Shown: one piece after another, positions 1 to 64,000 of the stretch | How positions within the stretch are numbered: the first letter of the stretch is position 1 | How the letters are laid out: each line of letters opens with the position of its first letter | Sequence record: PV340851.1 | DNA length: 64,000 bases | Strand: one strand, 5' to 3' | Program-made: the position numbers and the translations under genes | The notes under the pieces: model-generated | The model's database searches: none | What the model was told of the DNA's origin: nothing | Seen by the model: the letters and a program-made list of their open reading frames with translations, nothing else

Positions 1-222
1 ATGACCGCTGCGAGATTCTCGCAGGATGTGGAAAAACTGGTGTTAAATAATTCTGACATGAATTATATTGATGCAGTAGTTCACTACTGTGAAATGAATG
101 AGATTGAAATTGAATCATGTTCTAAACTGATTAGCAAACCACTTAAGGAAAAACTTAAGTTCGATGCACAGAAACTAAATTACATGAAGAAAACTAGTAG
201 AGCTAAATTAATGTTGGTATGA
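1..222 (+). CDS. gp33: Late-transcription coactivator gp33 (may be truncated at the window edge)
   Basis: Motif YIDAVVHYCEMNEIEIESCSKLISKPLKEKLKFDA is typical of T4-like gp33; synteny upstream of gp32. Confidence 0.85.
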   Translation: MTAARFSQDVEKLVLNNSDMNYIDAVVHYCEMNEIEIESCSKLISKPLKEKLKFDAQKLNYMKKTSRAKLMLV

Positions 223-557
223 GCGACTTCTTCAAATCAGAAATGGTCCGAGGTGACCTACAAGAAATGTCAGAATTGCAGCAGTTTTGCATGCGATCTA
301 TGATGTCATTCCCTGTACTATCCAAGGAGAAACAGATCCAATACTTTGATGTACTCAATAAATTAATTGAGAAGCAGAAAGTATTTTACATGCGCCTCAC
401 GCTATCGGATGATCCCGAAGCAAAAGACATGGTAAGATCTATGAAGGAGTCGGTCGTTCTCCTGGGCGGTGAACCCAGAGAGGATATTCTAGAGATGTTT
501 GACGAACTCATTGTCAAAGTCGAAAAGATGAGGCAGCAAGCTCAGCAACAGGGTTGA
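219..557 (+). CDS. Conserved cyanophage/cyanobacterial protein, DUF1825-like
   Basis: Helical 112-aa protein (FFKSEMV...KQKVFYMRLTLSDDPEA) in the usual position between gp33 and gp32; recognised from memory. Confidence 0.55.
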   Translation: MSDFFKSEMVRGDLQEMSELQQFCMRSMMSFPVLSKEKQIQYFDVLNKLIEKQKVFYMRLTLSDDPEAKDMVRSMKESVVLLGGEPREDILEMFDELIVKVEKMRQQAQQQG

Positions 558-564
558 TCAGCAA

Positions 565-607
565 ACTGGCACATGGGTTGACGCTCCTGCTGCCACCCTG
601 TTATAAT
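565..607 (+). promoter_or_regulatory. Sigma70-like promoter for gp32 with an upstream ACTGGCACA half-operator
   Basis: TTGACG at 578-583, 18-nt spacer, TATAAT at 602-607; ACTGGCACA at 565-573. Confidence 0.7.
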
Positions 608-695
608 AACTTCGTTGGCAGGACGGGACTGGGAGACTGGTTCGCACCGTAAGACCAACTAATAAACCATAACTAACAAATCCGAGGTAACTATC

Positions 696-1595
696 ATGTC
701 CTTTGCAGATCTTAAGCGCAAGTCCCAGGCTAACTTTGACTTCCTTCAGAAAGAACTTACTAAGTCTACTAAAGAAGGAGGTGCTGATGAGCGCCTGTGG
801 AAACCCGAACTGGATAACACTGGTAACGGTTACGCTGTGATCCGATTCCTTCCTGCTCCTGAGGGCGAGTCCCTTCCATGGGCGAAGGTCTACTCCCACG
901 CCTTCCAAGGTCCTGGTGGGTGGTTGATTGACAACTGCCTGACCACCAATGGTGACCAGTGTCCTGTGTGTGCTGCTAACAACAAACTGTGGCGCAGTGG
1001 TGTGGAGTCCGACAAAGACATTGCGCGTCAACGCAAGCGCAAACTGTCCTACTATTCCAACATCCTTGTGGTGAAGGATCCTAAGCACCCCGAGAATGAG
1101 GGTCAAGTATTCCTGTACAAGTACGGCAAGAAGATCCATGACAAGATCCTTGCTGCAATGCAACCTGAGTTCCAAGACGAGGAACCTATCAACGTCTTCG
1201 ACTTCTGGGAAGGTGCTAACTTCAAACTGAAGATCAAGACTGTTGCTGGTTTCTGGAACTACGATTCGTCTGAGTTCGATCGCCCTGCTGCTATCTCTGC
1301 AGACGACGAAGAGATGGAAGCAACTTGGAAGAGTCAGTATTCTTTGGAAGCATTCACTGCTGCTGATCAATTCAAGTCCTACGAAGAGATCGAGAACCGC
1401 CTGAACATGGTTCTTGGTAACGCTCCCGCTCGCACCGCTGCTCCTGTAGTGGAAGACGAAGAGTACGATCCTGCTCCTGTTGCAACGGGTGGTGGTATCG
1501 GTGGTCCTGGTGGGTTCAACGATGCAGACATCACTCCATCCTCTGGTGATGATGATGCTCTGTCCTACTTTGCTAAACTTGCTGCTGAAGATTGA
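696..1595 (+). CDS. gp32: Single-stranded DNA-binding protein gp32
   Basis: DERLWKPELDNTGNGYAVIRFLP, Zn-binding H/C residues (YSH...NCLTT...CPVC), LYKYGKKI, acidic C-terminal tail; RBS GAGG at about 684. Confidence 0.97.
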   Translation: MSFADLKRKSQANFDFLQKELTKSTKEGGADERLWKPELDNTGNGYAVIRFLPAPEGESLPWAKVYSHAFQGPGGWLIDNCLTTNGDQCPVCAANNKLWRSGVESDKDIARQRKRKLSYYSNILVVKDPKHPENEGQVFLYKYGKKIHDKILAAMQPEFQDEEPINVFDFWEGANFKLKIKTVAGFWNYDSSEFDRPAAISADDEEMEATWKSQYSLEAFTAADQFKSYEEIENRLNMVLGNAPARTAAPVVEDEEYDPAPVATGGGIGGPGGFNDADITPSSGDDDALSYFAKLAAED

Positions 1596-1708
1596 TGGAT
1601 GTAGTTCACGCATGGAACTCCATGTCCTACGGGGAGGGGTTCCTCTTCTCCCTCTGGGTCATTGGAATGTATTACGTTAAATTAAGAATGGATAAGTTCA
1701 TTCGCTAA
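1595..1708 (+). CDS. Small putative membrane peptide (37 aa, MDVVHAWNSMSYGEGFLFSLWVIGMYYVKLRMDKFIR), absent from the ORF track
   Basis: ATG overlaps the gp32 stop (TGATG); hydrophobic core; followed directly by a terminator. Confidence 0.6.
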   Translation: MDVVHAWNSMSYGEGFLFSLWVIGMYYVKLRMDKFIR

Positions 1709-1714
1709 TCATGT

Positions 1715-1739
1715 GGGTCTCCTAACCGAGACCCTTTTT
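1715..1739 (+). terminator. Rho-independent terminator
   Basis: GGGTCTC-CTAACC-GAGACCC followed by TTTTT. Confidence 0.85.
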
Positions 1740-1750
1740 ACTGGGTATTA

Positions 1751-1801
1751 GTTAAAATTTTAACTAAGGTTAACCCAAGATAACCTTAAGCATGTTAAAA
1801 T
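1751..1801 (+). promoter_or_regulatory. Putative Pho box array and -10 element for the beta-barrel/pstS operon
   Basis: TTTAACTA (1759), GTTAACCC (1769) and GATAACCT (1779) are direct repeats resembling the cyanobacterial PyTTAAPyPy(T/A) Pho box; TAAAAT at 1796-1801; no canonical -35. Confidence 0.55.
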
Positions 1802-1852
1802 ATACACAGATCAAAAGTCGTTGATCTATTTTTACAAAGGAATTCCAAACAA

Positions 1853-2221
1853 ATGAAAGCAATCGCTCTAGCCGCACTGGCAGTTTCGGCAACTGCACTG
1901 GCGACTCCTGCCCTTGCAGGACCCTACGTTGAGTCCAAGCACGAATTCAAAGGCACTGATGAAGACTACAGTAAAGCAGTCCATCAAGGTCGCGTTGGAT
2001 ATGAAACCAAACTTGGTCGCTTCTCTCCCTACATTGAGGCTGGTCTAGGTGTATCTGTCCCCGATGGTGGTGACAATGACACCTTCAAGGCACTTGAAAT
2101 TGGCACCAAAGTAAAGGTGACTGATAAGTTCTCTGCTTATGGTAAGTGGGAGAACATCTTCCAAGATAGCGATGACACCCGTGACTGGAAGGTTGAAGTC
2201 GGAACCAAGTACAAGTTCTGA
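1853..2221 (+). CDS. Exported outer-membrane beta-barrel-like protein (DUF680-like/porin-like)
   Basis: Signal peptide (MKAIALAALAV...ALA), alternating amphipathic beta-strands, C-terminal aromatic KYKF. Confidence 0.6.
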   Translation: MKAIALAALAVSATALATPALAGPYVESKHEFKGTDEDYSKAVHQGRVGYETKLGRFSPYIEAGLGVSVPDGGDNDTFKALEIGTKVKVTDKFSAYGKWENIFQDSDDTRDWKVEVGTKYKF

Positions 2222-2232
2222 GGTAGTATAGA

Positions 2233-3210
2233 ATGAAACTCAAAGCAATCGCTGCTGCTGTCATGGCAGCACCCCTAGTGGTGGCATGTGGTTCCACCGA
2301 CCAAGCAAACGAACCTTGGAGTCTTAATGGAGCAGGTGCTACCTTCCCTGCCCCCTATTACAACTCTGTTCTAGTTGAATTCAACAAAGCAACAGGTAAT
2401 AAGGTAAACTATCAAGCAGTTGGTAGTGGAGCTGGCGTCCGTCAGTTCAAAGCAAAGACCGTTGACTTTGGTGCCAGCGATGGTGCTGTGAGTGATGCTA
2501 AGCAACCTGCTGATGGTATGGTACACATCCCCATGACTGGTGGTGCTATTGTTCCTGCTTACAACAACCCTGGTTGTGATGCTAAGATGACACAGACTGA
2601 ACTGGCTGATGTCTTCCTTGGTAAGATCACTAACTGGTCTGCCTTTGGTTGTGCTGATAAAAAGATCACAACTGTTTATCGTTCTGATGGTAGCGGAACC
2701 ACCAAAGGTTTCACTAACTCCCTGTCAGCATTCTCTCCCGAGTGGAAGAAGACTGTAGGTACTGGCAAGTCTGTTATGTGGCCTGTTGGTATTGGTGGTA
2801 AAGGTAACAGCGGTGTTGCTGCTGGTATCAAACAACTTGACGGTGCTCTTGGTTACCTGAACTATGGTTATGTAACTGGTGGTCAGTTCCAACAGGTAGC
2901 ACTACAGAATAAAGCAGGTAATTATGTCACCGCTAATGCTCAGACTTCTGCTGCTGGTCTTGACAAGATCATTCTTGATGATCAGTTGCGTGGTGCTGAC
3001 GCTAACCCCGCAGGTGAAAATGCTTATCCTATCGTCTCCCTGACTTGGATCCTTGCTTATCCTGAGTATGAGAAGAATGGTGAGGTGAAGGAGATGCTTC
3101 GCTGGATGCTGACACCTGTTCAGCAACAGAAGGCAGACTCCCTTGGTTATGTTCCTCTTCCTGAGGCATTGAGACTCAAAGCACTCGCTGCTACTGAGTC
3201 ACTGAAATGA
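2233..3210 (+). CDS. pstS: Phosphate ABC transporter substrate-binding protein PstS
   Basis: Lipobox VVAC, GAGATFPAP, YQAVGSGAG, DFGASD, RSDGSGTT, YPIVSLTWILAY. Confidence 0.97.
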   Translation: MKLKAIAAAVMAAPLVVACGSTDQANEPWSLNGAGATFPAPYYNSVLVEFNKATGNKVNYQAVGSGAGVRQFKAKTVDFGASDGAVSDAKQPADGMVHIPMTGGAIVPAYNNPGCDAKMTQTELADVFLGKITNWSAFGCADKKITTVYRSDGSGTTKGFTNSLSAFSPEWKKTVGTGKSVMWPVGIGGKGNSGVAAGIKQLDGALGYLNYGYVTGGQFQQVALQNKAGNYVTANAQTSAAGLDKIILDDQLRGADANPAGENAYPIVSLTWILAYPEYEKNGEVKEMLRWMLTPVQQQKADSLGYVPLPEALRLKALAATESLK

Positions 3211-3231
3211 AATTGAATAATTGATTTCATC

Positions 3232-3262
3232 GGCGGAGAAAAATTTTCTCCGCCATTTTTTT
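3232..3262. terminator. Hairpin between convergent pstS and gp53; likely bidirectional terminator; part of the dispersed ~65-bp repeat
   Basis: GGCGGAGAAAA-A-TTTTCTCCGCC followed by ATTTTTTT. Confidence 0.7.
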
Positions 3263-3276
3263 GTCAAAAAAGTCGA

Positions 3277-3936
3277 TCAGACTCCAGTCTTCTTAACTCT
3301 AGATGAGATAGTATCTGTGGAGTCAGCATACTTATTTGCTTTTCTAAACTCATCCTTGAACTCATCAAGGTAGGCTCCTTTTAGGATAAAGATCTCACGA
3401 CTCTGTTCATTTAGTCTCTCCTCATACTCATACACAGTGACATCAGTCACGATAGTATTAGCAGAGATCTCTTGGACTGCACCATCACGGAAGAACTTGA
3501 TGGTCTTATCTTTAAACCTTTCTGTTACAACTACCCCAGGTTCCATGATCACTTTACCATGTAGTCTTTCTTGAATTTCTGCAGACACAATCTCATACTG
3601 TTTGATCTCTGCATATGGATCAACGTATGATGCTTCCAGTCTCTTGCGTAGGATGTATGGATCTTGTGGCCAGTCGAAGGTAGGATTGATTATATTATTT
3701 GTAATTAGAATAACCCAATCCATTTTTGGGTCACCATAGAATTGATTGGCAACCATCCATGGTTGCTCGAAGTCTGAGATCTGATACTTCTTAAAGTATA
3801 CAGCATTGGAATAATACTTGTCGCTTATCTTGAAGCGACGAAAGAAATTCTTTGCCAATACAAAATCAGATTCTGAGAAAGGATAACTGATTGGTTTAGT
3901 ATCGTACTGGATGTCTGGTAGTAGTTTGAAATACAT
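3277..3936 (-). CDS. gp53: Baseplate wedge protein gp53
   Basis: MYFKLLPDIQY...KNFFRRFK, LysM-like VANQFYGDPKMDWVILITNNIINP, YEYEERLNEQSREIFILK. Confidence 0.85.
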   Translation of the reverse strand: MYFKLLPDIQYDTKPISYPFSESDFVLAKNFFRRFKISDKYYSNAVYFKKYQISDFEQPWMVANQFYGDPKMDWVILITNNIINPTFDWPQDPYILRKRLEASYVDPYAEIKQYEIVSAEIQERLHGKVIMEPGVVVTERFKDKTIKFFRDGAVQEISANTIVTDVTVYEYEERLNEQSREIFILKGAYLDEFKDEFRKANKYADSTDTISSRVKKTGV

Positions 3937-4928
3937 TATAGAGATGCTCCTCCGTAACTAATCTCATTGCTGTAGACCAGTTTCGTTTCTGTGAACTGCA
4001 GTGTTAATGTAGTAGCGACAGGTGAACCGTCATCATATGTAGAATACTGTCCGTCAGGTGTATAACTGATGTTAACATTAGTTATAGCACAGGGTTTAAA
4101 TTGTGACAGGTATGGATGGTCTTGTGAACCTTTCATAAATCTGACTACACATAGACTTGGTATTCCAATGTAGTTTCTGTTGTGTGGTTTTTGTTTATCT
4201 TTATTGTCTTTGGCGTCGTCTTTGTTTTTGAAAGGATTGAAGTTAGCACCATCAGTAGCTAGTTGTGGTAGCGTTGCTCTCTTAAATGTGGTACAAATAT
4301 CACGAATTGCTTTCGCTTCTCTGGCATCTTTAGGTGTCATCTTAAAGTTCAAACCAAAGGTTCTTAGATCAAAACCAGAGAACAATAGTTCTGTGTTGGG
4401 GTTGAGGATAACACCACCGACACCACCAAGAACATCATTGATGCCAACAGAACCACCAACGCTGCCAGGGAGACTATTAATACCTGTAGCAATTGCATCA
4501 GCAATCAGTGCCTCACTGCGCTGGAACATGTTACCAACTGCTGCAGTAATGTTCTTACCTACCTGACCAACATCACCACCAGCAGTGAGCATAGAACCTG
4601 CACTACGGAGAGCATCGGCACCAGTATTAGTGAAACCTTTGCCGCCCCATGTTGCACCGTACTCCACACCTAGATCTTCTGGCATGTACATTGTAATGCG
4701 AGCAAGACCAGCAGATACTAGTTCATTGATACTTCTATTGTAATCTGCTGTGGCATTGCCACCCTGTGGTGCTCCTTCATTAGAGAAAGGTGGCTTGTAG
4801 TTTTTAAACTCAAAGGATACGTAGTCAGTATCCTTTTCATACACTGTGCCGTTAGGGTAACTGAGGACCATCGGTTTCGTGGCCCCCTTCTTACTTCCAT
4901 TAAAACTATATGTTGGTTTTTCTGCCAT
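3936..4928 (-). CDS. gp48: Baseplate tail-tube cap gp48
   Basis: LYMPEDL-like motif, NPNTELLFSGFDLRTFGLNFKMTPK, CAITNVNISYTPDG, TLTLQFTETKL. Confidence 0.85.
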   Translation of the reverse strand: MAEKPTYSFNGSKKGATKPMVLSYPNGTVYEKDTDYVSFEFKNYKPPFSNEGAPQGGNATADYNRSINELVSAGLARITMYMPEDLGVEYGATWGGKGFTNTGADALRSAGSMLTAGGDVGQVGKNITAAVGNMFQRSEALIADAIATGINSLPGSVGGSVGINDVLGGVGGVILNPNTELLFSGFDLRTFGLNFKMTPKDAREAKAIRDICTTFKRATLPQLATDGANFNPFKNKDDAKDNKDKQKPHNRNYIGIPSLCVVRFMKGSQDHPYLSQFKPCAITNVNISYTPDGQYSTYDDGSPVATTLTLQFTETKLVYSNEISYGGASL

Positions 4929-5590
4929 TACTGTGCCATTGTTACATCTGATCTCTTACCATAACCTTGGATCACTCTACGACCTTTGACTCTATCATAA
5001 TAAGATTCGTTGGTCTCTTCCCAGACAAGTTCTTTATCGTAGGGAAACGCAGTTGATCCTATGTTCTTGACAAAATCTTCAGTTGGTAGTAGTATAGCGG
5101 TATCCCATTCATCAGCAGCAATATCTAGTAGGAGACCATCAACATGATTCTGTAGGTATTTATGGAAACATGCCTTGGGAATGTCAATTCTGCCATTCAT
5201 TAGGGCAGAGACTGCTTTGATTCTTTTCTTTGGATTCATGTAGTGTAAGTTAGCACCAAAGAATTCATTGGGTGCTGCCTTTACAACGTAGACGAGAGGA
5301 AACTTATCATAGTATGGTAAGTGTCTCATCTTTGCAGTGTACTCAAACATGTAGAGATGTCCTTCCTTTGTATATCTACGAAGGATGTTATCGTCTTCGT
5401 TAGATTTCTTCTCATCTCTAGTAAACTTACTCATGTCTTTCTTGTACGTACCAGCAGCAGCTTTGACTGCTGATCTATACCATGATAGACTTTTCTTTTC
5501 TCCTCCTGTTGCTTGGTTTATCTTCTCAAACAGGGTGCCATTTGCTTTGGTCTTTGTGTTGCGCTGGATTGAACCAAATCCTTGTGCCAT
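4928..5590 (-). CDS. gp2: DNA end protector protein gp2
   Basis: GHLYMFEYTAK...LPYYDKFPLVY, FFGANLHY motifs; adjacent to gp4. Confidence 0.8.
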   Translation of the reverse strand: MAQGFGSIQRNTKTKANGTLFEKINQATGGEKKSLSWYRSAVKAAAGTYKKDMSKFTRDEKKSNEDDNILRRYTKEGHLYMFEYTAKMRHLPYYDKFPLVYVVKAAPNEFFGANLHYMNPKKRIKAVSALMNGRIDIPKACFHKYLQNHVDGLLLDIAADEWDTAILLPTEDFVKNIGSTAFPYDKELVWEETNESYYDRVKGRRVIQGYGKRSDVTMAQ

Positions 5591-5592
5591 TT

Positions 5593-6030
5593 CTAGACTC
5601 CTAAGTGCTCTTCGGTGAGGATTAAAAATTTCATCTGCCTGTCCTCACAGAAGTCCTCAGCTGCGGACCACTTAGCGCGGTTCTTAGCGTAGGTTAGGAC
5701 TTCCCTCTTCCAAGAGGCAGTCTTACGTTGTGGTTTATCATTCGGTGGTTGTGTTTGTTTCTTGGGTTTAACTTCGATCAGATATTTATTAGTAGGACCT
5801 GATCGAGACTTCACTTTGATGTAAAAGTCGGGGTAGTATCTGTGTACTCTGCCATCAGTAGGACACCTATAAGGAATGATTACTTCCTCACTGCCCCACT
5901 CTACTATGCTTTGATTATGGTCACAGAAAAACATAAACTTCCTTTCCCAGAGACTTCTATAAATGATGCGGGTAGGATTGCCCTTGTACTTCTCTGGGTG
6001 ACTTGGTTTATACACTCCTGAATATGCCAT
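5593..6030 (-). CDS. gp4: Head completion nuclease gp4
   Basis: YRSLWERKFMFFCD, WGSEEVIIPY, RYYPDFYIK, LIEVKPKKQT, NRAKWSAA. Confidence 0.95.
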   Translation of the reverse strand: MAYSGVYKPSHPEKYKGNPTRIIYRSLWERKFMFFCDHNQSIVEWGSEEVIIPYRCPTDGRVHRYYPDFYIKVKSRSGPTNKYLIEVKPKKQTQPPNDKPQRKTASWKREVLTYAKNRAKWSAAEDFCEDRQMKFLILTEEHLGV

Positions 6031-6062
6031 AAATATAATTATAAACCATCACTATTATTTAG
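6029..6062. promoter_or_regulatory. Overlapping divergent late promoters for gp4 and the gp54-like gene
   Basis: ATAAATA on + at 6029-6035 and CTAAATA on - at 6062-6056 match the T4-type late promoter core TAAATA. Confidence 0.65.
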
Positions 6063-6063
6063 A

Positions 6064-6843
6064 GTGGCATCATTAGGACATTTCATTAATATGATGAACG
6101 CCCATGGCGGTTTGTCATATAGTAATAATTATGATGTTGAGTGGGTATTCCCTACGGGCACCAAGCTGCACGATAGAATGCAGGAATTTGGTATGGTTTT
6201 GGCTGCTGGTAGCACCACTCAGGTCGGTGATCAAGAACCAGTTCTTGGATTGAATAACATCTCCGAGACAGATACCAATAGAAAAGGTATGGTCCTCAAA
6301 TACTTTTGTGATGAGGCACAACTTCCTAATGTATCTGCGGCAACTGGACAAATTACTGGTAGATATTTAGGAGAGGGTCAAGTTAGTTACCCACACACTA
6401 GGGTCTTCACAGACTTCCAACTTGGATGGGTGTGTGATGCTGACATGACACCACTTAAGTTCCTTAATCTATGGTATGGTTCTATCTTCCAGGAATATGA
6501 TACTGATTTCAACGAGATAGAAATTGAACAGAACAAAGGACTACCACTGTCTACGCAGAAGTCTAGAGCTACAGGTAACAATCAAATCCTGAGAGAAAGG
6601 TCAGTTCGTCTGGCATACCCTAAAGATTATCTTGGTAAGTGTATCATTACTAAGACAGAGAGAGGTGTGAATGCTCCTAACTCTAGAGCATCCATGACCT
6701 ATACACTACTAGATGTGTATCCATATTCAATTGATTCTGTACCACTATCATACGGTGCGTCTCAAGCAACCAAAGTGACGGCGAATTTTTATTATTCCAA
6801 GCACACCGTTACGTTTAACAGTCTTAGAAATTATAAAGGATAA
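6064..6843 (+). CDS. Tail-tube-fold protein (gp54 baseplate tube initiator / gp19-like)
   Basis: CDEAQLPNVSAATG, YPHTRVFTDFQLGW, YTLLDVYPYSIDSVPLSY, KVTANFYY are gp19/gp54 family signatures; GTG start. Confidence 0.7.
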   Translation: MASLGHFINMMNAHGGLSYSNNYDVEWVFPTGTKLHDRMQEFGMVLAAGSTTQVGDQEPVLGLNNISETDTNRKGMVLKYFCDEAQLPNVSAATGQITGRYLGEGQVSYPHTRVFTDFQLGWVCDADMTPLKFLNLWYGSIFQEYDTDFNEIEIEQNKGLPLSTQKSRATGNNQILRERSVRLAYPKDYLGKCIITKTERGVNAPNSRASMTYTLLDVYPYSIDSVPLSYGASQATKVTANFYYSKHTVTFNSLRNYKG

Positions 6844-6849
6844 AATATT

Positions 6850-7566
6850 ATGGCATTACCATCCGTTGTTACCCCCACCTATGAACTTGAATTGCCTTCC
6901 ACGAAAAAGAAAATCAAGTACCGTCCCTTTCTAGTCAGGGAGGAGAAGATCCTACTGCTTGCTACCCAGAGTGAGGATCCAGAAGAAGTAAAGAGAGCAG
7001 TGAAAGATATTGTTAGTGCTTGCGTCAAGTCACGTATCAAACTGACTGAGCTCACAACATTTGATCTAGAGTATCTGTTTCTAAAGATTAGATCAGTCTC
7101 TGTTGGGGAAGAGATCCCGATGAAAGTTACCTGTCTAGATGATAATGAGACACAAGTTGATGTGACCATTGATCTAAGTGAGGTAAATGTACAGTTCCCT
7201 GAAGGACATGATCCTAAGATCATGTTGACTGATAATGTAGGTATTATCATGAAGTATCCAGGACTGGAAGAGTTTGTTGACCTGACACTTATTGGTAAGG
7301 AAATAGAAGATCCAGACACAGTATTCAATACTGTTGCTGGTTGTATTGCACAGATCTTTGAGGGTGATGAGGTGTTTGATGAAAGCACTACTACACACAA
7401 GGAGAAGGTAGAGTTTATCGAACAACTCACACAGAAACAGTTTGAATCTATTCAGAAGTTCTTTGTGACGATGCCTGTTCTCAAGCATGAGTTTAAGGTA
7501 GTCAATCCAAAGACTGGGGTCGAATCTTCTTATACCCTTGAGGGTTTGCAATCTTTTTTCGGGTAA
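6850..7566 (+). CDS. gp26: Baseplate hub subunit/assembly chaperone gp26
   Basis: PTYELELPSTKKKIKYRPFLVREEKILL, FDLEYLFLKIRSVSVGE, C-terminal LEGLQSFF. Confidence 0.92.
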   Translation: MALPSVVTPTYELELPSTKKKIKYRPFLVREEKILLLATQSEDPEEVKRAVKDIVSACVKSRIKLTELTTFDLEYLFLKIRSVSVGEEIPMKVTCLDDNETQVDVTIDLSEVNVQFPEGHDPKIMLTDNVGIIMKYPGLEEFVDLTLIGKEIEDPDTVFNTVAGCIAQIFEGDEVFDESTTTHKEKVEFIEQLTQKQFESIQKFFVTMPVLKHEFKVVNPKTGVESSYTLEGLQSFFG

Positions 7567-7568
7567 GT

Positions 7569-7742
7569 TTGTTCTATAATAGTCTAGAAAATTATTATAG
7601 GACAAACTTTGCGTTGATGCAGCACCATAAATATAGCTTGACGGAAGTTGAAGACATGATGCCATGGGAGCGAACCGTCTATGTCTCCCTGCTTAATCAG
7701 TATCTAAAAGAACTAGAAGAAAAGCAAAAGCAGAATGCCTGA
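7569..7742 (+). CDS. gp51: Baseplate hub assembly protein gp51, absent from the ORF track; possibly expressed as a -1 frameshift extension of gp26
   Basis: Frame starting TTG 7569 (ATG at 7617) reads ...SLENYYRTNFALMQHHKYSLTEVEDMMPWERTVYVSLLNQYLKE, the conserved cyanophage gp51 signature; stop TGA at 7740-7742. Confidence 0.85.
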   Translation: MFYNSLENYYRTNFALMQHHKYSLTEVEDMMPWERTVYVSLLNQYLKELEEKQKQNA

Positions 7743-10305
7743 AGTAGATCCTAAAAGGAAGAAGAAGTTACAAGAAGTCCTTGACCGTATGGAAAAGGGC
7801 TTCGATGAGAACATGCTGGATCCTTTGTTGGAGACAATTTATAATGAACCTGAAGATAAACCTCTGCCAAGTGAAGGCAAGGTAAGATATAAGAAGAAAA
7901 AATTTCAAGTCATCAAGGTAAACAATACATCTGGTGACACACTCGCTGGTCTACTTGGTAGTAAGATAGGTGAGTCATTTGGTATGGCAGCAGGTGCTAG
8001 GAGAGCATCAGCTGATAGTAAAGGCAGAGGTTTCTTCCTCAAGAAAGCATTACAGTTTCAGTTTGGTGGTGATCTAATCAATAGGACTAGAGGTACATTC
8101 TCTAAGGATCCTACTGACACACAGGACCCAGCACTTGGTAAGTCTGGTAGATTTAGTGCAGAGGTTGCACCATACCTAGATCCTGTCCAGGGTCCAGCAC
8201 CACCACCTGCAAAGGCATCTGACTTTGATGCTGCAGCAGATGAAGTCATCGATAAGTTAGATGAACTAGGTGACACAAAAGATAAAAAGGATGAGCAACT
8301 ATCTCTTGCTATTGAGATCAATCAGGATGTAAACAAGGGAGTAGCAGAGTCAGTCAAAGAAAATAATACTCTGCTCAAGAAGTCTCTCGACATTAAGAAT
8401 AGATTTCTTAGGTTCCAAAGTGATGCAGAAGATGAGAAGAAATCACAGAGAGTAGAGAAGAGAGGGGAGTTCGAGGTAGATCGATCTTCACTCACACCTG
8501 TAGATAATTCTAAGTTATTCTTCCCAGACCCAGAAGAAGAACCACAACAGAATGGGTTCATGAACTTCCTAGACTTCGGTCTAGATCTACTGGATGGTGG
8601 TAACTATTTCGGTAAGGGTGCCAGTGTAGGTAGACGTGGCATGGGTAGAGTTGTTCAACGAACAGCACTACGACTTGGTGGTAAGAAAGCAGCAAAATCT
8701 GCTATAGTTCAGGGAGGACAAGCACTTCTCAAGAGAGTAGCGTTACCTGTATTGCGTCCTATCTTCAAGCGCATTCCTATTGTTGGTGGACTCATCGACT
8801 TTGTTGTATCATTAGCACTAGGAGAACCAGTAGGCAGAGCAGCAGCGAAAGCAATTGGTGCTACATTGGGTGGTGCATTGGGCACACTGATTCCTATCCC
8901 TGGTGTCGGTACGATTGCTGGTGGTATTGTTGGTGATCTAGTTGGTGGTGCTATCTATGATGCTGTCACAGGTGGAGCACCAAAAGATCCCACAAACTCA
9001 ACACCAGAAGTAAAGGAAGCAGCAGGAGCACCAACATCATTTGCTGATCAGTCTGGTGGTCTTGGTTCACCTGATCCAGTGCCAGAGAAATTGGCATCGG
9101 GTGGTATTCTTGCGGGCGAGGCAGGACCAGAGGCAGTATTTAATTTGAACTCTGTTGTAGGTCGTAGCACTGTCAAGGCAGTGTCTAGTGTCAGCAGTTC
9201 TATCTCTGCAATACCATTCATTCTAGGTATCACAGATGATATTATCAACAGCACTCCTGGTATGGATCCATTGAAACCATTCCTCAATCAATACATGGCA
9301 CCCCTTGTTAGATTGTTTGGTATGTCTAACTTTAATACAAGAAGTTTGTTGGGTAATAGTGCTGAAAAAGTACAGTCGGAGGCAAGTAAAGGAGACGAAT
9401 TGATTCGTCAGGCAAAAGCAGGGCAGGAAACCAGTGTTCAGGCACAGGAAACTATGACAGGTGGTCCTGTCAAAGGTGTTAACATGGGTGGTGGAGAAGG
9501 TAAGACATCTGCAGCTGCTGTCTACAATTATCTCAAGTCAAAAGGACTCAGTGATATACATGCTAAGGGTATCACTGTCAACATCATGCGTGAGTCTGGA
9601 TTTAAGTTAGGAGCACACAATCCTAATGATCCTGGTGCTGGTTCGTTTGGTTTGTTCCAATGGAATGCAGGTAGAGCAGACAAAATGATGGCAGCAGTTC
9701 CTGACTGGCAGACAAACTGGCAGGGACAAATTGACTATGCTCTCGGTGAAGATCATGGTCCTACATATTTGTCTACACAGTTTACTACTGCAGGTGATGC
9801 TGCATATGATTGGATGAAGTATTGGGAGAGACCAGCTGAATCTATCCAAGCACAGTATACGCCGCAGGTATATCAGGGACAGATCAATGCAATGGGTCTG
9901 CATGAAGGCATGCCAGAACCACAAGGGCAACCACGCGGCACACCAGACGTACCACCTGCTGATTCAGATGCCAACGGTGGACACGATACTGACAACCCAG
10001 GTGGCAATCTACTGTTCAGTCCACCAGTTAGTAAGGAAGAGATGAACAGTGTTGGTCCAGGTCCACAAGGATCTAGAGCATCCATCGTTGCTAACATGCC
10101 TAGCTCTCTAGCATCAGCAGCAAACAATGGTTACGTTACTGTTCAACCTATCATTGTTAAGGTGGGCAGTGGTAATCAGGTGGTTGGTTACAGAAAGAAC
10201 ATTGACACTGGAGAAGATGGTGGTGTTGCTAGGTTCTATTACAACACACAAGGTGGTCGCACATCACTTGAGCAGTTGAAGGAGGCAAGATTACAACTGA
10301 ACTGA
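7735..10305 (+). CDS. Tape-measure/hub-like virion protein with a phage tail lysozyme domain
   Basis: Gly/Ala-rich amphipathic segment (GGLIDFVVSLALG...GGALG...); C-terminal GITVNIMRESG...GSFGLFQWN...QGQIDYAL lysozyme-like motif; follows gp26/gp51. Confidence 0.7.
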   Translation: MPEVDPKRKKKLQEVLDRMEKGFDENMLDPLLETIYNEPEDKPLPSEGKVRYKKKKFQVIKVNNTSGDTLAGLLGSKIGESFGMAAGARRASADSKGRGFFLKKALQFQFGGDLINRTRGTFSKDPTDTQDPALGKSGRFSAEVAPYLDPVQGPAPPPAKASDFDAAADEVIDKLDELGDTKDKKDEQLSLAIEINQDVNKGVAESVKENNTLLKKSLDIKNRFLRFQSDAEDEKKSQRVEKRGEFEVDRSSLTPVDNSKLFFPDPEEEPQQNGFMNFLDFGLDLLDGGNYFGKGASVGRRGMGRVVQRTALRLGGKKAAKSAIVQGGQALLKRVALPVLRPIFKRIPIVGGLIDFVVSLALGEPVGRAAAKAIGATLGGALGTLIPIPGVGTIAGGIVGDLVGGAIYDAVTGGAPKDPTNSTPEVKEAAGAPTSFADQSGGLGSPDPVPEKLASGGILAGEAGPEAVFNLNSVVGRSTVKAVSSVSSSISAIPFILGITDDIINSTPGMDPLKPFLNQYMAPLVRLFGMSNFNTRSLLGNSAEKVQSEASKGDELIRQAKAGQETSVQAQETMTGGPVKGVNMGGGEGKTSAAAVYNYLKSKGLSDIHAKGITVNIMRESGFKLGAHNPNDPGAGSFGLFQWNAGRADKMMAAVPDWQTNWQGQIDYALGEDHGPTYLSTQFTTAGDAAYDWMKYWERPAESIQAQYTPQVYQGQINAMGLHEGMPEPQGQPRGTPDVPPADSDANGGHDTDNPGGNLLFSPPVSKEEMNSVGPGPQGSRASIVANMPSSLASAANNGYVTVQPIIVKVGSGNQVVGYRKNIDTGEDGGVARFYYNTQGGRTSLEQLKEARLQLN

Positions 10306-10324
10306 TAAATACATAGGTGATACC

Positions 10325-10392
10325 AAATTCACTATCGGTTTACATGAATTCTGAAAAAAATTCTCCGCTAATTTTTTGCTAAAAAGGTTCGC
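10325..10392 (+). repeat. Dispersed intergenic ~65-bp A/T-tract element, copy 2 (copies at about 3211-3276, 10325-10392 and 17875-17941)
   Basis: AAATTCA-N8-TTACATGAATTCTGAAAAAAATTCTCCGCTAATTTTTTGCTAAAAAGGTTCG aligns with the other two copies. Confidence 0.8.
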
Positions 10393-10394
10393 AC

Positions 10395-12476
10395 ATGGCA
10401 GCAGGCACAGTTAGTTACCAACAACCATCCTATGGCAATCTTGCTGGCGCAGTAGGGGAGAAGATAGGTAGTGCCATTAATATGGCAGCGACCTCTAGGA
10501 AGAGGCGCGAAGATGAAATTAAAGAACTACAAAACAAACCAAACAAAACCGACGAAGAAGAACTAAGACTATCAGATCTCCTAGAAGAGAAGCAGAATAG
10601 AAAGAGAGGTAGTCTGTTTGGTAAAGCATTAGGTGCTGAGTTTGGTGGCGATAGGATGCGAAGAACCATGGGGTTCTTCCAAACTAGTCCAGAAGATAAG
10701 AATGATCCTGCATTAACGAAAGCACAGAGGTTTGAGGCATCGTTAGCAGCACCACCAAAGCAAGGTGTATACCAACAGGAACTAGATCTAGGTAGTGCAG
10801 GATATAAAGAACAAACTGCACTAGAAAAACTAACAAGCAGCATCGCACTCAAGTTCAAAGAGATTGGTGCTAAGATTGAGGGACTGAGAAGACAGGAAGA
10901 GTCAGACCCTACACCTACTGTTGTTGTTAAACTTGCCGAGAATGTCAACGGTCTGAAGTCATACTTCACTAAGAACAATAAGATTCAGGAAGAATCTAAT
11001 AAAATATCTAACGATCAGTTAACAGAACAGATCAAGGCAAGAGACAGAGCACAGGCAGATGCTATCGAGACTACAGGTGAAGCAAGAGATAGACAAGCAG
11101 GTGGCGTAGGATTTGATAATGAAAGACAAAGAGGCAAGGGTCCCATGGGCATCCTTGGTGATCTTCTTGGTGGACTAGGCAACATGTTTGGTGGTCGCCG
11201 TGGTGGTAGACGTGGTGGTAGCAGAAATAGAATGCCACGCATGTCTAAAGGTAGGATGTATTCCAATCCTATCGGACCACAACCGATGGGATCCAAAACA
11301 CCATGGGCAAGAGCAAGAGGTGGTGCTGGCATCGGTGGGTTCGCTCCTCGTATGCCATCCAGAGTGATGCCCAGGAAGTTTGCATCTGGTGGTGTTCTAG
11401 ACAATCCTACTGACATTAGTGGTGCTGGTGATCAGGCAGTCATTCCTAAAGCAAACCTGACTAATGCAGTCCAGACTAACCCAGAGAACGCGAAGAAAGC
11501 GACACCATTTGCTAAGGCATTGCAGCTACCAACAGTAGCAGCAGGTTCACTCCTACTTTCTACTATCACCAACGTGGTGAAGAACATGGGTGGACTCAGC
11601 AGGATGTTCATGCCTATGATTAGTAAGTTTCTTGCTCCTGCTGCTACAGCATTCGGTCTGCCTGGTGGACTTATCGCAGGCATGCTGCTAGGTGGTGCTC
11701 CTGCTCAGGCACATCCAGGTCCAGAACCACATGGTCCTGATGGTAAACCACAGACTCAGACTAGTGTAAAATCAAGAACAGGTGGTGGTGCTATGGGATT
11801 CATGGCACCTGGCATGGTGACAGGTGGTGGATCTGTTGATGGTTATCAAATCACATCTGGTTTTGGTCGTCGTACTTCTCCTGGTGGTGTTGGTTCTACT
11901 AATCACTTGGGTGTTGACTACGGAACACCACAAGGCACACCTCTATCAACAAAGAGAGCGGGTAGAGTTACCAATGTCACCATGCCTGCTATAGGTAACA
12001 ACGGAGAGGTTCATGTCATTCATGACGATGGAACCGAGGCAAGATACCTGCACCTAAGTAAGGTGGCAGTGTCTAAAGGTATGCAAGTTGTTCCAGGATC
12101 ATTGCTAGGTGAAACTGGTGGTCAACCTGGCACTCCAGGCGCTGGTCCTACTACAGGTCCACACCTACACTTTGAATACTATCCTAGTGCAGGGTCTGGT
12201 CCTGTTGATGGATCTGGTGTTGCATCATCTGTCTTTAGTGTTGGTGGACAAGTTACAACTACTGGTGCTACTCCATCTGCAACTTCAGGTACTCCACTAG
12301 CGGAGACTCCAGCAGCAGCGGCAGTTCCAACAGGAGGTGCAGCACCCCCGATGGTACTGGACTTCAGCAACGGTAAGTTTAACTTAGTACCTGCACCTCC
12401 TGTACAAGATACTACTGTATCTCCATTCTCTATTACTAATCTAGAGAGTCCTAACAGTCTAGCACCTTCATTCTAA
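10395..12476 (+). CDS. Tape-measure-like virion protein paralog with an M23 peptidase domain
   Basis: ITSGFGRR...NHLGVDYG (HxxxD), YLHLS, TGPHLHFE (HxH); its N-terminal motif is shared with the 7735 ORF. Confidence 0.8.
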   Translation: MAAGTVSYQQPSYGNLAGAVGEKIGSAINMAATSRKRREDEIKELQNKPNKTDEEELRLSDLLEEKQNRKRGSLFGKALGAEFGGDRMRRTMGFFQTSPEDKNDPALTKAQRFEASLAAPPKQGVYQQELDLGSAGYKEQTALEKLTSSIALKFKEIGAKIEGLRRQEESDPTPTVVVKLAENVNGLKSYFTKNNKIQEESNKISNDQLTEQIKARDRAQADAIETTGEARDRQAGGVGFDNERQRGKGPMGILGDLLGGLGNMFGGRRGGRRGGSRNRMPRMSKGRMYSNPIGPQPMGSKTPWARARGGAGIGGFAPRMPSRVMPRKFASGGVLDNPTDISGAGDQAVIPKANLTNAVQTNPENAKKATPFAKALQLPTVAAGSLLLSTITNVVKNMGGLSRMFMPMISKFLAPAATAFGLPGGLIAGMLLGGAPAQAHPGPEPHGPDGKPQTQTSVKSRTGGGAMGFMAPGMVTGGGSVDGYQITSGFGRRTSPGGVGSTNHLGVDYGTPQGTPLSTKRAGRVTNVTMPAIGNNGEVHVIHDDGTEARYLHLSKVAVSKGMQVVPGSLLGETGGQPGTPGAGPTTGPHLHFEYYPSAGSGPVDGSGVASSVFSVGGQVTTTGATPSATSGTPLAETPAAAAVPTGGAAPPMVLDFSNGKFNLVPAPPVQDTTVSPFSITNLESPNSLAPSF

Positions 12477-13864
12477 TGAAATCAGCAAAGAATTTTTATC
12501 CGAAGAAAGTTACCCTCACTAGTGTTGATGGCAAGGAGATTGCTATAACTCCTGCTGTTGTTGCGTTCTCATACTATGAGGATATCTTTCAACCATTTTG
12601 TACAGGCAACATGCTGATTGTTGACAGTGGCATGAACTTGATTGGTAACCTACCTATCCAGGGAGGAGAGAAGGTCAAGATACAATTAGATAATATCAAG
12701 AAGGAAGAGGTTGAGTATGAGATGTGTGTATGGAAAGTATATAATCGCAAGTTTGAAAAGAACATGCAGTATTATACACTGTCATTAGTATCAGAAGAGG
12801 CAATCATTAACCAGAGTGCTAGAGTTCTTGATAAGATCAAAGGAAAGTCTGAAGCAATTATTTCTTCCATCCTAAAAGATATTCTAAAAACTAAAAAGAA
12901 ACTCTACGCAGAGACATCTAAGTTTCAGTTTAACTTACAACCCAATGGTAGGAAGGCACATGCTATCTGTCAGTCATTAATGTCTAGGACTGTGCCGATG
13001 GCAACCAAATTCAAGAAGGGTAAAACAACGTCACAGAAGAAAGGTGAGAGTGGTCTAGGTGCTAACGCATCCAAGGCACAAGGTACAGCAGGTTATCTAT
13101 TTTTTGAGAATAAAGATGGATTTATCTTTCAATCCATGGACAGACTGTGCTCCGATGGCACAGATTCTTTTGGTGGTACTGCTCCTATTGCTACGTACTA
13201 CTCCCGTCCTGTTTTAGATCTACCACCAGAAGATGTGTTCCTCACTATCGAGGAGTATAGGTTCCCTGATGAAATTGATATCATGGACAAGTTAAACAAT
13301 GGTATCTTCTCTACACACATGTGCTACTTTGATGTTGCTTCTCAGAAATATGAGGAGTACACATATGATATGGCATCTACATTTAACAACATGTCACACC
13401 TAGGTAGTCAGGATAAACTACCAATGTACCAGGAAGAGCAGACTAAGAATCCATCTAGGGTTATGACAGTTCTACTTGACCATGAGATGTGGTATGATGG
13501 TGAAGATGTTGCTAACCCAGATGAAGATGGTGATGCAGACTTCCCTGACTATGCAAAGTATTACACAGCACAAGCAATCGGAAGAAGATATATGATGGAG
13601 AACCAGAGGGTAGAGATTACTATCCCTGGTAACTCATCCATGAAGGTAGGTGATAAGATTAAAATTATGCTACCTAACATGGTGGCACAGAACATTAGGG
13701 AAAGAGAACCCTATGATGAAGAAAACAGTGGCACGTATCTGGTTGCTCAACTCTCGCACAACTACCAACATGTGGTTGAGTCTGGCAATCCACAATTTGT
13801 CACTAGAGTTGCATTAATTAGAGATACATATGGTATTAAAGAATATGAGTCTAAGGTTAAATAA
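12476..13864 (+). CDS. Baseplate hub protein (gp27-like)
   Basis: FSYYEDIFQPFCTGNMLIVDSG, GYLFFENKDGFIFQSMD, VEITIPGNSSMKVGDKI, SGTYLVAQLSH; lies directly before gp5. Confidence 0.6.
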   Translation: MKSAKNFYPKKVTLTSVDGKEIAITPAVVAFSYYEDIFQPFCTGNMLIVDSGMNLIGNLPIQGGEKVKIQLDNIKKEEVEYEMCVWKVYNRKFEKNMQYYTLSLVSEEAIINQSARVLDKIKGKSEAIISSILKDILKTKKKLYAETSKFQFNLQPNGRKAHAICQSLMSRTVPMATKFKKGKTTSQKKGESGLGANASKAQGTAGYLFFENKDGFIFQSMDRLCSDGTDSFGGTAPIATYYSRPVLDLPPEDVFLTIEEYRFPDEIDIMDKLNNGIFSTHMCYFDVASQKYEEYTYDMASTFNNMSHLGSQDKLPMYQEEQTKNPSRVMTVLLDHEMWYDGEDVANPDEDGDADFPDYAKYYTAQAIGRRYMMENQRVEITIPGNSSMKVGDKIKIMLPNMVAQNIREREPYDEENSGTYLVAQLSHNYQHVVESGNPQFVTRVALIRDTYGIKEYESKVK

Positions 13865-13883
13865 GAGTAGGACTTATTAAAAG

Positions 13884-16793
13884 ATGGATCAATCGTTATC
13901 GTCACTGTATCCCATACACCAGATTGGATCCGATGGATTCTCTTGGTGGATTGGACAGGTAGAATCTAATAAGAAAGAAGATCCTAAAAGGTCTGGTAGA
14001 TATCGTGTGCGTATCATCGGTCAGCATCTAAAGACTGGTGAGACTGCTACTCAAACTGCTGAGTTGCCATGGGCACATACGATGATGCCTGTCACCTCAC
14101 CTTATATTGAGGGTGGTACTGGTGGCGCATCTCCTGGTCTAAAGCGTGGTTGTTTTGTTGTTGGTTTCTTCCTAGACAACGACAAGCAGAAACCTATCAT
14201 CATGGGTTCTCTTGGTGGTGTCAAAAGTTCAACCAAGGTACAGAATCTAGACCCAGGTTCAGGTCCACTTAACTTCACCCCAATAGTTGATCCCAATGTC
14301 ATCCCTCAGCAGAACAGATCAGTTGATACTCCGACTGGAAAAGATAAGAGCGGAGCTAACACTGACAAGGGAGTCATCGATGCAGACAAAGCAGACACGA
14401 AAGGGGGCGCTCCTCCAATCCTTCTCGCTGCTTATGCTAAGCACACTGATACCAATCCTATTGGTGGTCAGTCCTGTGTTGTTATTGCGAACCCTAATTG
14501 TGGACAGGAAAAGAATTTAAAGAGTGGTATCACACGCATCATCGGTGAGTTACTTGCTGCTAACCAAGCAGCAGGTGGTAACATCGGTGACTTCTATGTC
14601 AGTAAGATCAATGGTTTGATCTATGATCATGTTGCTACTGCTCGCTATCATATTGGTAGGGTAGTCAGACTAGTAAAAAGTTTCATTGCTAGAGGCAAGA
14701 CTGAGATAGTCAAGCAACTTCGTGGTGCTATTGACTACATGAACAAAGCAATCCTAACAACAGAAGCTACTACAGGTTATGTTGCACAGGGACCTTACGC
14801 TGATCCAGAGGAAGCATTTGTTCCTATCAAAGAGAGAACTAATAGACTAAAGAAAGTAAAAGAGATCTTCGATAAGATCTTCGAGGAACTTGGTTGTAGT
14901 ATTGCAGACATCACTGATCTTATTGCTGGTTTTATTACTGATCTAATTTTTGGATACCTCAGTGATGTATTCAACAATGCGTCCTGTTTTATTGACACCA
15001 TGATTGAGGGTATCCTCAATGAAATCATGGGACAGTTCGATGCATTGATTGCTAAAATCCTTGGTCCTATTCAAGCAGTGTTAGATGCTATCGCTGCACC
15101 TCTCAATATTATTGGTGGTGTTATCAACAGCATCATGAAGTTGCTTGGAATTTCTTGCACAGGACCCAAGAGTAAGTGTGAACCAATCCAGGAGAAGTGT
15201 ACTGACTGTGGTCAGAATGATGGACAGGATGATCTGGACAAACTTCTAGCGTTGATTGAAGATGGCATTGGAGATCAATCTCTGTTTGTATGTGATGAAT
15301 CTAAGGTTGTACCAGGAACTCCAGGAACCAACGTAACATTCATTGGTGGTACACCTAAAGATCCCCCACCCCCAGGCGATCCATCATCACCTCCAGGTGG
15401 TATCGGTGATGATATTCCACCACCAGATGATGATCCTATTGATAATCCAGAACCACCAGATGATGATCCAGAGGATGATGATAGTCCAGTCCCTGACTTC
15501 CCCGAGGATCCAGTGGAAGATATACTGCTGCCCGAGAGTGATACACCATTCATGACGGTAGAATCCGACAAGGCATTCTATGTTGAGGGTGAGACCATTG
15601 TCTATACGATCACTACACTTAACGTTGCTGATGACACTGAGTTCTCCTATACTTTGGGTGGATCAGTAGATGCAGTTGATATTGTTGATGGTGCAATGAC
15701 AGGTACATTTAAAGTTGTCGGCAACACAGCAACAATCGAAGTAGGTATTATTAAAGATGAAATTGTTGAGTCTAAACCTGACCTAGTAGTATTCACTGCT
15801 ACTGGTACTGCTACTTTAGATGGTGCTGACTTTGACCTAGAAGCATCTACTGATTGTATCATTGATAACTTCAGTGAGATTGATCTATTTGATCCAACTA
15901 CAGATCTTATCAAGCAATGGCAAATCACCACCGATAAGGCATCATACGATGAAGGTGAGGATGTCATCGCAACTGTAGACACTATCAATGTAGAAGATGG
16001 AGAGACAGCAACATGGACTCTACTTGGTACTGGTCTGACACCAACTGATTTTGTTGGTGGTAAGATGTCAGGCACAGTAGAAATCACAGGAGGTAAAGGT
16101 AAGATTGTTATTGGTATTCTTGAGGACACAGAGGTAGAAGGTATCGAGCAGGCACTACTCATTCTGAATGAAAAGGGTGCTACCACATCATTTATTATTA
16201 ATGCTGATGTAGTAGAAGGCGATCCCGAAGATGATGACGATACTACCACACCAGCACCAACTAAACCAACAACAGGTGATCCTATCACTGATGATGGTGG
16301 AAGTATCATCGAGATTCCTATTAAAACAATTGGTGGTCCATATCAAACACCGCCTCTAGTTGTGATTACTGGTGGTGGATATGGTGCTGCTGCTACTGCA
16401 CTGCTAGACCCTAGTGGTTTTGTTAGTGAACTAAGAGTCACTCGCCAGGGTGTTAACTACAAATCTAATACAGCAGAAGAAAATAACTTACAGTGTATTA
16501 TTGATTCTTATACTATGCTCGCTCCTGGTTCTGGTTATACAGAACCACCTGAAGTAATTGTTGGTGGTGAGAAAGGTCTTGCCGAGGCAATTATTGATGA
16601 GAGAGGTTTCGTTATCAGTATTAGAACTACTGATAGAAGCAAGCGTTATGTTGATATGCCTTTGATAGTAATTCAAGGTGGTGGAGGCGCTGGTGCTCGT
16701 TTCCTACCTAACATGGTTTGCCTAGATAGTATTGAACTTGAGCGTAAAGGTTACGCCAAGATTGGCACTGGTTCCTACGTTGATTGCCCATAA
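13884..16793 (+). CDS. gp5: Baseplate hub/spike gp5 N-terminal (OB-fold) protein with Ig/Calx-beta-like domains
   Basis: WWIGQVES...GRYRVRIIGQH...LPWAH...GCFVVGFFLDNDKQKPIIMGS is the gp5 OB-fold; no lysozyme motif seen. Confidence 0.85.
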   Translation: MDQSLSSLYPIHQIGSDGFSWWIGQVESNKKEDPKRSGRYRVRIIGQHLKTGETATQTAELPWAHTMMPVTSPYIEGGTGGASPGLKRGCFVVGFFLDNDKQKPIIMGSLGGVKSSTKVQNLDPGSGPLNFTPIVDPNVIPQQNRSVDTPTGKDKSGANTDKGVIDADKADTKGGAPPILLAAYAKHTDTNPIGGQSCVVIANPNCGQEKNLKSGITRIIGELLAANQAAGGNIGDFYVSKINGLIYDHVATARYHIGRVVRLVKSFIARGKTEIVKQLRGAIDYMNKAILTTEATTGYVAQGPYADPEEAFVPIKERTNRLKKVKEIFDKIFEELGCSIADITDLIAGFITDLIFGYLSDVFNNASCFIDTMIEGILNEIMGQFDALIAKILGPIQAVLDAIAAPLNIIGGVINSIMKLLGISCTGPKSKCEPIQEKCTDCGQNDGQDDLDKLLALIEDGIGDQSLFVCDESKVVPGTPGTNVTFIGGTPKDPPPPGDPSSPPGGIGDDIPPPDDDPIDNPEPPDDDPEDDDSPVPDFPEDPVEDILLPESDTPFMTVESDKAFYVEGETIVYTITTLNVADDTEFSYTLGGSVDAVDIVDGAMTGTFKVVGNTATIEVGIIKDEIVESKPDLVVFTATGTATLDGADFDLEASTDCIIDNFSEIDLFDPTTDLIKQWQITTDKASYDEGEDVIATVDTINVEDGETATWTLLGTGLTPTDFVGGKMSGTVEITGGKGKIVIGILEDTEVEGIEQALLILNEKGATTSFIINADVVEGDPEDDDDTTTPAPTKPTTGDPITDDGGSIIEIPIKTIGGPYQTPPLVVITGGGYGAAATALLDPSGFVSELRVTRQGVNYKSNTAEENNLQCIIDSYTMLAPGSGYTEPPEVIVGGEKGLAEAIIDERGFVISIRTTDRSKRYVDMPLIVIQGGGGAGARFLPNMVCLDSIELERKGYAKIGTGSYVDCP

Positions 16794-17875
16794 TGTCGAT
16801 ACAAAATGCAACGACGCCGCAACCATCAGCGGCACAATCCAAATACCAAAGTAAAGGACCCGCCAGACCTGATGGTGCTGATGCACCTGAAGAAGGTCAG
16901 TTTTGTAATGATGACTTTCATGTTATTGCTACGAAACATGGTTGGACCATGGGTTCCTATAGTAATAACGATGGCACCACAGGTTTCATTCTGACTAATG
17001 GTCAGTCTATGTTCCACTTTGATGTTAATGGTAACATAGTATTAGCAACAGGTAAACCAGGACAGTCTGGTTGTGGTGGTAAAGTTGTCATCCATGCTAA
17101 GGATCACCACGAAAAAGCAGACACCATGAACATTCATGTTCGTGGTAACGACGAACAATCAGAACCTGATGGTAAGGGTGGCAGCAAGTCATCTCCTGCA
17201 TACTCACTCTATGTTGAGGGAGATGTTTCTATTGAATCACAAGGGGGTGACATTGGCGTAAAAGGTGATAACATTACGTTGAATGCCATCAATAACCTCA
17301 CACTCAGGGCAGGTGAATCTGTCAATATTGAGGCAGGTGAGGGACAAGGTAAGATTAATGCTGTTGGTAGTGATATCAACGTTGACTCTTCCTTTACTAG
17401 ATTTACCACTAGTGGTGGTTTCTATGTTGATGGTAGCGGTGAGTTTTCTGTCAACCAAAAAACATCTCCAGGTGCTGCTATTGGATTCAATAGTGTAGGT
17501 GACATTAACCATGTTGTCCGAGGCAAGTATTATATGCAGGCACTCGGTGATCTGCAACTAGAGTCATCTACTGGTCATGTACTTCTAAGAGCACTACGCG
17601 GTGGATATGGTTTAGACGTTAAAGGCGACTCTATCGAAAAAATCAAAGGTAAGAAAGAAGTAGAGGTTACAGGTAAATCTCAATCTCCTAAAAAACAACA
17701 AAATCCCACATTAAAGATGGATCTGGGTACAGCACCTAAAGGTTCATTGGAACTCAAAGCAGCTGGTCTTCTCGATGTCACCGCTGTTGGCATTAGTAAA
17801 ATTAATAGCACCCAATTGCAACTCATTTCCAAGGGTCCTATGAAATTCACAGGTTCGGCAATTTATCTCAACTGA
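16793..17875 (+). CDS. gp5 C-terminal beta-helix/spike-like protein
   Basis: Repetitive beta-strand pattern (VEGDVSIESQGGDIGVKGDNITLNA), ends TGSAIYLN; ATG at 16793 overlaps the gp5 stop (TAATG). Confidence 0.65.
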   Translation: MSIQNATTPQPSAAQSKYQSKGPARPDGADAPEEGQFCNDDFHVIATKHGWTMGSYSNNDGTTGFILTNGQSMFHFDVNGNIVLATGKPGQSGCGGKVVIHAKDHHEKADTMNIHVRGNDEQSEPDGKGGSKSSPAYSLYVEGDVSIESQGGDIGVKGDNITLNAINNLTLRAGESVNIEAGEGQGKINAVGSDINVDSSFTRFTTSGGFYVDGSGEFSVNQKTSPGAAIGFNSVGDINHVVRGKYYMQALGDLQLESSTGHVLLRALRGGYGLDVKGDSIEKIKGKKEVEVTGKSQSPKKQQNPTLKMDLGTAPKGSLELKAAGLLDVTAVGISKINSTQLQLISKGPMKFTGSAIYLN

Positions 17876-17941
17876 AATTCAAAAGTCAATTACATGAATT
17901 CCGAAAAAAATTCTCTGCTAGTTTTCTGTAAAAAAAGTCGA
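17875..17941 (+). repeat. Dispersed intergenic ~65-bp element, copy 3
   Basis: AAATTCA-N8-TTACATGAATTCCGAAAAAAATTCTCTGCTAGTTTTCTGTAAAAAAAGTCG. Confidence 0.8.
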
Positions 17942-17943
17942 GC

Positions 17944-17972
17944 TTGACAAATCCTGAGAACCCGAGTAAGAT
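17944..17972 (+). promoter_or_regulatory. Sigma70-like promoter
   Basis: TTGACA at 17944-17949, 17-nt spacer, TAAGAT at 17967-17972; late core CTAAATA also at 18005-18011. Confidence 0.65.
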
Positions 17973-18032
17973 GACTCTGTAAGGGTTCAAGGGTCATAGA
18001 GACTCTAAATAACTATTGAGTGATTCTTCATT

Positions 18033-18233
18033 ATGCACTACAAACCATATAGTCCAGAGTGGCACAGATACAGATATTTAAAAGAAGCTTTAGATAAGTA
18101 TATTGACGATTACGTCGATAATGACACTATTATGAAAGATATCCTAGGTATCGTCTGTGAGCGCCAAGAAAAAGCACACGCTGAATTCCATAGACTGGAA
18201 GACCTCGAACTCAAACTCGATTTTAGAGACTAA
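18033..18233 (+). CDS. Hypothetical protein
   Basis: 66-aa ORF downstream of two promoters, coupled to the next gene. Confidence 0.7.
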   Translation: MHYKPYSPEWHRYRYLKEALDKYIDDYVDNDTIMKDILGIVCERQEKAHAEFHRLEDLELKLDFRD

Positions 18234-18234
18234 C

Positions 18235-18549
18235 ATGTTATCTACCAAATACAGACTCAGGTTGGAGTTTATCTGTAAGAAGATCGCTAACAAAGAAGAA
18301 GTAAAACTGGAGGATATGATTTGGGCAGAGAAAATTGCTAAACAGTATACAACTGCCCGAGATTGGTTAAATCAAGCAAGACGCCATGCTGCCCAAGATA
18401 TTCAAGAAGGCACCATGGATGATTTTATGAATAGGATGGGTTTAGGTGATCCCGACCCATCCAACTATAAAACAGGTTTTGATGGTGCCGACGATATCAA
18501 TGATTGGTTCGGTAGAGACAAACCTGATGATTGGCGTCAAAGAGATTGA
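18235..18549 (+). CDS. Conserved cyanophage hypothetical protein (MLSTKYRLRLEFIC...GLGDPDPSN)
   Basis: Start refined to ATG 18235; familiar cyanophage core hypothetical. Confidence 0.75.
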   Translation: MLSTKYRLRLEFICKKIANKEEVKLEDMIWAEKIAKQYTTARDWLNQARRHAAQDIQEGTMDDFMNRMGLGDPDPSNYKTGFDGADDINDWFGRDKPDDWRQRD

Positions 18550-18677
18550 TGTATAATGTAAAATGTAGTAAGTGTGGTAAAAAAACACCTGCTAATAAGT
18601 GTCCTCAACTGTACACTACGCCCCTATGTAAACCATGCTGGTTAAATAATGGAAGAAAAAATCAAGATCACACCTGA
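18549..18677 (+). CDS. Small Cys-rich (Zn-ribbon-like) protein, 42 aa, absent from the ORF track
   Basis: MYNVKCSKCGKKTPANKCPQLYTTPLCKPCWLNNGRKNQDHT; ATG overlaps the previous TGA; two CxxC pairs. Confidence 0.55.
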   Translation: MYNVKCSKCGKKTPANKCPQLYTTPLCKPCWLNNGRKNQDHT

Positions 18678-18858
18678 GACATACGAAGAGATGAACAAGG
18701 AATTTGAGGAAGATGGCACTGCCTTCTCGATCAAAGTACCTACTCAAGAAGAAATTGATGAATGGAAATCACAACCATCACCTGCATACCAAACACCACC
18801 AGCAGTAGATATGGTGCAAGAGATGTGGGATGCTATTGGGGGACGACCTGATGGATGA
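18649..18858 (+). CDS. Hypothetical acidic protein
   Basis: ORF track; late core TTAAATA at 18642-18648. Confidence 0.65.
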   Translation: MEEKIKITPETYEEMNKEFEEDGTAFSIKVPTQEEIDEWKSQPSPAYQTPPAVDMVQEMWDAIGGRPDG

Positions 18859-19042
18859 TTTCAATCAACCTCAACAGAGAGCAGGAATTGATGATGATTT
18901 TAGAAAATTTGCTGTGAAAACACAACTAGATAATGTGTGTAAAATTTTAGGTGGTGAAGCAAAGCATTATATTTGTTCAGATAGATCAGTTACTCACAAA
19001 AGAATAGTCATCGACTACGATCATACACCCAAAGAAAAGTAA
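18851..19042 (+). CDS. Hypothetical protein
   Basis: ATG 18851 overlaps the upstream stop; its stop overlaps the glutaredoxin start. Confidence 0.65.
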   Translation: MDDFNQPQQRAGIDDDFRKFAVKTQLDNVCKILGGEAKHYICSDRSVTHKRIVIDYDHTPKEK

Positions 19043-19284
19043 TGAACGATACTGCAATCATCTATAGCAACGGAAGTCAAGAATGTGAGCGAGTCTTAGC
19101 ACTACTCAAATCCCTAGGTGGAAACTACCTTGAATATAGACTAGATGCACATTTTAGTCAAAGATCATTTGAAGACGAATTTGGACCAGAAGCAACATAT
19201 CCTCAAGTCGCAATTGGAGCAAGACATATAGGAAATCTTAAAGAAACGTTGCAACATTTTAAAAATAATAAAACGATTGTATAA
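19042..19284 (+). CDS. Glutaredoxin-like protein
   Basis: AIIYSNGSQECER, ATYPQVAIGARHIG (cis-Pro TxPQ motif); single Cys. Confidence 0.85.
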   Translation: MNDTAIIYSNGSQECERVLALLKSLGGNYLEYRLDAHFSQRSFEDEFGPEATYPQVAIGARHIGNLKETLQHFKNNKTIV

Positions 19285-19312
19285 TATCTAAATATTACAA
19301 TAAACCAAAGTC

Positions 19313-19585
19313 ATGGCAGAAGACTTCACTCTCTCGCAAAAATATGTATTTCTAGAGGGTCGTGTCGTGCGTATGTACTTTATCCAGACGATTCCATATA
19401 CTTTCGACGAACTACCTTTAATCATCCAAGATCACCCTCAGATTCAAACAGAAGCACTAGAGGGATACGATTACGACATGGAACAGTTGTATAAGTGGTC
19501 ATTGTATCTAATGGATGAAGAAATGCATCCACTAGCATTTGAGTTAAAGGTTGACAATCCAGCACTATTACCACAAGATGATTGA
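19313..19585 (+). CDS. Conserved cyanophage hypothetical protein
   Basis: YVFLEGRVVRMYFIQTIPYTFDE...YLMDEEMHP; late core CTAAATA at 19288-19294. Confidence 0.7.
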   Translation: MAEDFTLSQKYVFLEGRVVRMYFIQTIPYTFDELPLIIQDHPQIQTEALEGYDYDMEQLYKWSLYLMDEEMHPLAFELKVDNPALLPQDD

Positions 19586-20123
19586 CCAATTTTACGAATG
19601 GTTCGAGGGCAAATTTGATAACAAGATTCAAGCATTCTCATATCCATCAAAATTCGCATATATTGTAGTTCGTCACAAGATGGTAGGTGATGGTTTGTTT
19701 TATGGAGAACAGGCATACTTTAACACCCTAAATAGACCGTACCGACAATTCGTGATGAAAATCACGGAAGAGCAAGGTAAGATTATCATTCGTAACTACG
19801 AACCCAAAGATAAAAAGAAATTTCTAAGTTTTAGAAATATGGATCTTATATTCGCTCCTGAGGAGTTGACATATAAGAAAGGATGTGATACAATCTTTAA
19901 ATGGGTTGCTACGGCGGACCAATACATTGGTGAGATCGAACCAGGATGCGACTGTACTGTTATGTGGTCCAATAAGGAAACTTATCTTAAGAACGCTGCA
20001 GGATTGGGCAAAGACTGGTATCATGTGACTGATCAAGGTTTCGACAAGGAAACTCATAAACAGGTATGGGGCACTCGCAATGGACAATTCCAGTTCAAAC
20101 GATCAGATACAAAAGTTACCTGA
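19578..20123 (+). CDS. cpeT: CpeT/CpcT-like phycobilin lyase
   Basis: WFEGKFDNKIQA, FYGEQAY...RPYRQ, GCD, DQGFD...QVWG...GQFQFKR; start refined to ATG 19578. Confidence 0.88.
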   Translation: MIDQFYEWFEGKFDNKIQAFSYPSKFAYIVVRHKMVGDGLFYGEQAYFNTLNRPYRQFVMKITEEQGKIIIRNYEPKDKKKFLSFRNMDLIFAPEELTYKKGCDTIFKWVATADQYIGEIEPGCDCTVMWSNKETYLKNAAGLGKDWYHVTDQGFDKETHKQVWGTRNGQFQFKRSDTKVT

Positions 20124-20172
20124 ACCTCTGGGTCGTGTTGAACTGGACAGTTCCAAGTATGTTTTCGGTGGT

Positions 20173-20355
20173 ATGACACCACCAACTGCCGTTAACATCC
20201 TCAGACTTATTTCTGAGTTAGAAGGATCCTACCAACTTCTTAAGTACATGGCGTTTGAAGACGACATGAAAGCAATAGAAGAAATCAAAAAGAGATACTA
20301 TAAACTGTATTTCAAACTAAGCAAAGAAGAGCGCCAAACTAGCTCAGCTGGATAG
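20173..20355 (+). CDS. Conserved hypothetical protein; 3' end overlaps tRNA-Thr
   Basis: MTPPTAVNILRLISELEGSYQLLKYMAF...; the start could be as far upstream as 20080. Confidence 0.6.
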   Translation: MTPPTAVNILRLISELEGSYQLLKYMAFEDDMKAIEEIKKRYYKLYFKLSKEERQTSSAG

Positions 20356-20409
20356 AGCAACTGTTTTGTAAACAGTAGGTCAACGGTTCAAGTCCGTTGT
20401 TTGGCTCCA
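20333..20409 (+). tRNA. trnT: tRNA-Thr(UGU) with encoded CCA
   Basis: Acceptor GCCAAAC/GTTTGGC, D-arm TAGCTCAGCTGGATAGAGC, anticodon arm ACTGT-TTTGTAA-ACAGT, T-loop GGTTCAAGTCC. Confidence 0.95.
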
Positions 20410-20482
20410 GGGGGTTTAGCTCAGTTGGTAGAGCACCTGCTTTGCAAGCAGGCTGTCAGGAGTTCGAGTCTCCTAACCTCCA
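20410..20482 (+). tRNA. trnA: tRNA-Ala(UGC)
   Basis: GGGGGTT/AACCTCC acceptor with a G3:U70 pair, CCTGC-TTTGCAA-GCAGG anticodon arm, GTTCGAGTC T-loop. Confidence 0.96.
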
Positions 20483-20528
20483 TAGGGGAGTACAAAAGAT
20501 CTGCAAGTAGAAGCAGCGCCCCTACACC

Positions 20529-20609
20529 GCCCAAGTGGTGGAATGGTAGACACGCAAGTTTTAGGCACTTGTGTCGCAAGACGTGAAGGTTCGAGTCCTT
20601 TCTTGGGCA
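20529..20609 (+). tRNA. trnL: tRNA-Leu(UAG)
   Basis: GCCCAAG/CTTGGGC acceptor, CAAGT-TTTAGGC-ACTTG anticodon arm, long variable arm, GGTTCGAGTCC. Confidence 0.93.
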
Positions 20610-20613
20610 TATT

Positions 20614-21204
20614 ATGAAAAGACATACAAAGTACATCATCAGTTATGAAAATGCAATAAGTGACGGTCATGTTGATGACATCATGAAAGCATGTGATTCT
20701 ATTAGATACAAAAGAATACTAAAAGACGAAAAGAATTCTCGTAGAGACAATTACGCTCATTATTTTGGTTTATGGCGTACAGATCCATATGTAAAATACA
20801 TTGAGAATAATATTAGACGTTTGGGTCAAGAAGCATTAGAACAGTACATAGAAGATTGTCCTGACATTGAATTTAGTTTAATGCCAGATGTTGATCTCCT
20901 AGATAACTTTGTATATCGTTTTTATGAGACTGGCGGTCAATATAATTGGCATGTTGATAAATCGCACACAGACATTCAACTAAAGATCTCTATTTTGATC
21001 TTTCTTAATGATGATTTTGAAGGTGGTGAATTAGCATTTGTAAACGATAAAATTAAAATTAAACCAAAAAAAGGTACTATAATCTTTTTTCCATGCGGAC
21101 CATGGTTTCTACATTCTTCTACTCCTATTACTGAAGGTCAAAAACATGTCATTTGGAATTGTTACGGACAGAAATCTCCATCCCTTGATAAAAAATACTT
21201 CTGA
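20614..21204 (+). CDS. 2OG-Fe(II) oxygenase (prolyl-4-hydroxylase-like)
   Basis: YNWHVD (HxD), ILIFLNDDFEGGEL, KGTIIFFP...FLHSSTPITEGQK. Confidence 0.88.
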   Translation: MKRHTKYIISYENAISDGHVDDIMKACDSIRYKRILKDEKNSRRDNYAHYFGLWRTDPYVKYIENNIRRLGQEALEQYIEDCPDIEFSLMPDVDLLDNFVYRFYETGGQYNWHVDKSHTDIQLKISILIFLNDDFEGGELAFVNDKIKIKPKKGTIIFFPCGPWFLHSSTPITEGQKHVIWNCYGQKSPSLDKKYF

Positions 21205-21853
21205 TGTTATTCTGAAGCAGTGGAATAATCTCATTCCTGACGCTCAACCACTAGATGTTGGTGAAGAATTTTCTGAGATTGTGCGGGATGATGTAACAAT
21301 CAAGAATTACATATGGGAGTCAGAACGTTTTCGTAAGATTCACCTAGAGATTGCAGAAATGTCTATTGGACTAGACATTATGCATGCTAACATGTATCCT
21401 AGGTATGAATATGATATTCCTATTTTTGGTGCAGACATTGTTGCAAATCCAAAAGGAGTAGGTGCTGCTATTATTGACATTTCTCCCCTAGGACAGTCTT
21501 TGCCTAAGGAGTATAATATATTGCAGATGTTTTATACACCATTTGCCGAAAATAGACCAGTCCCTGAGTGGGGTGATGTATTTTCTAATTATTGTATTTT
21601 TTGTCGTCCAACTGTAGGTGAATATCACCAATTTGCTTCTATCACTGAATCTTACCTGTCTACACATATCAAATTGAGTGAATACAGACAACCTCTAGAA
21701 GAAAATATTCAAAAAAATTATAGACATCATCTTTACTACTGTACCCAGCAGCGTAAAAACGACAAAACTAGAAATATTCTGCATAAGTTGTTCGGTGAGG
21801 AATTCGGAGACAGATATCTCAACGAAATGCTATTCGATTGCCCACTGGTATAA
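21146..21853 (+). CDS. pcyA: Phycocyanobilin:ferredoxin oxidoreductase
   Basis: FRKIHLE, IMHANMYP, PIFGADIV (catalytic Glu/His/Asp equivalents), PEWGDVFS, QQRKNDKTRNIL. Confidence 0.88.
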   Translation: MSFGIVTDRNLHPLIKNTSDVILKQWNNLIPDAQPLDVGEEFSEIVRDDVTIKNYIWESERFRKIHLEIAEMSIGLDIMHANMYPRYEYDIPIFGADIVANPKGVGAAIIDISPLGQSLPKEYNILQMFYTPFAENRPVPEWGDVFSNYCIFCRPTVGEYHQFASITESYLSTHIKLSEYRQPLEENIQKNYRHHLYYCTQQRKNDKTRNILHKLFGEEFGDRYLNEMLFDCPLV

Positions 21854-21856
21854 ATA
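21849..21856 (+). promoter_or_regulatory. T4 late promoter for the tail-fibre operon
   Basis: Perfect TATAAATA 35 nt upstream of ATG 21891. Confidence 0.85.
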
Positions 21857-21890
21857 AACCTAGAGAAAACGACCGTAGGCTTGGGTAATT

Positions 21891-24800
21891 ATGCCTCTAA
21901 CTAGACTTGATAACCTGTATTCAAGTAAGACTGGTAAGTACCTTTACGTATCACCAGATGACTTCAATGCTACTGATGAGCTAGACAACAGGGGCAACAG
22001 TCCTCTACGTCCTTTTAAGACAATCCAGAGAGCGTTTATCGAAGTATCGCGCTATTCGTATCTCCCAGGATCGAATAACGATAGATTCGACCAGTTCAGC
22101 ATCATGCTGATGCCTGGTAACCACTATATTGACAACCGCCCTGGTCTTGTCACCGAAAATGTCGTTGAGGCACGATATTTCGATGCTGGTAACCTAGTTA
22201 CAGCAAACAAGCAAGAGATTGTTGACTATGCAGTCGCACAGGTTCCTGTAGAACACCCTGATTTCTATTACCCAGGAGATCCTCAAACAGGTGAATGGTC
22301 GCGATATAAAGATGCATATCGCATGATTCAACTGAATCGCGACGAGATTATTGATCGTGCGATTGCAGAAGTAACAGTTGATCACCCCGATTTCTATTTT
22401 CCTGGCGATCCTCAGTCCGATGATGGTTCTAGATATGCTGATGCATATCGTTTGATCCAGAAAAACAAGGATCTGATTGCACAGGATGCGTTCGACTTCA
22501 TGGACGCAAATAATGCACCTAGTGTCACTCCTCCTAACTACAGCACTTCTTGCAAGCGTGACATCGTTCGCATGATCGATGGTCTGTCTCTGGACGTTTT
22601 CCAGGGCGGTGGTAATGTCTACACTAGACGCTTTATCTCAACCTATTTCAACGATGCAGGTAACGATTGGATCGGTGAGAAGAAGTATTTCACACCTACA
22701 GATGCTGATTATAATCCAACAACTGGCGAAATCGTTGTAACCTTTAATCAGAATCATTCCCTATCTGTTGGTCAGAAGATCTATATCAAGGAAGGCGGTC
22801 TGTCCTTCACTTGTGATATGGACGACAATGATTCTGTTAAGTCCTATCCTCGTCGTGGAGAAGATCCATTTGCAGTAAAAGGTTTCACAGTTACTGGAAC
22901 TACTTCTAACACTATCACCTTTAATGCAGGTGTAGCAGGTGTTAACAAGACTTGGACACCTACTTTTGTTGACTATAACTCAACAACTGGCGACATGATC
23001 ATGACCTTAGGTCAGCATGGTCTTGCTGCTGGTAAGCATATTGTAATTGAAGACAATTCACTTACATTTACATGTGATCAGGATAGTTATAACACTCAGC
23101 ACACCTATCCACGTCCTGGTACTGATCCATATGCTGGCAAATCTATTGAGATTGTCAGTGTAAGTAAGTCGGATCACACTGCAATTGGTGCAAACTATAA
23201 TGCAGCAACTGGTTCTCTAGTTCTTGAAGTCACTAGTCACGGTTTCGCTAATGGTGATTACATCAAAGTTAGCAATGATGCACTGGGATTCACATGTGAT
23301 CTAGATGGCAATACTGCCACTAAGACATATCCTAGACAGGATTATGACTACCCCTCTGGTCGTTGGATGGAGATCAGCAATGTAACTGCTAACACATTTG
23401 AGATTAATGTTGGACCCTCGTCGTACACAGGAAATCACACCTTTGTTAGCTGTGTCGCTAATGGTATTCAGCGCCAAACTGGTAACGTTCTTGTTAATGT
23501 TGGTAATGCTGGTTCTGCGGTTGGTAGTATTCATAACTTCGTCTCTGCAACTGCTGGTGCTATCAAGTTTGAACCACTTGCTCCTCACACCTTCGTTAGT
23601 GCAGTAAATGATGCTATCGAGAGCGATACTGTAGGTCTTCGTGGTGAAGAATCTTCTTCCTTGACTGCTTTCTCTAAAGCAATCGAGTACATTAAGGCAG
23701 CAATTACTAATAACTACACCTCTACATCTGCTCCTGGTACTGAATATCAAGATCTAACAGTCACCCCTGATCCTCTCACTAGTAACAACCAAGATCCTAC
23801 ATCTTGTAGTGACGTACAGACATACATTCAGAACCTGTATTCGGCAATAGAAAGTGTCTTTAATGACACTGATCTTCTTACAAGAAGTGGTAATTTCCAA
23901 CTTAGTAACGCTCTACCAACAGAAACTTTCTCCGAAATTATTGGACCAGGAGAGACTAAGTGTAAGCGTGACGTTGGTCAATTCGTTGACTATATCGGTC
24001 TTGACGTTGCACAAGCAGGTGGTAATGTCTACACAAGAAAACTACTACAGAACTATTTTGACGCAACTGGTAACAACTGGGTCACAAATGGACTGCAAGG
24101 TGAAGTAAATGAGTCTCGTACTGTCTTCAATAAGGCAGTCGAACAGATGAATAAAGCAGTTACTAACCAACTGCATACCTATAAGGACACTACAATCACC
24201 CCAGGTGATGCTATCTACGGCAATAGCAACAACCCACAAGAAAATCTACTGTCTGGTAACCCTGCAGCATGTGCTGACGTTCAGACACTGATTACCAACC
24301 TTGGCGCTATTGTTGATACAATCATCAGTGATGAGAATCTACAGAACCTCCCAGAAGAAACTGTATCTGATATTCAGAATGCTGGCGAAGCAAAGTGTAA
24401 GCGCGATGCTAGTATTATTGTTGATTCTATCATCTCCGACCTTAAGTCTGATGGTAACGCTAACATTATTACTGCTGCCAAGGCATACTTTGATCGCTTT
24501 GGTGTACCTATCACCAATGGTTTGGTAGGCGAAACCAATGAGTCAATCACAGTCTTTAATGCTATTGCTACTCATGCCAAACTTGCTGTTTCTAACAGAC
24601 TTCTGGCAAAAGATCTGACTATCTCCTTTGGTCCTGCATATGCTAATGCAAATACCCCAGACATTGAGTACAATGGATCTGGTAACCCAGCAGTATGTCA
24701 AGATGTCCAGGCAACTATTGATACCCTAATCGGTATTCTAACTGATACGATCTCAGCAGGTAACCTAGACAACCTTGCTCAGATTAAGATCACTGGTGTT

Positions 24801-27800
24801 CTTCCTTCTTTCAACTATAACAGAGCACTAGAAGAGTGGCAGGATAACAGCATCCTAGACCTCAGCAATCCTGATAACGTTCTTCACAAGTTTAACGCTG
24901 AATCAGGTGGTGCTATCGTTCCTAGAGGTTGTTCACTAATCGGTTATGACCTCAGAAGAACAGTTATTCGTCCTCTATATGTTCCCGATCCTGCTGATAC
25001 TTCTCAACCAAGAACTTCTATCTTCAACCTAACTGGTGGTTGCTATCTGTGGCAGTTCACTATCAAGGATGGTGACCTCTCTGCACAATCTCCTCTGTAT
25101 GATGCATCTGCTGGTGTTGGTAAGGTATACTACCAGAAAGGTTCTACTTCTCTGGCAATTCCTGAGTATTCTCACCACAAAATCTGCATCATGGAGTATG
25201 CAGACAAGACAGATCTTGACAACTACTATGACAAGGTAGGTAAGGCATTCCAGCAGTTCCAACCAACTATTGATGATGGCGATCTAGAGACTCTGGTCCA
25301 AGAAAATAGAATTGTTGGTCCTCTGTCTGACTCCAGAACTATTGAGAGTATCAAGATTGATGACTTTGCTACATTTGAAGGTAGCATTAATGGCACTGTA
25401 ACTATCAGCAATGTTGCTAATGCCGATAAACTGAGAATTGGTTTTGAAGTTACTACTACCGATGGTAGTGTAGTTGTTCCTCCCAACACTCGCGTTACCA
25501 ACATTTCTGGTACAACTGTTACTGTATCTAACGCAATTAGTGGATCTGGTATCAAGTCCTTTAAGGGATCCTTCGGTTATGTTTGTGCGACTGTAACTAC
25601 TAAGATCGACCATGGTTATTTCGAGGGTCAGTATGTTGCTATCCTTAACTCTGGTCTAAATGATGAAGTTAACGGTACATTTAAGATTACTGAGATCGAT
25701 CAGGTTAATCCTAAGGTCTTTAAGTATGAAGTATACGGTCAAACCGCAGCATCTCTATCTCTAGTTTCTGGTCAGACATATTTGTCTGGTGAAGTCGGCG
25801 GAGTTTCTCCCAACGCGGTAGTTCTTGCGGAAATTGACTCTGTTGAGTCCGCATCTCCGTATGTTTTCAACTGCTCTATCCGCTCTACTTGGGGTCAGTG
25901 CGGTATGTGGGCAGATGGATCCAAGGCAACTGGATTCAAGTCAATGGTCGTGGCTCAATATACGGGCGTATCGTTGCAGAAAGACGATCGTGCATACATT
26001 CGCTACGATAGATTTACTAACACATGGAACCAAGCATCACTAACTGATGCATTTGCTACCGTTCCTTATCACACCAAGGGTGATGCATACTGGAAGGATG
26101 ATTGGAGAAACTTCCACATCCGTGCTTCCGATGACTCCTTCATCCAGTGCGTCTCGGTCTTTGCTGTTGGTTTCTTCGATCACTTCCTGATGGAGTCAGG
26201 TGGTGACATGTCCATTACCAACTCTAACTCCAACTTCGGTAATACATCACTTCACTCTATTGGTTACAAAGGTTTCTCATTCAACCAGGACAAGGGTGGA
26301 TACGTTACAGACATTATTCCACCTGGCACCATTACTGCAAGCGATGTAGAAATTAACCAGTGGTACACACTTGACGTTGATGCATCTAACTCTAGAACTA
26401 ACCACACCAAGGTATATCTTGCAGGCGATGCTATCAATGACCCTGAAAAGCGTCCTGCATCTTCTATCAATGGATACAGAATTGGTGCTAAGTCTGGTGA
26501 AGAACTGCTAGTTAATCTTGATCGTTATCCTTCTGAACCTACTGGTCCTGCTGAGTTCTCTGTAGAACTAGAACCAAGTGGATTCAAGACATGGAGCGTT
26601 GGTATTGAGACTCTAACTCCATCTTCTGCTAACGTTAACAACAGCGCACAGGATGCTGCTAACAGAATTGAAGATAACAAAGAGTTTATTCAATCTGAAG
26701 GTTATCAGTATATCATTAATAAGAATCCTGAACTGTTGACAAAAGCAGGCATTACTATTGGTAAGTGTGAAAGAGATATCGGATACTTTGTTGATGCTGT
26801 TGTCAGTGACTTGCGTCTGACAGGTAATATTCAAAGTATTCAGGCAGCAGAAGGATATTATATTGCAGGTGAACTAGCATATGTTGCAGGCGAACTAAAC
26901 GAAACTATTGATGCCCTTGATTATGTCAAGGACTTGATGATTGCCGCAATGCGTAACTTTGACTTTGTTGTTAGAGGTTGCGAAGTCAATCAGAATACAG
27001 CAATTGTCAATGTTCCTACAACACAGGGCATTGTAATTGGCATGACTGTCCAAGAATTCAGTTCTGCTGACTTTACTGGTTCGTCATTGAATGGTGGTGC
27101 AGTTCCAAACACAACTAACATTCCTATCAATACTGTTGTTAAGCGTATCATTAGCGATACTCAGATTGAACTAGGAACTAGCGGTTCATTCCTTAACTCA
27201 GGATTCGTTCAAAATGCACTAGGCGATTCCCCAAGCGCACTGCTATACTTCTCTATGGCTGGTGGTCAGTGGACTAACGTTACTCCTAGCGTTGATCTTA
27301 CAATCACCCCATACAATGAGGTTGATGGTAATGGTGATCCACTGCCTGAGTGTGTCGGTATTGCCACCCTGATCGAGGGTTACTTCGAGCAGGTCTTCCT
27401 GGTCCTCAACAACGGTTACACCGCTCTGGGAGGCACAGAGGTCGATGCATACAATGCTATCACCGACAATGCTCGCTTCATTGCTGCTGAGTCTGTCTAC
27501 AGAATTGCTAACGATGCAACATATTCAGGCACTAAGTTGGGTCAAGGTCTCCTAGCATCGACTGGTGAGACTATCGAAGATGCATGTGTAGATGACGTTG
27601 AGACCGTCCTGAAAGAACTTGCATGGGATATCAAGTTTGGTGGTAACAGCAGAACATGGGATGCTGCAAATCTGTATAAGACATCTGCATCTGTTATTGG
27701 TGAAGAAACAGAATCTATTGCTGTATTCAACATTGCAAGAGATCTGGCAATCGAGGCGATGCGTCAGCAGACGATTGCAATCCAAGGTACTCATGGTCTG

Positions 27801-30800
27801 ACTCAGATTATTGATTCTCAAGTTCCACCTGACTATGATCAGGACGGCAACCTAGAGAACCCACTCTGTGCAGGTATTGCTAACCAGATTACTACATCTA
27901 TTGCACTGATCACCACTGGTATCAACAATGGTAATCTGGGCAATAAGACAATGCCTGTAATCAGTAGTGTTACTAAGGTAGAACCTACTCTAAATGCTGC
28001 TCTGCTTGCATCTAGAGCAACCTTGTTTAGTCTTGCTACTGGTACACTATTTGGTAATCCTAACCCACATGACATTGAGACTGGTACTGCAGTAAGATTG
28101 GTTCCTAAACCAAAAGCAGGTACAAATCCTGACAAGCGTGTAGTAAGACTGCCCAAGGGATTTGATACTAACACCAAGTATTATGTCATTGCTCCAGGTA
28201 GAAATCTCTACCCAGAGAACTTTGCACAGAACAGCACAGTTCTTACTGCAACTGAAGCAAGTGGTACATCATTCACTACACCTGATGCTACTCGCGCAAC
28301 AGCTGCTGGTACATATCGTTCTGTGATTGCACAACCTAAGATTGATACTAACCAAACTCCAGAAGTTGCACTAGCATCTGGTACTGGACTTAAGTTTGAT
28401 ATCGTAGTCAATGCTGATGGTACTATTCAGGCAATTACAGGTAACAATGGTGATTCTAAGATTGTTGATCCTGGTTCTAGATATGAAGCAGGTGATATTG
28501 TAGTTGTTACTGACGCTCAGATTGGTAACAGTGGTGCTGCTAACATTGAGATTGAGGTTACTGCAGTCTCTACTGCTACCTACCCAGGTGCATTTGATGG
28601 TCAAGAGATGAACAAGTTGATGCTTGCTACATCTCCTGAGAATGCTGCAGCAGGTATCTACATGTACTCTCCCGAGACTGACTCGGTTGACCCTGACGTT
28701 GAGATCGAACTCCAGCAATATGTACTGGATGGTAAGTATGACCTACACAAGTATAAGTGTGATGTTGTTGGTGCTTCTGAAATTGAGTCCTCTGTTGCTC
28801 ATATCTTCGACGTTCCTGCTCCTAATACTACACCACAGGTTGTATTCGTTAGAGTTGCTGATGACATCCAAGGATCTAGTCTCCCACAACTCAGCGGCAG
28901 TTCTTCTAACATCTCCGATAGCACATTCTATTATGTACGTTATGTAAGCAATAAGCGTTTCACTCTACACACATCTGCATCTGATGCAGAGTCTGGTGAT
29001 AGAGCACTTACATTCGTCAGTGGTACTGGTTTAGACTTCTATGTCTATGCTAACAAGCGTACATCTCCACTGAAGTTTGATGCTGAATATAGTTCTTCTA
29101 TCAATACTACTGGTCTCTGGTATCTGAATGTCAAGGATCAGTCTAGCATTGGTGGTGCTAACTACGATCGTTACAGCATCCTGTCCAGATTCCACGGCGG
29201 TGCTGAACTAGTAACAGACTATCAGTTTAAGACTGATCCTACTCTTGATACTAGATATCTGCGTGTTAAAGATTCTAGAGAGAAGGAAGATAGAGTCTAC
29301 AGATTGCGTTATGTTGTTCCTTCTTATCTGGAAACGGTTCGTGATCCTCTCAATGGTTTCGTTATTAGAACTAGAACTGATGATAAGCGTCGTCTTGTTC
29401 CTCAGAAAGTTCTACTCAAACCAGTTGGTGGTAACTCTATTACAACTGCTAAGTTCTACAACCCTGCAGGTGCAACTGAGAGACTTGGTGCTACCAAGGC
29501 AGCTCTTGCAGCAGGTGATAGCAACAGACCTTTGGATCCAGCAGTTCTAGATCTGCTCCCCGAGCAGCAGAACCTGTATGATCCATATGTTTCACCTAAG
29601 CAGATCGAATTTGATTCTAAGATTGCATCTACTATTCAATCTGCTAGAGAAGTTATTCCTGATGGTCAGACTGATACCTTCCTTGAACTGACACTATTTG
29701 ACCACACAATTATCAATGAAACAGTAAGGAATGAAATCTTTACTATTGCATCTGTAAACAACCTGCAAGGAGGATTCCTCACTGCAAACTCCACACAGAG
29801 CAATGACAGTAACAAGATCTTCTGGGATACTATCTCTGGTGACAACCCCTCTACTGGTTATGGTTGGTTGCAGGCAGAAGTCAATGACATTGATGGTCCT
29901 GCTGCTGGTTACACTCTGGTCATCAAGAATGCAGTTGGTACACTACAATTCAAAGCAGGCACCACAGTTCGCTTTACCCAAGGCAATGTAAGTGTTGATC
30001 TAGTTTCTAACCCCAACTCTTTCGGTGATGTAGCTGGTCGCGATAAAGCACTCAGAACTAACTATCTGTATAGAGTAGAAGGTTCTAACGTCTATTCAAT
30101 CGCTCCTGGTGATACTGTATCTGACGATGAGGGTAACTCTTACTATGTTTCTTCTATCGATGATCAAGGTGACTTTGAAGATACTTTCTATATCTTCGAC
30201 ATTGACACCCTACAAGAGCGTATTCCACAACAGCAAGATGGTATCTACTATCTAACCTGTATTCGTGGTAACATCTCACCTTATCCTACTGGATCTGGTG
30301 TCGGTGAGAACTTCAGAAACTTCAAGTTCTCTCAACCTATCTCTCAACTCTATCCTATCAACTACAAGAACGATCCTCTGTGGTTCCAAGTTGATGGATC
30401 ATCTGGAGTTAGAGACACTGCTATCCTTGACGTTCCTGCTACATTCTCTGCAGCAGATAACTTCGTTCATGGTCTAGTTACTGTCAACGATGCTAAGGGC
30501 AGTGAGACTAGAGAGATGGTCAATGACATGATCCAGAACTCTATGCTGGATCAGTATACTTACACCAACAGCGTAACGTATACTAACCCCAACACTGGCA
30601 TCTCTACTATCCTAGACAACAGAATCCAGGCACAAGAAGGTAACGCAACCTCTGGTTCTGAGGATAGAATGATTCCTATCTCTGGTGACTCACAGTTTGT
30701 CACCGAGCGTAAGTTGTACGTCGAACTTAGAAGACCATCCATCGCAAGATCTGGTAACCATACATTTGAGTATCTTGGATTCGGTCCTGGTAACTACTCA

Positions 30801-33800
30801 ACTGGTTTCCCACTGCGTCAGGAAGTGGTCCTAACAGACAAACAGGACTTCTATGCTCAGTCTAAGCGTGAGGACGGTGGTATCGTCTTCTACACTGGTC
30901 TGAACTCTAACGGTGACCTCTACATTGGTAACAAGAAAGTCAACGCTATCACTGGTGAAGAGACATTCCTAGAGAGTGCAACACTAATTGATTCTGAGGA
31001 CGAGGATGATGATATCGGTAACCTCGTTACAACGTTCGACTCCCCAGTCACGTTTAACAACACTATCACAGTTGCAGGTAAGGCAACATTTGCTGGTCCT
31101 CTAGAGATTAACGTTGATCCACCTGAAGGTGATGCAGTTAGAATTGCATCTAACGTTCTTGGTGGTAGTGAAGACATCACACTATTCCGTGGTTCGTGGC
31201 CTGATCCTACTGATGGTGATATTGTTCTTGCTGAGAACACTATTCGTGCAGCATTGTATAGACTAAATGCTCGCCGTGAAATCAACACGGTAGCAGGTCA
31301 GTCTTACAGTTTCAGAACACACTACACTGGTGGTGCTCCTTCTAACATTACTCCATGGCAAACCGCAGATAGATTTACTGCTGCTCAAGAAGTAACATAC
31401 AGTGGCACTGCTAATGTAGAATTTGGTGACATCCTATTCAAGGGAGATTCTGTTGGTCTCAGTGGTTCTTTGGGTTGGATCTACACTAACGCATACACCA
31501 CATTTGAGTCTTCAGTCTTCAATATTACAACTGATGGTACTGCAAAACTAACGGTTACTTTGGTTGCTGGTCAGACCAACGCTGGCAATAATATTGAATC
31601 TGGTACATTCGTTAGAATCAGAAACTTTAGTAACACCGATGTCAATGGTACGTGGCCAGTTGTTGCTGCTGGATTCACACCTAGTGGTACTCAATTCCAG
31701 ATTCTGACCGACACTGTATTTGATACAGGTCAAACCTTCACCTGGGCGAATGAAGCAACAGGTGCTGATATTCTGCGTTCTACTTCTAACTGGAAAGAAT
31801 TTGGTACGATTGGTTCTGAATCTATCAGAACATGGACCGAGCAGCGTGGTGACTACAGAGTTGGTATTAACACCATTGCAAGAACTGATCACAATGCAGT
31901 TACTACTGCTAACGTTGATGAGTTTACCGAACCAAGAGCAAACCTTGATGTTGTAGGTACTGCATTCATCTCTGGTCAGACTCTAGTTACATACGATCAA
32001 GCAGGTAATGCTGATAATCGTTATGATGATAACTCGATGAACTCCGACATTAGAGAGGCACTAACTGGTGCTGATCTAACTGCCAAGGGATTCGTTCCTC
32101 AGGACAATGCACTGTTGGTTGGTGGTGATAGTAACAACCTTGATCAACCTGCAACTCTACGTGTTGCAACTAAGGACATTACTACTACTCCAGGTAACAC
32201 CTATCAGACAGGTGGTAGAGTTGGTATTAACACCACTCTAGGACTTACTGCTGGCGCTGAACTAGATCGCAACTTGGTTGTTGTTGGTGATGGTAGAATT
32301 ACTGGCAACTTTAAGATCGAAGATGACATCAGTGTTGATGGTGGTGATATTAACACCACATCTAATACCTTCAACCTACTCAACCAGAACGCTAACATCG
32401 TTAGCATGTTGGGTGATGCTCAGCAACTGAACTTTGCTAACAATACTACAGGTGATCAAAGCATTGCATTTGGTAACTCCTGCAGTAACCAAGTTCTTAA
32501 CATTGGTACTGTTGCACAAAACACACTGCTGAATATTCACGGTGGTTCTAACAATGCACTGGTTGACATTGCAACTGTCAGCGAGGAACCAGCAAACTCT
32601 TGTCAGGTTGCAATTGGTGGTGCATATGGCAACACCGACTCCAGTACAGTTATTGGTACATACCAGACAATTACTGCTGGTTCTCTACAGATTGGTAATG
32701 GCATCGCAGATGGAACAGGTAACGCTATTCTCTTCTCTAAGACAAGAAAAGTTACTCTATTTTCTGATGACAGAACAACAACTGTTGAAGCATTTACCAG
32801 TGCTAATAATCTACTGTTGGGTTCTCTTGGTGGTAGCTCCACTATTAGAAACTCTCTGGGTGTTGATGCATCCCTGAGAGTTGAGGGTAACATTAGACTG
32901 AATGGTGGTACTAACGCTGGTATCATTGAGATTCAAAGAGGCAGATTCAGCACTGCTGTAGTTGCACATGATGTTGGCAGTCTCGATGTTCCTAACATTG
33001 ACTTCTATAAGTATCAGTCTACTGGCAGACAGATCGTTACTTCAGGTAACGCACTCTGGGGTGGTCTTAGCGACCTCGCAGGTGGTGGTCAGATCTCTGG
33101 ATTTGATAATGTTAATTCATCTGATCCTAGCAGTCTACGTATTCCTAACTCCTACACCTTTGTTCAGGCAAGTGGTGGTACTGGTGAAGGCGCAATCTTC
33201 GATGTGTTGGTTGCATTCGATGGAACAGTTACTCTAACAATCACCAGCACTGGTAGTGGATATGCTAACGACGATGTTCTAACTCTGTCGGATGGTGATC
33301 TTGGTGGCGGTGGTGCTCCTGATATCACATTGCAGGTTAATGGTGTTAATGATCCAGGTGATGTATACTTCCTGCCTATCAGCACACCTGCTGCAACTGA
33401 CTTCTTTATCGGTGATCTGTTGCTACTTGATCGTGGCAATGCTGCTACACCTGATTCTGTTATACCTGATGGTGGCACAGCACTCACTGGTCTTCGTGAT
33501 CAAGCGAAGTCTGAGATCGTTCGTGTTGTTGGTCTAACTAACCTCACCAATCCTAATGATCCTAAAGGTTTCAGACTTGCGGTTCAAAGAGCACAAGAAG
33601 GCACAGGTAACTTTAACTCTGGTACTGGTTCATATGACGGTTGGACGGATCACCCAGGTGGTCAGTTTGGTACTGTCATTGCTAAACTTATCAAGCAATC
33701 TGCAGCGTCCTTCATCACTGGTACTGACCAGAATCTAGATGGTATTCTATCTGAATCTGAGAAGGGTGTTGGTATTAATAACAGCACTGCTAATGTAAGA

Positions 33801-34862
33801 ATCGGTGTTGCTGAATTTGGTGGTACTCTAACTACACTTGACCTACTACGTCTTGGTGGATCTGAATTTGTTGGTATTGCTGATATCATCTCTAGTGATG
33901 TACAGAAACTGACTGTCAATGACGGTGGTATTCCAGGTAGCGAAGTTGTTATGTTCGAGGTTGACTCGACAACTGGTAATACAATTGCAAGAGGTGATCT
34001 TGGAGTTGGTCTTGGATACAACAGATTGACTGTTAATGGTAACAGTGGTGATACTACAATTGCAGGTACACTGACTACTGAAAAGTCTTGGATCCTCAAT
34101 GGTTCTCAGACTCCACTCGCAGATGTACTTAGCATCAATAACGGTGCAGGTGTTGAGAAGTTCCGTGTTGACTCTGCAACAGGTAACCTGTTGATGAACG
34201 GTGGTGACATCAATGTATATGGTGCTGATAACAACGGCAACTATACTGTACAGAGACTGGAACTCACTGGTGCAGGAGACTTCTCAGTTTGGGGTTCGTT
34301 CTCTGCACTGGGTGATGGACTATCTCAGTTCGGCGGTGATATGCAAATCGCTGGAGATCTTGAGATTCAGGGTGGTGACCTTACTATTAAGGAAGCTGGT
34401 ACTGAAATCTTTGCAGTTGACTCCGATGGTTCTATTAACATCGCAGGCATCAGCAACTACTTCTCCACATCAGGTGCTATGAAGTGGGAGTACAGTGCAG
34501 ACTCTGTTGTTCAGGGTGTTGCTAACACTAGTTACTTCCTGAATGTCTCTGGTAACACTATCTTTAAACTACCTGAAGCACCACAAATGGGCGACATGAT
34601 TCGCATTATAGATATTGGTGGTACTCTAACTTACAACCAGACTCTAATTGTTCGTGCGTTTGCTCTAACTCCTGTACAGGGTACTACATCTAATACTGGT
34701 CAGTCTCTGGTTAATCTCAGTCCTGGTCAGCATACTGGTGGTGAACTGGTTGTACAAACACCTAACGCATCGTTCGGTCTAGTTTATGCAGGCACTTCCA
34801 CATCAGATGGTAACCCTGGCGCACCTGCATCGAAGGCAGGTTGGTATCTAATCGAGGTATAA
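21891..34862 (+). CDS. Giant (4323 aa) tail fibre / virion structural protein
   Basis: N-terminal MPLTRLDNL...LYVSPDDFNATD...PFKTIQRAFIE motif typical of cyanomyophage giant fibres; internal repeats; C-terminal PQMGDMIRIIDIGG...FGLVY...GWYLIEV module. Confidence 0.85.
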   Translation: MPLTRLDNLYSSKTGKYLYVSPDDFNATDELDNRGNSPLRPFKTIQRAFIEVSRYSYLPGSNNDRFDQFSIMLMPGNHYIDNRPGLVTENVVEARYFDAGNLVTANKQEIVDYAVAQVPVEHPDFYYPGDPQTGEWSRYKDAYRMIQLNRDEIIDRAIAEVTVDHPDFYFPGDPQSDDGSRYADAYRLIQKNKDLIAQDAFDFMDANNAPSVTPPNYSTSCKRDIVRMIDGLSLDVFQGGGNVYTRRFISTYFNDAGNDWIGEKKYFTPTDADYNPTTGEIVVTFNQNHSLSVGQKIYIKEGGLSFTCDMDDNDSVKSYPRRGEDPFAVKGFTVTGTTSNTITFNAGVAGVNKTWTPTFVDYNSTTGDMIMTLGQHGLAAGKHIVIEDNSLTFTCDQDSYNTQHTYPRPGTDPYAGKSIEIVSVSKSDHTAIGANYNAATGSLVLEVTSHGFANGDYIKVSNDALGFTCDLDGNTATKTYPRQDYDYPSGRWMEISNVTANTFEINVGPSSYTGNHTFVSCVANGIQRQTGNVLVNVGNAGSAVGSIHNFVSATAGAIKFEPLAPHTFVSAVNDAIESDTVGLRGEESSSLTAFSKAIEYIKAAITNNYTSTSAPGTEYQDLTVTPDPLTSNNQDPTSCSDVQTYIQNLYSAIESVFNDTDLLTRSGNFQLSNALPTETFSEIIGPGETKCKRDVGQFVDYIGLDVAQAGGNVYTRKLLQNYFDATGNNWVTNGLQGEVNESRTVFNKAVEQMNKAVTNQLHTYKDTTITPGDAIYGNSNNPQENLLSGNPAACADVQTLITNLGAIVDTIISDENLQNLPEETVSDIQNAGEAKCKRDASIIVDSIISDLKSDGNANIITAAKAYFDRFGVPITNGLVGETNESITVFNAIATHAKLAVSNRLLAKDLTISFGPAYANANTPDIEYNGSGNPAVCQDVQATIDTLIGILTDTISAGNLDNLAQIKITGVLPSFNYNRALEEWQDNSILDLSNPDNVLHKFNAESGGAIVPRGCSLIGYDLRRTVIRPLYVPDPADTSQPRTSIFNLTGGCYLWQFTIKDGDLSAQSPLYDASAGVGKVYYQKGSTSLAIPEYSHHKICIMEYADKTDLDNYYDKVGKAFQQFQPTIDDGDLETLVQENRIVGPLSDSRTIESIKIDDFATFEGSINGTVTISNVANADKLRIGFEVTTTDGSVVVPPNTRVTNISGTTVTVSNAISGSGIKSFKGSFGYVCATVTTKIDHGYFEGQYVAILNSGLNDEVNGTFKITEIDQVNPKVFKYEVYGQTAASLSLVSGQTYLSGEVGGVSPNAVVLAEIDSVESASPYVFNCSIRSTWGQCGMWADGSKATGFKSMVVAQYTGVSLQKDDRAYIRYDRFTNTWNQASLTDAFATVPYHTKGDAYWKDDWRNFHIRASDDSFIQCVSVFAVGFFDHFLMESGGDMSITNSNSNFGNTSLHSIGYKGFSFNQDKGGYVTDIIPPGTITASDVEINQWYTLDVDASNSRTNHTKVYLAGDAINDPEKRPASSINGYRIGAKSGEELLVNLDRYPSEPTGPAEFSVELEPSGFKTWSVGIETLTPSSANVNNSAQDAANRIEDNKEFIQSEGYQYIINKNPELLTKAGITIGKCERDIGYFVDAVVSDLRLTGNIQSIQAAEGYYIAGELAYVAGELNETIDALDYVKDLMIAAMRNFDFVVRGCEVNQNTAIVNVPTTQGIVIGMTVQEFSSADFTGSSLNGGAVPNTTNIPINTVVKRIISDTQIELGTSGSFLNSGFVQNALGDSPSALLYFSMAGGQWTNVTPSVDLTITPYNEVDGNGDPLPECVGIATLIEGYFEQVFLVLNNGYTALGGTEVDAYNAITDNARFIAAESVYRIANDATYSGTKLGQGLLASTGETIEDACVDDVETVLKELAWDIKFGGNSRTWDAANLYKTSASVIGEETESIAVFNIARDLAIEAMRQQTIAIQGTHGLTQIIDSQVPPDYDQDGNLENPLCAGIANQITTSIALITTGINNGNLGNKTMPVISSVTKVEPTLNAALLASRATLFSLATGTLFGNPNPHDIETGTAVRLVPKPKAGTNPDKRVVRLPKGFDTNTKYYVIAPGRNLYPENFAQNSTVLTATEASGTSFTTPDATRATAAGTYRSVIAQPKIDTNQTPEVALASGTGLKFDIVVNADGTIQAITGNNGDSKIVDPGSRYEAGDIVVVTDAQIGNSGAANIEIEVTAVSTATYPGAFDGQEMNKLMLATSPENAAAGIYMYSPETDSVDPDVEIELQQYVLDGKYDLHKYKCDVVGASEIESSVAHIFDVPAPNTTPQVVFVRVADDIQGSSLPQLSGSSSNISDSTFYYVRYVSNKRFTLHTSASDAESGDRALTFVSGTGLDFYVYANKRTSPLKFDAEYSSSINTTGLWYLNVKDQSSIGGANYDRYSILSRFHGGAELVTDYQFKTDPTLDTRYLRVKDSREKEDRVYRLRYVVPSYLETVRDPLNGFVIRTRTDDKRRLVPQKVLLKPVGGNSITTAKFYNPAGATERLGATKAALAAGDSNRPLDPAVLDLLPEQQNLYDPYVSPKQIEFDSKIASTIQSAREVIPDGQTDTFLELTLFDHTIINETVRNEIFTIASVNNLQGGFLTANSTQSNDSNKIFWDTISGDNPSTGYGWLQAEVNDIDGPAAGYTLVIKNAVGTLQFKAGTTVRFTQGNVSVDLVSNPNSFGDVAGRDKALRTNYLYRVEGSNVYSIAPGDTVSDDEGNSYYVSSIDDQGDFEDTFYIFDIDTLQERIPQQQDGIYYLTCIRGNISPYPTGSGVGENFRNFKFSQPISQLYPINYKNDPLWFQVDGSSGVRDTAILDVPATFSAADNFVHGLVTVNDAKGSETREMVNDMIQNSMLDQYTYTNSVTYTNPNTGISTILDNRIQAQEGNATSGSEDRMIPISGDSQFVTERKLYVELRRPSIARSGNHTFEYLGFGPGNYSTGFPLRQEVVLTDKQDFYAQSKREDGGIVFYTGLNSNGDLYIGNKKVNAITGEETFLESATLIDSEDEDDDIGNLVTTFDSPVTFNNTITVAGKATFAGPLEINVDPPEGDAVRIASNVLGGSEDITLFRGSWPDPTDGDIVLAENTIRAALYRLNARREINTVAGQSYSFRTHYTGGAPSNITPWQTADRFTAAQEVTYSGTANVEFGDILFKGDSVGLSGSLGWIYTNAYTTFESSVFNITTDGTAKLTVTLVAGQTNAGNNIESGTFVRIRNFSNTDVNGTWPVVAAGFTPSGTQFQILTDTVFDTGQTFTWANEATGADILRSTSNWKEFGTIGSESIRTWTEQRGDYRVGINTIARTDHNAVTTANVDEFTEPRANLDVVGTAFISGQTLVTYDQAGNADNRYDDNSMNSDIREALTGADLTAKGFVPQDNALLVGGDSNNLDQPATLRVATKDITTTPGNTYQTGGRVGINTTLGLTAGAELDRNLVVVGDGRITGNFKIEDDISVDGGDINTTSNTFNLLNQNANIVSMLGDAQQLNFANNTTGDQSIAFGNSCSNQVLNIGTVAQNTLLNIHGGSNNALVDIATVSEEPANSCQVAIGGAYGNTDSSTVIGTYQTITAGSLQIGNGIADGTGNAILFSKTRKVTLFSDDRTTTVEAFTSANNLLLGSLGGSSTIRNSLGVDASLRVEGNIRLNGGTNAGIIEIQRGRFSTAVVAHDVGSLDVPNIDFYKYQSTGRQIVTSGNALWGGLSDLAGGGQISGFDNVNSSDPSSLRIPNSYTFVQASGGTGEGAIFDVLVAFDGTVTLTITSTGSGYANDDVLTLSDGDLGGGGAPDITLQVNGVNDPGDVYFLPISTPAATDFFIGDLLLLDRGNAATPDSVIPDGGTALTGLRDQAKSEIVRVVGLTNLTNPNDPKGFRLAVQRAQEGTGNFNSGTGSYDGWTDHPGGQFGTVIAKLIKQSAASFITGTDQNLDGILSESEKGVGINNSTANVRIGVAEFGGTLTTLDLLRLGGSEFVGIADIISSDVQKLTVNDGGIPGSEVVMFEVDSTTGNTIARGDLGVGLGYNRLTVNGNSGDTTIAGTLTTEKSWILNGSQTPLADVLSINNGAGVEKFRVDSATGNLLMNGGDINVYGADNNGNYTVQRLELTGAGDFSVWGSFSALGDGLSQFGGDMQIAGDLEIQGGDLTIKEAGTEIFAVDSDGSINIAGISNYFSTSGAMKWEYSADSVVQGVANTSYFLNVSGNTIFKLPEAPQMGDMIRIIDIGGTLTYNQTLIVRAFALTPVQGTTSNTGQSLVNLSPGQHTGGELVVQTPNASFGLVYAGTSTSDGNPGAPASKAGWYLIEV

Positions 34863-34866
34863 TCAC

Positions 34867-36186
34867 ATGCCCTTCTATCAGGGATTACGAGAAGCAAAAG
34901 CTGCCGCCATCGGCACAATCATGCCTTGGACTGGGGCAATCTCCCAGATTCCTTCGGGGTGGGTTGTGTGTGACGGCAGTTCTTTGTCGGCAAGAGACTT
35001 CCCCCTTCTTGCAAGAACAATTCAAGATACTTATAATGCAGGCATCTCTACCTTTGGTGGTACGTTTCCTAATTATAGTGGTGAGATTGTTCTGCCAGCG
35101 TTGATCAATAAACCATTGTGTGATATTGAAGGAACGTACTTTGGAACAGGTAATACAGGTCTTCCACATGATGAAGACCCATTTGCATTCAATGAAGTCT
35201 CACCTTACATTGGACCTAATACTGATAATGGTGTTCCAACAACTTTCAATGATGTTGCAACAGATGTTATCTTTACATTGAATGAAAGACAGCAAACACA
35301 AAATGGTAATTATTACTATGCTGGTAAGATTTCGGGCAATACTGTTGTTCCAGGAACAGGTGAAGGTAGTAAGCAGGTATACTTTGGACCTAGAAAACTT
35401 GGTAGGGCACACATAAAAAGTCACCGTCATGGTGGTAGAGTTGTCCCTAGTATTAAAGTCAATCCATCTACGGAACCAGGCGAAGGTGTTATCCCATGGA
35501 GTAATGTTCAATTTGACTTTGATCTACAGGTTACGGATAATGAACCAGGACCTTCTGGTGATAACTTGACTATGAACTGGACTCTTTCACAAGATACCAG
35601 ATCTCCATCAAGAAGCGGTGGTGGTGGCGGATCTCCAGGTAGATCTGTTGCTGGTATTAATGCTGAAAATCCACCAGTTAACTTCACACCGAAGACGTGT
35701 GTATGGAACCCAATTAATTCTGAAGTTACTGAACCAAGTAATGTTCGCGGTAGTATTAATGGATTCTCTGGAGGCATCACTGGTGACCCAGATGGTCTAG
35801 TAAATACAGCCAATGATGATGCAAGAACAGGAAAGTATAAAGTTGGTGGCGGTGATATAACAATTCCATCTGGTTTTACTACATACTATCCTGATCAATC
35901 ACCTAGAACCACATATGATACTTTTAACAGCACTCCAGGTTGGTCTTTTACTCTAGCACAGCAAACTGCAGGGCGTCAGGATGTTATTAGACCACACAGT
36001 CATGAAGAACTTGAAATTAACTTTGATATATCTGGATTAAAACCAGAGACTAGTCTTGAGGTGGATGTACGAGCACCTGCATCTAATTTGAACCTAGATA
36101 ATACTAGGAATATTGGTGTATTGCAAGTCAACTTCAATACTACACAACCAGGCGTTACTTGTCTCTATCTTATCCGAGCATACTAA
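34867..36186 (+). CDS. Tail-collar-domain short fibre protein
   Basis: IGTIMPWTG...IPSGWVVCDGSSLSARDFPLLA collar motif; C-terminal CLYLIRAY. Confidence 0.85.
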   Translation: MPFYQGLREAKAAAIGTIMPWTGAISQIPSGWVVCDGSSLSARDFPLLARTIQDTYNAGISTFGGTFPNYSGEIVLPALINKPLCDIEGTYFGTGNTGLPHDEDPFAFNEVSPYIGPNTDNGVPTTFNDVATDVIFTLNERQQTQNGNYYYAGKISGNTVVPGTGEGSKQVYFGPRKLGRAHIKSHRHGGRVVPSIKVNPSTEPGEGVIPWSNVQFDFDLQVTDNEPGPSGDNLTMNWTLSQDTRSPSRSGGGGGSPGRSVAGINAENPPVNFTPKTCVWNPINSEVTEPSNVRGSINGFSGGITGDPDGLVNTANDDARTGKYKVGGGDITIPSGFTTYYPDQSPRTTYDTFNSTPGWSFTLAQQTAGRQDVIRPHSHEELEINFDISGLKPETSLEVDVRAPASNLNLDNTRNIGVLQVNFNTTQPGVTCLYLIRAY

Positions 36187-36189
36187 TCC

Positions 36190-37074
36190 ATGAACCGCAG
36201 CAACTATTCAAGAATCAAATCACTGTATGGTGGCGTGGTAGGATCTATTCAGGTCATGGCGACACCTTTTACTCAATCTGAAACTGATCCTAACTCCCAA
36301 ACTTGGAAAGATTATGTTCCAGGTGGATTTTTACCATGTGATGGTACAATCAGAAGTGCTAGAGATTATTATGCATTGTCTCAAGTATTAGGTGTTGGTA
36401 GCGAAACTAAATTTAAGAAACCTAATAGTACCATTCGTGATGCTGATCTAGAAAATAATGATCTAGGTCAGTTTCAGTTACCTGATCTTGGATCTAAAGT
36501 TATTATTCCAAGTAGATCTGTTGGTGATTATGTCAATGATCTTGCTGATGATGGTGAGACTACTAGAGTTGGTCCTGCTGTCGAAGTATTTTCTAATGAA
36601 GGTACACAATTAACTTGTGATTTTATTGGTAACTTTGAAGGTGTACCAAAGCAGGTTAACTATGATATGAGATCTAGTCCTAAGTATACTTTTAATACTA
36701 CATCTAGTACAGAATTTCTGGACATTGAAAACTTCCAGGGTCACGCTCATAATATCTCTGGTTTTGGTATTATGAACTATAGTGCTCAGCACCAGACAGG
36801 TGGTGACGGTAAAGACAGAGGAAGACTATCAGGTAACGCTGGTGCTGGTAACTTTCTAGATGTTAGTCCTGTTAATACAGCATTTTCATCTGAACACACT
36901 CATAGAATTGACAAACCTGTTCTATACACCCACAACTTCCAGTATCAGCACCAAGATTTTGATATTCCTGCTGATGGTGTATTTTCTACCGTTAACATTT
37001 CTACCCAAGAGTTTAAAAAATTAGACAGAGCTACAACTCCATTTGTCATTGTGATGTATATTATCAAGTTCTAA
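36190..37074 (+). CDS. Tail-collar-domain protein
   Basis: GFLPCDGTIRSARDYYALSQVLG, QFQLPDLGSKV, C-terminal PFVIVMYIIKF. Confidence 0.85.
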   Translation: MNRSNYSRIKSLYGGVVGSIQVMATPFTQSETDPNSQTWKDYVPGGFLPCDGTIRSARDYYALSQVLGVGSETKFKKPNSTIRDADLENNDLGQFQLPDLGSKVIIPSRSVGDYVNDLADDGETTRVGPAVEVFSNEGTQLTCDFIGNFEGVPKQVNYDMRSSPKYTFNTTSSTEFLDIENFQGHAHNISGFGIMNYSAQHQTGGDGKDRGRLSGNAGAGNFLDVSPVNTAFSSEHTHRIDKPVLYTHNFQYQHQDFDIPADGVFSTVNISTQEFKKLDRATTPFVIVMYIIKF

Positions 37075-37104
37075 ACTAAATACCAGTAGGTTATTCTGCT
37101 GCAA

Positions 37105-37677
37105 ATGCGTTATACTGTACTTGATGTCAAAACAACCCATGTGGTGGTAGAATTTGAGGACGCAACAGTTGCTCGGGTTCCTCTTTCTGCTGATATGAAT
37201 TTGGAAGATATTGAGACTGAAATCTCAAAATTTTTTCGCGTACCAGTCGAAGGATATAAGTCGATCGACGATGTTCCTCTAAAGATTGGTGATAGCAATG
37301 ATATTATGCCATATCAGGAACAATATGAAAAACTGATGGTGGAAGCTGCGAAGGCAGAAAAAGAACAATTAGATGCCGAACGCAAGAAAATTGAGGAAGA
37401 AGAAACGAAGAAGCGTCTAGAAGGTTTTCAACGCAAAGTTGATTACAAAGAGATGCGTCGTACAGAATATCCTAGTATCGAGGATCAACTCGATGCTTTA
37501 TATTGGGCAAGGAACAGTAAACCTGAGTTGTTGAATGCTATGGATGCAGAATTTGCAGAAATTAAAGCAAAGTATCCAAAGAGTATGAAAGCAGTGACGG
37601 CAGAACAGTTTTATGGTAAAATTCCTAAAGTAATGATTGACGGTGAACTAGTAGACGTTCCGATTGATAAACTATGA
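37105..37677 (+). CDS. Tail-fibre-associated protein (putative assembly factor)
   Basis: RRTEYPSIEDQLDALYW...IKAKYPK motif is common beside fibre genes; late core CTAAATA at 37076-37082. Confidence 0.6.
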   Translation: MRYTVLDVKTTHVVVEFEDATVARVPLSADMNLEDIETEISKFFRVPVEGYKSIDDVPLKIGDSNDIMPYQEQYEKLMVEAAKAEKEQLDAERKKIEEEETKKRLEGFQRKVDYKEMRRTEYPSIEDQLDALYWARNSKPELLNAMDAEFAEIKAKYPKSMKAVTAEQFYGKIPKVMIDGELVDVPIDKL

Positions 37678-37838
37678 AATACTTAGAAAGGATTCAGAAG
37701 CAAGGACAACAGCGCATGGATGTGTGCAAGATTTGTCCAGAGTTCAAACCATCCACTGGACAGTGTAAACAGTGTGGTTGCTTTATGAGAGCAAAAGTAT
37801 TACTTCCCATGCAAGCATGTCCCATTGGTAAATGGTAG
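37674..37838 (+). CDS. Small Cys-rich protein (54 aa, DUF6171-like), absent from the ORF track
   Basis: MKYLERIQKQGQQRMDVCKICPEFKPSTGQCKQCGCFMRAKVLLPMQACPIGKW; coupled on both sides. Confidence 0.75.
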   Translation: MKYLERIQKQGQQRMDVCKICPEFKPSTGQCKQCGCFMRAKVLLPMQACPIGKW

Positions 37839-40800
37839 ATGACACAAGACAATCAATGGAATACTAGAAGACCTAACTACCAAGCATTTAGTGGTCAGTA
37901 TAACGAAGGTGCTTGGTCCACTGAGATGAACCTATATAACGTCGGTGGTTCCGACCCTGGCGGTACTCCAGGTCCCAACAGATCATTTTCATGGCCAATC
38001 ACATTTTCTAATGATGGTAGGCAGAAGTTTGATACTGCTGTGGATGATAGTGGGGTGTGTTCTATTCAGGGATATGGCACTCAGTTTAACTTGGGTGGTT
38101 TTAATGCATGGACTAGAAGAACAACATCAGATTATATTCCTGCGGGGTCTTATATTATTACAATGACCACCAATAACGGTGGTGGTGGACCATGGGGTGT
38201 GGCAGCAGATTGGGTTGGATATGATCCAATCCCAGCACCAAGCTTGGATCAACCTAGTGTCAGTGGTCTTTACAACGGATATATTCTGAGAGGTACGTCT
38301 GTTGAAGTTCAGTTTAGAGTATCTTATTTGGATGCTCAGGTTAGTAGTACCAGTGTCATTGACTTTGAAAATGGTGAATATAGTACCACAACATCTGGTA
38401 GGTATCGTTATATAAATTTAAGCACTAGCAGTTCAGATACAGCTAATAGTTATACTTTTGAAGGACGCACGACCACCAGTGGAGGAACATCCTCTATTAA
38501 TATTGGTACGTACTATCTTGCTACTGCAATTTCATTAAATCAATTTGTTATTACTGGAACTACACAAAGAATTGGTAATGATCTATATGCTGATGTTAAT
38601 AGTACGTTGTCATTTAGTTGGACAGTAAATGGATCTGTTTCCACAGTTACTTTTGATGGTGGTAGTTATAGTGCTAGTGATAGTGTTACTGGAACGCAGT
38701 ATACTAGTACATCTTCTACTAAGACAATAACATTCCAGGCAGTTGGTCTAGCAGGTGATAGTCTCACTGAAACATTTACTGTATATGTAAATCCATCATA
38801 TAATTTAGTTTCTGACTACGGTATACTTCTTGCTGAAGATGATGCTTTTGGCAATAGTGCTAGTTATAGTTTTACATTTACAGCAGATGGTCCTGCTTCT
38901 GGTACAACATATTATTGGGATATTGGATACGTATCTACAACTACAAATACATATGACTTTATTCAACCTGAAAGTGGTAGTTTCTCAATCAATGGATCAG
39001 GAGTAGGAACATTTAACATTGGTATTGCTGCTGACTTAGCAGCAGAAGGAACAGAGACATTTACTGTTTATGTTAGAGATAGTGCTGGTGGTACTGTTCT
39101 AAAAGAAAGGACTCTAGAAATTAGTGATACTTCTGTTGACGTTGCAGTCTATGACTTGACAACCGATAACAGTATCATGGTTGAAAATGATACTGTCACT
39201 GCTACATTTTCTTGTGTTAACATTGCTGTAGGAACATCATTTGCATGGTATATTGATCATGATACCTCAAATTCTCAGGATTTCGTTACTACCAATGGTA
39301 CATTTACTGCTCCTAATCCAACAGGATCTAATGGAGAACAGTTTGTAGATTTCAATATCAGTACAGTTAATGATTTCTCTACAGAAGGAGATGAATTCTT
39401 TGATGTTGTTGTTACTAGAAATTCAATAGAGGTAGCAAGAACACCAGTTCAAGTTAAGATTGAAGATACTTCTAAAGAAGCAATATATGATCTAGATCCA
39501 GGAAGTTTAACACTCACTGAGTCTGGATTTTTGGCATGCCAAGTTTCTACTCAGTACGTACCTAATAATACTCAACTTTATTGGACTATTAATCATATTA
39601 CTACAACTGCAGCTGAATTTGGTGCAAGTCAGGGAATTTTTAATATTCAAAGTAATTCTGGTTCATTCACAATTACTCCAGTTGCGGATTCTGTAACTGA
39701 GAATGTAAAAACATTTTCAATTCAAATTAGGACAGGTGGATATACTGGTACAATTGTAGAAACTTCTGCTGTTATTTCATTAACTGATGGTGTTACTTAT
39801 AATTTGACATTGGCAGAGGGATCATCATTTACTTTTACTTCATCTGGTCAAGTATACATTCCTTTGTTCACATCAACTATAGCGGTTGACGTTGCTGCTG
39901 AAGGTGGTGAAGGTGCTACTGTTAGTGGATCTTCATATACAAATAATTTGAGTGGTGCTGATGCATCTATCATGACATTAACAGCAAACGGAGGTTCTGC
40001 TGCTAATCAAAATATTGGTGGTAACGGTGGAGGTTATCAGGGTGATGGAACTCAAAGTTTTATTGGTGGTAACGGTGGCAATGGAACTCCAGGTGCAGGC
40101 GGTGGAGGTGCAGGTCTTGCAGGATCTGGTAGTGGATTTGGTGGCGTAGGATCTGCTGGTAATACTAGTTCTTATAGTGTAGGTTATTCTTATTGGTACT
40201 TTGCTGGCAATACTAATAACTGTTATAGTTGTAATTGTGCTGCATATGCAGGCGAAGCTCGTGGATGTCATACAGCACCAGATCCTGCTGGATGTGGTAG
40301 ACCTAATGGTTGGAGATGTATTTGTGCATGTTGGAAGATTGCCTATGGATCTAACACATACTATACTGCATCTGGTGGCGGTGGACAAGGTGGTTCTACC
40401 AGAAAAACATATAGCAGGTCTGATCTTTCAAATTTTGGATATCTAGATTCAATTCAATCATTTTCTGTAAATGATGGTGGTAATAGTTTGAATAATGGAT
40501 ACATCAGTATGGTTTTTGATTATGTTATTCCTCAAGTCACTATCACAAGTGCTGATGCTACCCTTATCAATGGAGAATCTAGTACAATTACATGGTCCTC
40601 TACAGATGCAGTCAGTCAATCATTGTATACAAATAGTGTCTTTTCTGGTTCGGTTAATAGCACTGGTTCTCTAGTAGTTTCTCCAAGTGTTACCACCACA
40701 TATAAAATTGAATCTACAGCATATGACACACCTTCAGATGATCGATCTGCAGAAGTTACTATAACTGTATATCAACCACCTTCGATTGCTCTTAGTTTTA

Positions 40801-41561
40801 ATAATAATCCTATTATTAGGGGACAGAATTCTATTCTAACTTGGTTGGTTCAGGGTGATGTATCTACTGTAGTTTTTGATCAAGCTATAGGAAGTCAAAA
40901 TTTGTCTGGAGATATTACTGTTGCTCCAGTAGAAACAACAACCTATTCAGTAACTGTTCAAGGTCTAGGTGGTACACTAACAGACTCTATTACTCTCACT
41001 GTTTATCAATTACCAACACTTGCTGTTATATTCCCAAGTACATTTGCTTATACTTATGGTGTTGATCAACCTATTACAGTAACAACTGATTATGCAAATA
41101 CTCTTGTTCAAATCCAGATGACTTATAGTTATCAGGATGGTACACAGGTAGTTCAAACTACACCATTAACACCAAATTCTTCTGCATCTGTTAGTAATCC
41201 ACTAACACAGACTGCTACTCCTACAGTTCCATGGAATAGTTTGGGACCTGAAAATATTGCAATTTTGGTACAAGTTCAAGGTGGTGGAGGTTCTGCAACA
41301 AGTAACACTGTATCAAGAGCAGTTAGTATTGACAGAACACCTGATTCTTTCAATATTCCTGCAAGTTTGGAGAAAGAACCAGGCGAAGAACCTATCTTTG
41401 CTCCAGAAGATGATGTAATTGTTAGCAATCCAATTACAATTAATGATATAGATATACCAGTAGAGATCAAAGCAAATAAACCTATTCAGGTACGCTTTGA
41501 CGATGAAGATCCCCAAGAGCCCGAAAGTTGGCACGATGTCAGACAAATGGGAGGTAACTAA
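37839..41561 (+). CDS. Multi-domain fibre adhesin (lectin-like N-terminus, Calx-beta-like repeats, glycine-rich domain, shared C-terminal module)
   Basis: EGTETF/EGDEFF/ENVKTF Calx-beta-like repeats, poly-Gly, SPSVTTTY Ig repeats, C-terminal DIDIPVEIKANKPIQVRFDD. Confidence 0.7.
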   Translation: MTQDNQWNTRRPNYQAFSGQYNEGAWSTEMNLYNVGGSDPGGTPGPNRSFSWPITFSNDGRQKFDTAVDDSGVCSIQGYGTQFNLGGFNAWTRRTTSDYIPAGSYIITMTTNNGGGGPWGVAADWVGYDPIPAPSLDQPSVSGLYNGYILRGTSVEVQFRVSYLDAQVSSTSVIDFENGEYSTTTSGRYRYINLSTSSSDTANSYTFEGRTTTSGGTSSINIGTYYLATAISLNQFVITGTTQRIGNDLYADVNSTLSFSWTVNGSVSTVTFDGGSYSASDSVTGTQYTSTSSTKTITFQAVGLAGDSLTETFTVYVNPSYNLVSDYGILLAEDDAFGNSASYSFTFTADGPASGTTYYWDIGYVSTTTNTYDFIQPESGSFSINGSGVGTFNIGIAADLAAEGTETFTVYVRDSAGGTVLKERTLEISDTSVDVAVYDLTTDNSIMVENDTVTATFSCVNIAVGTSFAWYIDHDTSNSQDFVTTNGTFTAPNPTGSNGEQFVDFNISTVNDFSTEGDEFFDVVVTRNSIEVARTPVQVKIEDTSKEAIYDLDPGSLTLTESGFLACQVSTQYVPNNTQLYWTINHITTTAAEFGASQGIFNIQSNSGSFTITPVADSVTENVKTFSIQIRTGGYTGTIVETSAVISLTDGVTYNLTLAEGSSFTFTSSGQVYIPLFTSTIAVDVAAEGGEGATVSGSSYTNNLSGADASIMTLTANGGSAANQNIGGNGGGYQGDGTQSFIGGNGGNGTPGAGGGGAGLAGSGSGFGGVGSAGNTSSYSVGYSYWYFAGNTNNCYSCNCAAYAGEARGCHTAPDPAGCGRPNGWRCICACWKIAYGSNTYYTASGGGGQGGSTRKTYSRSDLSNFGYLDSIQSFSVNDGGNSLNNGYISMVFDYVIPQVTITSADATLINGESSTITWSSTDAVSQSLYTNSVFSGSVNSTGSLVVSPSVTTTYKIESTAYDTPSDDRSAEVTITVYQPPSIALSFNNNPIIRGQNSILTWLVQGDVSTVVFDQAIGSQNLSGDITVAPVETTTYSVTVQGLGGTLTDSITLTVYQLPTLAVIFPSTFAYTYGVDQPITVTTDYANTLVQIQMTYSYQDGTQVVQTTPLTPNSSASVSNPLTQTATPTVPWNSLGPENIAILVQVQGGGGSATSNTVSRAVSIDRTPDSFNIPASLEKEPGEEPIFAPEDDVIVSNPITINDIDIPVEIKANKPIQVRFDDEDPQEPESWHDVRQMGGN

Positions 41562-41563
41562 TA

Positions 41564-43642
41564 ATGCCAACATTTACTTACACAACTAATAACGATCTAA
41601 CTGTACCAGCAAATGCAAAGGATGTAAAAATTAAAGTATGGGCAGAGAAGGGCAGCGATGCTCCTGGTGGTAATTCTGGAAATGGTGGTAGAGGTCGCCG
41701 AGGTACATTTACATTTGACACTGATTATGTGGAGAGACAATTGTCTTTTCACATGGCAGATAATGGTGGATCTGGTGGCAGTGGTGGAAATTTTAACATC
41801 ACTACAACAGTATCTAAGACTTGTCAGGGTACACAGCAAGCAACATCTAATATTAGTGTAAAATTTAAAATTCAGAATAGAAGTGCTAATATTAAAGTAA
41901 ATGGTCAGGGTAGTGCAAACATAAAAATCCAAGGCAACGCAGATGATAGTCCAAACACTGCTGGTGTTTGTTTTAATTCCGCTAACATTAGTGCTATTGG
42001 TGCTAATTGGAATTTTAATGGTGGTAGCATGAGTCGTGCTCAGCGCGGTGTTTTTGAACCAGGAGAATATGGTTTTAGTTTTAGTGGACTAAGAAAAAAT
42101 CTCAAGGGCAATAATAATCAGATTAAGTTGAGAGATGGTGACGGTAATGATACTAATGGTGAGTTCAACATCCAGAACGTCACTCAGAAAAACTATACTC
42201 AGACTTATAACTATGATTGCTCTTATCAAGTAACCACTGAATATAGTGGTCGCCCTGGTGGTGATGGTGGCCGCGGCGTTGCAGTAAAACAAAGTGGTAT
42301 GATGATTATCTCTGCTGGAGGCGGAGGTGGTGGAGGTGGTGGTAGCACCTATAATCAACCTGGCACAAATGGAACCAATGCAGGTGGTTGGTCTGCTTTA
42401 ACTAGTGGTCTCAGTCGTAATACAGGAGCGTCAGGAGCAAGTAGTAACCGTGGAGGCGGTGGAGGAGGCGGCGGTGGTAACCCTCGCGGTTCTGGTGGTT
42501 CTAAACGTGCTGGTGGAAGTGGTGCTGGATCATCGTATCGTAGTGATCAGATCACTCTCATTTCACAAGGAACTAGGAATGGTAGTGCTGCTGTAGAAGT
42601 ATCATATGAGTTAGTTAATCCAGTAATTAATTCTTTCACTACCAATAAAACCACACTAATCAATACTGGTAGTCAAGTTGCAACTTTACAATGGGATACC
42701 TCATTTGCATTTGAAGGTGTAACACTCAATTTCACTGCTGTCAGTGAAGATAGTACAGGATATAATGTATCTCCTACAACAACTACTGATTATACTTTAC
42801 GTGCTAATGGTCCAGGTGGCATAACAGTACAGCAAAGTCTGACTATTACTGTATACCAACCACCAAGTATTAGTTTCAGTGCAAGTCCATCTACCATTAT
42901 TAATAATGGCAGTAGTACATCAACTCTAGAGTGGATTGTCGGTGGTGATGTAGACACAGTAACTATTGACCAAGGTATAGGTGCAGTTCTTATCTCTAGT
43001 CAAACAACAGTTCGACCTACATCTACTACAACATATACTTTGTCTGCTAGTGGGTTAGGTGGTTCTGCTACTGATTCGCTTACTGTAACTGTATATCAAT
43101 TACCACAACTATCTGTTACTTGGCCAGATGAGTTTTCCTATGAATATGGTGTCGATAATGATGTTGTAGTAACCAATAGATATATCAATAATTCGTTAGT
43201 ATTGTATGCCACATACAATTATCAAGATGGTACTCAGCAGAATGAATCATTTACTTTAACTAAAAATGCTAGTGCAGAATCTGGTGCAGAAATAACACAA
43301 ACCATCAAACCACATATTAATTGGAATAATCAGGGACCTATTAGTATTGCATTCTCATTGCAAGGTCAAGGTTCTGGTGGTACTAAAACACTAACATCAT
43401 TCTTTATTACATTGATTGACAGAACTCCTGTATACATTAATATTCCAAAGACAGAAGAAGCAGCACCAGCTGAGGAACCTATCTTTTCTCCAGATGAAGA
43501 ATCTGTAGTTAGTGAACCATTACTGGTTGATGATATAGATATTCCAGTAGAGATTAAAGCAAATCGTCCTATCTTAGTTAGATTCGATGATGATGATCCA
43601 CAATCTGAGACCAATTGGTATCAAGTTAGGCAGAGAACATAA
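41564..43642 (+). CDS. Glycine-rich fibre adhesin, paralog 2
   Basis: Poly-Gly domain, SPTTTTDY Ig repeats, C-terminal DIDIPVEIKANRPILVRFDD. Confidence 0.7.
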   Translation: MPTFTYTTNNDLTVPANAKDVKIKVWAEKGSDAPGGNSGNGGRGRRGTFTFDTDYVERQLSFHMADNGGSGGSGGNFNITTTVSKTCQGTQQATSNISVKFKIQNRSANIKVNGQGSANIKIQGNADDSPNTAGVCFNSANISAIGANWNFNGGSMSRAQRGVFEPGEYGFSFSGLRKNLKGNNNQIKLRDGDGNDTNGEFNIQNVTQKNYTQTYNYDCSYQVTTEYSGRPGGDGGRGVAVKQSGMMIISAGGGGGGGGGSTYNQPGTNGTNAGGWSALTSGLSRNTGASGASSNRGGGGGGGGGNPRGSGGSKRAGGSGAGSSYRSDQITLISQGTRNGSAAVEVSYELVNPVINSFTTNKTTLINTGSQVATLQWDTSFAFEGVTLNFTAVSEDSTGYNVSPTTTTDYTLRANGPGGITVQQSLTITVYQPPSISFSASPSTIINNGSSTSTLEWIVGGDVDTVTIDQGIGAVLISSQTTVRPTSTTTYTLSASGLGGSATDSLTVTVYQLPQLSVTWPDEFSYEYGVDNDVVVTNRYINNSLVLYATYNYQDGTQQNESFTLTKNASAESGAEITQTIKPHINWNNQGPISIAFSLQGQGSGGTKTLTSFFITLIDRTPVYINIPKTEEAAPAEEPIFSPDEESVVSEPLLVDDIDIPVEIKANRPILVRFDDDDPQSETNWYQVRQRT

Positions 43643-45417
43643 TGTCAAATCAAACTATTCTTACAACATTTGCATTCGGCGGTACTTCAGGAACTATTCC
43701 TGGTGGTGCCATTAACATTCAGATGGTAATTGGTGGTGGAAGAGGTGGTACTGGTGGTTCTGATGCTGGTGGTCCTGGTGGAGCATTCGGTTTAGGTAGA
43801 GAAGGTTTGTTTAGTATTCCTACATCAAGTTCTGCTAGATCATGGTCAGGATACCCTGGTTACAGGGGACAAAATGGTCCTGGTGGATCTGGTGCTGTTA
43901 ATGGTGGTCCTGGTGGACAAAATGGACCTATTAATGGTGACGGCGGTCTGGGCGGCGCTGACGGCACTAGTGGATGGTCTGGGTGTGGAGCAGGTGGAGG
44001 TGCCGCTGGTGGTTTCTACCTCTCTGGGACGCTTGTAGCAGTCGCTGGAGGCGGCGGAGGCGGTGGCGGTGGTTCCTATTCCTGTGGCGGCGCTCAACGT
44101 CCAGGGGGCACTGGAGGTGCTGGAGGAGGATTCGCTGGAGTCACTGGCAATATAAGTCTTAGCAATGGCGGCAATGGTGCTAACAAAGGTGGTGGAGACG
44201 GTGGCGGTGGTGGCGCTGGAGGCGGTGGTGCAGGCGGCGGCAATGGTGGTGGTGCTGGACAAGACTGCCAGTTCGGCGGTGGCGGAGGCGGTGGAGGTGG
44301 ATCCCAATACCGCAGTGATGTAATTAATTTTATTTCTCAAGGTCAAACAAGTGGCGATGGCGGTGGGTATGTTTCATATCAACTAAGAATAGCAGAAATT
44401 AATAGTTTTACAGTCGATGACACACCCATTATTTCTGGTCAGTTAACTACATTAAGATGGTCTGTTACTGATTCAAATTCACAGAGCATTACTCCATCCG
44501 TTGGCGGTGTAGGTTCAAGCGGATCAACAGTTATTGCACCAACACAAACAACAGATTATCTATTAACTGCTTACGGAGATGGTGGTAATGACACCCAACA
44601 GGTTACCGTTACGGTATATGACCCAGTTGCTTGTAGTATTACTGCAGCTCCTGCATCTATGACTGTTGGAAATGGTACTACATTACAGTGGTCGGTTACT
44701 GGTAGTACCTCAGGTGCTGCAACAATTGATCAAGGTATCGGTGCAGTTCTTAATAGTAGTTTCACTGTAGTTTATCCTACGACCACAACAACGTATACAT
44801 TATCTGCTAGTGGTCCTGGTGGTTCTGATACTGATTCTGTAACTGTATTCGTGTGGCAATATCCACAGATAACATGTCAGTTCCCAAATGATATTGATTA
44901 CAACCAATCAATTACTTTACCTGTTACATACAGATATGCATCCCAAGGTGTTTCTATTATAGAAACATATACGATGAGAGATCCTACAGGTGTCAATGAA
45001 TTTATTCAGGTAACTAACAATTCATCTCTTCCTGCTGCAGGACCAGATGACAGTGGTGAAGAAGTTACTAATGATTTTACACCTGCAATTCCATGGGGAA
45101 TTCATGGTCCATTTAATGTTCAGTTTTCAATGACTGCTAATGGTAATGGTGGCAACACTCCTTTGGGATCCGTAGTGATACCAGTTAATATCGATAGAAT
45201 ACCAAATAATATTAATATTCCAAAATCAGATGATGAAAACCCAGGCGAACCAATTGTTATTGCACCACCTGAAGAAATTGTTCTAAGTGATCCTATTGTG
45301 ATTGAAGGTGTTGATATTCCTGTGGAAATCAAAGCAAATAAACCGATCCAAGTTAAATTTGATGATGCTGATCCAAACATAGAATCTAGTTGGTATAGTG
45401 TTAGAGAGAGCGACTAA
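43642..45417 (+). CDS. Glycine-rich fibre adhesin, paralog 3
   Basis: Poly-Gly domain, APTQTTDY Ig repeats, C-terminal GVDIPVEIKANKPIQVKFDD. Confidence 0.7.
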   Translation: MSNQTILTTFAFGGTSGTIPGGAINIQMVIGGGRGGTGGSDAGGPGGAFGLGREGLFSIPTSSSARSWSGYPGYRGQNGPGGSGAVNGGPGGQNGPINGDGGLGGADGTSGWSGCGAGGGAAGGFYLSGTLVAVAGGGGGGGGGSYSCGGAQRPGGTGGAGGGFAGVTGNISLSNGGNGANKGGGDGGGGGAGGGGAGGGNGGGAGQDCQFGGGGGGGGGSQYRSDVINFISQGQTSGDGGGYVSYQLRIAEINSFTVDDTPIISGQLTTLRWSVTDSNSQSITPSVGGVGSSGSTVIAPTQTTDYLLTAYGDGGNDTQQVTVTVYDPVACSITAAPASMTVGNGTTLQWSVTGSTSGAATIDQGIGAVLNSSFTVVYPTTTTTYTLSASGPGGSDTDSVTVFVWQYPQITCQFPNDIDYNQSITLPVTYRYASQGVSIIETYTMRDPTGVNEFIQVTNNSSLPAAGPDDSGEEVTNDFTPAIPWGIHGPFNVQFSMTANGNGGNTPLGSVVIPVNIDRIPNNINIPKSDDENPGEPIVIAPPEEIVLSDPIVIEGVDIPVEIKANKPIQVKFDDADPNIESSWYSVRESD

Positions 45418-45453
45418 ATAATACGTGGCTAAATTTCCGAAACTTAAGACGTA

Positions 45454-48400
45454 ATGCCAACTTATCAGTATTCAAATACACCACTATACGTATCCGAAGG
45501 GCAAACAGTCCAGTTTCGCTATGAAGCTCCTGCGAACTTTGATACCGTTGAACAGGTAATCATCCAGATTGGTGATTCTACTTCGTTCTGGGTGATTGAA
45601 ACTATTCCAGAAGATACTGCGCCTGATCCTTATATTCTGCGACAAATCAATCCCGCAGATATTCATGATCCAGATAATGGTAATCCTGCTGTCTATACGT
45701 ATGCAGAAACATCTGCTGGACCTGATGCAGCACCAGTGGGTGGTGGTGGATTAGCAACACCACTGAGAAATGGTGAAGAAGTAATTACAGTCAATGGTCT
45801 ATCTGATACAGTATCAGTTAATCTTATTATTAGTAGTAATGGTCTAGATCAAACAGAATGGGCGTGGAGAGTTAGAAATTGGAACGGATCTTCTTACGAT
45901 GCATGGCCTGTATTTACTACTGGTAATAACTTTCCAAACCCAGTTCCTACAGTAAAGAACAACGATCAAGTTCAAGTTAGGGTTGCATCATCTAAATTCC
46001 CAGCAGATACCAGAAGACTAACTGTTACTATTGGTTCTGGATCAGAAGATTGGGAAATTATTACTGGTTCTGCACCTATCAATACACCCAATCCAGTTCC
46101 AGTATTCAATGGACTGAATAATCTCAATCTTCAGGATGTTGTTTATAGTAATATTGTACAAATCTCTGGACTAACGGCAACAACTGCTGATGTTAGTATT
46201 GTTCCTACTACAGGTTCATTTGCTATCGCTAATAGTAATGCTACTACAACAAACGCAGATAACTTTGATGTACTAACTGGTGCTACATTTTCAAATACTG
46301 GTGCTATTAGTAATGGACAATACTTACAACTCAAAGGTACAGCATCAAATACTCCCAATACACCAGTAAACTATTCTATTTCTATTGGTAGTGGTAGTGA
46401 TATTGCTGGATGGGAAATTAGAACTGGTCAAGGTATTGATGAGACACCTAATAACTTTATCTTTACTGATTTGGTTGAGCAGGTTCCTGGTACTCAGAAT
46501 ATATTGTCTGAAATTGAGACTATTTCTGGTCTAACTCCTGGCATTACTGTTCCTCTCACTATTAGAGGCACTGATCCACAAGAAGCAAATCCAAGAATTA
46601 AAGTTAACTCTGGTTCTACTGCTAGTATTTCTAATATTTTTGTGGGCAACGGTGATACCATTCAGTTGGTTATGAATGCACACCCTGAGTTACCTGTTGC
46701 ACCAGAGACAAGAACATCCTATGTTGGTATCAATATAGGTAATTTGCAAATATCAAACTGGAATATTTCTAATTGGTATGGTCCTGATGATACCCCAACT
46801 TTTGTTGTGCCATCTGATGCAGTTAATCAAACTCCAGGCGGCACTGGTGTTCTAGGACCAATTTTATTGAGTGGATATAACGTTCCTATTACTGCTTCTA
46901 TTACTACACCAATTGCATATGATGCGGGTGGTAATCCAACAGGCGAAGTAATAAATCCTATTCGTATGTCTGTTAATGGCGGTCCTATTCTGAACTTGCC
47001 TGCAACTATTCCTAATGATCCATCAGGTAATCCTGTTTCGATCATGTTCTTTACAGATCAACCAGGAAATGCTGAGGTAGATCCTGTGCAAGGACTATCG
47101 CACTATCTTGAGTGGGACATTACATTTGGTACGGCAGCAACTTTTACTGTCAAATCAATTAACTATGCAGTTAAACCTATTCCTCCTGCATTTATTGGTA
47201 AGTGGTATACTAATAAGAATGAATTCTTTGATGAAGTAGCATATCAGGCAGCAGGATCACCAGTTGCTAATGCTACTGATTACTACACAGCAACTAAGTT
47301 TGATGGTCTAGCATTAGGTACAGTTGTTCCTGTAACCAAAGAAAATATTAGTGGATATGGTGATCTAGAAGCAAGATATCCTGGTTTCCTTGAGTGCGAT
47401 GGTCAGCAAGTTAATGCAGCAGATTATCCATTCCTATGGGAGGTGATTAAAAACACATATGGTGGAGATGGAGCATATAATGAAGTAAGCAAAGCATATA
47501 CAGGAACATTTAATGTTCCTGACTATAGAAACAAGAGAATGGCAGGTAAGGGCATTGTTGATGCAACTAGAGGTGCATCTTCATTCTTGGAAGCAACTAA
47601 TGCAGGAGGATCTTATGACATTGTTGGATCTACTGGTGGTTATTGGTACGTGTCTGATGTGGGTGTTGCTGGTCCTGATCCTTTAGAGCAGGTTAGTACA
47701 ACTGCTGGTGCAAACGTTGGTACAGAGTCTGAGTTCTATGTACTAGGAACACCAAGAACATTTGGTACTGAAACTACTAGTGCTGAGGTAGAGTTTTCGG
47801 TCACAGGTCTGGTTACTGCTACTATTGGTCCTGTTCGTGATGTTAGAGTTATAGTTCCACCACATGAACACTACTATATTACAGGTCAACCTGAACAATT
47901 TAATGGTGACCCTGTTATTCCATGGAATACACCTGCACTGTATAAGACTGGTCAAAGTGGTGGTGGTAACTCTGGAGAAATTTCTGACGAACCATCATCC
48001 GATGCAGTTTATAGTATCTGGCAAGGTGGTACTGTAAACTTTGGTGGAAATAATACTGCTGCTGAATTTGATACTCAAATTGGTCTAACTGATGGTGGAA
48101 ATCTTAGAGATATTCTCCCATTGGGTCCTGAAGGTTCTAGCACCCAGGCAGTGTTTGGTAACTACTGGGCATCACCTACTAGTATTCTGCCTAATGGTAA
48201 TGGATATTTCAGAAAAGACGGTGGTACACTAAATGATGCTGGTGTTGTTGACACATCAGAAGCACAAGGTAGACTAGATTCATATGTTTCACCAGAAGCA
48301 GAAGCAACACACTCTCACCTGTTGGGTACAGATCCTGTACTAGATCAGAATACTGATTTTACATATGGTAACGCTAACGCATTTGGTGGATCACTCAAAG

Positions 48401-48591
48401 GTCTTGCTACGTTCTCATCTGAAACTACAGTTACATTTAACCAGGCAGATATTGAGATTGAATTGAACACTGCTGAGTTTAATTTTAATAACTCAAGCAA
48501 ACCAATTCCATCTGTTGCAATGGATCCACAGCGTAAAGTTCCTATCCTAGCACCCTTCCATAAAGTCAAATATATAATAAAGGCATATTGA
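45454..48591 (+). CDS. Tail fibre with Ig-like repeats and a tail-collar domain
   Basis: YPGFLECDGQQVNAADYPFLWEVIKNTYGG...FNVPDYRNK collar motif; ends KVKYIIKAY; late core CTAAATA at 45414-45420. Confidence 0.85.
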   Translation: MPTYQYSNTPLYVSEGQTVQFRYEAPANFDTVEQVIIQIGDSTSFWVIETIPEDTAPDPYILRQINPADIHDPDNGNPAVYTYAETSAGPDAAPVGGGGLATPLRNGEEVITVNGLSDTVSVNLIISSNGLDQTEWAWRVRNWNGSSYDAWPVFTTGNNFPNPVPTVKNNDQVQVRVASSKFPADTRRLTVTIGSGSEDWEIITGSAPINTPNPVPVFNGLNNLNLQDVVYSNIVQISGLTATTADVSIVPTTGSFAIANSNATTTNADNFDVLTGATFSNTGAISNGQYLQLKGTASNTPNTPVNYSISIGSGSDIAGWEIRTGQGIDETPNNFIFTDLVEQVPGTQNILSEIETISGLTPGITVPLTIRGTDPQEANPRIKVNSGSTASISNIFVGNGDTIQLVMNAHPELPVAPETRTSYVGINIGNLQISNWNISNWYGPDDTPTFVVPSDAVNQTPGGTGVLGPILLSGYNVPITASITTPIAYDAGGNPTGEVINPIRMSVNGGPILNLPATIPNDPSGNPVSIMFFTDQPGNAEVDPVQGLSHYLEWDITFGTAATFTVKSINYAVKPIPPAFIGKWYTNKNEFFDEVAYQAAGSPVANATDYYTATKFDGLALGTVVPVTKENISGYGDLEARYPGFLECDGQQVNAADYPFLWEVIKNTYGGDGAYNEVSKAYTGTFNVPDYRNKRMAGKGIVDATRGASSFLEATNAGGSYDIVGSTGGYWYVSDVGVAGPDPLEQVSTTAGANVGTESEFYVLGTPRTFGTETTSAEVEFSVTGLVTATIGPVRDVRVIVPPHEHYYITGQPEQFNGDPVIPWNTPALYKTGQSGGGNSGEISDEPSSDAVYSIWQGGTVNFGGNNTAAEFDTQIGLTDGGNLRDILPLGPEGSSTQAVFGNYWASPTSILPNGNGYFRKDGGTLNDAGVVDTSEAQGRLDSYVSPEAEATHSHLLGTDPVLDQNTDFTYGNANAFGGSLKGLATFSSETTVTFNQADIEIELNTAEFNFNNSSKPIPSVAMDPQRKVPILAPFHKVKYIIKAY

Positions 48592-48601
48592 GTTATAATT
48601 A

Positions 48602-49336
48602 ATGAAAAAACATTATTACGGTGGTAGTGAGTCTGATGGCATCACACCATACCGCCCCCTTGAGTTGATGCTCGATGAAAGAATGACAGACTATGAGTGT
48701 AAAGACTTCATTGCTGTTTGGGAAAAATTTGTTCCTGCTTCTTTCTGTGAACAACTAATCAAATGGTTTGAGCATAAGACACATGGACACATGGAGTGGA
48801 CTCCTGGTCCAGATGAAGTATGGACAGGTGAAGAAGAATTCGGTGAAGATAATGATCTAGAAGATACTCCTATCTCGGTTAGAGGTGACTTTCAATATGG
48901 TAATAACTTGAGACGCAAAGATTTGTCTGTGCTGGTAAATTACTGTAATGATAAGATTACCCATCAGATTAATCAGTTTCTAAAATCTTGCATGGGACAT
49001 TATATCACTGAGTTTGGACAACTCGATGGTCTTCCAATGTTCTCATCTGATATTAAGATGCAGAAAACTAGTGCAGGTGGTGGATATCATTTGTGGCACT
49101 ATGAAAATTCTGGTGCATCACATGCATCGAGAGAATTGGTATGGATGATTTATCTCAACGATCTAGAAGATGATGAAGGTGGTGAGACAGAGTTTATGTA
49201 CCAACATAGACGTATCAAACCTACTGTAGGTACAGTAGTTATTTTCCCTGCTGGCATGACACATGTACACAAAGGAAATACTGTTCTTAAAGGAGATAAA
49301 TACATATTGACAGGATGGTACATCAAAGCAGTCTAG
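48602..49336 (+). CDS. 2OG-Fe(II) oxygenase
   Basis: GGGYHLWHYE, LVWMIYLND...GGETEF, GTVVIFPAGMTHVHKGN...KYILTGW. Confidence 0.9.
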   Translation: MKKHYYGGSESDGITPYRPLELMLDERMTDYECKDFIAVWEKFVPASFCEQLIKWFEHKTHGHMEWTPGPDEVWTGEEEFGEDNDLEDTPISVRGDFQYGNNLRRKDLSVLVNYCNDKITHQINQFLKSCMGHYITEFGQLDGLPMFSSDIKMQKTSAGGGYHLWHYENSGASHASRELVWMIYLNDLEDDEGGETEFMYQHRRIKPTVGTVVIFPAGMTHVHKGNTVLKGDKYILTGWYIKAV

Positions 49337-49340
49337 AAAT

Positions 49341-50294
49341 ATGACAACACCAGTTATCCGCAGACCTTTATTGCAGATTGATTTGCTCAATCAGCGTGTT
49401 CTCATTGCTGACCCAGACCTTGCAAGGACTGATAATCCAGAGGATGCCCCTGGCAACTTTTCCCAGGTAGATATTACCGATGAACTGAAAGCAAAGTTTA
49501 TTGAAACTATTGGAAACTTCTGGCATACAGAAGATGATAAATTAGAATTCTTTGCATATTATTCTGATAAGACATTCATTGTACATCGTGAACGTCTCAA
49601 GTATGATTTCAAGAGCGATTCTAGTTACCTGAGCAAATATGAGTTCAAAGGTGCAACTACAGAACAAGGTGAGTATGTATATGACGTAGCACGTTCTTTG
49701 TTCCAAGTTATTCGCCAGTATAAGCGAACAAAGGCACTAGAAGCAATTAAGTCTGTAGAAAAAGAAGTAGCATACTTTGAAGCAAAGTATCTCAAGAAAA
49801 AGCGTGAGAAGAAGATGATGCTTGCTTCTTCTGACTGGCGTGTGCTTCCTGATGTTCCTGAATCATATGATGGTGAAAAAGATAGATGGATTGCATGGAG
49901 AGCAAAGATTAGATCTGTTGCTGTCATGAATCCTGATGAGTACAGTGACATGCTTACTTTCGCAAAAGATTTGTATGTTCTCAAGTATCCCGTTGATCCT
50001 GAGATTTACAGAGAGAAGTATCCCAACGATATGTTGGAAGATGGTGTGACACCAGCACCAGCATATATGGATGAGAATGATGATAATCAATGGACAATCT
50101 ATGATTCGTATGCATCTAAAGATTTTGTTGATGATCGTATGTTGAATTCTCTAATCTATGCTAAAATTAGAGTTCAGTCTCCTGTGTTCGTAGAGAAAAA
50201 GGTTCGCGATATTATTAGAGCGATGCAAATTGAGAACATTGATCCTGATTTTGATTCCAGTCTATTTGTATTACCTGAAGCCGACGAAGAATGA
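49341..50294 (+). CDS. Tail-fibre assembly chaperone-like protein
   Basis: REKKMMLASSDWRVLPDVP...WIAWRAKIRS resembles the phage tail assembly chaperone motif (R..LL..SDW..LPD...W..YR..LR). Confidence 0.65.
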   Translation: MTTPVIRRPLLQIDLLNQRVLIADPDLARTDNPEDAPGNFSQVDITDELKAKFIETIGNFWHTEDDKLEFFAYYSDKTFIVHRERLKYDFKSDSSYLSKYEFKGATTEQGEYVYDVARSLFQVIRQYKRTKALEAIKSVEKEVAYFEAKYLKKKREKKMMLASSDWRVLPDVPESYDGEKDRWIAWRAKIRSVAVMNPDEYSDMLTFAKDLYVLKYPVDPEIYREKYPNDMLEDGVTPAPAYMDENDDNQWTIYDSYASKDFVDDRMLNSLIYAKIRVQSPVFVEKKVRDIIRAMQIENIDPDFDSSLFVLPEADEE

Positions 50295-50992
50295 TCTATA
50301 CTTTTAATTTACTCTCACCCGATGAGGTGAGGCGAGTCAATGAAAAATATGATGAGGCAGCACATTGGAATAAAGGAAAGGTTTGGATTGTAGACTCTAA
50401 TGTCGATAAACCAAGTATCAAGAAAAACAAAGTTTTAGACAGACACTCGAAAGAGTATAATTATTGTGTTGAATTGCTTAATAAAGCAATGCAAACTAAT
50501 ACGTTGTTTAAGTCAACGTATGTAATGAAAGATATTACCCAACCACTTGTTACTCAATACAGTGAAGGTGATTTTTATGCCAAACATGTAGACTCTGTTA
50601 ATATTAGTGGTCTTAGAACAGATCATAGTATGACATTGTTTCTTAGTGACCCTGATGAATACGAGGGTGGAGAACTAATTTTATACCATGGTGATACTGA
50701 GTATAAAATCAAAGAACCTGCTGGTACAGTAGTAATTTACAACACAGGTCTAGTTCATGAAGTAAAACCAGTTACATCTGGAAATCGTCGTGTCATTTTA
50801 ATGTGGGCACTATCAGTATTTGATGATCCTATGATGAGAGAGCATGTTATTGATTTGGGCAGAGGAATTACAGATCTTCTTGAATGGTGTGAGGCAAATC
50901 CGAATATTGGATACGAAGAGATGCAGAGAGTATTAGTTCCTATTGAACAAGTAAGAACAAATATTATGAGGACATATGGAAATATTTCATAA
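50291..50992 (+). CDS. PKHD-type 2OG-Fe(II) hydroxylase
   Basis: FYAKHVDS, RTDHSMTLFLSDPDEYEGGEL, LVHEVKPVTSGNRRV. Confidence 0.9.
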   Translation: MIYTFNLLSPDEVRRVNEKYDEAAHWNKGKVWIVDSNVDKPSIKKNKVLDRHSKEYNYCVELLNKAMQTNTLFKSTYVMKDITQPLVTQYSEGDFYAKHVDSVNISGLRTDHSMTLFLSDPDEYEGGELILYHGDTEYKIKEPAGTVVIYNTGLVHEVKPVTSGNRRVILMWALSVFDDPMMREHVIDLGRGITDLLEWCEANPNIGYEEMQRVLVPIEQVRTNIMRTYGNIS

Positions 50993-51479
50993 TGTATTCA
51001 GTCCAAGAGATATTGCATCGATCCACGAAAAGTTAAACCAACCAAAGTGGAGATATGGTCATGGATCAAATACTGATGGATCTGGTATTCCATTTTGGAT
51101 CATGGAGTTTGATGATGACCCCTTCTTCTACAAATACTTACTAAATATCATTAAGACTAAAGTCAATGACCCAGGTCTAAAACTTGAACATGTTTATGCA
51201 AATGGACATGTATTTGGTGATAAAGCGATGCCTCATGTAGATTCATATACTGATGATGGCAGAACTTTCTTATATTATGCAAACGAACGCTGGGATCCAC
51301 TCTGGAACGGAAGTACAATCTTCAATGTTGGCGCTGGTACTAATGCATATTGCATGCCAGAACCAAACAAAGCGGTGTACTTTCCAGGCACAATTCAGCA
51401 TTATGCCGATGAAGTATCTAGAACTTTTACTGGTCTGAGAGTAACTATTGCTTGGAAATTAAATGGAGCTAAACACTAA
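50976..51479 (+). CDS. 2OG-Fe(II) oxygenase
   Basis: YANGH...PHVDS, TFLYYAN..W...G.T.F, VYFPGTIQH, LRVTIAWKL. Confidence 0.85.
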   Translation: MEIFHNVFSPRDIASIHEKLNQPKWRYGHGSNTDGSGIPFWIMEFDDDPFFYKYLLNIIKTKVNDPGLKLEHVYANGHVFGDKAMPHVDSYTDDGRTFLYYANERWDPLWNGSTIFNVGAGTNAYCMPEPNKAVYFPGTIQHYADEVSRTFTGLRVTIAWKLNGAKH

Positions 51480-51816
51480 CTACAGCACTGCATACATGCA
51501 CGACTTCATTGGGTCTGTTGCAGCAACCAAAGAGAAACCTATCATTTTTATTAGATCATGGGGTTGGAACAATACGTCTGATGTTTCAGCTATCAATGCA
51601 TCTATGGATTTGTATAAGACTCTACTACCATTAGATGTGTGGACATCTATGCATGAGAGTGAGTTTACATTCATTGAAACAGATGATCTTACACATGCTA
51701 TGGACTGGTGTGAAGATGTATTTCCTGAAAGTCAGGCATCTACTACCAATCAAGCAAACTATGTGTTCTATGCAGTATATAATACTGTAGGTCAATGTGT
51801 TGCATCTAACGAATAA
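51463..51816 (+). CDS. Hypothetical protein
   Basis: Coupled ORF within the oxygenase operon. Confidence 0.7.
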   Translation: MELNTNYSTAYMHDFIGSVAATKEKPIIFIRSWGWNNTSDVSAINASMDLYKTLLPLDVWTSMHESEFTFIETDDLTHAMDWCEDVFPESQASTTNQANYVFYAVYNTVGQCVASNE

Positions 51817-52715
51817 TGGCATTTTTCCAAGAAGAAATCAATACATGTCAACTCTATAGTCTTAAGGACCAGGAGTATCTCTGCACATATGAGAGAATGT
51901 GGGCAGCATGCACATCAGTTGTTGATGCTAAGTACACCAGTCCTTTCACTGAAGAGATGAAAGAGAAACTGCGTGAGATGCTGTCATATGATGATGCTCT
52001 GTTGCAATTGTCAGATAGTGCAGAATTTGCTCGCTATTTTGAAGTATGGCACAAAGATAATGTCGTAGAGAAAGCATCTATCAATACTGCTTTCCCATGG
52101 ACATACACAAAGAAGAAAAACTCTATGCCAGCAAAGTTGGCATATGGTATCACCAGACAGATGCTAGAAACATGTGAGGATATGTTTGTTTGGTGGTCAC
52201 CTACTGATGTTTGGTTCGATAAGATATACATTGATGCAAATCTTAAGAGCATTGGACTATCAGTATCACCAACAGATCTAGATCCTACTTATCTTCCTGA
52301 TAGTGACTATGCAAGAATCAATACTGCACTAAGGAAGAAACCTCACATTAAACTTGACTATGATATCTACACTGATCGTGAGGAGATTGTACTGACATCT
52401 AGAGTAGATTATCATAATTTCTCATTTCAAGTAAGAAGAAATAATGCTGTAGATGCCATCACAGATATAGGTGCATGGAAATATGTTGGTGTAGAAACTA
52501 ATACACCAAGAGATCGTAGTATGCAGATGGGAATGCTTCGAGAACTTGATGTTATTACAGATGATGAGGTAACATGGATACTATCAATCTGTGATCATGA
52601 AGAACAAGAAGTTGATCTAGACTATGTGTTCAATAAAGATGGATCACTCAAAGATATTATTGTACTAAAACGTGACGCGAGAGACTTTCAGATATGGAGA
52701 TCAGAACCTTCGTAG
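51816..52715 (+). CDS. Hypothetical protein
   Basis: Coupled ORF (TAATG overlap) within the oxygenase operon. Confidence 0.7.
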   Translation: MAFFQEEINTCQLYSLKDQEYLCTYERMWAACTSVVDAKYTSPFTEEMKEKLREMLSYDDALLQLSDSAEFARYFEVWHKDNVVEKASINTAFPWTYTKKKNSMPAKLAYGITRQMLETCEDMFVWWSPTDVWFDKIYIDANLKSIGLSVSPTDLDPTYLPDSDYARINTALRKKPHIKLDYDIYTDREEIVLTSRVDYHNFSFQVRRNNAVDAITDIGAWKYVGVETNTPRDRSMQMGMLRELDVITDDEVTWILSICDHEEQEVDLDYVFNKDGSLKDIIVLKRDARDFQIWRSEPS

Positions 52716-53296
52716 AACCAGTAGCATGGTGGAAAGGAGATGAAGATGACTGGTATATTAATTGGTTGTTGGAATACTTCTATACAATAAAAGAACAAGA
52801 TCCTGAGGGTAATAGTTTCTCGGTGAGGAATGGATGGCAACTACATGATCTTCATCTTGATAAGTATGGTCACGATAAGCAGATTAAATTCTTACATGAG
52901 TTTCTGCTTAATAAATTCATGGCATATTTGAAAGCATTTGAACCTACCATCACATACTATGCTACTCTCAACAGTTTATTTGTAAATATACTACCGCCAG
53001 GTGGATATAACGTCACACACAATCATCCTGGTTGTCAGTTTAGTGGAGTATTCTATCTTCAAGGTGGTGAAAACTGTGGCAATCTCACTGTGTTTAATCC
53101 CATGGCAATATCATCACTGGGACAAAACTTCTCTGGGTTTCCTAAGATACAACCAACAATGATATTCCCACCTGAACCAAACAGGGGAGTGTTCTTCAGT
53201 AATAATCTATTACACAATGTTGATGTCAATAGATCTGATCATGATCGTGTGTCACTAGCATTTAACATTAGAATCAACGACTTCAAACCCAGTTAG
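52694..53296 (+). CDS. Putative 2OG-Fe(II) oxygenase (TIGR02466-like)
   Basis: VNILPPGGYNVTHNHPGCQFSGVFYL, FFSNNLLHNV...RVSLAFNI. Confidence 0.82.
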   Translation: MEIRTFVEPVAWWKGDEDDWYINWLLEYFYTIKEQDPEGNSFSVRNGWQLHDLHLDKYGHDKQIKFLHEFLLNKFMAYLKAFEPTITYYATLNSLFVNILPPGGYNVTHNHPGCQFSGVFYLQGGENCGNLTVFNPMAISSLGQNFSGFPKIQPTMIFPPEPNRGVFFSNNLLHNVDVNRSDHDRVSLAFNIRINDFKPS

Positions 53297-53342
53297 CGAA
53301 CTGGCACACTCTCTTGCTTTGGCCGCGGCGACCTGTTATACT
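53289..53342 (+). promoter_or_regulatory. Early promoter with palindromic upstream operator
   Basis: CCAGT-TAGCGA-ACTGG(CACA) at 53289-53308, TTGCTT at 53314, 17-nt spacer, TATACT at 53337. Confidence 0.75.
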
Positions 53343-53366
53343 ATATGCATCAACACAAGACACCGC

Positions 53367-54608
53367 ATGCAACTTCGCCCCCATCAGCAACGCGCTCTGG
53401 ATGCTATGGCAACTGCTGATAAGGGTCAAGTCATCGTGCCTACGGGCGGCGGCAAGACTCTCATCGCTATCAAAGATGCCGTGAGGCGCTTTGATTCCGC
53501 AACCACTCCGCAGACTATTGTGGTTGTTGCTCCTCGCATCATGCTTGCTACTCAACTGAGTGCAGAATATCTTGAGCATATCAACAATGCTAACGTGCTG
53601 CACGTCCACAGTGGTGAGACTACACACTTTAGCACAACTAAGTCTGATCGTATCAACCTGTTCATTCGCATGTGTCATCATGTAGGTGAGCATGTTATTA
53701 TCTTCACCACTTATCATTCACTCGGTCGTATTGTAGATGCTGGTATCGACATTGACACTGTATATTTTGATGAGGCGCACAATGCTGTTCGCCGTGACTT
53801 CTTTGTCGCTGTTGCTGGTGCTAGTCTTACTGCAAAAGCAGCATATTTCTTTACTGCCACACCTAAGCACACTCGTCGCACAAACCGTGGCATGAACAAC
53901 GGTGAGATCTATGGTCCTGTGCTTGAGAATGTTCCTGCTCCTGAACTGGTAGCAGGTGGCAGCATTCTTCCTCCCACTGTTGTCCCTTACGAGATCGACA
54001 TCACCCGTGAGAAGGGTGCTGCTGCTTCCACAAGCGATCGTATCATGCTGCTGGACATCGTAGACAGCATGCCTGAGGACATGCCTGGTAAGATCCTTGT
54101 CGCTGCTCCTGCTAGCAAGATTATGGGTGCTCTGCTGTTCAAGACTAGCATTCTCCACGATCTGCGTGAGCGTGGTTATGATGTTCTGCACATTACTAGC
54201 AAGTATGGTGCATTTGTCAATGACAACAAAGTTAACCGTGAGCAGTTCTTTGACACTTTCGATGCCTGGGGCAAAGATCCTAACAAGAAGTTTATCATCT
54301 TCCACTACAGCATCCTGTCTGAAGGTATCAACGTGCATGGTCTGACTCACACTGTCATGCTTCGCAACCTAGATATTATCGAGATGGCACAGACTATCGG
54401 TCGTGTCATTCGTATGAACAAGGAAGACGCTGCTGATATTGCGTCTGGCAAACTTAATCCTGGTGAGGTACAGTTCTACCGTAAATCTACTGGTTACGTG
54501 ACTGTGCCTGTATTCAAGAACTATGGTGCCCAAACTATCAAGCGACTGCAACGCATTGTTGACACTATCTTTGTTGATGGTCAACCTGCCACGTCGCTGG
54601 TCATCTGA
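53367..54608 (+). CDS. Superfamily II (DEAD/H-like, ResIII-type) helicase
   Basis: LRPHQQ (Q motif), PTGGGKT (Walker A), FDEAH, FTATP, LSEGINV, QTIGRVIR; start refined to ATG 53367. Confidence 0.92.
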   Translation: MQLRPHQQRALDAMATADKGQVIVPTGGGKTLIAIKDAVRRFDSATTPQTIVVVAPRIMLATQLSAEYLEHINNANVLHVHSGETTHFSTTKSDRINLFIRMCHHVGEHVIIFTTYHSLGRIVDAGIDIDTVYFDEAHNAVRRDFFVAVAGASLTAKAAYFFTATPKHTRRTNRGMNNGEIYGPVLENVPAPELVAGGSILPPTVVPYEIDITREKGAAASTSDRIMLLDIVDSMPEDMPGKILVAAPASKIMGALLFKTSILHDLRERGYDVLHITSKYGAFVNDNKVNREQFFDTFDAWGKDPNKKFIIFHYSILSEGINVHGLTHTVMLRNLDIIEMAQTIGRVIRMNKEDAADIASGKLNPGEVQFYRKSTGYVTVPVFKNYGAQTIKRLQRIVDTIFVDGQPATSLVI

Positions 54609-54679
54609 TCTTAAGATTCTTTTCTTATTTCAAATTACCATTTCCTGATAAACTAACTAACATAGCACTGGAGGCACCT

Positions 54680-54877
54680 ATGGATGAATCTCAAATGACA
54701 CCCAAGCAACTCAAACGCAAGGATGCATTCTTCATTTTTTATGAAAGCGTACTGAAACCTGATACTGATCTGAGACAGTATGCACACGCTGAAGAATGTT
54801 TCCATGAGTTGATGGAATGGCGTCAGGAGATCATTACCTACCTAGACGAGCGTAGAAACCAAGAGTTCTGCAATTGA
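54680..54877 (+). CDS. Conserved cyanophage hypothetical protein
   Basis: RBS GGAGG; FFIFYESVLKPD..LRQYAH motif. Confidence 0.75.
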   Translation: MDESQMTPKQLKRKDAFFIFYESVLKPDTDLRQYAHAEECFHELMEWRQEIITYLDERRNQEFCN

Positions 54878-54945
54878 TAGGGTAAACCACCCAAACTATA
54901 TTACACACGCCTTCTAGGCGATTCTAGACCTATCTCAGAAAGATT

Positions 54946-55251
54946 ATGACTATCGAAGGACGACCAGAGTTTCAACATGACTGGCAAGCAGAGTATGCCA
55001 AGCAACGTAAAGATCGCATGCAAGATGCTATCGATGATTACCTCCAAGATGAGAAAGTCGCACCACGACAAACTTATGAAGAGATGCTATCTTGCATCGA
55101 TGATGTGATTAACTATCATAAATCTAACATGGATCGTGCTGTAGAACTCAAATCGCTCATGATGGGTCATCGTCAGTTTGACTTCACAGATGATATTGAA
55201 AATGAGATTGCTACAAAATGGCAGTATGACAAACTCCCTGCCAGATATTAA
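54946..55251 (+). CDS. Hypothetical protein
   Basis: ORF track; coupled to the next gene. Confidence 0.7.
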   Translation: MTIEGRPEFQHDWQAEYAKQRKDRMQDAIDDYLQDEKVAPRQTYEEMLSCIDDVINYHKSNMDRAVELKSLMMGHRQFDFTDDIENEIATKWQYDKLPARY

Positions 55252-55853
55252 TGAATAAAATACTGACGGACCAGCACTACATTGTCATCCCACAGTTTAT
55301 TCCAGCGACGAGAGCACTCGCACTACATGAAGAATTCGTTCGCTGTGCTAAACATTTCAGATGGGTAGGTGACACATTAGTGCGTAAGTCCGCATCAGTA
55401 TATAACTATCTTCCTGCATTGGAGATGTTATGTGACAGTACACAAACTGTCTCTTCGATCGTTGAATTGCCCTTGCTTCCTACCTATGCCTATGGTAGAC
55501 TTTACAAGTCAGGCAGTTCACTCAAACGACATACTGACCGTGAGTGCTGTGAATTCAGCGTCACGTTACATCTCAATGGAGACCAACCCTGGGACATCAA
55601 CATTCTCACACAACATGGTCCTAAAGGGTTGCATCTCTCTCCTGGTGATGCTATGATCTACACAGGTTGCATCGCCCCACACTGGAGAACAGAGTACACT
55701 GGTGAGTCCTACTCACAGTTCTTTCTTCACTATGTTCACAGTCGTGGACTACATGCCTACCGATTTTTTGATAAATCTAATACAGATTTGTCAGGAGATC
55801 AACGTCAAGTTAACAACTTCATCAACTATGTGGACAGTCACCAAGGAGATTAA
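55251..55853 (+). CDS. Putative 2OG-Fe(II) oxygenase
   Basis: PTYAYGRLY...LKRHTDRECCEFSVTLHL, PGDAMIYTG...HWR...QFFLHY. Confidence 0.75.
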   Translation: MNKILTDQHYIVIPQFIPATRALALHEEFVRCAKHFRWVGDTLVRKSASVYNYLPALEMLCDSTQTVSSIVELPLLPTYAYGRLYKSGSSLKRHTDRECCEFSVTLHLNGDQPWDINILTQHGPKGLHLSPGDAMIYTGCIAPHWRTEYTGESYSQFFLHYVHSRGLHAYRFFDKSNTDLSGDQRQVNNFINYVDSHQGD

Positions 55854-56079
55854 ATGGATCAAGAATGCTCTCAAGAAAGATTATCTTTATGATACTGATG
55901 AGATCATCCGCCTGAAGCGACGTTTGAGAGACTTACGTGTCCTCAAGCGTGACATGAATAAAGGTTATGGGTTCGGCAACGGTGATGTTCCTGTCATCGA
56001 TATGACCCAAACTTCAATGCAAAAGCAGGCAGACGAAGCAGTTGAAACTATAGAAACTATAGATAGAAACGTATTGTGA
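55828..56079 (+). CDS. Hypothetical protein
   Basis: Start refined to ATG 55828 (MWTVTKEIKWIKNALKKDYLY). Confidence 0.65.
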   Translation: MWTVTKEIKWIKNALKKDYLYDTDEIIRLKRRLRDLRVLKRDMNKGYGFGNGDVPVIDMTQTSMQKQADEAVETIETIDRNVL

Positions 56080-56264
56080 GTATTTCCACCATGGCATACA
56101 ACCAACAAGCAAACGACGCTTTGACTGATGAAGTCAAAAGTCTGGTAAAAGATTTGCAAGAACGCAATCACCAGTTGTTTGAGAAGATCGAAGAATTAGA
56201 AGATCTAGTTTTAGAACTCAAGAGAGAACTCGATGACTCACACAACAAATTCTACGACGTTTGA
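56076..56264 (+). CDS. Small coiled-coil hypothetical protein
   Basis: Heptad pattern LVKDLQERNHQLFEKIEELEDLV. Confidence 0.6.
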   Translation: MSISTMAYNQQANDALTDEVKSLVKDLQERNHQLFEKIEELEDLVLELKRELDDSHNKFYDV

Positions 56265-56556
56265 GTTACTTCAACCAGTAGAATATAAAGGAACTACTGG
56301 TTACATTTCTTTCATTAGTGAATTCTACCTCACTATTTGCTTTTTAGACATCCCATTGCCAGAGTCAGCAAACTCACGATGGGGTCGTCATTATGCTAAC
56401 CTCATTGTCTATCCTCATTTTTATCATGAAATACGCAGTCGTGTGGACGAAGAACAAGAAGAAGGGCACATCGCGCCAACAAGCAATATTTTTCAATATC
56501 GAAGACGCCATACTGTGGGAACAACACATCAACAAGACGGAACACGCAAAGACTGA
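56233..56556 (+). CDS. Hypothetical protein
   Basis: ORF track; globular-looking N-terminal two-thirds. Confidence 0.6.
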   Translation: MTHTTNSTTFELLQPVEYKGTTGYISFISEFYLTICFLDIPLPESANSRWGRHYANLIVYPHFYHEIRSRVDEEQEEGHIAPTSNIFQYRRRHTVGTTHQQDGTRKD

Positions 56557-56581
56557 ACTTCAACCCATCTTCACCAACTGA
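56426..56581 (+). CDS. Small hypothetical protein (MKYAVVWTKNKKK...)
   Basis: ATG 56426; overlaps the previous ORF in another frame. Confidence 0.5.
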   Translation: MKYAVVWTKNKKKGTSRQQAIFFNIEDAILWEQHINKTEHAKTELQPIFTN

Positions 56582-56588
56582 TTACATC

Positions 56589-56723
56589 ATGATTAATTAC
56601 GATTTCTCCGATCCTGCTGAACTTCTTGAGCAAGACCGTGTAAATATTCTACGTGAGGCAGGTGAACTCCCTGCTGAACAAATTGTAGAACATATTCCTG
56701 AGGAATGGTTTGATGAATTCTGA
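56589..56723 (+). CDS. Small acidic hypothetical protein (44 aa), absent from the ORF track
   Basis: MINYDFSDPAELLEQDRVNILREAGELPAEQIVEHIPEEWFDEF fills the gap between neighbours. Confidence 0.55.
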   Translation: MINYDFSDPAELLEQDRVNILREAGELPAEQIVEHIPEEWFDEF

Positions 56724-56913
56724 TGAAGTAGCACGAACTGTCACTGAGTTGACAATTGACACACAAGAAATTAAATTCCTAATTGACTGCATGTGGGGTC
56801 AATCCCGACATGATTCACAAGCACTTGCCTTCAGACATAACATTAACGATGTTGATCTTGAGGGCAGATTGCAGAAAGCATTAGGTGACGCCCTATTTGA
56901 ACTAAATCAATGA
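56710..56913 (+). CDS. Hypothetical protein
   Basis: ORF track; its stop overlaps the next start (ATGA). Confidence 0.6.
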   Translation: MMNSDEVARTVTELTIDTQEIKFLIDCMWGQSRHDSQALAFRHNINDVDLEGRLQKALGDALFELNQ

Positions 56914-57590
56914 AACATCTGCTAACTGCAATCCTTGCAGCATCATCTTTTGGCATGGCATCAGTTGCCCTTGCTAATGAAGACAAAATCACCAAAGGTT
57001 TCTATAGCATGGATGCTATGGGATGTATGTTGGTGCGTGAGTGTACCAAAGACGTTGAGGAAGTATATTCTCTCCTTGATGTATCATCACAGTATGATGA
57101 ACCAGAACGCTACACATTTGTGGCGCAAGAGTTCAATAATATGCTCACGTCACTGAATCAAATTGGTGTCAAAGTATTCCTTGCTGATGAGCGTTACTTC
57201 CCAACTTCACACCGTGGAGTATATCATACTGTCGGTAACAATTTCTTCTTGAACAAGAGATATATGGACAGTCCTTCAGCACTAATGAGTGTGATGAGGC
57301 ATGAGGGATGGCATGCTGCACAAGATTGCATGGCAGGTACTATCAAGAATAGTTTGATTGCTATTATTAAACCAGAAGACTCTGTGCCGATGCTGTGGCG
57401 TGTCATGGCAGAGCGCACATACCCTGCTTCAGCGGTCCCCTGGGAGGCAGAGGCGACCTGGGCAGGCAAGACTGAAGGAATGACGCAGAAGGCGCTTGCA
57501 GCGTGTGCTAGAGGGCGCATGTGGGAGCATTATCCACCAACACCACTCACTCGTAAGTTTTTGGTCAATGAAGGATACATTAAAGATTGA
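56910..57590 (+). CDS. Exported putative zinc metalloprotease (HExxH)
   Basis: Signal peptide; VMRHEGWHAAQDC with downstream WEAEA (third ligand Glu). Confidence 0.65.
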   Translation: MKHLLTAILAASSFGMASVALANEDKITKGFYSMDAMGCMLVRECTKDVEEVYSLLDVSSQYDEPERYTFVAQEFNNMLTSLNQIGVKVFLADERYFPTSHRGVYHTVGNNFFLNKRYMDSPSALMSVMRHEGWHAAQDCMAGTIKNSLIAIIKPEDSVPMLWRVMAERTYPASAVPWEAEATWAGKTEGMTQKALAACARGRMWEHYPPTPLTRKFLVNEGYIKD

Positions 57591-57879
57591 ACAATACGAT
57601 GACAAAGAAGACCTCTTCATCACAATCCCGCCCCACATCCTCCAGCAACTCAAATGGGAAGAAGGTACAGAAGTCGAGTGGAAAATCGAAGGGGACAGTA
57701 TCATCGTCCAAGACACAAAAAAGTCTAGAGAAGAATCTTCAGACTCTATCATCATCGCAGAAGGCACAGAAGAAGACTGGTACGACTTCTGGTACAACAG
57801 CGAAAGCGAAGGCAAAGAGTACAAAGAAACCCTCGGTCAAGTCTTCCACTCGCCAGAAGGTCAAGGATCCTGGCATTAA
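57568..57879 (+). CDS. AbrB/MazE-like DNA-binding protein with an acidic tail
   Basis: DLFITIPPHILQQLKWEEGTEVEWKIEGDSIIV matches the swapped-hairpin AbrB pattern. Confidence 0.6.
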   Translation: MKDTLKIEQYDDKEDLFITIPPHILQQLKWEEGTEVEWKIEGDSIIVQDTKKSREESSDSIIIAEGTEEDWYDFWYNSESEGKEYKETLGQVFHSPEGQGSWH

Positions 57880-58057
57880 ATATACTAGATCGAAAGATTT
57901 GAAACTATTTCCATTCGTTGGTACATTTCCATGGCGTCTTGAAGACAGAAAGGAGAAGAAAACGTGCTGGTTTCAATGCTTCGATCACGCAGAGAAATAT
58001 ATCTTGCGTTATAGTCTAACCAAAGTACAGTATAAACTACAGGAAGCAATAGTATGA
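57587..58057 (+). CDS. Basic Ser/Thr/Lys-rich protein with a conserved cyanophage C-terminus
   Basis: C-terminal LFPFVGTFPWRLEDRKEKKTCWFQCFDHAEKYILRY; start uncertain; overlaps the AbrB-like ORF. Confidence 0.5.
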   Translation: MNNTMTKKTSSSQSRPTSSSNSNGKKVQKSSGKSKGTVSSSKTQKSLEKNLQTLSSSQKAQKKTGTTSGTTAKAKAKSTKKPSVKSSTRQKVKDPGIKYTRSKDLKLFPFVGTFPWRLEDRKEKKTCWFQCFDHAEKYILRYSLTKVQYKLQEAIV

Positions 58058-58197
58058 CTACAAGACAATTCGTAGATAGTAAAGGTAATACATGGGAATG
58101 GGATGAAACGCCTGAAGTTCTTGATGCATTGAAAGTTCTACATGACACTGAGCGTAAGCATGCAGAGTCTGGTGGTGATTTCGGAGTTGGCAAGTAA
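58054..58197 (+). CDS. Small hypothetical protein (47 aa), absent from the ORF track
   Basis: MTTRQFVDSKGNTWEWDETPEV...; coupled start; followed by a terminator. Confidence 0.6.
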   Translation: MTTRQFVDSKGNTWEWDETPEVLDALKVLHDTERKHAESGGDFGVGK

Positions 58198-58204
58198 CCT
58201 TGGG

Positions 58205-58259
58205 ACAGTTCTCCTAGTGTCCACCAGCGCCCCCACAGGGCGCTTTTTAATGCCATACT
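58205..58259 (+). promoter_or_regulatory. Operator + stem-loop + -10 cassette
   Basis: ACAGT-TCTCCT-AGTGT(CCAC), then hairpin AGCGCCC-CCACA-GGGCGCT-TTTT (58226-58248), then CATACT at 58254. Confidence 0.65.
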
Positions 58260-58285
58260 ATGTTCATACCAATCAAGGGCAGCAC

Positions 58286-58528
58286 ATGCGACTCCTGACC
58301 TCCGCCACACAGATCGATTTCTATCCTGTTGGCACTGGCAAGCGTTTTGTCAAGCGTGTCATCTGGCATCCTGATGCTGAAGTCTCCCAACAAATGACTT
58401 CTTTCACCACCCGTGTCAAGACTGATGCAATCTATGACATGAACCAATACATTGCTAATGGTGCTGAGGTGATTGATTACAACACTGAAGCATACACTGG
58501 TAGTGACTACTCCCCTGTCTATTGCTGA
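58286..58528 (+). CDS. Early hypothetical protein
   Basis: Start refined to ATG 58286 (MRLLTSATQIDFYPVG). Confidence 0.65.
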   Translation: MRLLTSATQIDFYPVGTGKRFVKRVIWHPDAEVSQQMTSFTTRVKTDAIYDMNQYIANGAEVIDYNTEAYTGSDYSPVYC

Positions 58529-58614
58529 TGGACGTTACTAACCTCTCATTACTAGCAACAGGACTACTCACTGTTGCTGGCATTATTCTATTCTTCAAGG
58601 CAGTTTATCGATGA
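58528..58614 (+). CDS. Small membrane peptide (28 aa)
   Basis: MDVTNLSLLATGLLTVAGIILFFKAVYR; coupled on both sides. Confidence 0.5.
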   Translation: MDVTNLSLLATGLLTVAGIILFFKAVYR

Positions 58615-58739
58615 ATCCTGACACTTACACATTTGCAGGCGATGCAGTTACAGTCCTCGGTTTGGTTGGTGTCATTAGCACTGCCATTATTATTGTCACT
58701 GCTTTCACTCGCTACTACAATTCTCCTCTCCGTAAATGA
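58611..58739 (+). CDS. Small membrane protein (42 aa)
   Basis: MNPDTYTFAGDAVTVLGLVGVISTAIIIVTAFTRYYNSPLRK; one TM helix; ATGA overlap. Confidence 0.6.
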   Translation: MNPDTYTFAGDAVTVLGLVGVISTAIIIVTAFTRYYNSPLRK

Positions 58740-58742
58740 TCA

Positions 58743-58907
58743 ATGATGACCAAAGCACAAATTCTTAAGGTCATCAAGACAACAGCAGTTCCTCACGTAC
58801 TCACCCGTGAGGAAAAGTTTCAAGTCTTCGTCAATGTGTGTGATAACATGTTGCACGAAGGTCGCATCACTCTCAAACAACACGATCGCTGGACTAATGT
58901 TTTCTAA
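58743..58907 (+). CDS. Small hypothetical protein (54 aa)
   Basis: MMTKAQILKVIK...FVNVCDNMLHEGRIT..QHDRWTNVF. Confidence 0.65.
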   Translation: MMTKAQILKVIKTTAVPHVLTREEKFQVFVNVCDNMLHEGRITLKQHDRWTNVF

Positions 58908-59079
58908 AGACGACACTGATTTCATTGATTTTCTCTTCGGTAAGTTGACCTGTCTCACTGACATGGATGATCTGAATGAAGATGATGACACAGCAGGCAG
59001 CATGGCACTGGAGATCGAGGCTGCTCGCCTTGAGATGACAGTTGACGAACTGGTCCAACACATCCACGGATGCCCCTGA
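58897..59079 (+). CDS. Small acidic hypothetical protein
   Basis: Start refined to ATG 58897. Confidence 0.6.
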   Translation: MFSKDDTDFIDFLFGKLTCLTDMDDLNEDDDTAGSMALEIEAARLEMTVDELVQHIHGCP

Positions 59080-59104
59080 TCCAGCCTATACTAAGTTCAT
59101 CAAC
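59038..59104 (+). promoter_or_regulatory. Early promoter with palindromic operator
   Basis: ACAGT-TGACGA-ACTGG at 59038-59053; TATACT at 59087-59092. Confidence 0.7.
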
Positions 59105-59120
59105 CAAGGGAGAGACACCC

Positions 59121-59372
59121 ATGACCACCACCATCGTCAAGCACTCCTACTACAAGATCGAGATCGACACCATCGATGCTCCGCAGCACCCCATCGTGTA
59201 TTTCCGCAAGTGCGGCAAGTGTACCACTGCCAAGGGCATGGATCGTCAGCACAACCGCGTTGTGAACGAGACTGTAGAGGCATGGCGTCAGTTTGAGGGT
59301 CAGATCCGTCGCTACACCATCTCCCGTGTGCCAGCTGACGTAGTGGTCGGCGGTGAGATCCGCACTGCCTGA
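59121..59372 (+). CDS. Early hypothetical protein
   Basis: Start refined to ATG 59121 after RBS GGGAG. Confidence 0.7.
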   Translation: MTTTIVKHSYYKIEIDTIDAPQHPIVYFRKCGKCTTAKGMDRQHNRVVNETVEAWRQFEGQIRRYTISRVPADVVVGGEIRTA

Positions 59373-59397
59373 TCACTGCTATACTAAGTTCATCAAC
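59331..59397 (+). promoter_or_regulatory. Early promoter with palindromic operator
   Basis: CCAGC-TGACGT-AGTGG at 59331-59346; TATACT at 59380-59385. Confidence 0.7.
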
Positions 59398-59407
59398 ACA
59401 ACAGGAC

Positions 59408-59860
59408 ATGACCACTTCCTTCGCTGACTTCGTTGCCACACAAGATGCTCGCAACGACATCCAACTAAAGGTGAGAGAGTATGCACTGATGCTCTGTGAC
59501 GCACTGGAGCAAGATTTCAAGACCGATAGCATCCGTCGCGCTAATTTCTTCAACAATACTGATCCTGAGTACAAAGAAAAGCGTCTCCAGTCTATTGAGA
59601 GTGGTGATTGTCTCTACAAATTCTACATTGAGAGTGGTCGTAAGTATCACAAGATCATCATGGAGACTGATGGTGGCAGTCGCTCTGTTCATTGCTTCAT
59701 TAACATGAAGACTGGTGAGTTGCATAAGGCAGCAAGTTTCAAGGCACCAGTAAAAGAACCACGTTTCAACATGCTTATTATCACCGAGCGTGAGTGGGTG
59801 CTCAAGAACTGCGACTGGAGTGGCGGTTATCTCTACAAAAATGCATACTACCAGGGTTGA
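59408..59860 (+). CDS. Conserved T4-like early hypothetical protein
   Basis: GRKYHKIIM...SVHCFINMKTGELHKAASFKAP motif. Confidence 0.75.
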   Translation: MTTSFADFVATQDARNDIQLKVREYALMLCDALEQDFKTDSIRRANFFNNTDPEYKEKRLQSIESGDCLYKFYIESGRKYHKIIMETDGGSRSVHCFINMKTGELHKAASFKAPVKEPRFNMLIITEREWVLKNCDWSGGYLYKNAYYQG

Positions 59861-59885
59861 CACCCTGCCCCATACATAGTATACT
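59857..59885 (+). promoter_or_regulatory. Consensus sigma70 promoter
   Basis: TTGACA at 59857-59862, 17-nt spacer, TATACT at 59880-59885. Confidence 0.85.
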
Positions 59886-59907
59886 ATCTTCAGACACCAT
59901 TCTTCCA

Positions 59908-60138
59908 ATGTACGTTCCGCTCTTCTATCTTGTTGCTGGTGGTAATGCGTATGCTCTAGATGAGGATAACATGCCATTCGGTGCTCCTGTTCGTATGGAT
60001 GCAACCATTGATTGGGATGCTGCTTATGACTTCGATCCTGATCAAGAAGACATTGAGTTTGTTGCTCACATGATCAAATACGTGCAAGACTCTAAAAAAC
60101 TGCACGAAGAACAATTCAACGAGGTATTCTACAAATGA
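59908..60138 (+). CDS. Early hypothetical protein
   Basis: Start refined to ATG 59908, downstream of the promoter. Confidence 0.65.
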   Translation: MYVPLFYLVAGGNAYALDEDNMPFGAPVRMDATIDWDAAYDFDPDQEDIEFVAHMIKYVQDSKKLHEEQFNEVFYK

Positions 60139-60353
60139 ACATCATTTCTGATCATGTCAAAGAACTAGTACAGTTCACATCATTGAGTGAGAATCGCCTT
60201 CGTCCTATCTCTAATGGACTGGACAACGACAAATACTGGCGCTACTTCAACAAATTTCCCAATGAGTTTGCCAAAGGACTACAATTAGCATTGCATCCTG
60301 AGCAAACCTTTGTAGAATACGATCACCTCTCCAACGTTCTTACTATCAAATGA
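60135..60353 (+). CDS. Hypothetical protein
   Basis: Coupled ORF (ATGA overlaps). Confidence 0.65.
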   Translation: MNIISDHVKELVQFTSLSENRLRPISNGLDNDKYWRYFNKFPNEFAKGLQLALHPEQTFVEYDHLSNVLTIK

Positions 60354-60565
60354 ACCAGCAACAACGTGAACAAGAGTCAGTCTGCCGTCAGATTGATCAA
60401 ATCATGAAGAATCGCCTTCGTCGCTTCAAATTTCTGATGAAGAAAGGTGAAATCGATGATGCACTTGCTATTGCAGATGAGTTCTTTGAATGGATGAACT
60501 TGGATGATCAGTCTGATGATGATGCAATTCATTACTTTAACTTGAATGACCTCAACAACTTGTGA
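60350..60565 (+). CDS. Hypothetical protein
   Basis: Coupled ORF. Confidence 0.65.
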   Translation: MNQQQREQESVCRQIDQIMKNRLRRFKFLMKKGEIDDALAIADEFFEWMNLDDQSDDDAIHYFNLNDLNNL

Positions 60566-61163
60566 TCCTGCTGTTTACGTAGATACAAATCTACCCGAGG
60601 GTATGCTGGATTATATTATCCAGACCCTCGATAATCTACAGATCCCACAAAACGCACAACCAACACAGATTAGAAGGAACGGTGAATGGGTCAATGATAA
60701 TGATCTAAGAAAGGCAGAAGCAAAAGCAGTGCATGCTACCTGCTGGATTAGTGGTATGATCTGGCATTATATCATGAGGACTAATCATTACCAATGGGGT
60801 TATGATATCACATCCTTTGATAATGACCAGATCGAGTACATACAATATGAAAAGGGTGGACATTACAAATGGCATCATGATGATCTAATGCCACAAACCC
60901 ACCCAATTATCCCAGAAGTATACGGTCAACAACCTCACTACACTGAATACAATCGTAAAATATCTTTCTCACTAACTCTAAACGATGACTACGAAGGAGG
61001 AGATCTAGAACTATTATGGAAACCAAATTCGCTCTTTAGAATACCAAAGAAGAAAGGACATCTAATTATCTTTGACTCTAGATGTAACCATAGAGTGACA
61101 CCAGTTAAACAAGGCATGAGAAAAGTTCTTGTAGGTTGGGTAGTAGGTCCACGATGGAAATAA
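60546..61163 (+). CDS. 2OG-Fe(II) oxygenase (prolyl-4-hydroxylase-like)
   Basis: YKWHHD, RKISFSLTLNDDYEGGDL, IIFDSRCNHRVTPVKQGMRKVLVGW. Confidence 0.9.
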   Translation: MTSTTCDPAVYVDTNLPEGMLDYIIQTLDNLQIPQNAQPTQIRRNGEWVNDNDLRKAEAKAVHATCWISGMIWHYIMRTNHYQWGYDITSFDNDQIEYIQYEKGGHYKWHHDDLMPQTHPIIPEVYGQQPHYTEYNRKISFSLTLNDDYEGGDLELLWKPNSLFRIPKKKGHLIIFDSRCNHRVTPVKQGMRKVLVGWVVGPRWK

Positions 61164-61753
61164 CTAAACTATTCCCCTCCCCCCTCTATACTAACAACAT
61201 AGACATAACAGATGATTTCTCTAATCTACTGTTCCAACAACATATCAACGGACATACATCCAAATCATTAAACGTACTAAAACTATTCCCTGACACAAGA
61301 CAAAAGATTGAATCACACATCAATACTTTTGTACAACAACTAGGATACAAGACAAAGTGCAAGGTAACTAACTCATGGGTCAATAAACATTACAAAGGAG
61401 ATCACGCCCAACCACACTATCATGCTAATGCTTTACTATCTGGAGTGGTATTTCTATACACACCACCTAATAGTGGTATCTTTAAACTAATAAGACCATC
61501 TCCTACATCACATAGTATATTCTCCACAGTCTTTCAATTAGATAGAAACGAAGACCAACAACATACAGAATATACTGCTGATCATTATGCAATACAACCA
61601 ATAACAAATACTATCATTATCTTCCCATCTACCCTCATACATCAAGTCTCTCCATCAGAAACAACAGAAGCAAGATATACACTCGCATTTGATGTTTTAC
61701 CTGCAGAAGATGTACTATGCGGAACTATGTCATACTATGCCACTCCACAGTGA
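61154..61753 (+). CDS. Putative 2OG-Fe(II) oxygenase (TIGR02466-like)
   Basis: SWVNKH...HAQPHYHANALLSGVVFL, IIFPSTLIHQV...RYTLAF. Confidence 0.82.
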   Translation: MEITKLFPSPLYTNNIDITDDFSNLLFQQHINGHTSKSLNVLKLFPDTRQKIESHINTFVQQLGYKTKCKVTNSWVNKHYKGDHAQPHYHANALLSGVVFLYTPPNSGIFKLIRPSPTSHSIFSTVFQLDRNEDQQHTEYTADHYAIQPITNTIIIFPSTLIHQVSPSETTEARYTLAFDVLPAEDVLCGTMSYYATPQ

Positions 61754-61798
61754 TTGCAATTGATTCTCAATAATAATACGTTGAAGTTTCTTAACACC

Positions 61799-61831
61799 TG
61801 TGGAAAACATTGTGGAAAAACCTGTGGAAAA
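61799..61831 (-). repeat. Three perfect TTTTCCACA repeats (cyanobacterial DnaA-box consensus) at a 12-bp period; candidate origin
   Basis: TGTGGAAAA on + at 61799-61807, 61811-61819 and 61823-61831, in an ORF-free region. Confidence 0.7.
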
Positions 61832-61874
61832 AGAAATGGTAATAAAAACATAGGTAAGGTGCGGTGGAGTTGTT

Positions 61875-61970
61875 GTCTTAGCGCACCACGCAACGACTGT
61901 CAATGCCCTCTGTGACACCCCAGAAAGTGGCACAAACCCCTCGGAGATACCCAGAGTCCTGCAGTATAAT
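61875..61970. promoter_or_regulatory. Divergent promoter pair sharing a central palindromic operator
   Basis: Minus strand: TTGACA (61903-61898), 17-nt spacer, TAAGAC (61880-61875). Operator: TGTGACAC-CCCAGAAA-GTGGCACA at 61911-61934. Plus strand: TATAAT at 61965-61970. Confidence 0.6.
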
Positions 61971-62026
61971 ACAGAGGTCTTCAGGGTCATTTCTGAGACT
62001 TTCCAAAAAAACAGAAAACTAAGAAA

Positions 62027-62095
62027 TCTGAAAAACTCAAAAAGTCAAAAAACTTAAATTTTAAAGATTTTGAGTTTTTCAGAAATTTAAGTTTT
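62027..62095. repeat. Interlocking AT-rich inverted repeats
   Basis: TCTGAAAAACTCAAAA (62027-42) / TTTTGAGTTTTTCAGA (62068-83), 16 bp perfect; AAAACTTAAATTT (62049-61) / AAATTTAAGTTTT (62083-95), 13 bp perfect. Confidence 0.85.
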
Positions 62096-62117
62096 AAACT
62101 TTAACCATTTTTTACAA

Positions 62118-62363
62118 ATGTTTGATTTTACAGATCAATTTGAGTCTTCTAATATTAGAAGAATTGTAGTTGGTAGAGAAGATGAGAATGTAGTTGAAAT
62201 TATGTTTAAATCTTCAAAAATGAAGTATAATTATCAAATAAAAGAAGAAAATTGGGTTAATTCTTTGCAAACAGTGATTGATAGTAAAGAATCAGTCGGA
62301 AAGTTTGTTAATTCTTCTATTAGAGAAGATAAACTAGAATTAATCAGTAAATTCTTGGTATAA
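62118..62363 (+). CDS. KTSC-like domain protein
   Basis: ESSNIRRI...VEIMFKS...Y.Y...SVGKFVN pattern. Confidence 0.55.
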   Translation: MFDFTDQFESSNIRRIVVGREDENVVEIMFKSSKMKYNYQIKEENWVNSLQTVIDSKESVGKFVNSSIREDKLELISKFLV

Positions 62364-62412
62364 TCACTAAATAATGAATGTAATTCACAATTTAGTCTAA
62401 TTAATCGTAATA

Positions 62413-62559
62413 ATGTCTAGATCTCCATCATCAAAATCAACGAAGTACAATGTTGATGACTACGAAGACTTCGGTTATGAAGTAAAGAACGCCAAACGTT
62501 ACAGCAACAAACAGAAGCAGCAACGTAAGTTCAAAGATTACTATCACGAAGAGGATTGA
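62413..62559 (+). CDS. Small hypothetical protein (48 aa), absent from the ORF track
   Basis: MSRSPSSKSTKYNVDDYEDFGYEVKNAKRY...; late core CTAAATA at 62367-62373. Confidence 0.6.
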   Translation: MSRSPSSKSTKYNVDDYEDFGYEVKNAKRYSNKQKQQRKFKDYYHEED

Positions 62560-62745
62560 CAACTAAATATGTGACACTAGTTGAACTGTCACACAATATT
62601 ACCAAAGAGAGGGTGATCGTGTATTGTATACATGGTTGCCCTTTTTTATTGCACACGACTGAACCTTACTTACCCAGTGGAGTTGAGTATACTTCTGGGG
62701 TTAACTTTTGGCGTTTCGTTATTAAGAATGTTTTGGCTGCCTCAA

Positions 62746-62802
62746 CCAGTTGGCAAAGTGGCACAGTGACCCCAGCGAATCGCCAAACCCCATGCTTATA
62801 AT
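62746..62802 (+). promoter_or_regulatory. Early promoter with palindromic operator
   Basis: CCAGT-TGGCAA-AGTGG(CACA) ending at 62765; TATAAT at 62797-62802. Confidence 0.7.
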
Positions 62803-62808
62803 AGGTGC

Positions 62809-62994
62809 ATGAAAACAAAACGACTTCTCTCCTCTCCCCAGACCCTGCAGGACCTGCAGGATTTCATGTTTGACTCCATGCTACCCGCTGAGATGTGCGT
62901 CGATTGGTTTTGCGATCGTTTCAACGTGTCTGCCACGGATGACGTGATAGACTACGTGATCGATGCCCATTTCGGCATGTTCGCAGACCAGTGA
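62809..62994 (+). CDS. Small early hypothetical protein
   Basis: RBS AGGT; directly follows a promoter. Confidence 0.7.
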   Translation: MKTKRLLSSPQTLQDLQDFMFDSMLPAEMCVDWFCDRFNVSATDDVIDYVIDAHFGMFADQ

Positions 62995-63071
62995 GACAAG
63001 TGGCACAGCATCTGTTGATCTGTGCCCCATCTCATGTATTGTATACACATCAACCAAATTCATTCAATTTC

Positions 63072-63398
63072 ATGCGTAAGATCGAACGACTGATGAACTC
63101 TGCCATCAAAGAGTCACGGGACTGGAAGAATGCCAACACTCGCGTTGAGAACATCGACGACGTGTCTGTTGTATACCTGCACGGCAACAAAATTGCTGAG
63201 ATTGGTGACAACTTTGTTCGTGTATTTGATGGCGGTTGGCAGTCTAACACCACTAAGAGTCGTCTCAATGCCATTATCAATGAGTTCTGCGATCCTTACA
63301 CTGATGGTGTCTATCAGCACAAGTTTGAGTGGTTCATCACTGATAACAAGTTCATCAAAAAGTTTGTCAATGGTTACGAATTCGTGGGTGCTGTTTGA
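63072..63398 (+). CDS. Conserved early hypothetical protein
   Basis: MRKIERLMNSAI...VYLHGNKIAEI...GGWQSNTTKSRLNA; start refined to ATG 63072; operator CCAGT-GAGACA-AGTGG at 62988-63003. Confidence 0.75.
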   Translation: MRKIERLMNSAIKESRDWKNANTRVENIDDVSVVYLHGNKIAEIGDNFVRVFDGGWQSNTTKSRLNAIINEFCDPYTDGVYQHKFEWFITDNKFIKKFVNGYEFVGAV

Positions 63399-63667
63399 TG
63401 TCTGACCCCTGCACAATCGCTCTTCAAACTGACAAACAACTCATGGCAATTCACAACAAAGATCTAGAAGGACTCATCGAAAACTATGCATGGCATATTA
63501 TTGATGGGTTAGATCATAAGTCTGCTGATCAAATGTTGTTTGATTTGTTGACTCGTGAATATGAAAAGATGACGTGGGATGAGGTTACTGATGAGGTTGT
63601 AGATCTCTACGGGGAGGATACATTAATTGACCTGTTGCCAGACGCCACAGAAGACCAGTCTGCCTAG
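63398..63667 (+). CDS. Early hypothetical protein
   Basis: Coupled ATG 63398. Confidence 0.65.
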   Translation: MSDPCTIALQTDKQLMAIHNKDLEGLIENYAWHIIDGLDHKSADQMLFDLLTREYEKMTWDEVTDEVVDLYGEDTLIDLLPDATEDQSA

Positions 63668-63717
63668 TGGCACACTCTGCCCCTCACTCTGCCCCATCCT
63701 GTGCCTATAATAAGGAC

Positions 63718-63948
63718 ATGAACAATCAACCACGCTTCGCCATCCAACCCGCTGCCTGGGGTAAGTTCGATGAGCATGGGGCAGACTACTGCATCAGCAT
63801 CGCCCACGCTTATAAGATCGCCCAGGGCACCACAGAGGACATGATGATTTTTCGACTCACCACAGGCAACCCCATCGCATGGGTGAGGGTCTATGCTGAC
63901 GAGAGCATCGACGCTGTGACGGATGAGCATCTGGCACTGCTGGACTGA
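63718..63948 (+). CDS. Early hypothetical protein
   Basis: Start refined to ATG 63718 after operator (63655-63674), TATAAT (63706) and RBS AAGGA. Confidence 0.7.
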   Translation: MNNQPRFAIQPAAWGKFDEHGADYCISIAHAYKIAQGTTEDMMIFRLTTGNPIAWVRVYADESIDAVTDEHLALLD

Positions 63949-63974
63949 CTTCTCACTGCATCATCCTCTATAAT
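63931..63974 (+). promoter_or_regulatory. Early promoter for the next gene (ATG 63981, runs off the window)
   Basis: CTGGCACT at 63931 and TATAAT at 63969-63974. Confidence 0.55.
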
Positions 63975-64000
63975 AAGCACATGACAAACAAAGCAATGAA

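Follow-up and report, generated by a model that had tools for sequence, protein, structure and literature searches.

The Synechococcus phage Sf-CH3 (PV340851.1), a T4-like cyanomyovirus with the isolation host WH8102, raises the question of whether its gp51 is a gene of its own or the continuation of gp26 in another reading frame. In T4 both proteins are known as baseplate hub assembly chaperones; gp51 is essential, has an unknown function and is absent from the particle (review, PMC3004832). Cyanophage and marine vibriophage gp51 proteins are devoid of about 200 N-terminal residues, so that their length is only about 20 % of that of T4 gp51; in phage Aeh1 gp51 was scored as missing (Sullivan et al., PMC3037559). 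The GenBank record of Sf-CH3 lists gp26 (6850-7566) as 'baseplate hub subunit', a 41-aa 'baseplate hub assembly catalyst' at 7617-7742 and a 'tail lysozyme domain-containing protein' at 7735-10305. Ribosomal slippage is neither annotated in this record nor mentioned in its source paper (PMC12284385). An earlier note on this DNA had predicted a −1 programmed frameshift that fuses gp26 and gp51. Here the prediction is examined in the window, i.e. the whole stretch of 64,000 nucleotides of PV340851.1 that was analysed, and in related phages. Throughout, gp26 and the extension were compared as separate pieces, not as one joined sequence.

The 3′ end of gp26, checked on the sequence, reads TCT TTT TTC GGG TAA (Table 1). 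After a stop at 7539-7541 the −1 frame contains no further stop from 7542 until TGA 7740-7742, and the zero frame is closed at 7564-7566. Therefore, a shift is possible only within 7542-7563, the sole overlap of the two frames, one third of which is occupied by the heptamer. Lying inside this overlap and following X XXY YYZ in the register of the upstream frame, the heptamer agrees in motif and position with a canonical −1 frameshift site. No other in-register T TTT TTY exists in the 18,762 codons of the window ORFs of at least 150 aa, in which X XXY YYZ heptamers of all types pooled occur at 0.15 % per codon. A slip at this site would give a trans-frame product of 237 + 60 = 297 aa in comparison to 238 aa for the unshifted protein. 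The earlier note had given the same two lengths, and all of its positions are correct. On the + strand no sigma-70-type promoter-like site was found between 6000 and 8000, and neither a promoter nor a terminator between gp26 and the extension. Two antisense ORFs in the region (7174-7665 and 6879-7430) are without family matches and were dismissed.

Table 1 Features of the gp26 region of Sf-CH3 (positions in the window)
Feature	Position	Strand	Evidence
Upstream tail-tube-fold gene (GenBank start 6091)	6064-6843	+	PF23849 Phage_TTP_2 1.2e-55; phrog_45 tail tube
gp26, zero-frame product, 238 aa, baseplate hub assembly chaperone, PF12322 family	6850-7566	+	Pfam, phrog, AF2, hhalign
GAGGG, candidate Shine-Dalgarno-like purine run, 9 nt 5′ of the heptamer	7540-7544	+	Sequence, inference only
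Slippery heptamer T TTT TTC, X XXY YYZ register with gp26	7554-7560	+	Sequence; conservation
−1-frame extension ('gp51'), 60 codons after the predicted slip, then TGA 7740-7742	7560-7742	+	phrog_634, phrog_150, T4 gp51 collinearity, codon-position entropy
gp26 zero-frame stop TAA, one sense codon past the heptamer	7564-7566	+	Sequence
Candidate stimulator hairpin, 18-bp stem, 7-nt loop	7566-7608	+	MFE, z score
Downstream 856-aa tail protein with tail-lysozyme domain	7735-10305	+	PF18013 1.1e-17; phrog_5453 full length

What the two reading frames encode can be stated from profile comparisons. The gp26 protein is a full-length match to PF12322 (residues 9-237, 1.8e-69, 234 bits against a curated cut-off of 24.5) and matches phrog_150 at profile positions 5-232 (1.4e-76). 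It is a full-length homologue of T4 gp26, to which hhalign aligns it over the whole length with 95 % probability. The AF2 model of gp26 has a pLDDT of 90.5, and a BFVD structure search with it returned only gp26/gp51 family members; the fold is common to gp26/gp51 family proteins of many large myoviruses. The gp26 proteins comprise at least 7,933 clusters at 90 % identity. The extension matches phrog_634 ('baseplate hub assembly catalyst', 5.1e-27) and, in addition, positions 240-281 of phrog_150. Since gp26 and the extension match adjoining parts of phrog_150, some members of this family carry both in one chain. By their sequences, these one-chain members are the T4-type gp51 proteins.

For this comparison T4 (MZ375356.1) and RB69 (NC_004928.1) served as references. 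In gp51 the PF12322 domain, the same as in gp26, is complete and covers residues 1-201 (7.7e-55 in T4 and 1.2e-57 in RB69). Residues 200-246 of T4 gp51 align with residues 2-49 of the Sf-CH3 extension, as read in the −1 frame from the heptamer. The end of PF12322 and the extension homology thus abut in T4 gp51 at the residue that matches the slip site. Opposite the first post-slip Arg of the extension, T4 gp51 has a Lys. In Sf-CH3 this architecture, PF12322 followed by a C-terminal segment of about 48 aa, is matched by the trans-frame reading only. It follows from the domain order of gp51 that T4 encodes the predicted trans-frame architecture as an ordinary gene. Genes 26 and 51 of T4 are divergently transcribed paralogues of about 20 % identity, with 51-27-28-29 running in one direction. 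Hence, two separate genes in T4 stand against one gene and a predicted recoding event in Sf-CH3. The relation of gp26 to gp51 was settled by the Pfam and PHROG profiles; an hhalign comparison of T4 gp51, as a single sequence, with a shallow profile of cyanophage gp26 was uninformative.

Related loci were collected from IMG/VR (80 loci with 51-84 % gp26 identity) together with 83 more analysable loci reaching down to 28 %. At 90, 70 and 50 % identity the 164 related loci fall into 79, 48 and 31 clusters, respectively, and a close set consists of 40 clusters at 90 % amino acid identity. The extension was located in the relatives by HMM, and the gp26 region was also inspected in 16 GenBank phage records, none of which carries a slippage annotation. 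An in-register T TTT TTC or T TTT TTT near the end of gp26 is present in 163 of the 164 loci, and in these the extension follows in the −1 frame with no stop in between. In the single exception, L100, nothing but the T-run length departs from the sister locus L099, probably owing to a homopolymer miscall. Conservation of the heptamer and of the −1 register across T4-like genomes was the comparison that the earlier note had named, and over these 164 loci the register proved to be −1 without a stop before the gp51 homology.

Heptamer and −1 extension were furthermore found in the Caulobacter phage Cr30, the Sinorhizobium phage phiN3, the Stenotrophomonas phage Mendera, the Aeromonas phage Aeh1, a KVP40-like vibriophage, the Rhizobium phage IG49, the Citrobacter phage Ci1 and a Desulfovibrio phage. 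The Ackermannviridae and Vibrio phage D528 possess the −1 extension without a canonical heptamer. In Aeh1 the −1 ORF is unannotated. The frameshift would account for the short gp51 of cyanophages and vibriophage as well as for the 'missing' gp51 of Aeh1 (PMC3037559). Natural in-frame fusions of gp26 and the extension do not occur among the 120 best matches, all of which are 237-241 aa long.

The conservation extends to synonymous positions. All 40 close clusters have NNT TTT TTC, and each of the seven heptamer bases shows zero entropy, with 0.3-1.95 bits at the adjoining third codon positions. The codon 5′ of the heptamer varies (AAT, AGT, GAT, TCT, GCT, CAT or ACT, encoding N, S, D, A, H or T) and always ends with T. 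Elsewhere in gp26, Phe-Phe is written TTC TTT in 19 of 35 cases and TTT TTC in five. Across the relatives the zero-frame stop lies 0, 1, 2, 3 or 8 codons past the heptamer; since this distance varies, the heptamer and not the stop is the fixed element. Judged from these alignments, heptamer and −1 register are kept beyond what the protein sequence needs.

As an alternative, gp51 could be an independent small gene. Ribosomes would then stop at TAA 7564-7566 and re-initiate at TTG 7569 or ATG 7617 to make a peptide of 41-57 aa, and the T-run would be kept for Phe-Phe. The GenBank annotation agrees with this reading. Furthermore, many relatives have an ATG, GTG or TTG close to the gp26 stop. TGATG or TAATG, an overlap which likewise yields the −1 register, is found at this stop in Cr30, phiN3, Mendera and the KVP40-like phage, and an ATG or TTG is located at or beside it in 19 of the 40 cyanophage clusters. 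However, neither the invariant wobble T nor the order TTT-then-TTC is needed for coding Phe-Phe. The gp26 of T4 and RB69 retains the C-terminal Gly-Leu-x-x-Phe-Phe but with TTC TTT for Phe-Phe; the slippery heptamer is absent from both genes, and the gp51 junction is not slippery either.

The start codons argue in the same direction. At the position of TTG 7569, seven of the 40 clusters have TTG and 12 have ATG, but 21 have CTC (20) or CTA (1). The first start-type codon of the extension is codon 3, 5, 10, 16, 20 or 21 in the close clusters and comes as late as codon 28 or 34 in distant loci, gene callers disagree widely on where the mini-ORF starts, and the extension ORF of the Desulfovibrio phage is devoid of ATG, GTG and TTG altogether. 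TTG 7569 is not accompanied by an RBS-like sequence at a distance of 5-10 nt; the earlier note had likewise seen no obvious RBS before it. Many loci have a −1 stop directly 5′ of the heptamer, so that no upstream start is possible there.

In addition, the coding signal in the −1 frame precedes any such start. In the close clusters the entropies at the three codon positions are 0.68/0.48/1.23 for codons 4-20 and 0.61/0.33/1.22 for codons 21-48. Codons 4-20 all lie 5′ of the commonest first ATG and are under the same selection as codons 21-48. Purifying selection in the −1 frame begins at the heptamer itself. All 40 clusters have Arg (CGN) as the first post-slip codon, and the overlapping zero-frame residue is G, A, E or V; invariant columns of the extension in this set include L10, N17, F18, L20, H24, K25 and P36. 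The conserved gp51 residues which the earlier note had seen 5′ of ATG 7617 are thus borne out by the alignment of the relatives and by the entropies. In L106, L132 and L151 the zero frame continues for 8 codons beyond the heptamer, and the conserved −1 motif still runs from the heptamer, 8 codons 5′ of the zero-frame stop; in these three loci the extension can thus not be reached by termination and re-initiation. An independent gene 51 in place of the frameshift is therefore considered very improbable, although a free extension peptide may be made by coupled re-initiation in those phages that have a start at the gp26 stop.

The extension could also be a chance or decaying feature, an unexpressed remnant of a full-length gene 51, as which its size of only about 20 % of T4 gp51 would be understandable (PMC3037559). 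A remnant is, however, not expected to be an intact ORF that is matched by 914 representative clusters (50 % identity, E ≤ 0.001), nor to show strong third-position-biased variation together with several invariant columns in the 40 close clusters. Conservation effectively refutes this reading, and its probability is close to nil.

If the extension is translated as a continuation of gp26, the frame may be changed by the ribosome or already by the polymerase. In transcriptional slippage one U would be added in the T6 run, and a fraction of the mRNAs would carry both parts fused in frame. The protein would be the same, indistinguishable from the product of ribosomal slippage, and a homopolymer run of 6 to 8 T exists in all relatives. 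Polymerases usually slip efficiently only on runs of about 8-9 or longer. The commonest run is T6 (68 of the 83 loci of the distant set and 40 of 40 close clusters), which is short for a polymerase. The motif ends in C or T, which fits the Z of a ribosomal heptamer, and the stable hairpin 5 nt 3′ of the heptamer suits a ribosomal stimulator. A T6 run followed by a hairpin makes transcriptional slippage less likely, and we consider it very improbable.

In this hairpin 7566-7583 pair with 7591-7608. Its MFE is −20.7 kcal/mol (z = −6.9), none of 200 shuffles was equally stable, and no 50-nt window of gp26 is as stable. Many cyanophage clades have different, clade-specific hairpins at the same position. 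Downstream structure with z below −2 is present in 37 % of 111 loci, many distant clades are without structure, and covariation within clades is weak (7/500 and 279/500 shuffles). Because of this weak covariation and the variation between clades, the hairpin is treated as a local stimulator and not as a feature of the family; as a candidate stimulator it probably helps the frameshift in Sf-CH3. Upstream of the heptamer, GAGGG may act as a Shine-Dalgarno-like stimulator, a role which is confounded with the conserved Glu-Gly codons (GAG in 24 and GGN in 40 of the 40 clusters). The gamma/tau frameshift of Escherichia coli dnaX combines a homopolymer-type heptamer, a downstream hairpin and a Shine-Dalgarno-like element. 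The Sf-CH3 site resembles dnaX in the first two and possibly in the third, subject to the same confounding. It differs in that the shifted product is the shorter one in dnaX.

The earlier note had placed gp26 and gp51 between a tube-fold gene and a tape-measure-like gene and had regarded them as the equivalents of the lambda tail chaperones G and GT. The upstream part of this gene order is confirmed by the PF23849 match, and relatives annotate the gene as gp54-type baseplate tail tube initiator or as tube monomer. The downstream gene, whose ATG start gives an 8-nt overlap with the end of the extension, is only weakly tape-measure-like: it matches tape-measure phrogs at 5.5e-7 and 1.4e-4 in the lysozyme region only, and the downstream proteins of relatives also give weak tape-measure matches. 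The order of tube-fold gene, gp26, extension and long tail protein is found in cyanophages, KVP40-like phages, Aeh1, Ci1 and Mendera, and it is held in all inspected relatives except T4/RB69 and the Ackermannviridae/D528 group. In Cr30, phiN3 and IG49 the order is interrupted by one or two small ORFs, and a better tape-measure-like match lies two genes (Cr30) or one gene (phiN3) past the extension.

Xu, Hendrix and Duda reportedly described in 2004 a tail-gene frameshift that is conserved among long-tailed phages. The likeness to lambda G/GT consists, at the sequence level, in a −1 slip shortly before the first gene ends, through which a short and a long product would share their N-terminus. 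The pair is also situated between a tube-type gene and a long gene of the tape-measure kind, the match of the latter being weak here. Moreover, the T4 homologues have chaperone roles in assembly, and the finished particle contains no gp51 (PMC3004832). However, sequence or fold homology between G/GT and gp26 is not detectable. Searches for known tail assembly chaperones gave no match to gp26 in Pfam, where only PF12322 was hit, nor in a PDB sequence search. Foldseek with the AF2 model against the PDB returned nothing with E below 0.9, and the HK97 chaperone 2ob9 appeared at E = 5.9. Furthermore, gp26 with its 238 aa and PF12322 fold is by far the larger protein, the extension has a short length of 60 aa, and the T4 homologues act in baseplate hub assembly; binding to tube or tape measure would be an analogy only. 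The equivalence claimed by the earlier note consequently stands as an analogy, in the common N-terminus, the position and the chaperone role of the T4 homologues, and membership of gp26 and gp26-gp51 in the G/GT family is unsupported. Among contractile-tailed phages, tail chaperone frameshifts are known from P2 (E / E+E′) and Mu. These are also −1 frameshifts of a myovirus in a tail-assembly gene 5′ of the tape-measure gene, but they concern another protein family and simple baseplates, whereas the PF12322 family belongs to the complex hubs of the T4 type.

Taken together, 'gp51' in Sf-CH3 and in most of the distant T4 relatives sampled is very probably the tail of gp26, reached by a −1 slip, and not a separate gene. 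The frameshift proposed in the earlier note gains support from a heptamer that is fixed at synonymous sites, from the lack of a conserved start and from the fused architecture of T4 gp51. The anatomy of the site, its conservation, the coding signal in the −1 frame and the collinearity with T4 gp51 find a joint explanation, in which we place high confidence, in −1 ribosomal slippage that yields gp26 and a 297-aa form, with hub chaperoning assigned by analogy and T4 as the two-gene version. A minority of the ribosomes translating gp26 would slip back by one base on T TTT TTC (7554-7560), where two Phe tRNAs would re-pair in the −1 frame, probably aided by the hairpin 5 nt 3′. The slipped ribosomes would read 60 further codons up to TGA 7740-7742. 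Two proteins with the first 237 residues in common would result, gp26 (238 aa) as the major product and the gp26-extension form of 297 aa. That slippage occurs, at which rate, and which partners both products bind is what we infer from the sequence. By analogy with T4 and lambda G/GT, the pair probably chaperones the assembly of the baseplate hub and tape-measure complex, and the extension would supply an extra binding function at a sub-stoichiometric level. In T4 and RB69 the two forms would be present as two diverged paralogous genes, the slippery site having been lost.

The arrangement is seen in the Kyanoviridae, in KVP40-like and Aeh1-like Straboviridae and in rhizobial, Caulobacter, Stenotrophomonas and Desulfovibrio T4-like phages. 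A description of a frameshift at gp26/gp51 was not found in full-text searches of the literature; a mention in a subscription journal is possible. We lean slightly towards the view that the entire T4-like superfamily goes back to an ancestor with the −1 frameshift. If so, the PF12322 proteins would be a second, non-homologous class of frameshift-regulated tail or hub assembly chaperones, and genes 26 and 51 of T4 would be a 'hard-wired' duplication of two frameshift products.

T4 is the reference phage for contractile tails. To our knowledge, its relatives have been thought to be without the near-universal tail-chaperone frameshift. If the frameshift is real, gp26 and gp51 of T4 would be recast as the short and the long form of a single chaperone, and a natural comparison would be at hand between control of their ratio by recoding and control by two genes. 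Moreover, the annotation of hundreds of T4-like genomes and of many thousands of metagenomic genes would have to be corrected, in a gp26/extension family which is very abundant in the ocean.

In Aeromonas phage Aeh1 (AY266303.2), in which gp51 has been scored as missing (PMC3037559), the slippery heptamer T TTT TTC is found at the 3' end of gp26 together with an unannotated -1 ORF of 69 codons (about 3178-3387 of L085, the Aeh1 gp26 locus) that is homologous to the extension, the -1-frame gp51 ORF behind gp26. The heptamer and this ORF contradict the earlier reported absence of gp51 from Aeh1. The heptamer is also present in Desulfovibrio phage 7757 (OR395405.1, L096), a genome record without any annotation, and here the -1 extension ORF contains no ATG, GTG or TTG codon along its entire length.

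A conserved -1-frame ORF homologous to the extension lies also downstream of gp26 in the Ackermannviridae and Vibrio phage D528 (loci L087, L088, L090 and L180-L199), comprising 57-66 codons, 53-58 of them beyond the gp26 stop; in Maynard and XDRKpn-1 it is not annotated. The canonical heptamer is absent from the gp26 end of these loci, their -1 frame is open from just 10-22 nt upstream of the gp26 stop, and an ATG at this stop exists in only one subclade. Two Stenotrophomonas phage genomes from IMG/VR (L099 and L100) have identical junctions except for the length of the T-run, a difference that puts L100 in another register; the probable cause is a sequencing error in the homopolymer of the slippery site.

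Further genes of the window
Feature	Position	Strand	Match
Large tail gene, one of an adjacent paralogue pair	7735-10305	+	phrog_5453
Large gene, other member of the pair	10395-12476	+	phrog_5453
4,323-aa ORF	21891-34862	+	PF00502 (sole Pfam match)
gp4-type head closure protein	5593-6030	-	PF08722

A tail lysozyme domain (PF18013) is present in one of the phrog_5453 paralogues, an M23 peptidase domain in the other; each is at most a candidate for the tape measure. Elsewhere in the window, the 4,323-aa ORF has a short Phycobilisome-protein segment at its residues 1584-1634 (E = 6.7e-7, over the curated cut-off), and a TnsA-like endonuclease N-terminal domain (5e-23) is found in the head closure protein.

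The gp26 proteins of T4 (L091:2752-3375) and RB69 (L092:2983-3606) match phrog_1140, the family of the baseplate hub distal subunit gp28, only weakly (E about 1e-3). Alongside gp26 and gp51, a third and distant paralogue may exist in gp28.

Follow-up and report, generated by a model that had tools for sequence, protein, structure and literature searches.

A 24-bp near-palindrome with 10-bp arms, TGTGNCASTT-N4-AASTGNCACA, is a real, conserved element standing at a fixed distance upstream of early-type promoters in Synechococcus phage Sf-CH3, a T4-like cyanomyovirus whose first 64 kb form the window analyzed here. Its likeliest reading is a putative protein-binding site that defines an early promoter class, and we consider it rather probable that an upstream promoter element of 24 bp, with the dyad as its core, marks this class in the T4-like cyanophages (Kyanoviridae).

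The original prediction proposed a 16-nt dyad in front of about ten promoters. All nine of its full copies (beginning at 53289, 58205, 59038, 59331, 61915, 62574, 62746, 62988, and 63655) and both of its half sites (565 and 63931) were found, and about a dozen early-type promoters were identified in Sf-CH3 (Table 1). The dyad is genuine and locked in position, but 16 nt is too short for the unit, as they form only the core of the 24-bp element. The consensus derived from 236 non-seed sites, TGTG-C/A-CA-S-TT-N4-AA-S-TG-G/T-CACA, comprises the inner arms CAsTT-N4-AAsTG and the outer blocks TGTG/CACA, and its distal arm (TGTG-C/A-CA-S-TT) was recovered independently when sites were chosen by GGCACA and a -10 box alone.

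A loose regular expression for the 16-nt dyad matches the window 25 times on both strands, compared to 4.4 ± 2.6 in 200 shuffles. Ten of these matches, all within 53–64 kb, have the originally described -10 pattern at 37–40 nt, with 0.085 such composites expected from shuffles of the window and 0 from shuffles of the 53–64 kb region. The bare octamer AGTGGCAC, with one mismatch allowed, is not enriched in the window (56 matches, 51.7 expected); the signal is the dyad with its fixed spacing to the -10 box, rather than AGTGGCAC as such. If the half sites at 550 and 173214 are included, the Sf-CH3 genome contains 15 convincing copies, each of which is on the coding strand. Among these approximately 15 copies, 11 lie within 53.3–64.2 kb, among small hypothetical genes, and those beyond the window are at 64134, 137996, 140663, and probably 173214; according to the window analysis, the copies are confined to the early, gene-variable region. 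As had been noticed, several (53289, 59038, 59331, 62988, 63655, and 63919) are situated inside the 3' end of the upstream coding sequence as annotated.

Table 1. Promoter cassettes of the window and the adjoining DnaA boxes. Starts and leaderless transcripts are predicted.
Positions	Strand	24-mer or other motif	-10 box	Start	Context
550–614	+	half site, proximal arm AACTGGCACA at 564–573	TATAAT, 602–607	near 614	upstream of ssDNA-binding protein gene SfCH3_03 (696)
53285–53349	+	53285–53308, overlaps end of SfCH3_42	TATACT, 53337–53342	A 53349, in CATCAAC	upstream of DNA helicase gene SfCH3_43
58201–58266	+	58201–58224	CATACT/TACTAT, 58254–58261		upstream of SfCH3_55
59034–59099	+	59034–59057, in SfCH3_58 3' end	TATACT, 59087–59092	59099	upstream of SfCH3_59
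59327–59392	+	59327–59350, in SfCH3_59 3' end	TATACT, 59380–59385	59392	upstream of SfCH3_60 (DUF7717)
61799–61831	-	three exact TTTTCCACA nonamers (cyanobacterial DnaA-box consensus), 12 nt apart
61911–61977	+	61911–61934, 2 mismatches	TATAAT, 61965–61970	near 61977	long non-coding stretch 61754–62117
62570–62634	+	TGTGACACTA-gttg-AACTGTCACA, 62570–62593, 1 mismatch, best palindrome of the window	TATTGT, 62622–62627		unannotated 45-codon ORF begins at 62632
62742–62809	+	62742–62765	TATAAT, 62797–62802	62809, A of ATG	unannotated 61-codon ORF 62809–62994
62984–63049	+	62984–63007	TATTGT, 63037–63042	63049	upstream of SfCH3_68 (Kyano_Gp96 family); -35-like TTGATC
63651–63718	+	63651–63674, in SfCH3_69 3' end	TATAAT, 63706–63711	63718, ATG of SfCH3_70	leaderless
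63915–63981	+	63915–63938, degenerate, 4 mismatches; includes half site 63931	TATAAT, 63969–63974	63981, ATG of SfCH3_71	leaderless

The promoter geometry is uniform. The right half-site had been placed 37–40 nt ahead of the -10 box, and this is true for nine out of nine full copies, the hexamer being TAnnnT. Counted from the complete element, the last base of the 24-mer precedes the -10 hexamer, which is strong (mean 5.1 of 6), by 29–30 nt, the distance at which TAnnnT peaks sharply in the IMG/VR sites described below; if the start is taken as 7 nt past this hexamer, the element spans about -65 to -42 and is centered at about -53.5 or -54.5. The -35 box, in turn, is weak: 66% of sites score ≤3 of 6, and approximately 30% have TTG at the spacing of 16–17 nt, in agreement with the earlier remark on often poor -35 boxes: the dyad is position-locked to sigma-70-type -10 promoters with a weak or partial -35. 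Contrary to a simple compensation model, we observed no trade-off between the quality of the element and that of the -35 box. The spacing is the same whether plain DNA or a terminator hairpin (58201, 137996, 140663) fills the spacer; at 58201, a GC-rich hairpin with a T-run, resembling an intrinsic terminator (~58222–58250), separates the 24-mer from the -10 box. Some palindromes are flanked by promoters at 29–30 nt on both sides, as expected of a symmetric binder.

Some cassettes deserve a separate description. The half site at 565 lacks the distal arm, but has, in addition to what had been described, a -10 box at 37 nt and a good -35 box (TTGACG). The unannotated ORF at 62809–62994 is predicted to be translated from a leaderless mRNA. 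The 61911 cassette has a leader of ~140 nt before SfCH3_66 (62118), its last ~100 nt being about 80% A+T. The trio of DnaA boxes lies ~80 nt upstream of this cassette and is not part of the operator; together with the AT-rich tract, which it adjoins along with this one early-type promoter, it makes a candidate replication origin, judging by the sequence. The element itself is not a DnaA box, as its arms share only the NCACA end (AASTGNCACA) with the consensus TTTTCCACA.

A similar architecture, with an inverted repeat directly before the early promoter and a location where gene content varies, is seen in one subclass of the PeSL (promoter-early stem-loop) cassettes known from RB49/phi1, T4/PST, and KVP40/nt-1 (Arbiol et al., 2010, PMC2839356; Comeau et al., 2014, PMC4122927), and the consensus of our element could give a 10-bp stem with a 4-nt loop. 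The repeat might accordingly be an RNA or DNA stem-loop that would terminate or attenuate transcription of the upstream gene or act in processing or stability, a reading we regard as very improbable. The dyad hairpins of Sf-CH3 are no better than those of shuffled sequences (-3.3 to -9.9 kcal/mol, z from +0.4 to -1.95), and at several sites the fold obtained is not that of the dyad; the cassettes have no T-run behind the dyad, and separate genuine terminator hairpins downstream of it are found in three cassettes only. Non-complementary pairs at the variable S positions outnumber complementary ones (128 vs. 83, odds ratio 0.38), that is, the arms are anti-complementary and do not covary, and the base sequence is retained in phages with unrelated flanks. 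Hence, the arms conserve sequence and not base-pairing, which fits a dimeric DNA-binding protein.

Both kinds of cassette are nevertheless repeated units in which an inverted repeat adjoins an early promoter of sigma-70 type, here with a mostly weak -35 box; they cluster in gene-variable (hyperplastic) regions, amid small ORFan genes, and homology with relatives tends to break there. PeSL stem-loops, however, are G/C-run terminator hairpins whose sequence varies between phage pairs, and PeSL promoters have a near-consensus -35 box and an AT-rich upstream region (PMC2839356; PMC4122927), whereas the cyanophage repeat keeps one specific sequence in different genera, forms weak hairpins without a T-run, and takes the place of the AT-rich region. 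Cyanophages are not covered in the PeSL papers (PMC2839356; PMC4122927).

The breaks in homology could also mean that the repeats mainly serve as short homology patches for recombination and owe their conservation to the spread of mobile cassettes, not to regulator binding. In the comparison of Sf-CH3 with Sf-CH11, Syn1, Sf-CH1b, S-CAM3, and Syn9, homology ends in or within 20 nt of cassettes in 28 out of 110 cases against 11.2 expected (p = 4e-6), a test confounded by gene boundaries and by the non-independence of the relatives; per gene start, 3.0 homology ends are seen with a cassette and 1.3 without one (~2.3x), gene boundaries again being a confounder. Metagenomic relatives diverge at 63010–63012, just past the element at 62984–63007. 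Yet the distance between the element and the -10 box is conserved while the spacer sequence is not, which points to selection on geometry rather than to a copied block, and a regulatory repeat could bring about shuffling as a side effect, which has been proposed for PeSLs (PMC2839356; PMC4122927). We consider recombination as the main role highly improbable; cassette shuffling at these repeats would be consistent with the data.

The element is widespread among marine phages related to Sf-CH3, where it precedes hundreds of promoters. At a cut-off of ≤3 mismatches over 18 specified positions, 343 sites with the same spacing were found in 1.02 Mb of IMG/VR viral contigs (120 loci); in the shuffle control on 40 of the loci, one site was found compared to 112 real ones. 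The element precedes helicase orthologues in 27 contigs and in Syn9, and in the footprint of these loci conservation covers the arms, the -10 box, and CATCAAC, but not the spacer or the upstream flank. Syn9, Syn1, S-CAM3, Sf-CH11, and Sf-CH1b also have the element in their early regions of variable gene content, and S-PM2 is probably among the phages carrying it. In Syn9, it stands upstream of gp55, gp63, gp68, gp73, gp75, gp78, and gp79, which we take to be the early cluster. In contrast, it is absent from the two cyanopodoviruses examined, and consensus-grade copies are essentially missing from picocyanobacterial chromosomes; thus, an ordinary host regulator with a regulon of its own is not an obvious binder.

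Several known types of sites were compared with the element. CRP binds TGTGA-N6-TCACA, FNR binds TTGAT-N4-ATCAA, and cyanobacterial NtcA binds GTA-N8-TAC; activators of the CRP type are centered at -41.5 (class II) or at -61.5 and further turns upstream (class I). Like the sites of this family, the element is two-fold symmetric and precedes promoters that depend on the -10 box and have a weak -35 box, and its inner arms share the 5-N4-5 geometry with the FNR box. The CRP/NtcA-like geometry suggested originally does not hold, however, as the consensus is unlike all three, the site is 24 bp long with the outer TGTG/CACA blocks, and its center near -54 is not a classical position for CRP-type activation. 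A sigma-54 promoter (TGGCAC-N5-TTGCW, with the start ~12 nt further) does not match either, since there is no TTGC at N5 and TAnnnT follows ~30 nt later instead; besides, cyanobacteria are not known to have sigma-54.

The early promoters of T4 are of the sigma-70 type, carry UP elements, and are boosted by Alt, an ADP-ribosyltransferase delivered with the virion; its middle promoters have a MotA box at -30. As in T4, a phage-specific additional promoter element would set apart a temporal class in the cyanophages, although the element described here differs from the A/T-rich UP elements and does not lie at -30. The genes alt, modA/B, motA, and asiA are missing from cyanomyoviruses (PMC2984593). 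The interval from -65 to -42 coincides exactly with the zone of UP elements, and the host RNA polymerase might contact the element directly, with its alpha C-terminal domains or by means of a particular sigma factor, so that it would be a phage-specific UP-like element acting with no separate factor. The better conservation of the promoter-proximal arm, mismatch-free in 128 out of 236 sites compared to 72 for the distal arm, speaks for this possibility, as do the half sites at 550 and 63915, which have the proximal arm only. The element, though, is G+C-rich, two-fold symmetric, and able to serve promoters on both sides, while known UP elements of Escherichia coli are A/T-rich and lack palindromic symmetry. 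An element of this type should also be in use in host chromosomes, from which it is essentially missing at consensus quality. In our opinion, direct contact is quite unlikely.

The palindrome could also be the operator of a phage-encoded, early-made repressor that shuts off the early class at the onset of middle transcription, in which case the promoters would fire unaided with the host sigma-A. Some of them could indeed do so, given the strong -10 in all and the properly spaced TTG in ~30%, and the quality of the -35 box is not compensated by that of the element. Moreover, the specificity of the element for cyanomyoviruses and its rarity in host chromosomes are what a phage-encoded binder would lead one to expect, and Sf-CH3 encodes an early protein with the AbrB/MazE fold. 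But a site ending at about -42, upstream of the core promoter, is poorly placed for steric repression, the -35 regions are mostly weak, and no conserved candidate repressor was identified. The AbrB/MazE-like ORF at 57568, the sole early protein seen with a DNA-binding fold, was detected in only 31 phage records (tblastn, E ≤ 0.001), and the element carriers Syn9, S-PM2, Syn1, and S-CAM3 are not among the 25 of these 31 that were listed; this ORF, originally suggested for testing as the binder, is itself an early product and is unlikely to play that role. We therefore consider the repressor variant unlikely.

A factor assisting transcription from a putative binding site remains the preferred interpretation. 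The element is located just upstream of the -35 position of promoters whose -10 box is strong and whose -35 box is weak or incomplete, and there a two-fold symmetric, sequence-specific protein would bind the 24-mer. Such a protein would have to be present as the DNA enters the cell, and hence be either host-encoded or virion-delivered, the latter being, as in T4, one way to act at time zero. When bound, it would assist the host RNA polymerase holoenzyme, with transcription starting at a purine 7 nt past the -10 hexamer. Protein binding, activation, and early timing are what we infer for these promoters; they are called early from positional homology with Syn9 and from the early-gene transcription reported by Doron et al. 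2016.

The two-fold symmetry over 24 bp, the 29–30 nt spacing, the two-sided use, and the asymmetry of the arms were measured in this study. A “novel regulatory element” reportedly controls early-gene transcription in cyanophages Syn9 and P-TIM40, and is said to be conserved and to occur in large numbers in genomes of T4-like cyanophages and in metagenomes. Our palindrome shows the same conservation and abundance, with 343 IMG/VR sites, 27 helicase loci, and five named phages, and likewise stands upstream of small early-region genes of T4-like cyanophages. It is probably the Syn9 early-gene element of Doron et al. 2016 (ISME J 10:1437), whose motif sequence is not quoted in the citing papers examined. 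The suspicion that the motif had already been described for cyanomyovirus early promoters is thus probably right, as the same element precedes early-region genes of Syn9. In Sf-CH3, the genes under its control would be those for the helicase and probably gp32, together with the small genes of the early region where gene content varies.

The sequence of the window is identical to bases 1–64,000 of Synechococcus phage Sf-CH3 (PV340851.1), a T4-like cyanomyovirus with a genome of 200,096 bp (host of isolation Synechococcus WH8102, source sponge Petrosia ficiformis), and the motif was judged genome-wide by scanning the remainder of this genome as well. All nine full copies of the dyad and both half sites, at 565 and 63931, are located exactly where the original prediction had placed them, and in every full copy a TAnnnT hexamer is found 37–40 nt past the start of the right half, as claimed. 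The loose regular expression for the dyad yields 25 matches in the window vs. 4.4 ± 2.6 in shuffled sequences; combined with the proposed −10 pattern at 37–40 nt, it yields 10 matches, every one within 53–64 kb, the respective numbers in shuffles being 0.085 (whole window) and 0 (53–64 kb). On the plus strand of the whole genome there are 28 matches to the expression, with nine clustered in 53.3–63.7 kb. The observation is confirmed: the motif is real, strongly non-random, and present far beyond chance. Additional copies from further scans are given in the table together with other features.

Coordinates of features in the Sf-CH3 genome and in loci retrieved by scans of IMG/VR or species genomes (L-numbers)
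Feature	Location	Details
ORF 57568 (SfCH3_53)	57568–57879	MazE/AbrB-type (SpoVT-AbrB) domain, PF04014, E = 3.6e-8
Terminator-like hairpin	58222–58250	Between element and −10 box
DnaA-box cluster	61799–61831, minus strand	Three exact TTTTCCACA nonamers, 12 nt apart
Short conserved block	61870–61905	Contains GTCTTAGC (complement GCTAAGAC)
Cassette 61911	61911	About 80 nt downstream of DnaA boxes; leader of about 140 nt to SfCH3_66 (62118), its last ~100 nt about 80% A+T
Small ORF	62632–62769	45 codons
Small ORF	62809–62994	61 codons
Predicted leaderless start	62809	A of ATG at predicted start
Element	62984–63007	Contigs of metagenomic relatives diverge at 63010–63012
Predicted leaderless start	63718	A of ATG at predicted start
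Degenerate copy	63919	Composite weight-matrix scan
Predicted leaderless start	63981	A of ATG at predicted start
Degenerate copy	64138	Composite weight-matrix scan
Full copy	138000	TATAAT at 38–39 nt; spacer filled by terminator hairpin, 138016–138043
Full copy	140667	TATAAT at 38–39 nt; spacer filled by terminator hairpin, 140686–140712
Proximal-arm-only copy	173214	Further scan
Palindrome, promoters on both sides	L104:2987	
Palindrome, promoters on both sides	L110:5582	
Palindrome, promoters on both sides	L113:5310	
Perfect copy, Cyanobium sp. CH-040	L168:2042–2063	TAAATT 29 nt downstream
Perfect copy, Trichormus sp. MAG	L176:4621–4642	TATAGT 29 nt downstream, then 101-codon ORF

The octamer AGTGGCAC, with one mismatch allowed, is not enriched in the window, and thus by itself is not the signal; a test for enrichment of exact 4-mer dyads in the early region relative to the remaining genome missed the motif, the palindromes of the sites being imperfect; a loose expression combining the −10 box with CAT was too noisy to be useful, and no Rfam family matched the region 52–64 kb. 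In some cassettes (an element with its −10 box), GC-rich hairpins with T-runs, resembling intrinsic terminators, lie between the element and the −10 box and leave the 38–39 nt spacing unchanged, hence one short stretch may both end the upstream transcript and start the next one.

The exact-pattern scan of IMG/VR gave at least 164 matches in at least 120 loci; leaving aside a few collagen-like coding repeats, nearly all of the matches listed have a −10 box at a constant distance downstream, and GTG precedes most of them. Such GGT-ACC-AGT-GGC-ACA repeats of Gly/Thr/Ser-rich, collagen-like fibre genes (L071, L077, L034, L093, L118) produce many exact half-site matches, and are false positives for any motif scan. 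An independent set of sites was selected on GGCACA and the −10 box alone, and in its 303 non-seed sites the upstream arm was recovered independently. The resulting consensus is TGTG-C/A-CA-S-TT, four variable bases, AA-S-TG-G/T-CACA, i.e., a 24-bp near-palindrome with 10-bp arms, the 16-mer of the original prediction being its core. With at most three mismatches in 18 specified positions, 343 sites are found in 120 IMG/VR loci among the matches listed, and in 40 loci shuffling leaves one site vs. 112 real ones.

The geometry of the promoter is fixed as well. The TAnnnT hexamer has a sharp peak 29–30 nt after the final base of the 24-mer, a purine is found 7 nt past the hexamer in 87% of sites, and T is next in 72%; if this purine is the transcription start, the element would occupy positions from about −65 to −42, with the centre near −54. 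The proximal (promoter-side) arm is conserved better than the distal one (128 and 72 mismatch-free arms, respectively, among 236 non-seed sites), which explains the half sites. The −10 box is strong (5.1 out of six matches on average) and the −35 box is weak, with no more than three out of six matches in two thirds of sites and TTG at 16–17 nt spacing in about 30%; the compensation test revealed no trade-off between the quality of the element and that of the −35 box.

A palindrome of this type might act as an RNA or DNA stem-loop or as a protein-binding site. The cassette is similar in architecture to the promoter-early stem-loop (PeSL) cassettes of other T4-type phages; however, the Sf-CH3 dyad does not behave as the terminator hairpin that defines the latter, and cyanophages are not treated in the PeSL papers (PMC2839356, PMC4122927). 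Folded as RNA, the Sf-CH3 dyads have energies from −3.3 to −9.9 kcal/mol (z-scores from +0.4 to −1.95), and several sites do not form the dyad structure. No T-run was found 3′ of the dyad, terminators, where present, being separate hairpins downstream of it. The S positions show no pairing covariation (128 non-complementary vs. 83 complementary pairs, odds ratio 0.38), the sequence of the element is kept across phages with unrelated flanks, and some palindromes have promoters 29–30 nt away on both sides. Taking into account the weak folds, the lack of T-runs and covariation, the retained sequence, and the two-sided promoters, we favour a putative two-fold symmetric, sequence-specific DNA-binding protein over a stem-loop, and a symmetric site for such a protein, defining early promoters, is the best-supported reading. 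In three loci (L104, L110, L113; −10 boxes TTATGT/TTATAT and TATCTT), a single palindrome is likely shared by divergent early promoters, judging from the sequence.

The element is widespread in cyanomyoviruses. In 27 viral contigs (presumably including S-PM2) and in Syn9, every orthologue of SfCH3_43, a helicase gene, is preceded by the arms, the −10 box, and CATCAAC, the spacer and the upstream flank being unrelated between phages. In Sf-CH11, Syn1, Sf-CH1b, S-CAM3, and Syn9, the gene-variable early region contains five to nine copies, whose positions in Syn9 are 43.1, 44.8, 46.3, 47.2, 48.6, 49.1, 51.0, 51.2, and 53.0 kb. There are none in the first 12 kb of the T7-like cyanophages P-SSP7 and Syn5. 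In a search of 185,579 species genomes, the strict palindrome occurred at just 63 loci, close to chance expectation. The majority of these loci represent common hairpins or terminators, and four are phage-like contigs that had been placed in MAGs; in picocyanobacterial chromosomes this search found essentially no copies of consensus quality. The early cassettes on the short contigs L177, L192, L201, and L212 are typical of cyanophages; these contigs, assigned to MAGs of Nanopelagicaceae, Clavibacter, “uncultured cyanobacterium,” and Flavobacteriales, probably are mis-binned cyanophage DNA. Two exceptions among the species genomes have the right −10 spacing, namely, Cyanobium CH-040 and a Trichormus MAG. 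The Cyanobium copy has a tRNA-like region on one side and a tyrosine-recombinase (integrase) gene on the other, at the edge of a probable genomic island. The Trichormus region carries a gene similar to those of phage tail components, and thus likely represents the same promoter architecture in a prophage of a filamentous cyanobacterium.

Several candidates for the binding factor were considered. The σ54 promoter, CRP, NtcA, FNR, CIRCE, LexA, and the DnaA box were ruled out by consensus or spacing, the 5-N4-5 geometry of the FNR box being shared by the inner arms of the element. Of the original interpretation, the symmetric site for a putative protein at early promoters stands, and the CRP/NtcA-like geometry, with its differing consensus and spacing, is unsupported. 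The same holds for the AbrB-like product of ORF 57568, beside which no obvious toxin partner is annotated: tblastn (E ≤ 0.001) detected its relatives in no more than 31 phage records, the majority from the ACG-2014 and S-CAM4 groups, and the 25 of these records listed do not include Syn9, S-PM2, Syn1, or S-CAM3, although all four carry the element. This distribution is too narrow for a universal binder; moreover, the protein is itself an early product, and hence the first round of early transcription cannot depend on it. Since host chromosomes rarely contain the element and the two cyanopodoviruses have no copy, we consider a factor linked to the cyanomyovirus lineage, e.g., delivered with the virion, somewhat more likely, a host protein being possible as well. 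A passage of a review citing Doron et al. states in general terms that factors carried in the phage capsid redirect the host polymerase to viral promoters.

The element itself very probably has been described, as the original prediction suspected. The abstract of the 2016 study by Doron and colleagues reportedly presents a novel regulatory element that controls transcription of early genes in Syn9 and P-TIM40, and is said to note its abundance and conservation in both T4-like cyanophages and metagenomes. This description fits, and copies are present in the early region of Syn9, hence the Sf-CH3 element is very likely the same one. In papers citing that study, the sequence of the early motif of Syn9 was not found in print, and the only motifs named in Sullivan (2010) and the Clokie/Mann review are σ70-like, NtcA, Pho, and late ones. 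Thus, our contribution is probably a refinement rather than a discovery, and comprises the symmetry, spacing, and breadth of the element and the exclusion of a hairpin function and of the AbrB-like protein as the binder.

At three Sf-CH3 promoters, the A of an ATG coincides exactly with the predicted start, 7 nt past the −10 hexamer, and their transcripts are predicted to be leaderless mRNAs. In related promoters, ATG occurs at exactly this gap in 25 out of 334 cases and almost never at neighbouring gaps, and 22 of these 25 promoters lead into an ORF of at least 30 codons; one recurrent predicted leaderless product has the N-terminus MKNTHLEHPED. The two small ORFs listed in the table directly follow early cassettes and are absent from the GenBank annotation.

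The cassettes might also mediate shuffling of genes. We compared blastn homology ends between the Sf-CH3 region 52–67 kb and five relatives: 28 out of 110 ends fall within a cassette or at most 20 nt from it vs. 11.2 expected (p = 4e-6), the test being confounded by gene boundaries and non-independent relatives. There are 3.0 ends per gene start with a cassette vs. 1.3 without one, and contigs of metagenomic relatives diverge directly past one element. These data are consistent with exchange at cassettes, subject to the same confounding. In public reads, part of the region was found in only one metatranscriptome, as contigs, which show no 5′ ends of transcripts.

A fresher lead than the element may be the DnaA-box cluster, the only one in the 200-kb genome; its nonamer, TTTTCCACA, is the cyanobacteria-specific DnaA-box consensus. 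A conserved non-coding block separates the cluster from the cassette at 61911, and two to four DnaA boxes near an early promoter are also found in Sf-CH11, Syn1, S-CAM3, Syn9 (at about 52.56 kb), and some ten IMG/VR contigs. The block with GTCTTAGC/GCTAAGAC is found again, located between the DnaA boxes and the cassette, in L009, L217, and L218, and, in reverse orientation, in L049, L060, L126, and L220. The cumulative GC skew dips weakly to a local minimum at 60–62 kb and is otherwise uninformative. From its sequence, the region of the cluster and the cassette is a candidate phage replication origin using host DnaA.

We tentatively consider two readings that are possible and rather doubtful: the 24-bp palindrome as a docking site for a factor, and its copy at 61911, together with the three DnaA boxes upstream and the A+T-rich tract downstream, as a phage replication origin. 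The palindrome would dock either a virion-delivered factor or a cyanobacterial protein without a regulon of its own, which would guide the host RNA polymerase to every early promoter of Kyanoviridae, a takeover different from that of T4 with its Alt, Mod, MotA, and AsiA proteins. The origin would join the recruitment of host DnaA with promoter-driven priming, similar to that at T4 oriF and oriG. If the docking part is true, the copies in the Cyanobium island and the prophage-like Trichormus region would mean that other mobile elements heed the same signal.

Cyanomyoviruses lack alt, modA/B, motA, and asiA (PMC2984593). Since these T4 proteins for reprogramming early and middle transcription are missing, the question is how T4-like cyanophages seize the host polymerase at time zero, and it can be tested directly with a 24-bp site whose sequence and geometry are this well defined. 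T4-like cyanophages are among the most abundant marine viruses, and in hundreds of their genomes and in metagenomic contigs the element could serve annotators as a simple marker for genes that are early or leaderless and for small ORFs that were missed.

Follow-up and report, generated by a model that had tools for sequence, protein, structure and literature searches.

Three perfect copies of the cyanobacterial DnaA box stand in exact register upstream of a conserved promoter in Synechococcus phage Sf-CH3, and they are probably functional DnaA sites. The array lies in a 64,000-nucleotide stretch of sequence record PV340851.1, hereafter the window, which is the whole stretch of DNA that was analyzed. 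On sequence comparison, they make up the upstream module of a conserved Kyanoviridae control region of ~360 bp, which runs in the order boxes, 26-bp A/T block, GC-rich core, promoter, ~120-bp AT-rich dyad and small genes. The six-frame ORFs of Sf-CH3 include no DnaA-like ORF (best E-value 0.16), so that the boxes would most likely be bound by host DnaA. The first-pass annotation had proposed that the phage recruits host DnaA, and this appears to be the most economical reading given the published identity of the 9-mer, its selection across Kyanoviridae, the matching pairs at dnaA and dnaN loci and the lack of a DnaA gene in the phage.

Identification of a phased DnaA-box array

The 9-mer TGTGGAAAA occurs on the plus strand at positions 61799-61807 (box 1), 61811-61819 (box 2) and 61823-61831 (box 3), confirming the three exact copies with an exact 12-bp period noted at first pass. 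Boxes 2 and 3 are conserved in related phages, and box 1 is either kept or inverted. Each 9-mer reads TTTTCCACA on the opposite strand and fits the consensus TT(A/T)TNCACA, specifically its cyanobacterial form. The identification of this 9-mer as the cyanobacterial DnaA-box consensus agrees with the literature, in which TTTTCCACA is the consensus for cyanobacteria in general rather than for marine Synechococcus specifically, and DnaA domain IV was shown to bind the cyanobacterial box in vitro for Cyanothece (PMC4674748).

The stretch from 61799 to 61831 is the sole TGTGGAAAA cluster in the 200-kb genome. A genome-wide count, suggested earlier as a check, favored the exact 9-mer, with nine copies in the whole genome (200,096 bp) against 2.05 ± 1.5 expected from 60 second-order Markov simulations (maximum six copies), but not the relaxed consensus TTWTNCACA, with 15 observed and 18 expected. 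One-mismatch box variants were likewise not enriched in the window (17 observed versus 24 expected). The simulations never placed more than two relaxed boxes within 60 bp, compared with the three boxes observed in 33 bp. The significance lies in the phased cluster and not in a genome-wide surplus of the 9-mer. A further copy at positions 27-35 of the window, within the first coding sequence, looks incidental.

A candidate weak fourth box, AATGGTAAT, may continue the same 12-bp register at 61835-61843 on the plus strand, with five of nine positions matching. The sequence of this block is also conserved in phages that have no boxes. DnaA or DnaA domain IV proteins have been reported for some pelagiphages; no protein of either kind was found among the six-frame ORFs of Sf-CH3.

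Organization of the control region

The boxes lie in a gap (61754-62117) between SfCH3_65, a 2OG-Fe(II) oxygenase gene ending at 61753, and SfCH3_66 (62118-62363, plus strand, 81 aa, phrog_4357), the first gene downstream, whose position is matched in the related phages examined. The gap had been described as ORF-free, which holds in that no ORF within it is annotated or conserved, although mechanical ORFs traverse it. One of these, a minus-strand ORF at 61735-61893 whose FPQV/FPQC repeats arise from the 12-bp period, was rejected as a small protein because its start codon is absent from the relatives with TATAGG in place of CATAGG, an inverted box 1 disrupts the frame and whole modules are swapped. 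In the relatives compared, the region holds its genomic place within a block of small genes that otherwise changes rapidly.

Directly after the boxes, a 14-phage alignment defined the A/T-rich block AGAAATGGTAATAAAAACATAGGTAA at 61832-61857 on the plus strand (family consensus AAATGGTTAAAAAAATATAGGTAA), which is present also in S-H38 and S-CREM1, both of which lack the core. The GC-rich non-coding core spans 61858-61940, contains the invariant sequences TTGTTGKCTTAGC and CGAnnGTCAA and was found at 77 IMG/VR loci. It is conserved as DNA and not as RNA structure, since the consensus fold reached just -5 kcal/mol with one compensatory pair, and a noncoding RNA gene was rejected for the core on the same values. 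Additionally, Rfam matched no family in the window region or in seven relatives, and a tRNA search of the region found none.

A sequence search of the genome identified an operator-like dyad, TGTGACA-N10-TGGCACA, within the core at 61911-61934. Its sole other genomic copy lies at 62570-62593 in the next intergenic region, and the form TGTGACA-N10-TGKCACA recurs at neighboring promoters, repeatedly so in relatives, which points to transcription control.

The predicted promoter and the AT-rich dyad

A sigma-70-type promoter is predicted at 61942-61970 on the plus strand, composed of a weak -35 element (CGGAGA, 61942-61947), a 17-bp spacer and the -10 element TATAAT (61965-61970). A consensus promoter scan missed it because of the weak -35 in Sf-CH3; some relatives carry TTGACA-17-TATATT/TATTAT. 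In 52 of the 61 distinct relatives scored, a TAnnnT hexamer follows the core anchor at a fixed 59-61 nt (exact TATAAT in 40 of them); two of the 63 distinct relatives yielded no hexamer. The T, A and final T of the -10 are invariant in the 14-phage alignment. It would be an active, early promoter.

The transcript would open with a predicted hairpin, GGTCTTCAGGGTCATTTCTGAGACT, at 61976-62000 on the plus strand, and the template then enters an AT-rich imperfect inverted repeat at 62015-62095, with arms of 37 nt at 62015-62051 and 62059-62095 that are 78% complementary. The right-hand part of the gap, 61995-62117, is indeed very AT-rich as the first-pass annotation had stated (AT content 0.79), and it overlaps the genome GC minimum: the 150 bp of lowest GC in the genome are 62005-62154 (GC 0.20), starting 174 bp past box 3. 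A comparable dyad of differing sequence was found in 14 of 14 relatives (z -2.9 to -9.1). The inverted repeat is a candidate for an unwinding element or, alternatively, for an AU-rich leader hairpin. The second promoter with the same upstream dyad has no exceptionally AT-rich element downstream.

Relative to these features, the boxes precede the -10 by 135-170 bp, the array ending 134 bp before 61965. The main AT-rich element lies beyond the promoter, ~165 bp away from them, and the element adjoining them is the 26-bp A/T block. Potential promoters beside the boxes were examined on both strands and none could be established, as the candidates, among them TATAGT, CATAGG and the minus-strand TTGACA-17-TAAGAC, are weak or not conserved.

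Conservation of the boxes and exchange of the upstream module

Boxes were present in 11 of 16 related cyanomyophages that were fetched. In the phages that bear them, the 9-mers are perfect and the 3-bp spacers vary (cat/acc, agt/acc, act, agc, ctt/acc). S-RIM32, S-PM2 and S-CAM3 carry an inverted TTTTCCACA in place of box 1 at a slightly altered distance, and in S-CREM1 the inverted box is located further upstream. Perfect boxes with variable spacers and inverted copies form the pattern expected of an asymmetric site recognized by a monomer. In order to sample independently of the boxes, IMG/VR contigs were chosen by the core, and 29 of the 58 distinct core-bearing contigs classified had boxes; when the same loci were cut slightly differently, 63 distinct sequences resulted, of which 29 likewise had boxes. 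In these 29 sequences, 60 of the boxes are perfect and 14 have one mismatch; six of the variants are the canonical consensus TGTGGATAA, five change position 9 and only three change the TGTGG core. Judging by this pattern of conservation, selection acts on the boxes in many Kyanoviridae genera. The proposed check of conservation in cyanomyophages succeeded in that the boxes are perfect in about half of them, but the other half lack boxes.

The latter half of the relatives have the same core, promoter and AT-rich dyad and carry either a TTCTCAATAAG / TTGAGAATCAATAA palindrome module or neither module. Since these phages keep the core, promoter and dyad, the boxes are not essential to the function of those parts, and the palindrome module found in their place suggests that they serve as a regulatory input that can be exchanged. 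The boxes and the palindrome module are alternatives in most relatives and do not co-occur. DSL-LC03 carries both, with TTCTCAATAAG / TTGAGAATCAATAA copies and seven perfect boxes over ~600 bp of non-coding DNA, a density that is oriC-like. In Sf-CH3 itself, a single copy of GATTCTCAATAATAATA at 61762-61778 on the plus strand resembles the palindrome module. Overall, the boxes look like an exchangeable input module.

DnaA boxes beside a second repeated motif, as in DSL-LC03, are also a feature of the plasmid and phage-plasmid origins P1 oriR, F, pSC101 and RK2, and the 61762-61778 copy beside the Sf-CH3 boxes gives the same two-motif likeness. The plasmid origins combine initiator iterons with DnaA boxes; in most cyanophage relatives the two modules are alternatives. 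A Rep-type initiator was not identified in the cyanophage, and we know of no initiator for it.

Bacterial chromosomal counterparts of the box pairs

The tandem pair TGTGGAAAA-N3-TGTGGAAAA was found at no fewer than 120 bacterial genome loci. Of these 120, 23 lie at most 2.5 kb from dnaA, dnaN or yidC, for which the chance expectation was estimated at <1, and among the matches listed, three of the four cyanobacteria identifiable by name have the pair near one of these genes. The dnaA/dnaN loci with identical 3-bp-spaced pairs span several phyla. The layout of one inverted and two direct boxes, as in the phages, is common to many bacterial loci, and in at least 14 cases the pair immediately precedes dnaA and points toward it. 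At three loci the pair is situated in the interval from dnaA to dnaN and faces dnaN, corresponding to the A/T-block side in the phage. A DnaN search aimed at the oriC of the host gave filamentous cyanobacteria only, among the 120 matches listed. At the level of sequence, these comparisons show the phage boxes to be equivalent to chromosomal DnaA-box pairs.

In cyanobacteria, box arrays at oriC and in dnaA/dnaN regions share the 9-mer TTTTCCACA, co-oriented with 3-bp gaps, and the Oscillatoriales dnaA-dnaN spacer cTGTGGAAAAaccTGTGGAAAA has the same 'acc' spacer as the phage. In contrast to these arrays, that of Sf-CH3 occurs in a lytic T4-like phage by a sigma-70 promoter and small phage genes, without dnaA or dnaN nearby and with its main AT-rich element ~165 bp away, and half of the related phages do not have the boxes.

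These results bear on the alternative that the boxes are bound by some other protein, phage-encoded or host, and match the DnaA box by coincidence or mimicry. The alternative module in relatives does show that other factors can act at the same position, and the genome shows no enrichment of the relaxed DnaA consensus. However, the boxes match perfectly the 9-bp consensus that DnaA binds, the tolerated variant is the canonical TGTGGATAA, both orientations are used, identical 3-bp-spaced pairs occur at dnaA/dnaN loci of several phyla and no DnaA domain IV homolog was found in the phage. We consider a different binder unlikely.

The chromosomal pairs also raise the possibility of a bacterial-type origin, in which DnaA on the boxes would open the adjacent A/T block at 61832-61857 itself and load helicase. 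The phage boxes are co-oriented and no more than 3 bp apart, in agreement with the box component of the basal unwinding system (PMC8287927). The candidate weak fourth box followed by an A-rich run, and the orientation of the three pairs facing dnaN, would be in line with such an arrangement. The strand polarity and register of this run could, however, not be matched to DnaA-trios, defined as at least three NAN repeats (consensus 3'-GAT-5') within ~16 bp of a box on the correct strand; its A-rich strand has the reverse polarity of that in example L130, and any A-rich sequence readily supplies NAN runs. The A/T block is, moreover, equally conserved in phages that have no boxes, and the phage encodes its own helicase and primase. 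Opening of the A/T block by DnaA is very improbable on this evidence.

A possible role in replication or transcription

The leading model, which we hold tentatively and as a whole rate somewhat short of probable, is a phage origin composed of a promoter and an unwinding element and modulated by DnaA. Host RNA polymerase would fire from the conserved promoter into the easily melted AT-rich dyad, while host DnaA would dock on the co-oriented boxes in 12-bp register upstream. The bound DnaA could then modulate promoter firing or aid opening, and the start of phage replication would thereby be tied to the state of the host initiator. An origin function of the region is plausible by analogy with known origins because the sole box cluster, the nearby AT-richest dyad and a conserved promoter reading into that dyad occur together. 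Both a conserved predicted -10 and an adjoining downstream AT maximum, as expected for a promoter with an unwinding element, were found. DnaA binding and any role in replication are inferred here from sequence.

Several observations speak against an origin. Boxes are missing from roughly half of the relatives that share the core, promoter and dyad; the main AT-rich element is set apart from the boxes, in contrast to the abutting element of oriC; the recurrence of the core dyad at neighboring promoters is a sign of ordinary promoter control; and an AU-rich, hairpinned leader ahead of a small gene requires no replication role. GC skew, which is monotonic with transcription direction across the genome and shows no turning point at the region, is uninformative as an origin signal. 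To our knowledge, T4-like phages supply their own helicase and primase and have no known need for DnaA, and T4 itself does not use it.

The closest likeness to the leading model is provided by T4 oriF (uvsY) and oriG (gene 34) and by the T7 primary origin, where a promoter also reads into an AT-rich unwinding element and an R-loop serves as primer. Only some T4 middle promoters serve as origins, and the second Sf-CH3 promoter without an AT-rich element parallels those that do not. Purely by analogy, R-loops might form in the Sf-CH3 region. The T4 origins differ in that their middle promoters are MotA-dependent and have no DnaA boxes. The role given to DnaA in the leading model is borrowed from ori-lambda and pR, where host DnaA stimulates a phage promoter and transcription from it activates the origin (cited in PMC8477408). 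Lambda differs in using its own initiator O with iterons and the host replisome, whereas the cyanophage encodes a T4-type replisome.

The same evidence can be explained if the boxes are purely a transcriptional operator, through which host DnaA would activate or repress the early promoter or an unrecognized nearer one with no role in replication, tying expression of the small early genes downstream to the DnaA state of the host. The stimulation of lambda pR by DnaA is a phage precedent (cited in PMC8477408). Inverted and direct boxes like those of the phages stand upstream of dnaA and point toward it at 14 or more bacterial loci; autoregulation of dnaA is expected at box layouts directly upstream of this gene. 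Half of the relatives swap the boxes for a palindrome typical of dimeric regulators, DSL-LC03 having both, the core has an operator-like dyad common to neighboring promoters and the -10 is strongly conserved. The layout seen upstream of dnaA was found in the phages, but the overlap or adjacency of boxes and promoter hexamers that marks DnaA-regulated promoters was not. The boxes lie at about -135 to -170 from the promoter, a long distance for occlusion or direct contact, and no consistent promoter consensus adjoins them on either strand. A purely transcriptional role also leaves unexplained why the AT-richest, dyad-symmetric 150 bp of the genome are located here. We regard it as possible but doubtful.

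A third role for DnaA-bound boxes is suggested by T5, for whose injection-stop region an attachment to membrane-associated DnaA has been proposed (bioRxiv 10.1101/866236). The Sf-CH3 array resembles this region in belonging to a lytic phage, in being conserved non-coding DNA within diverging genomes and in its 3-bp-spaced box pairs, and the function of either is putative. The T5 boxes lie in large inverted repeats of the first-entering terminal repeat and about half are non-consensus (bioRxiv 10.1101/866236), whereas those of Sf-CH3 are direct, perfect and internal (61.8 kb of 200 kb) and stand upstream of a promoter; no large inverted repeats of the T5 type were found around them. By this comparison, the array could be a tether to membrane-associated DnaA or a sink that titrates DnaA from oriC in the manner of datA. 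T5-like phages hold conserved 3-bp-spaced pairs in a non-coding region that is not an origin (bioRxiv 10.1101/866236), T5-like Salmonella phages were among the pair matches, and the number of boxes per cell would be multiplied by phage copy number. Three boxes per genome nevertheless make a small sink, the exact 9-mer is just mildly enriched elsewhere in the genome, half of the relatives have no boxes and the boxes sit within a promoter region instead of large inverted repeats as in T5. T4-like genomes are circularly permuted and so have no fixed entering end. A sink or tether is quite improbable, and titration of DnaA that blocks host initiation, as also put forward at first pass, has little support.

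Significance of the host-initiator array

The DnaA-box element has apparently not been described before for Kyanoviridae: a literature search turned up no study that connects DnaA boxes with cyanophages, and the paper describing Sf-CH3 does not mention the region. T4-like cyanophages kill a large share of marine Synechococcus. A conserved array for the host initiator, flanked by a conserved promoter and by the stretch of the genome that melts most easily, offers a concrete target for studying where and how these phages start replication and how their early program reads the state of the host. The relatives in which another module occupies this position, roughly half of them, offer a natural comparison.

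A broader and rather unlikely extension is that Kyanoviridae use host DnaA as a sensor of host state that gates a transcription-primed origin or an early switch through an exchangeable module. The activity of cyanobacterial DnaA tracks growth and the cell cycle and, in S. elongatus, light and photosynthetic electron flow. If this extension were true, related phages would read different host signals through one conserved core, some by DnaA boxes, others by the palindrome for another factor and DSL-LC03 by both, and DnaA sensing could partly explain the light dependence of cyanophage replication.

Finally, lytic phages may exploit DnaA more often than is recognized. Tandem pairs with 3-bp spacing also occur in non-coding DNA of unrelated lytic phages (T5-like, Streptomyces and Microbacterium phages), and many uncultured viral contigs likewise hold tandem DnaA-box pairs 3 bp apart.

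An array of DnaA boxes in an intergenic region of Sf-CH3

Sf-CH3 is a T4-like cyanomyophage of Synechococcus sp. WH8102 with a sponge as isolation source and a genome of 200,096 bp (PV340851.1; the window covers positions 1-64000, and window and record coordinates are identical). The gap at 61754-62117 belongs to a long + strand run of small genes, most of them unnamed. It is flanked by a 2OG-Fe(II) oxygenase gene (SfCH3_65, ending at 61753) and SfCH3_66 (starting at 62118; 81 aa, phrog_4357, function unknown). The first-pass annotation had described three copies of TGTGGAAAA at an exact 12-bp period in this gap and an AT-rich stretch to their right, and both were recovered: the copies start at 61799, 61811, and 61823 (61799-61831, + strand), and 61995-62117 is 79% A+T. 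The lowest-GC 150-bp window of the genome is 62005-62154 (GC 0.20), and the second-lowest (62308, GC 0.25) adjoins it. The exact word occurs nine times on both strands of the whole genome versus 2.05 ± 1.5 in second-order Markov simulations. The relaxed consensus and one-mismatch variants showed no enrichment, and three relaxed boxes within 60 bp were found in none of the simulated genomes. A further exact copy at 27-35 is within coding sequence, and the cluster at 61799-61831 is the only one in the genome. Taken together, the exact copies, the single cluster, the simulations, and the AT content confirm the observation, and the clustering greatly exceeds what chance would give.

Identity of the 9-mers

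The 9-mer, proposed earlier as the cyanobacterial DnaA box, matches the published consensus TTTTCCACA, which conforms to the general DnaA consensus TT(A/T)TNCACA and to which binding of DnaA domain IV was demonstrated in vitro for Cyanothece (PMC4674748). The intergenic region is kept across many Synechococcus myophages of different genera, among others Syn1, S-RIM44, S-RIM32, Sf-CH11, Sf-FR1, S-PM2, S-CAM1, S-CAM3, S-H38, and S-CREM1. Relatives with boxes have perfect 9-mers and variable 3-bp spacers; S-RIM32, S-PM2, and S-CAM3 carry an inverted TTTTCCACA instead of box 1, four or five bases away, and S-CREM1 has an inverted box further upstream. An IMG/VR scan was anchored on the invariant GC-rich core downstream of the boxes in order to keep the sample free of selection for boxes. 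Boxes were present within ~170 bp upstream in 29 of 58 distinct core-bearing sequences. When the same loci were trimmed slightly differently, there were 63 distinct sequences and the number with boxes was still 29. In these 29, 60 boxes are perfect and 14 are one-mismatch variants; six of the variants are the canonical consensus TGTGGATAA, five differ at the last position, and only three affect TGTGG.

The pair TGTGGAAAA-N3-TGTGGAAAA was found at at least 120 loci in a bacterial genome collection, against a chance expectation, by our own calculation, of ~17 in 596 Gb of random sequence. Among the 120 loci listed, 23 are at most 2.5 kb from dnaA, dnaN, or yidC, gene identities having been checked with Pfam. 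In at least 14 loci, the pair immediately precedes dnaA and is oriented toward it, often with an inverted box ahead, the same layout as in phages S-RIM32 and S-PM2. The pair falls between dnaA and dnaN in three of those listed, one of them cyanobacterial. In a dnaA-dnaN spacer of an Oscillatoriales cyanobacterium (4508-4580 of L024), the box pair is followed by TGTGGAAAAgaatacattaa, which resembles TGTGGAAAAgaaatacattaaaaaac in phage S-H38; the likeness may be chance, or may hint that part of a host oriC gave rise to the phage module.

A profile built from 19 DnaA proteins of the bacterial pair loci, searched at full length and with domain IV, had no match among the six-frame ORFs of Sf-CH3. 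Four lines of sequence evidence, namely the consensus, the pattern in relatives, the bacterial counterparts, and the lack of a phage DnaA match, thus identify the 9-mers as DnaA boxes and make host DnaA the most economical candidate binder. The boxes are probably functional DnaA sites, and in view of the same evidence binding by a protein other than DnaA is improbable.

A modular noncoding element

The boxes are one module of a longer conserved noncoding element. They are followed by a 26-bp A/T block (61832-61857; family consensus AAATGGTTAAAAAAATATAGGTAA), which is retained even in phages that lack the boxes and in phages that lack the core. The GC-rich core (~61858-61940) contains the invariant words TTGTTGKCTTAGC and CGAnnGTCAA, and GC is ~0.58 across 61858-61964. 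An RNA gene or a coding sequence was rejected for the core because it is conserved in sequence and not in RNA structure, no Rfam family matches it, and its indels are not multiples of three. Inside the core is a dyad, TGTGACA-N10-TGGCACA (61911-61934). Its general form, TGTGACA-N10-TG(G/T)CACA, has two copies only in the 200-kb genome, at 61911-61934 and 62570-62593, in adjacent intergenic regions, the second copy 660 bp downstream of the first and each ~52-54 bp before a -10-like hexamer. Relatives carry between one and three additional copies in the intergenic regions that come next; the dyad is found at 2378, 2659, and 2916 of L005 in S-PM2 and at 1568 and 2773 of L011 in S-CAM4. It looks like a candidate operator common to a set of early promoters.

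A sigma-70-type promoter is predicted downstream, with the -10 at 61965-61970 and a weak -35, CGGAGA; some relatives have TTGACA or TTGCAA as the -35. Among 63 distinct sequences, 61 were scored and two were without a hexamer found. In 52 of the 61, TAnnnT occurs at a constant distance of 59-61 nt past the core anchor, and 40 of these are exactly TATAAT. Relatives (e.g., L263, L266, L270, L284, L324, and L329) also show two direct repeats of 7-8 bp with a 10-bp period, 10-30 bp upstream of the -10 and overlapping the -35 position and spacer. Both copies vary together between phages (CCCTCAGA; CTCGGAG, twice in Syn1; CTCGAAG, twice in S-PM2; ACTCGAAA), and the Sf-CH3 pair is degenerate (CTCGGAGA / CCCAGAGT). 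The leader of ~140 nt is mainly one long, imperfect inverted repeat, whose arms lie at 62015-62051 and 62059-62095. Because a comparable dyad of different sequence is present in all 14 relatives examined, the symmetry itself is under selection, be it for an RNA hairpin or for a feature of the DNA.

Boxes are missing from roughly half of the relatives that share the core, promoter, and AT-rich dyad. Such phages carry two or three copies of the palindrome TTCTCAATAAG / TTGAGAATCAATAA in alternating orientation (~1460-1530 in L007, L008, L009, and L012; ~975-1010 in L333), or a third type in S-CAM4. The form of the palindrome module suggests the operator of a dimeric factor, and it possibly resembles a Fur-type box. 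Sf-CH3 retains one copy just left of the boxes (61762-61778), and DSL-LC03 has both modules. Since half of the relatives carry other modules instead, the boxes seem to behave as an exchangeable, dispensable input.

Possible functions of the element

An origin and a regulatory region both fit most of the evidence. We tentatively favor a DnaA-assisted, transcription-activated origin, in which the conserved predicted promoter would fire into the most AT-rich, dyad-symmetric DNA of the genome and DnaA at the boxes would be an upstream helper, as in the transcriptional activation of ori-lambda. The only box cluster of the genome lies beside this DNA. T4 oriF and oriG and the T7 primary origin combine a promoter with a downstream unwinding element and R-loop priming, and the Sf-CH3 promoter leading into the AT-rich dyad has the same architecture. 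The other promoter that shares this dyad operator has no such AT-rich element, which recalls the T4 middle promoters, only some of which act as origins. Additionally, DSL-LC03 has seven perfect boxes across ~600 bp of noncoding DNA, a density closer to that of an origin than to that of a simple operator. However, the boxes do not adjoin the main AT-rich element, GC skew gave no origin signal in Sf-CH3, and T4-type replisomes are, to our knowledge, not known to need DnaA. An oriC-like origin that unwinds itself at the boxes is the least probable reading, and a sink or tether is also highly improbable.

Purely transcriptional control is somewhat less probable than the origin, but it would suit the relatives in which another module replaces the boxes beside an intact core, promoter, and dyad. 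The boxes are also located where regulator sites would be expected, and the same layout is found upstream of bacterial dnaA genes. However, they are 135-170 bp from the predicted -10, and no promoter nearer to them was found.

DnaA boxes in other phages

Among phages, lambda is known to have DnaA boxes, as are P1 and plasmid-type origins. As in Sf-CH3, T5-like phages have box pairs 3 bp apart in conserved noncoding DNA, in the injection-stop region; a comparative study described these pairs and argued that they are not the origin (bioRxiv 10.1101/866236). In a BLAST search with the pair, ~110 of 185 records were cyanophages; T5-like Salmonella phages, Streptomyces phages, and Microbacterium phages (pair at ~position 343) were also matched, and in Streptomyces phage Faust, TGTGGATAAaccTGTGGATAA lies within noncoding DNA that extends over more than 1.3 kb (L334, ~122.7-124.5 kb). 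A separate IMG/VR scan for the pair matched at least 117 viral contigs of diverse kinds, many with four to eight boxes. The tandem pairs 3 bp apart in long noncoding regions of unrelated lytic phages, together with these contigs, suggest a wider, little-studied phage use of DnaA sites. No mention of cyanophage DnaA boxes was found in open-licence papers and preprints, so that an earlier mention is possible, and the paper on Sf-CH3 is silent about this region. Phage control DNA with sites for host DnaA is known, but on this basis the putative sites described here appear to be new among T4-like cyanophages, and their modular architecture is distinctive.

Other features of the region

A single inverted perfect box, TTTTCCACA, is located just beyond the window at 64880-64888 (880-888 of L254), 22 nt ahead of the SfCH3_73 start. 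The gap there is again long, at 468 bp, and also includes coding-looking sequence that is not annotated and a terminator-like hairpin. A cluster at 20333-20609 consists of three tRNA genes: Thr(TGT), Ala(TGC), and Leu(TAG). In the S-PM2 record (AJ630128), tRNA genes for Thr, Ala, Met, Asn, and Leu are annotated at 18506-19333 (768-1595 of L005), overlapping protein genes and the conserved intergenic region; these features appear misplaced, since ARAGORN finds no tRNA there. Finally, the 512 bp at 62560-63071 have no annotated gene in the Sf-CH3 record and include an ORF of 61 aa (62809-62994, + strand). At 62814-63000, its DNA shares 78-83% identity with annotated hypothetical genes in S-CAM3, S-CAM1, and S-BM3, and the ORF is probably an unannotated conserved small gene.
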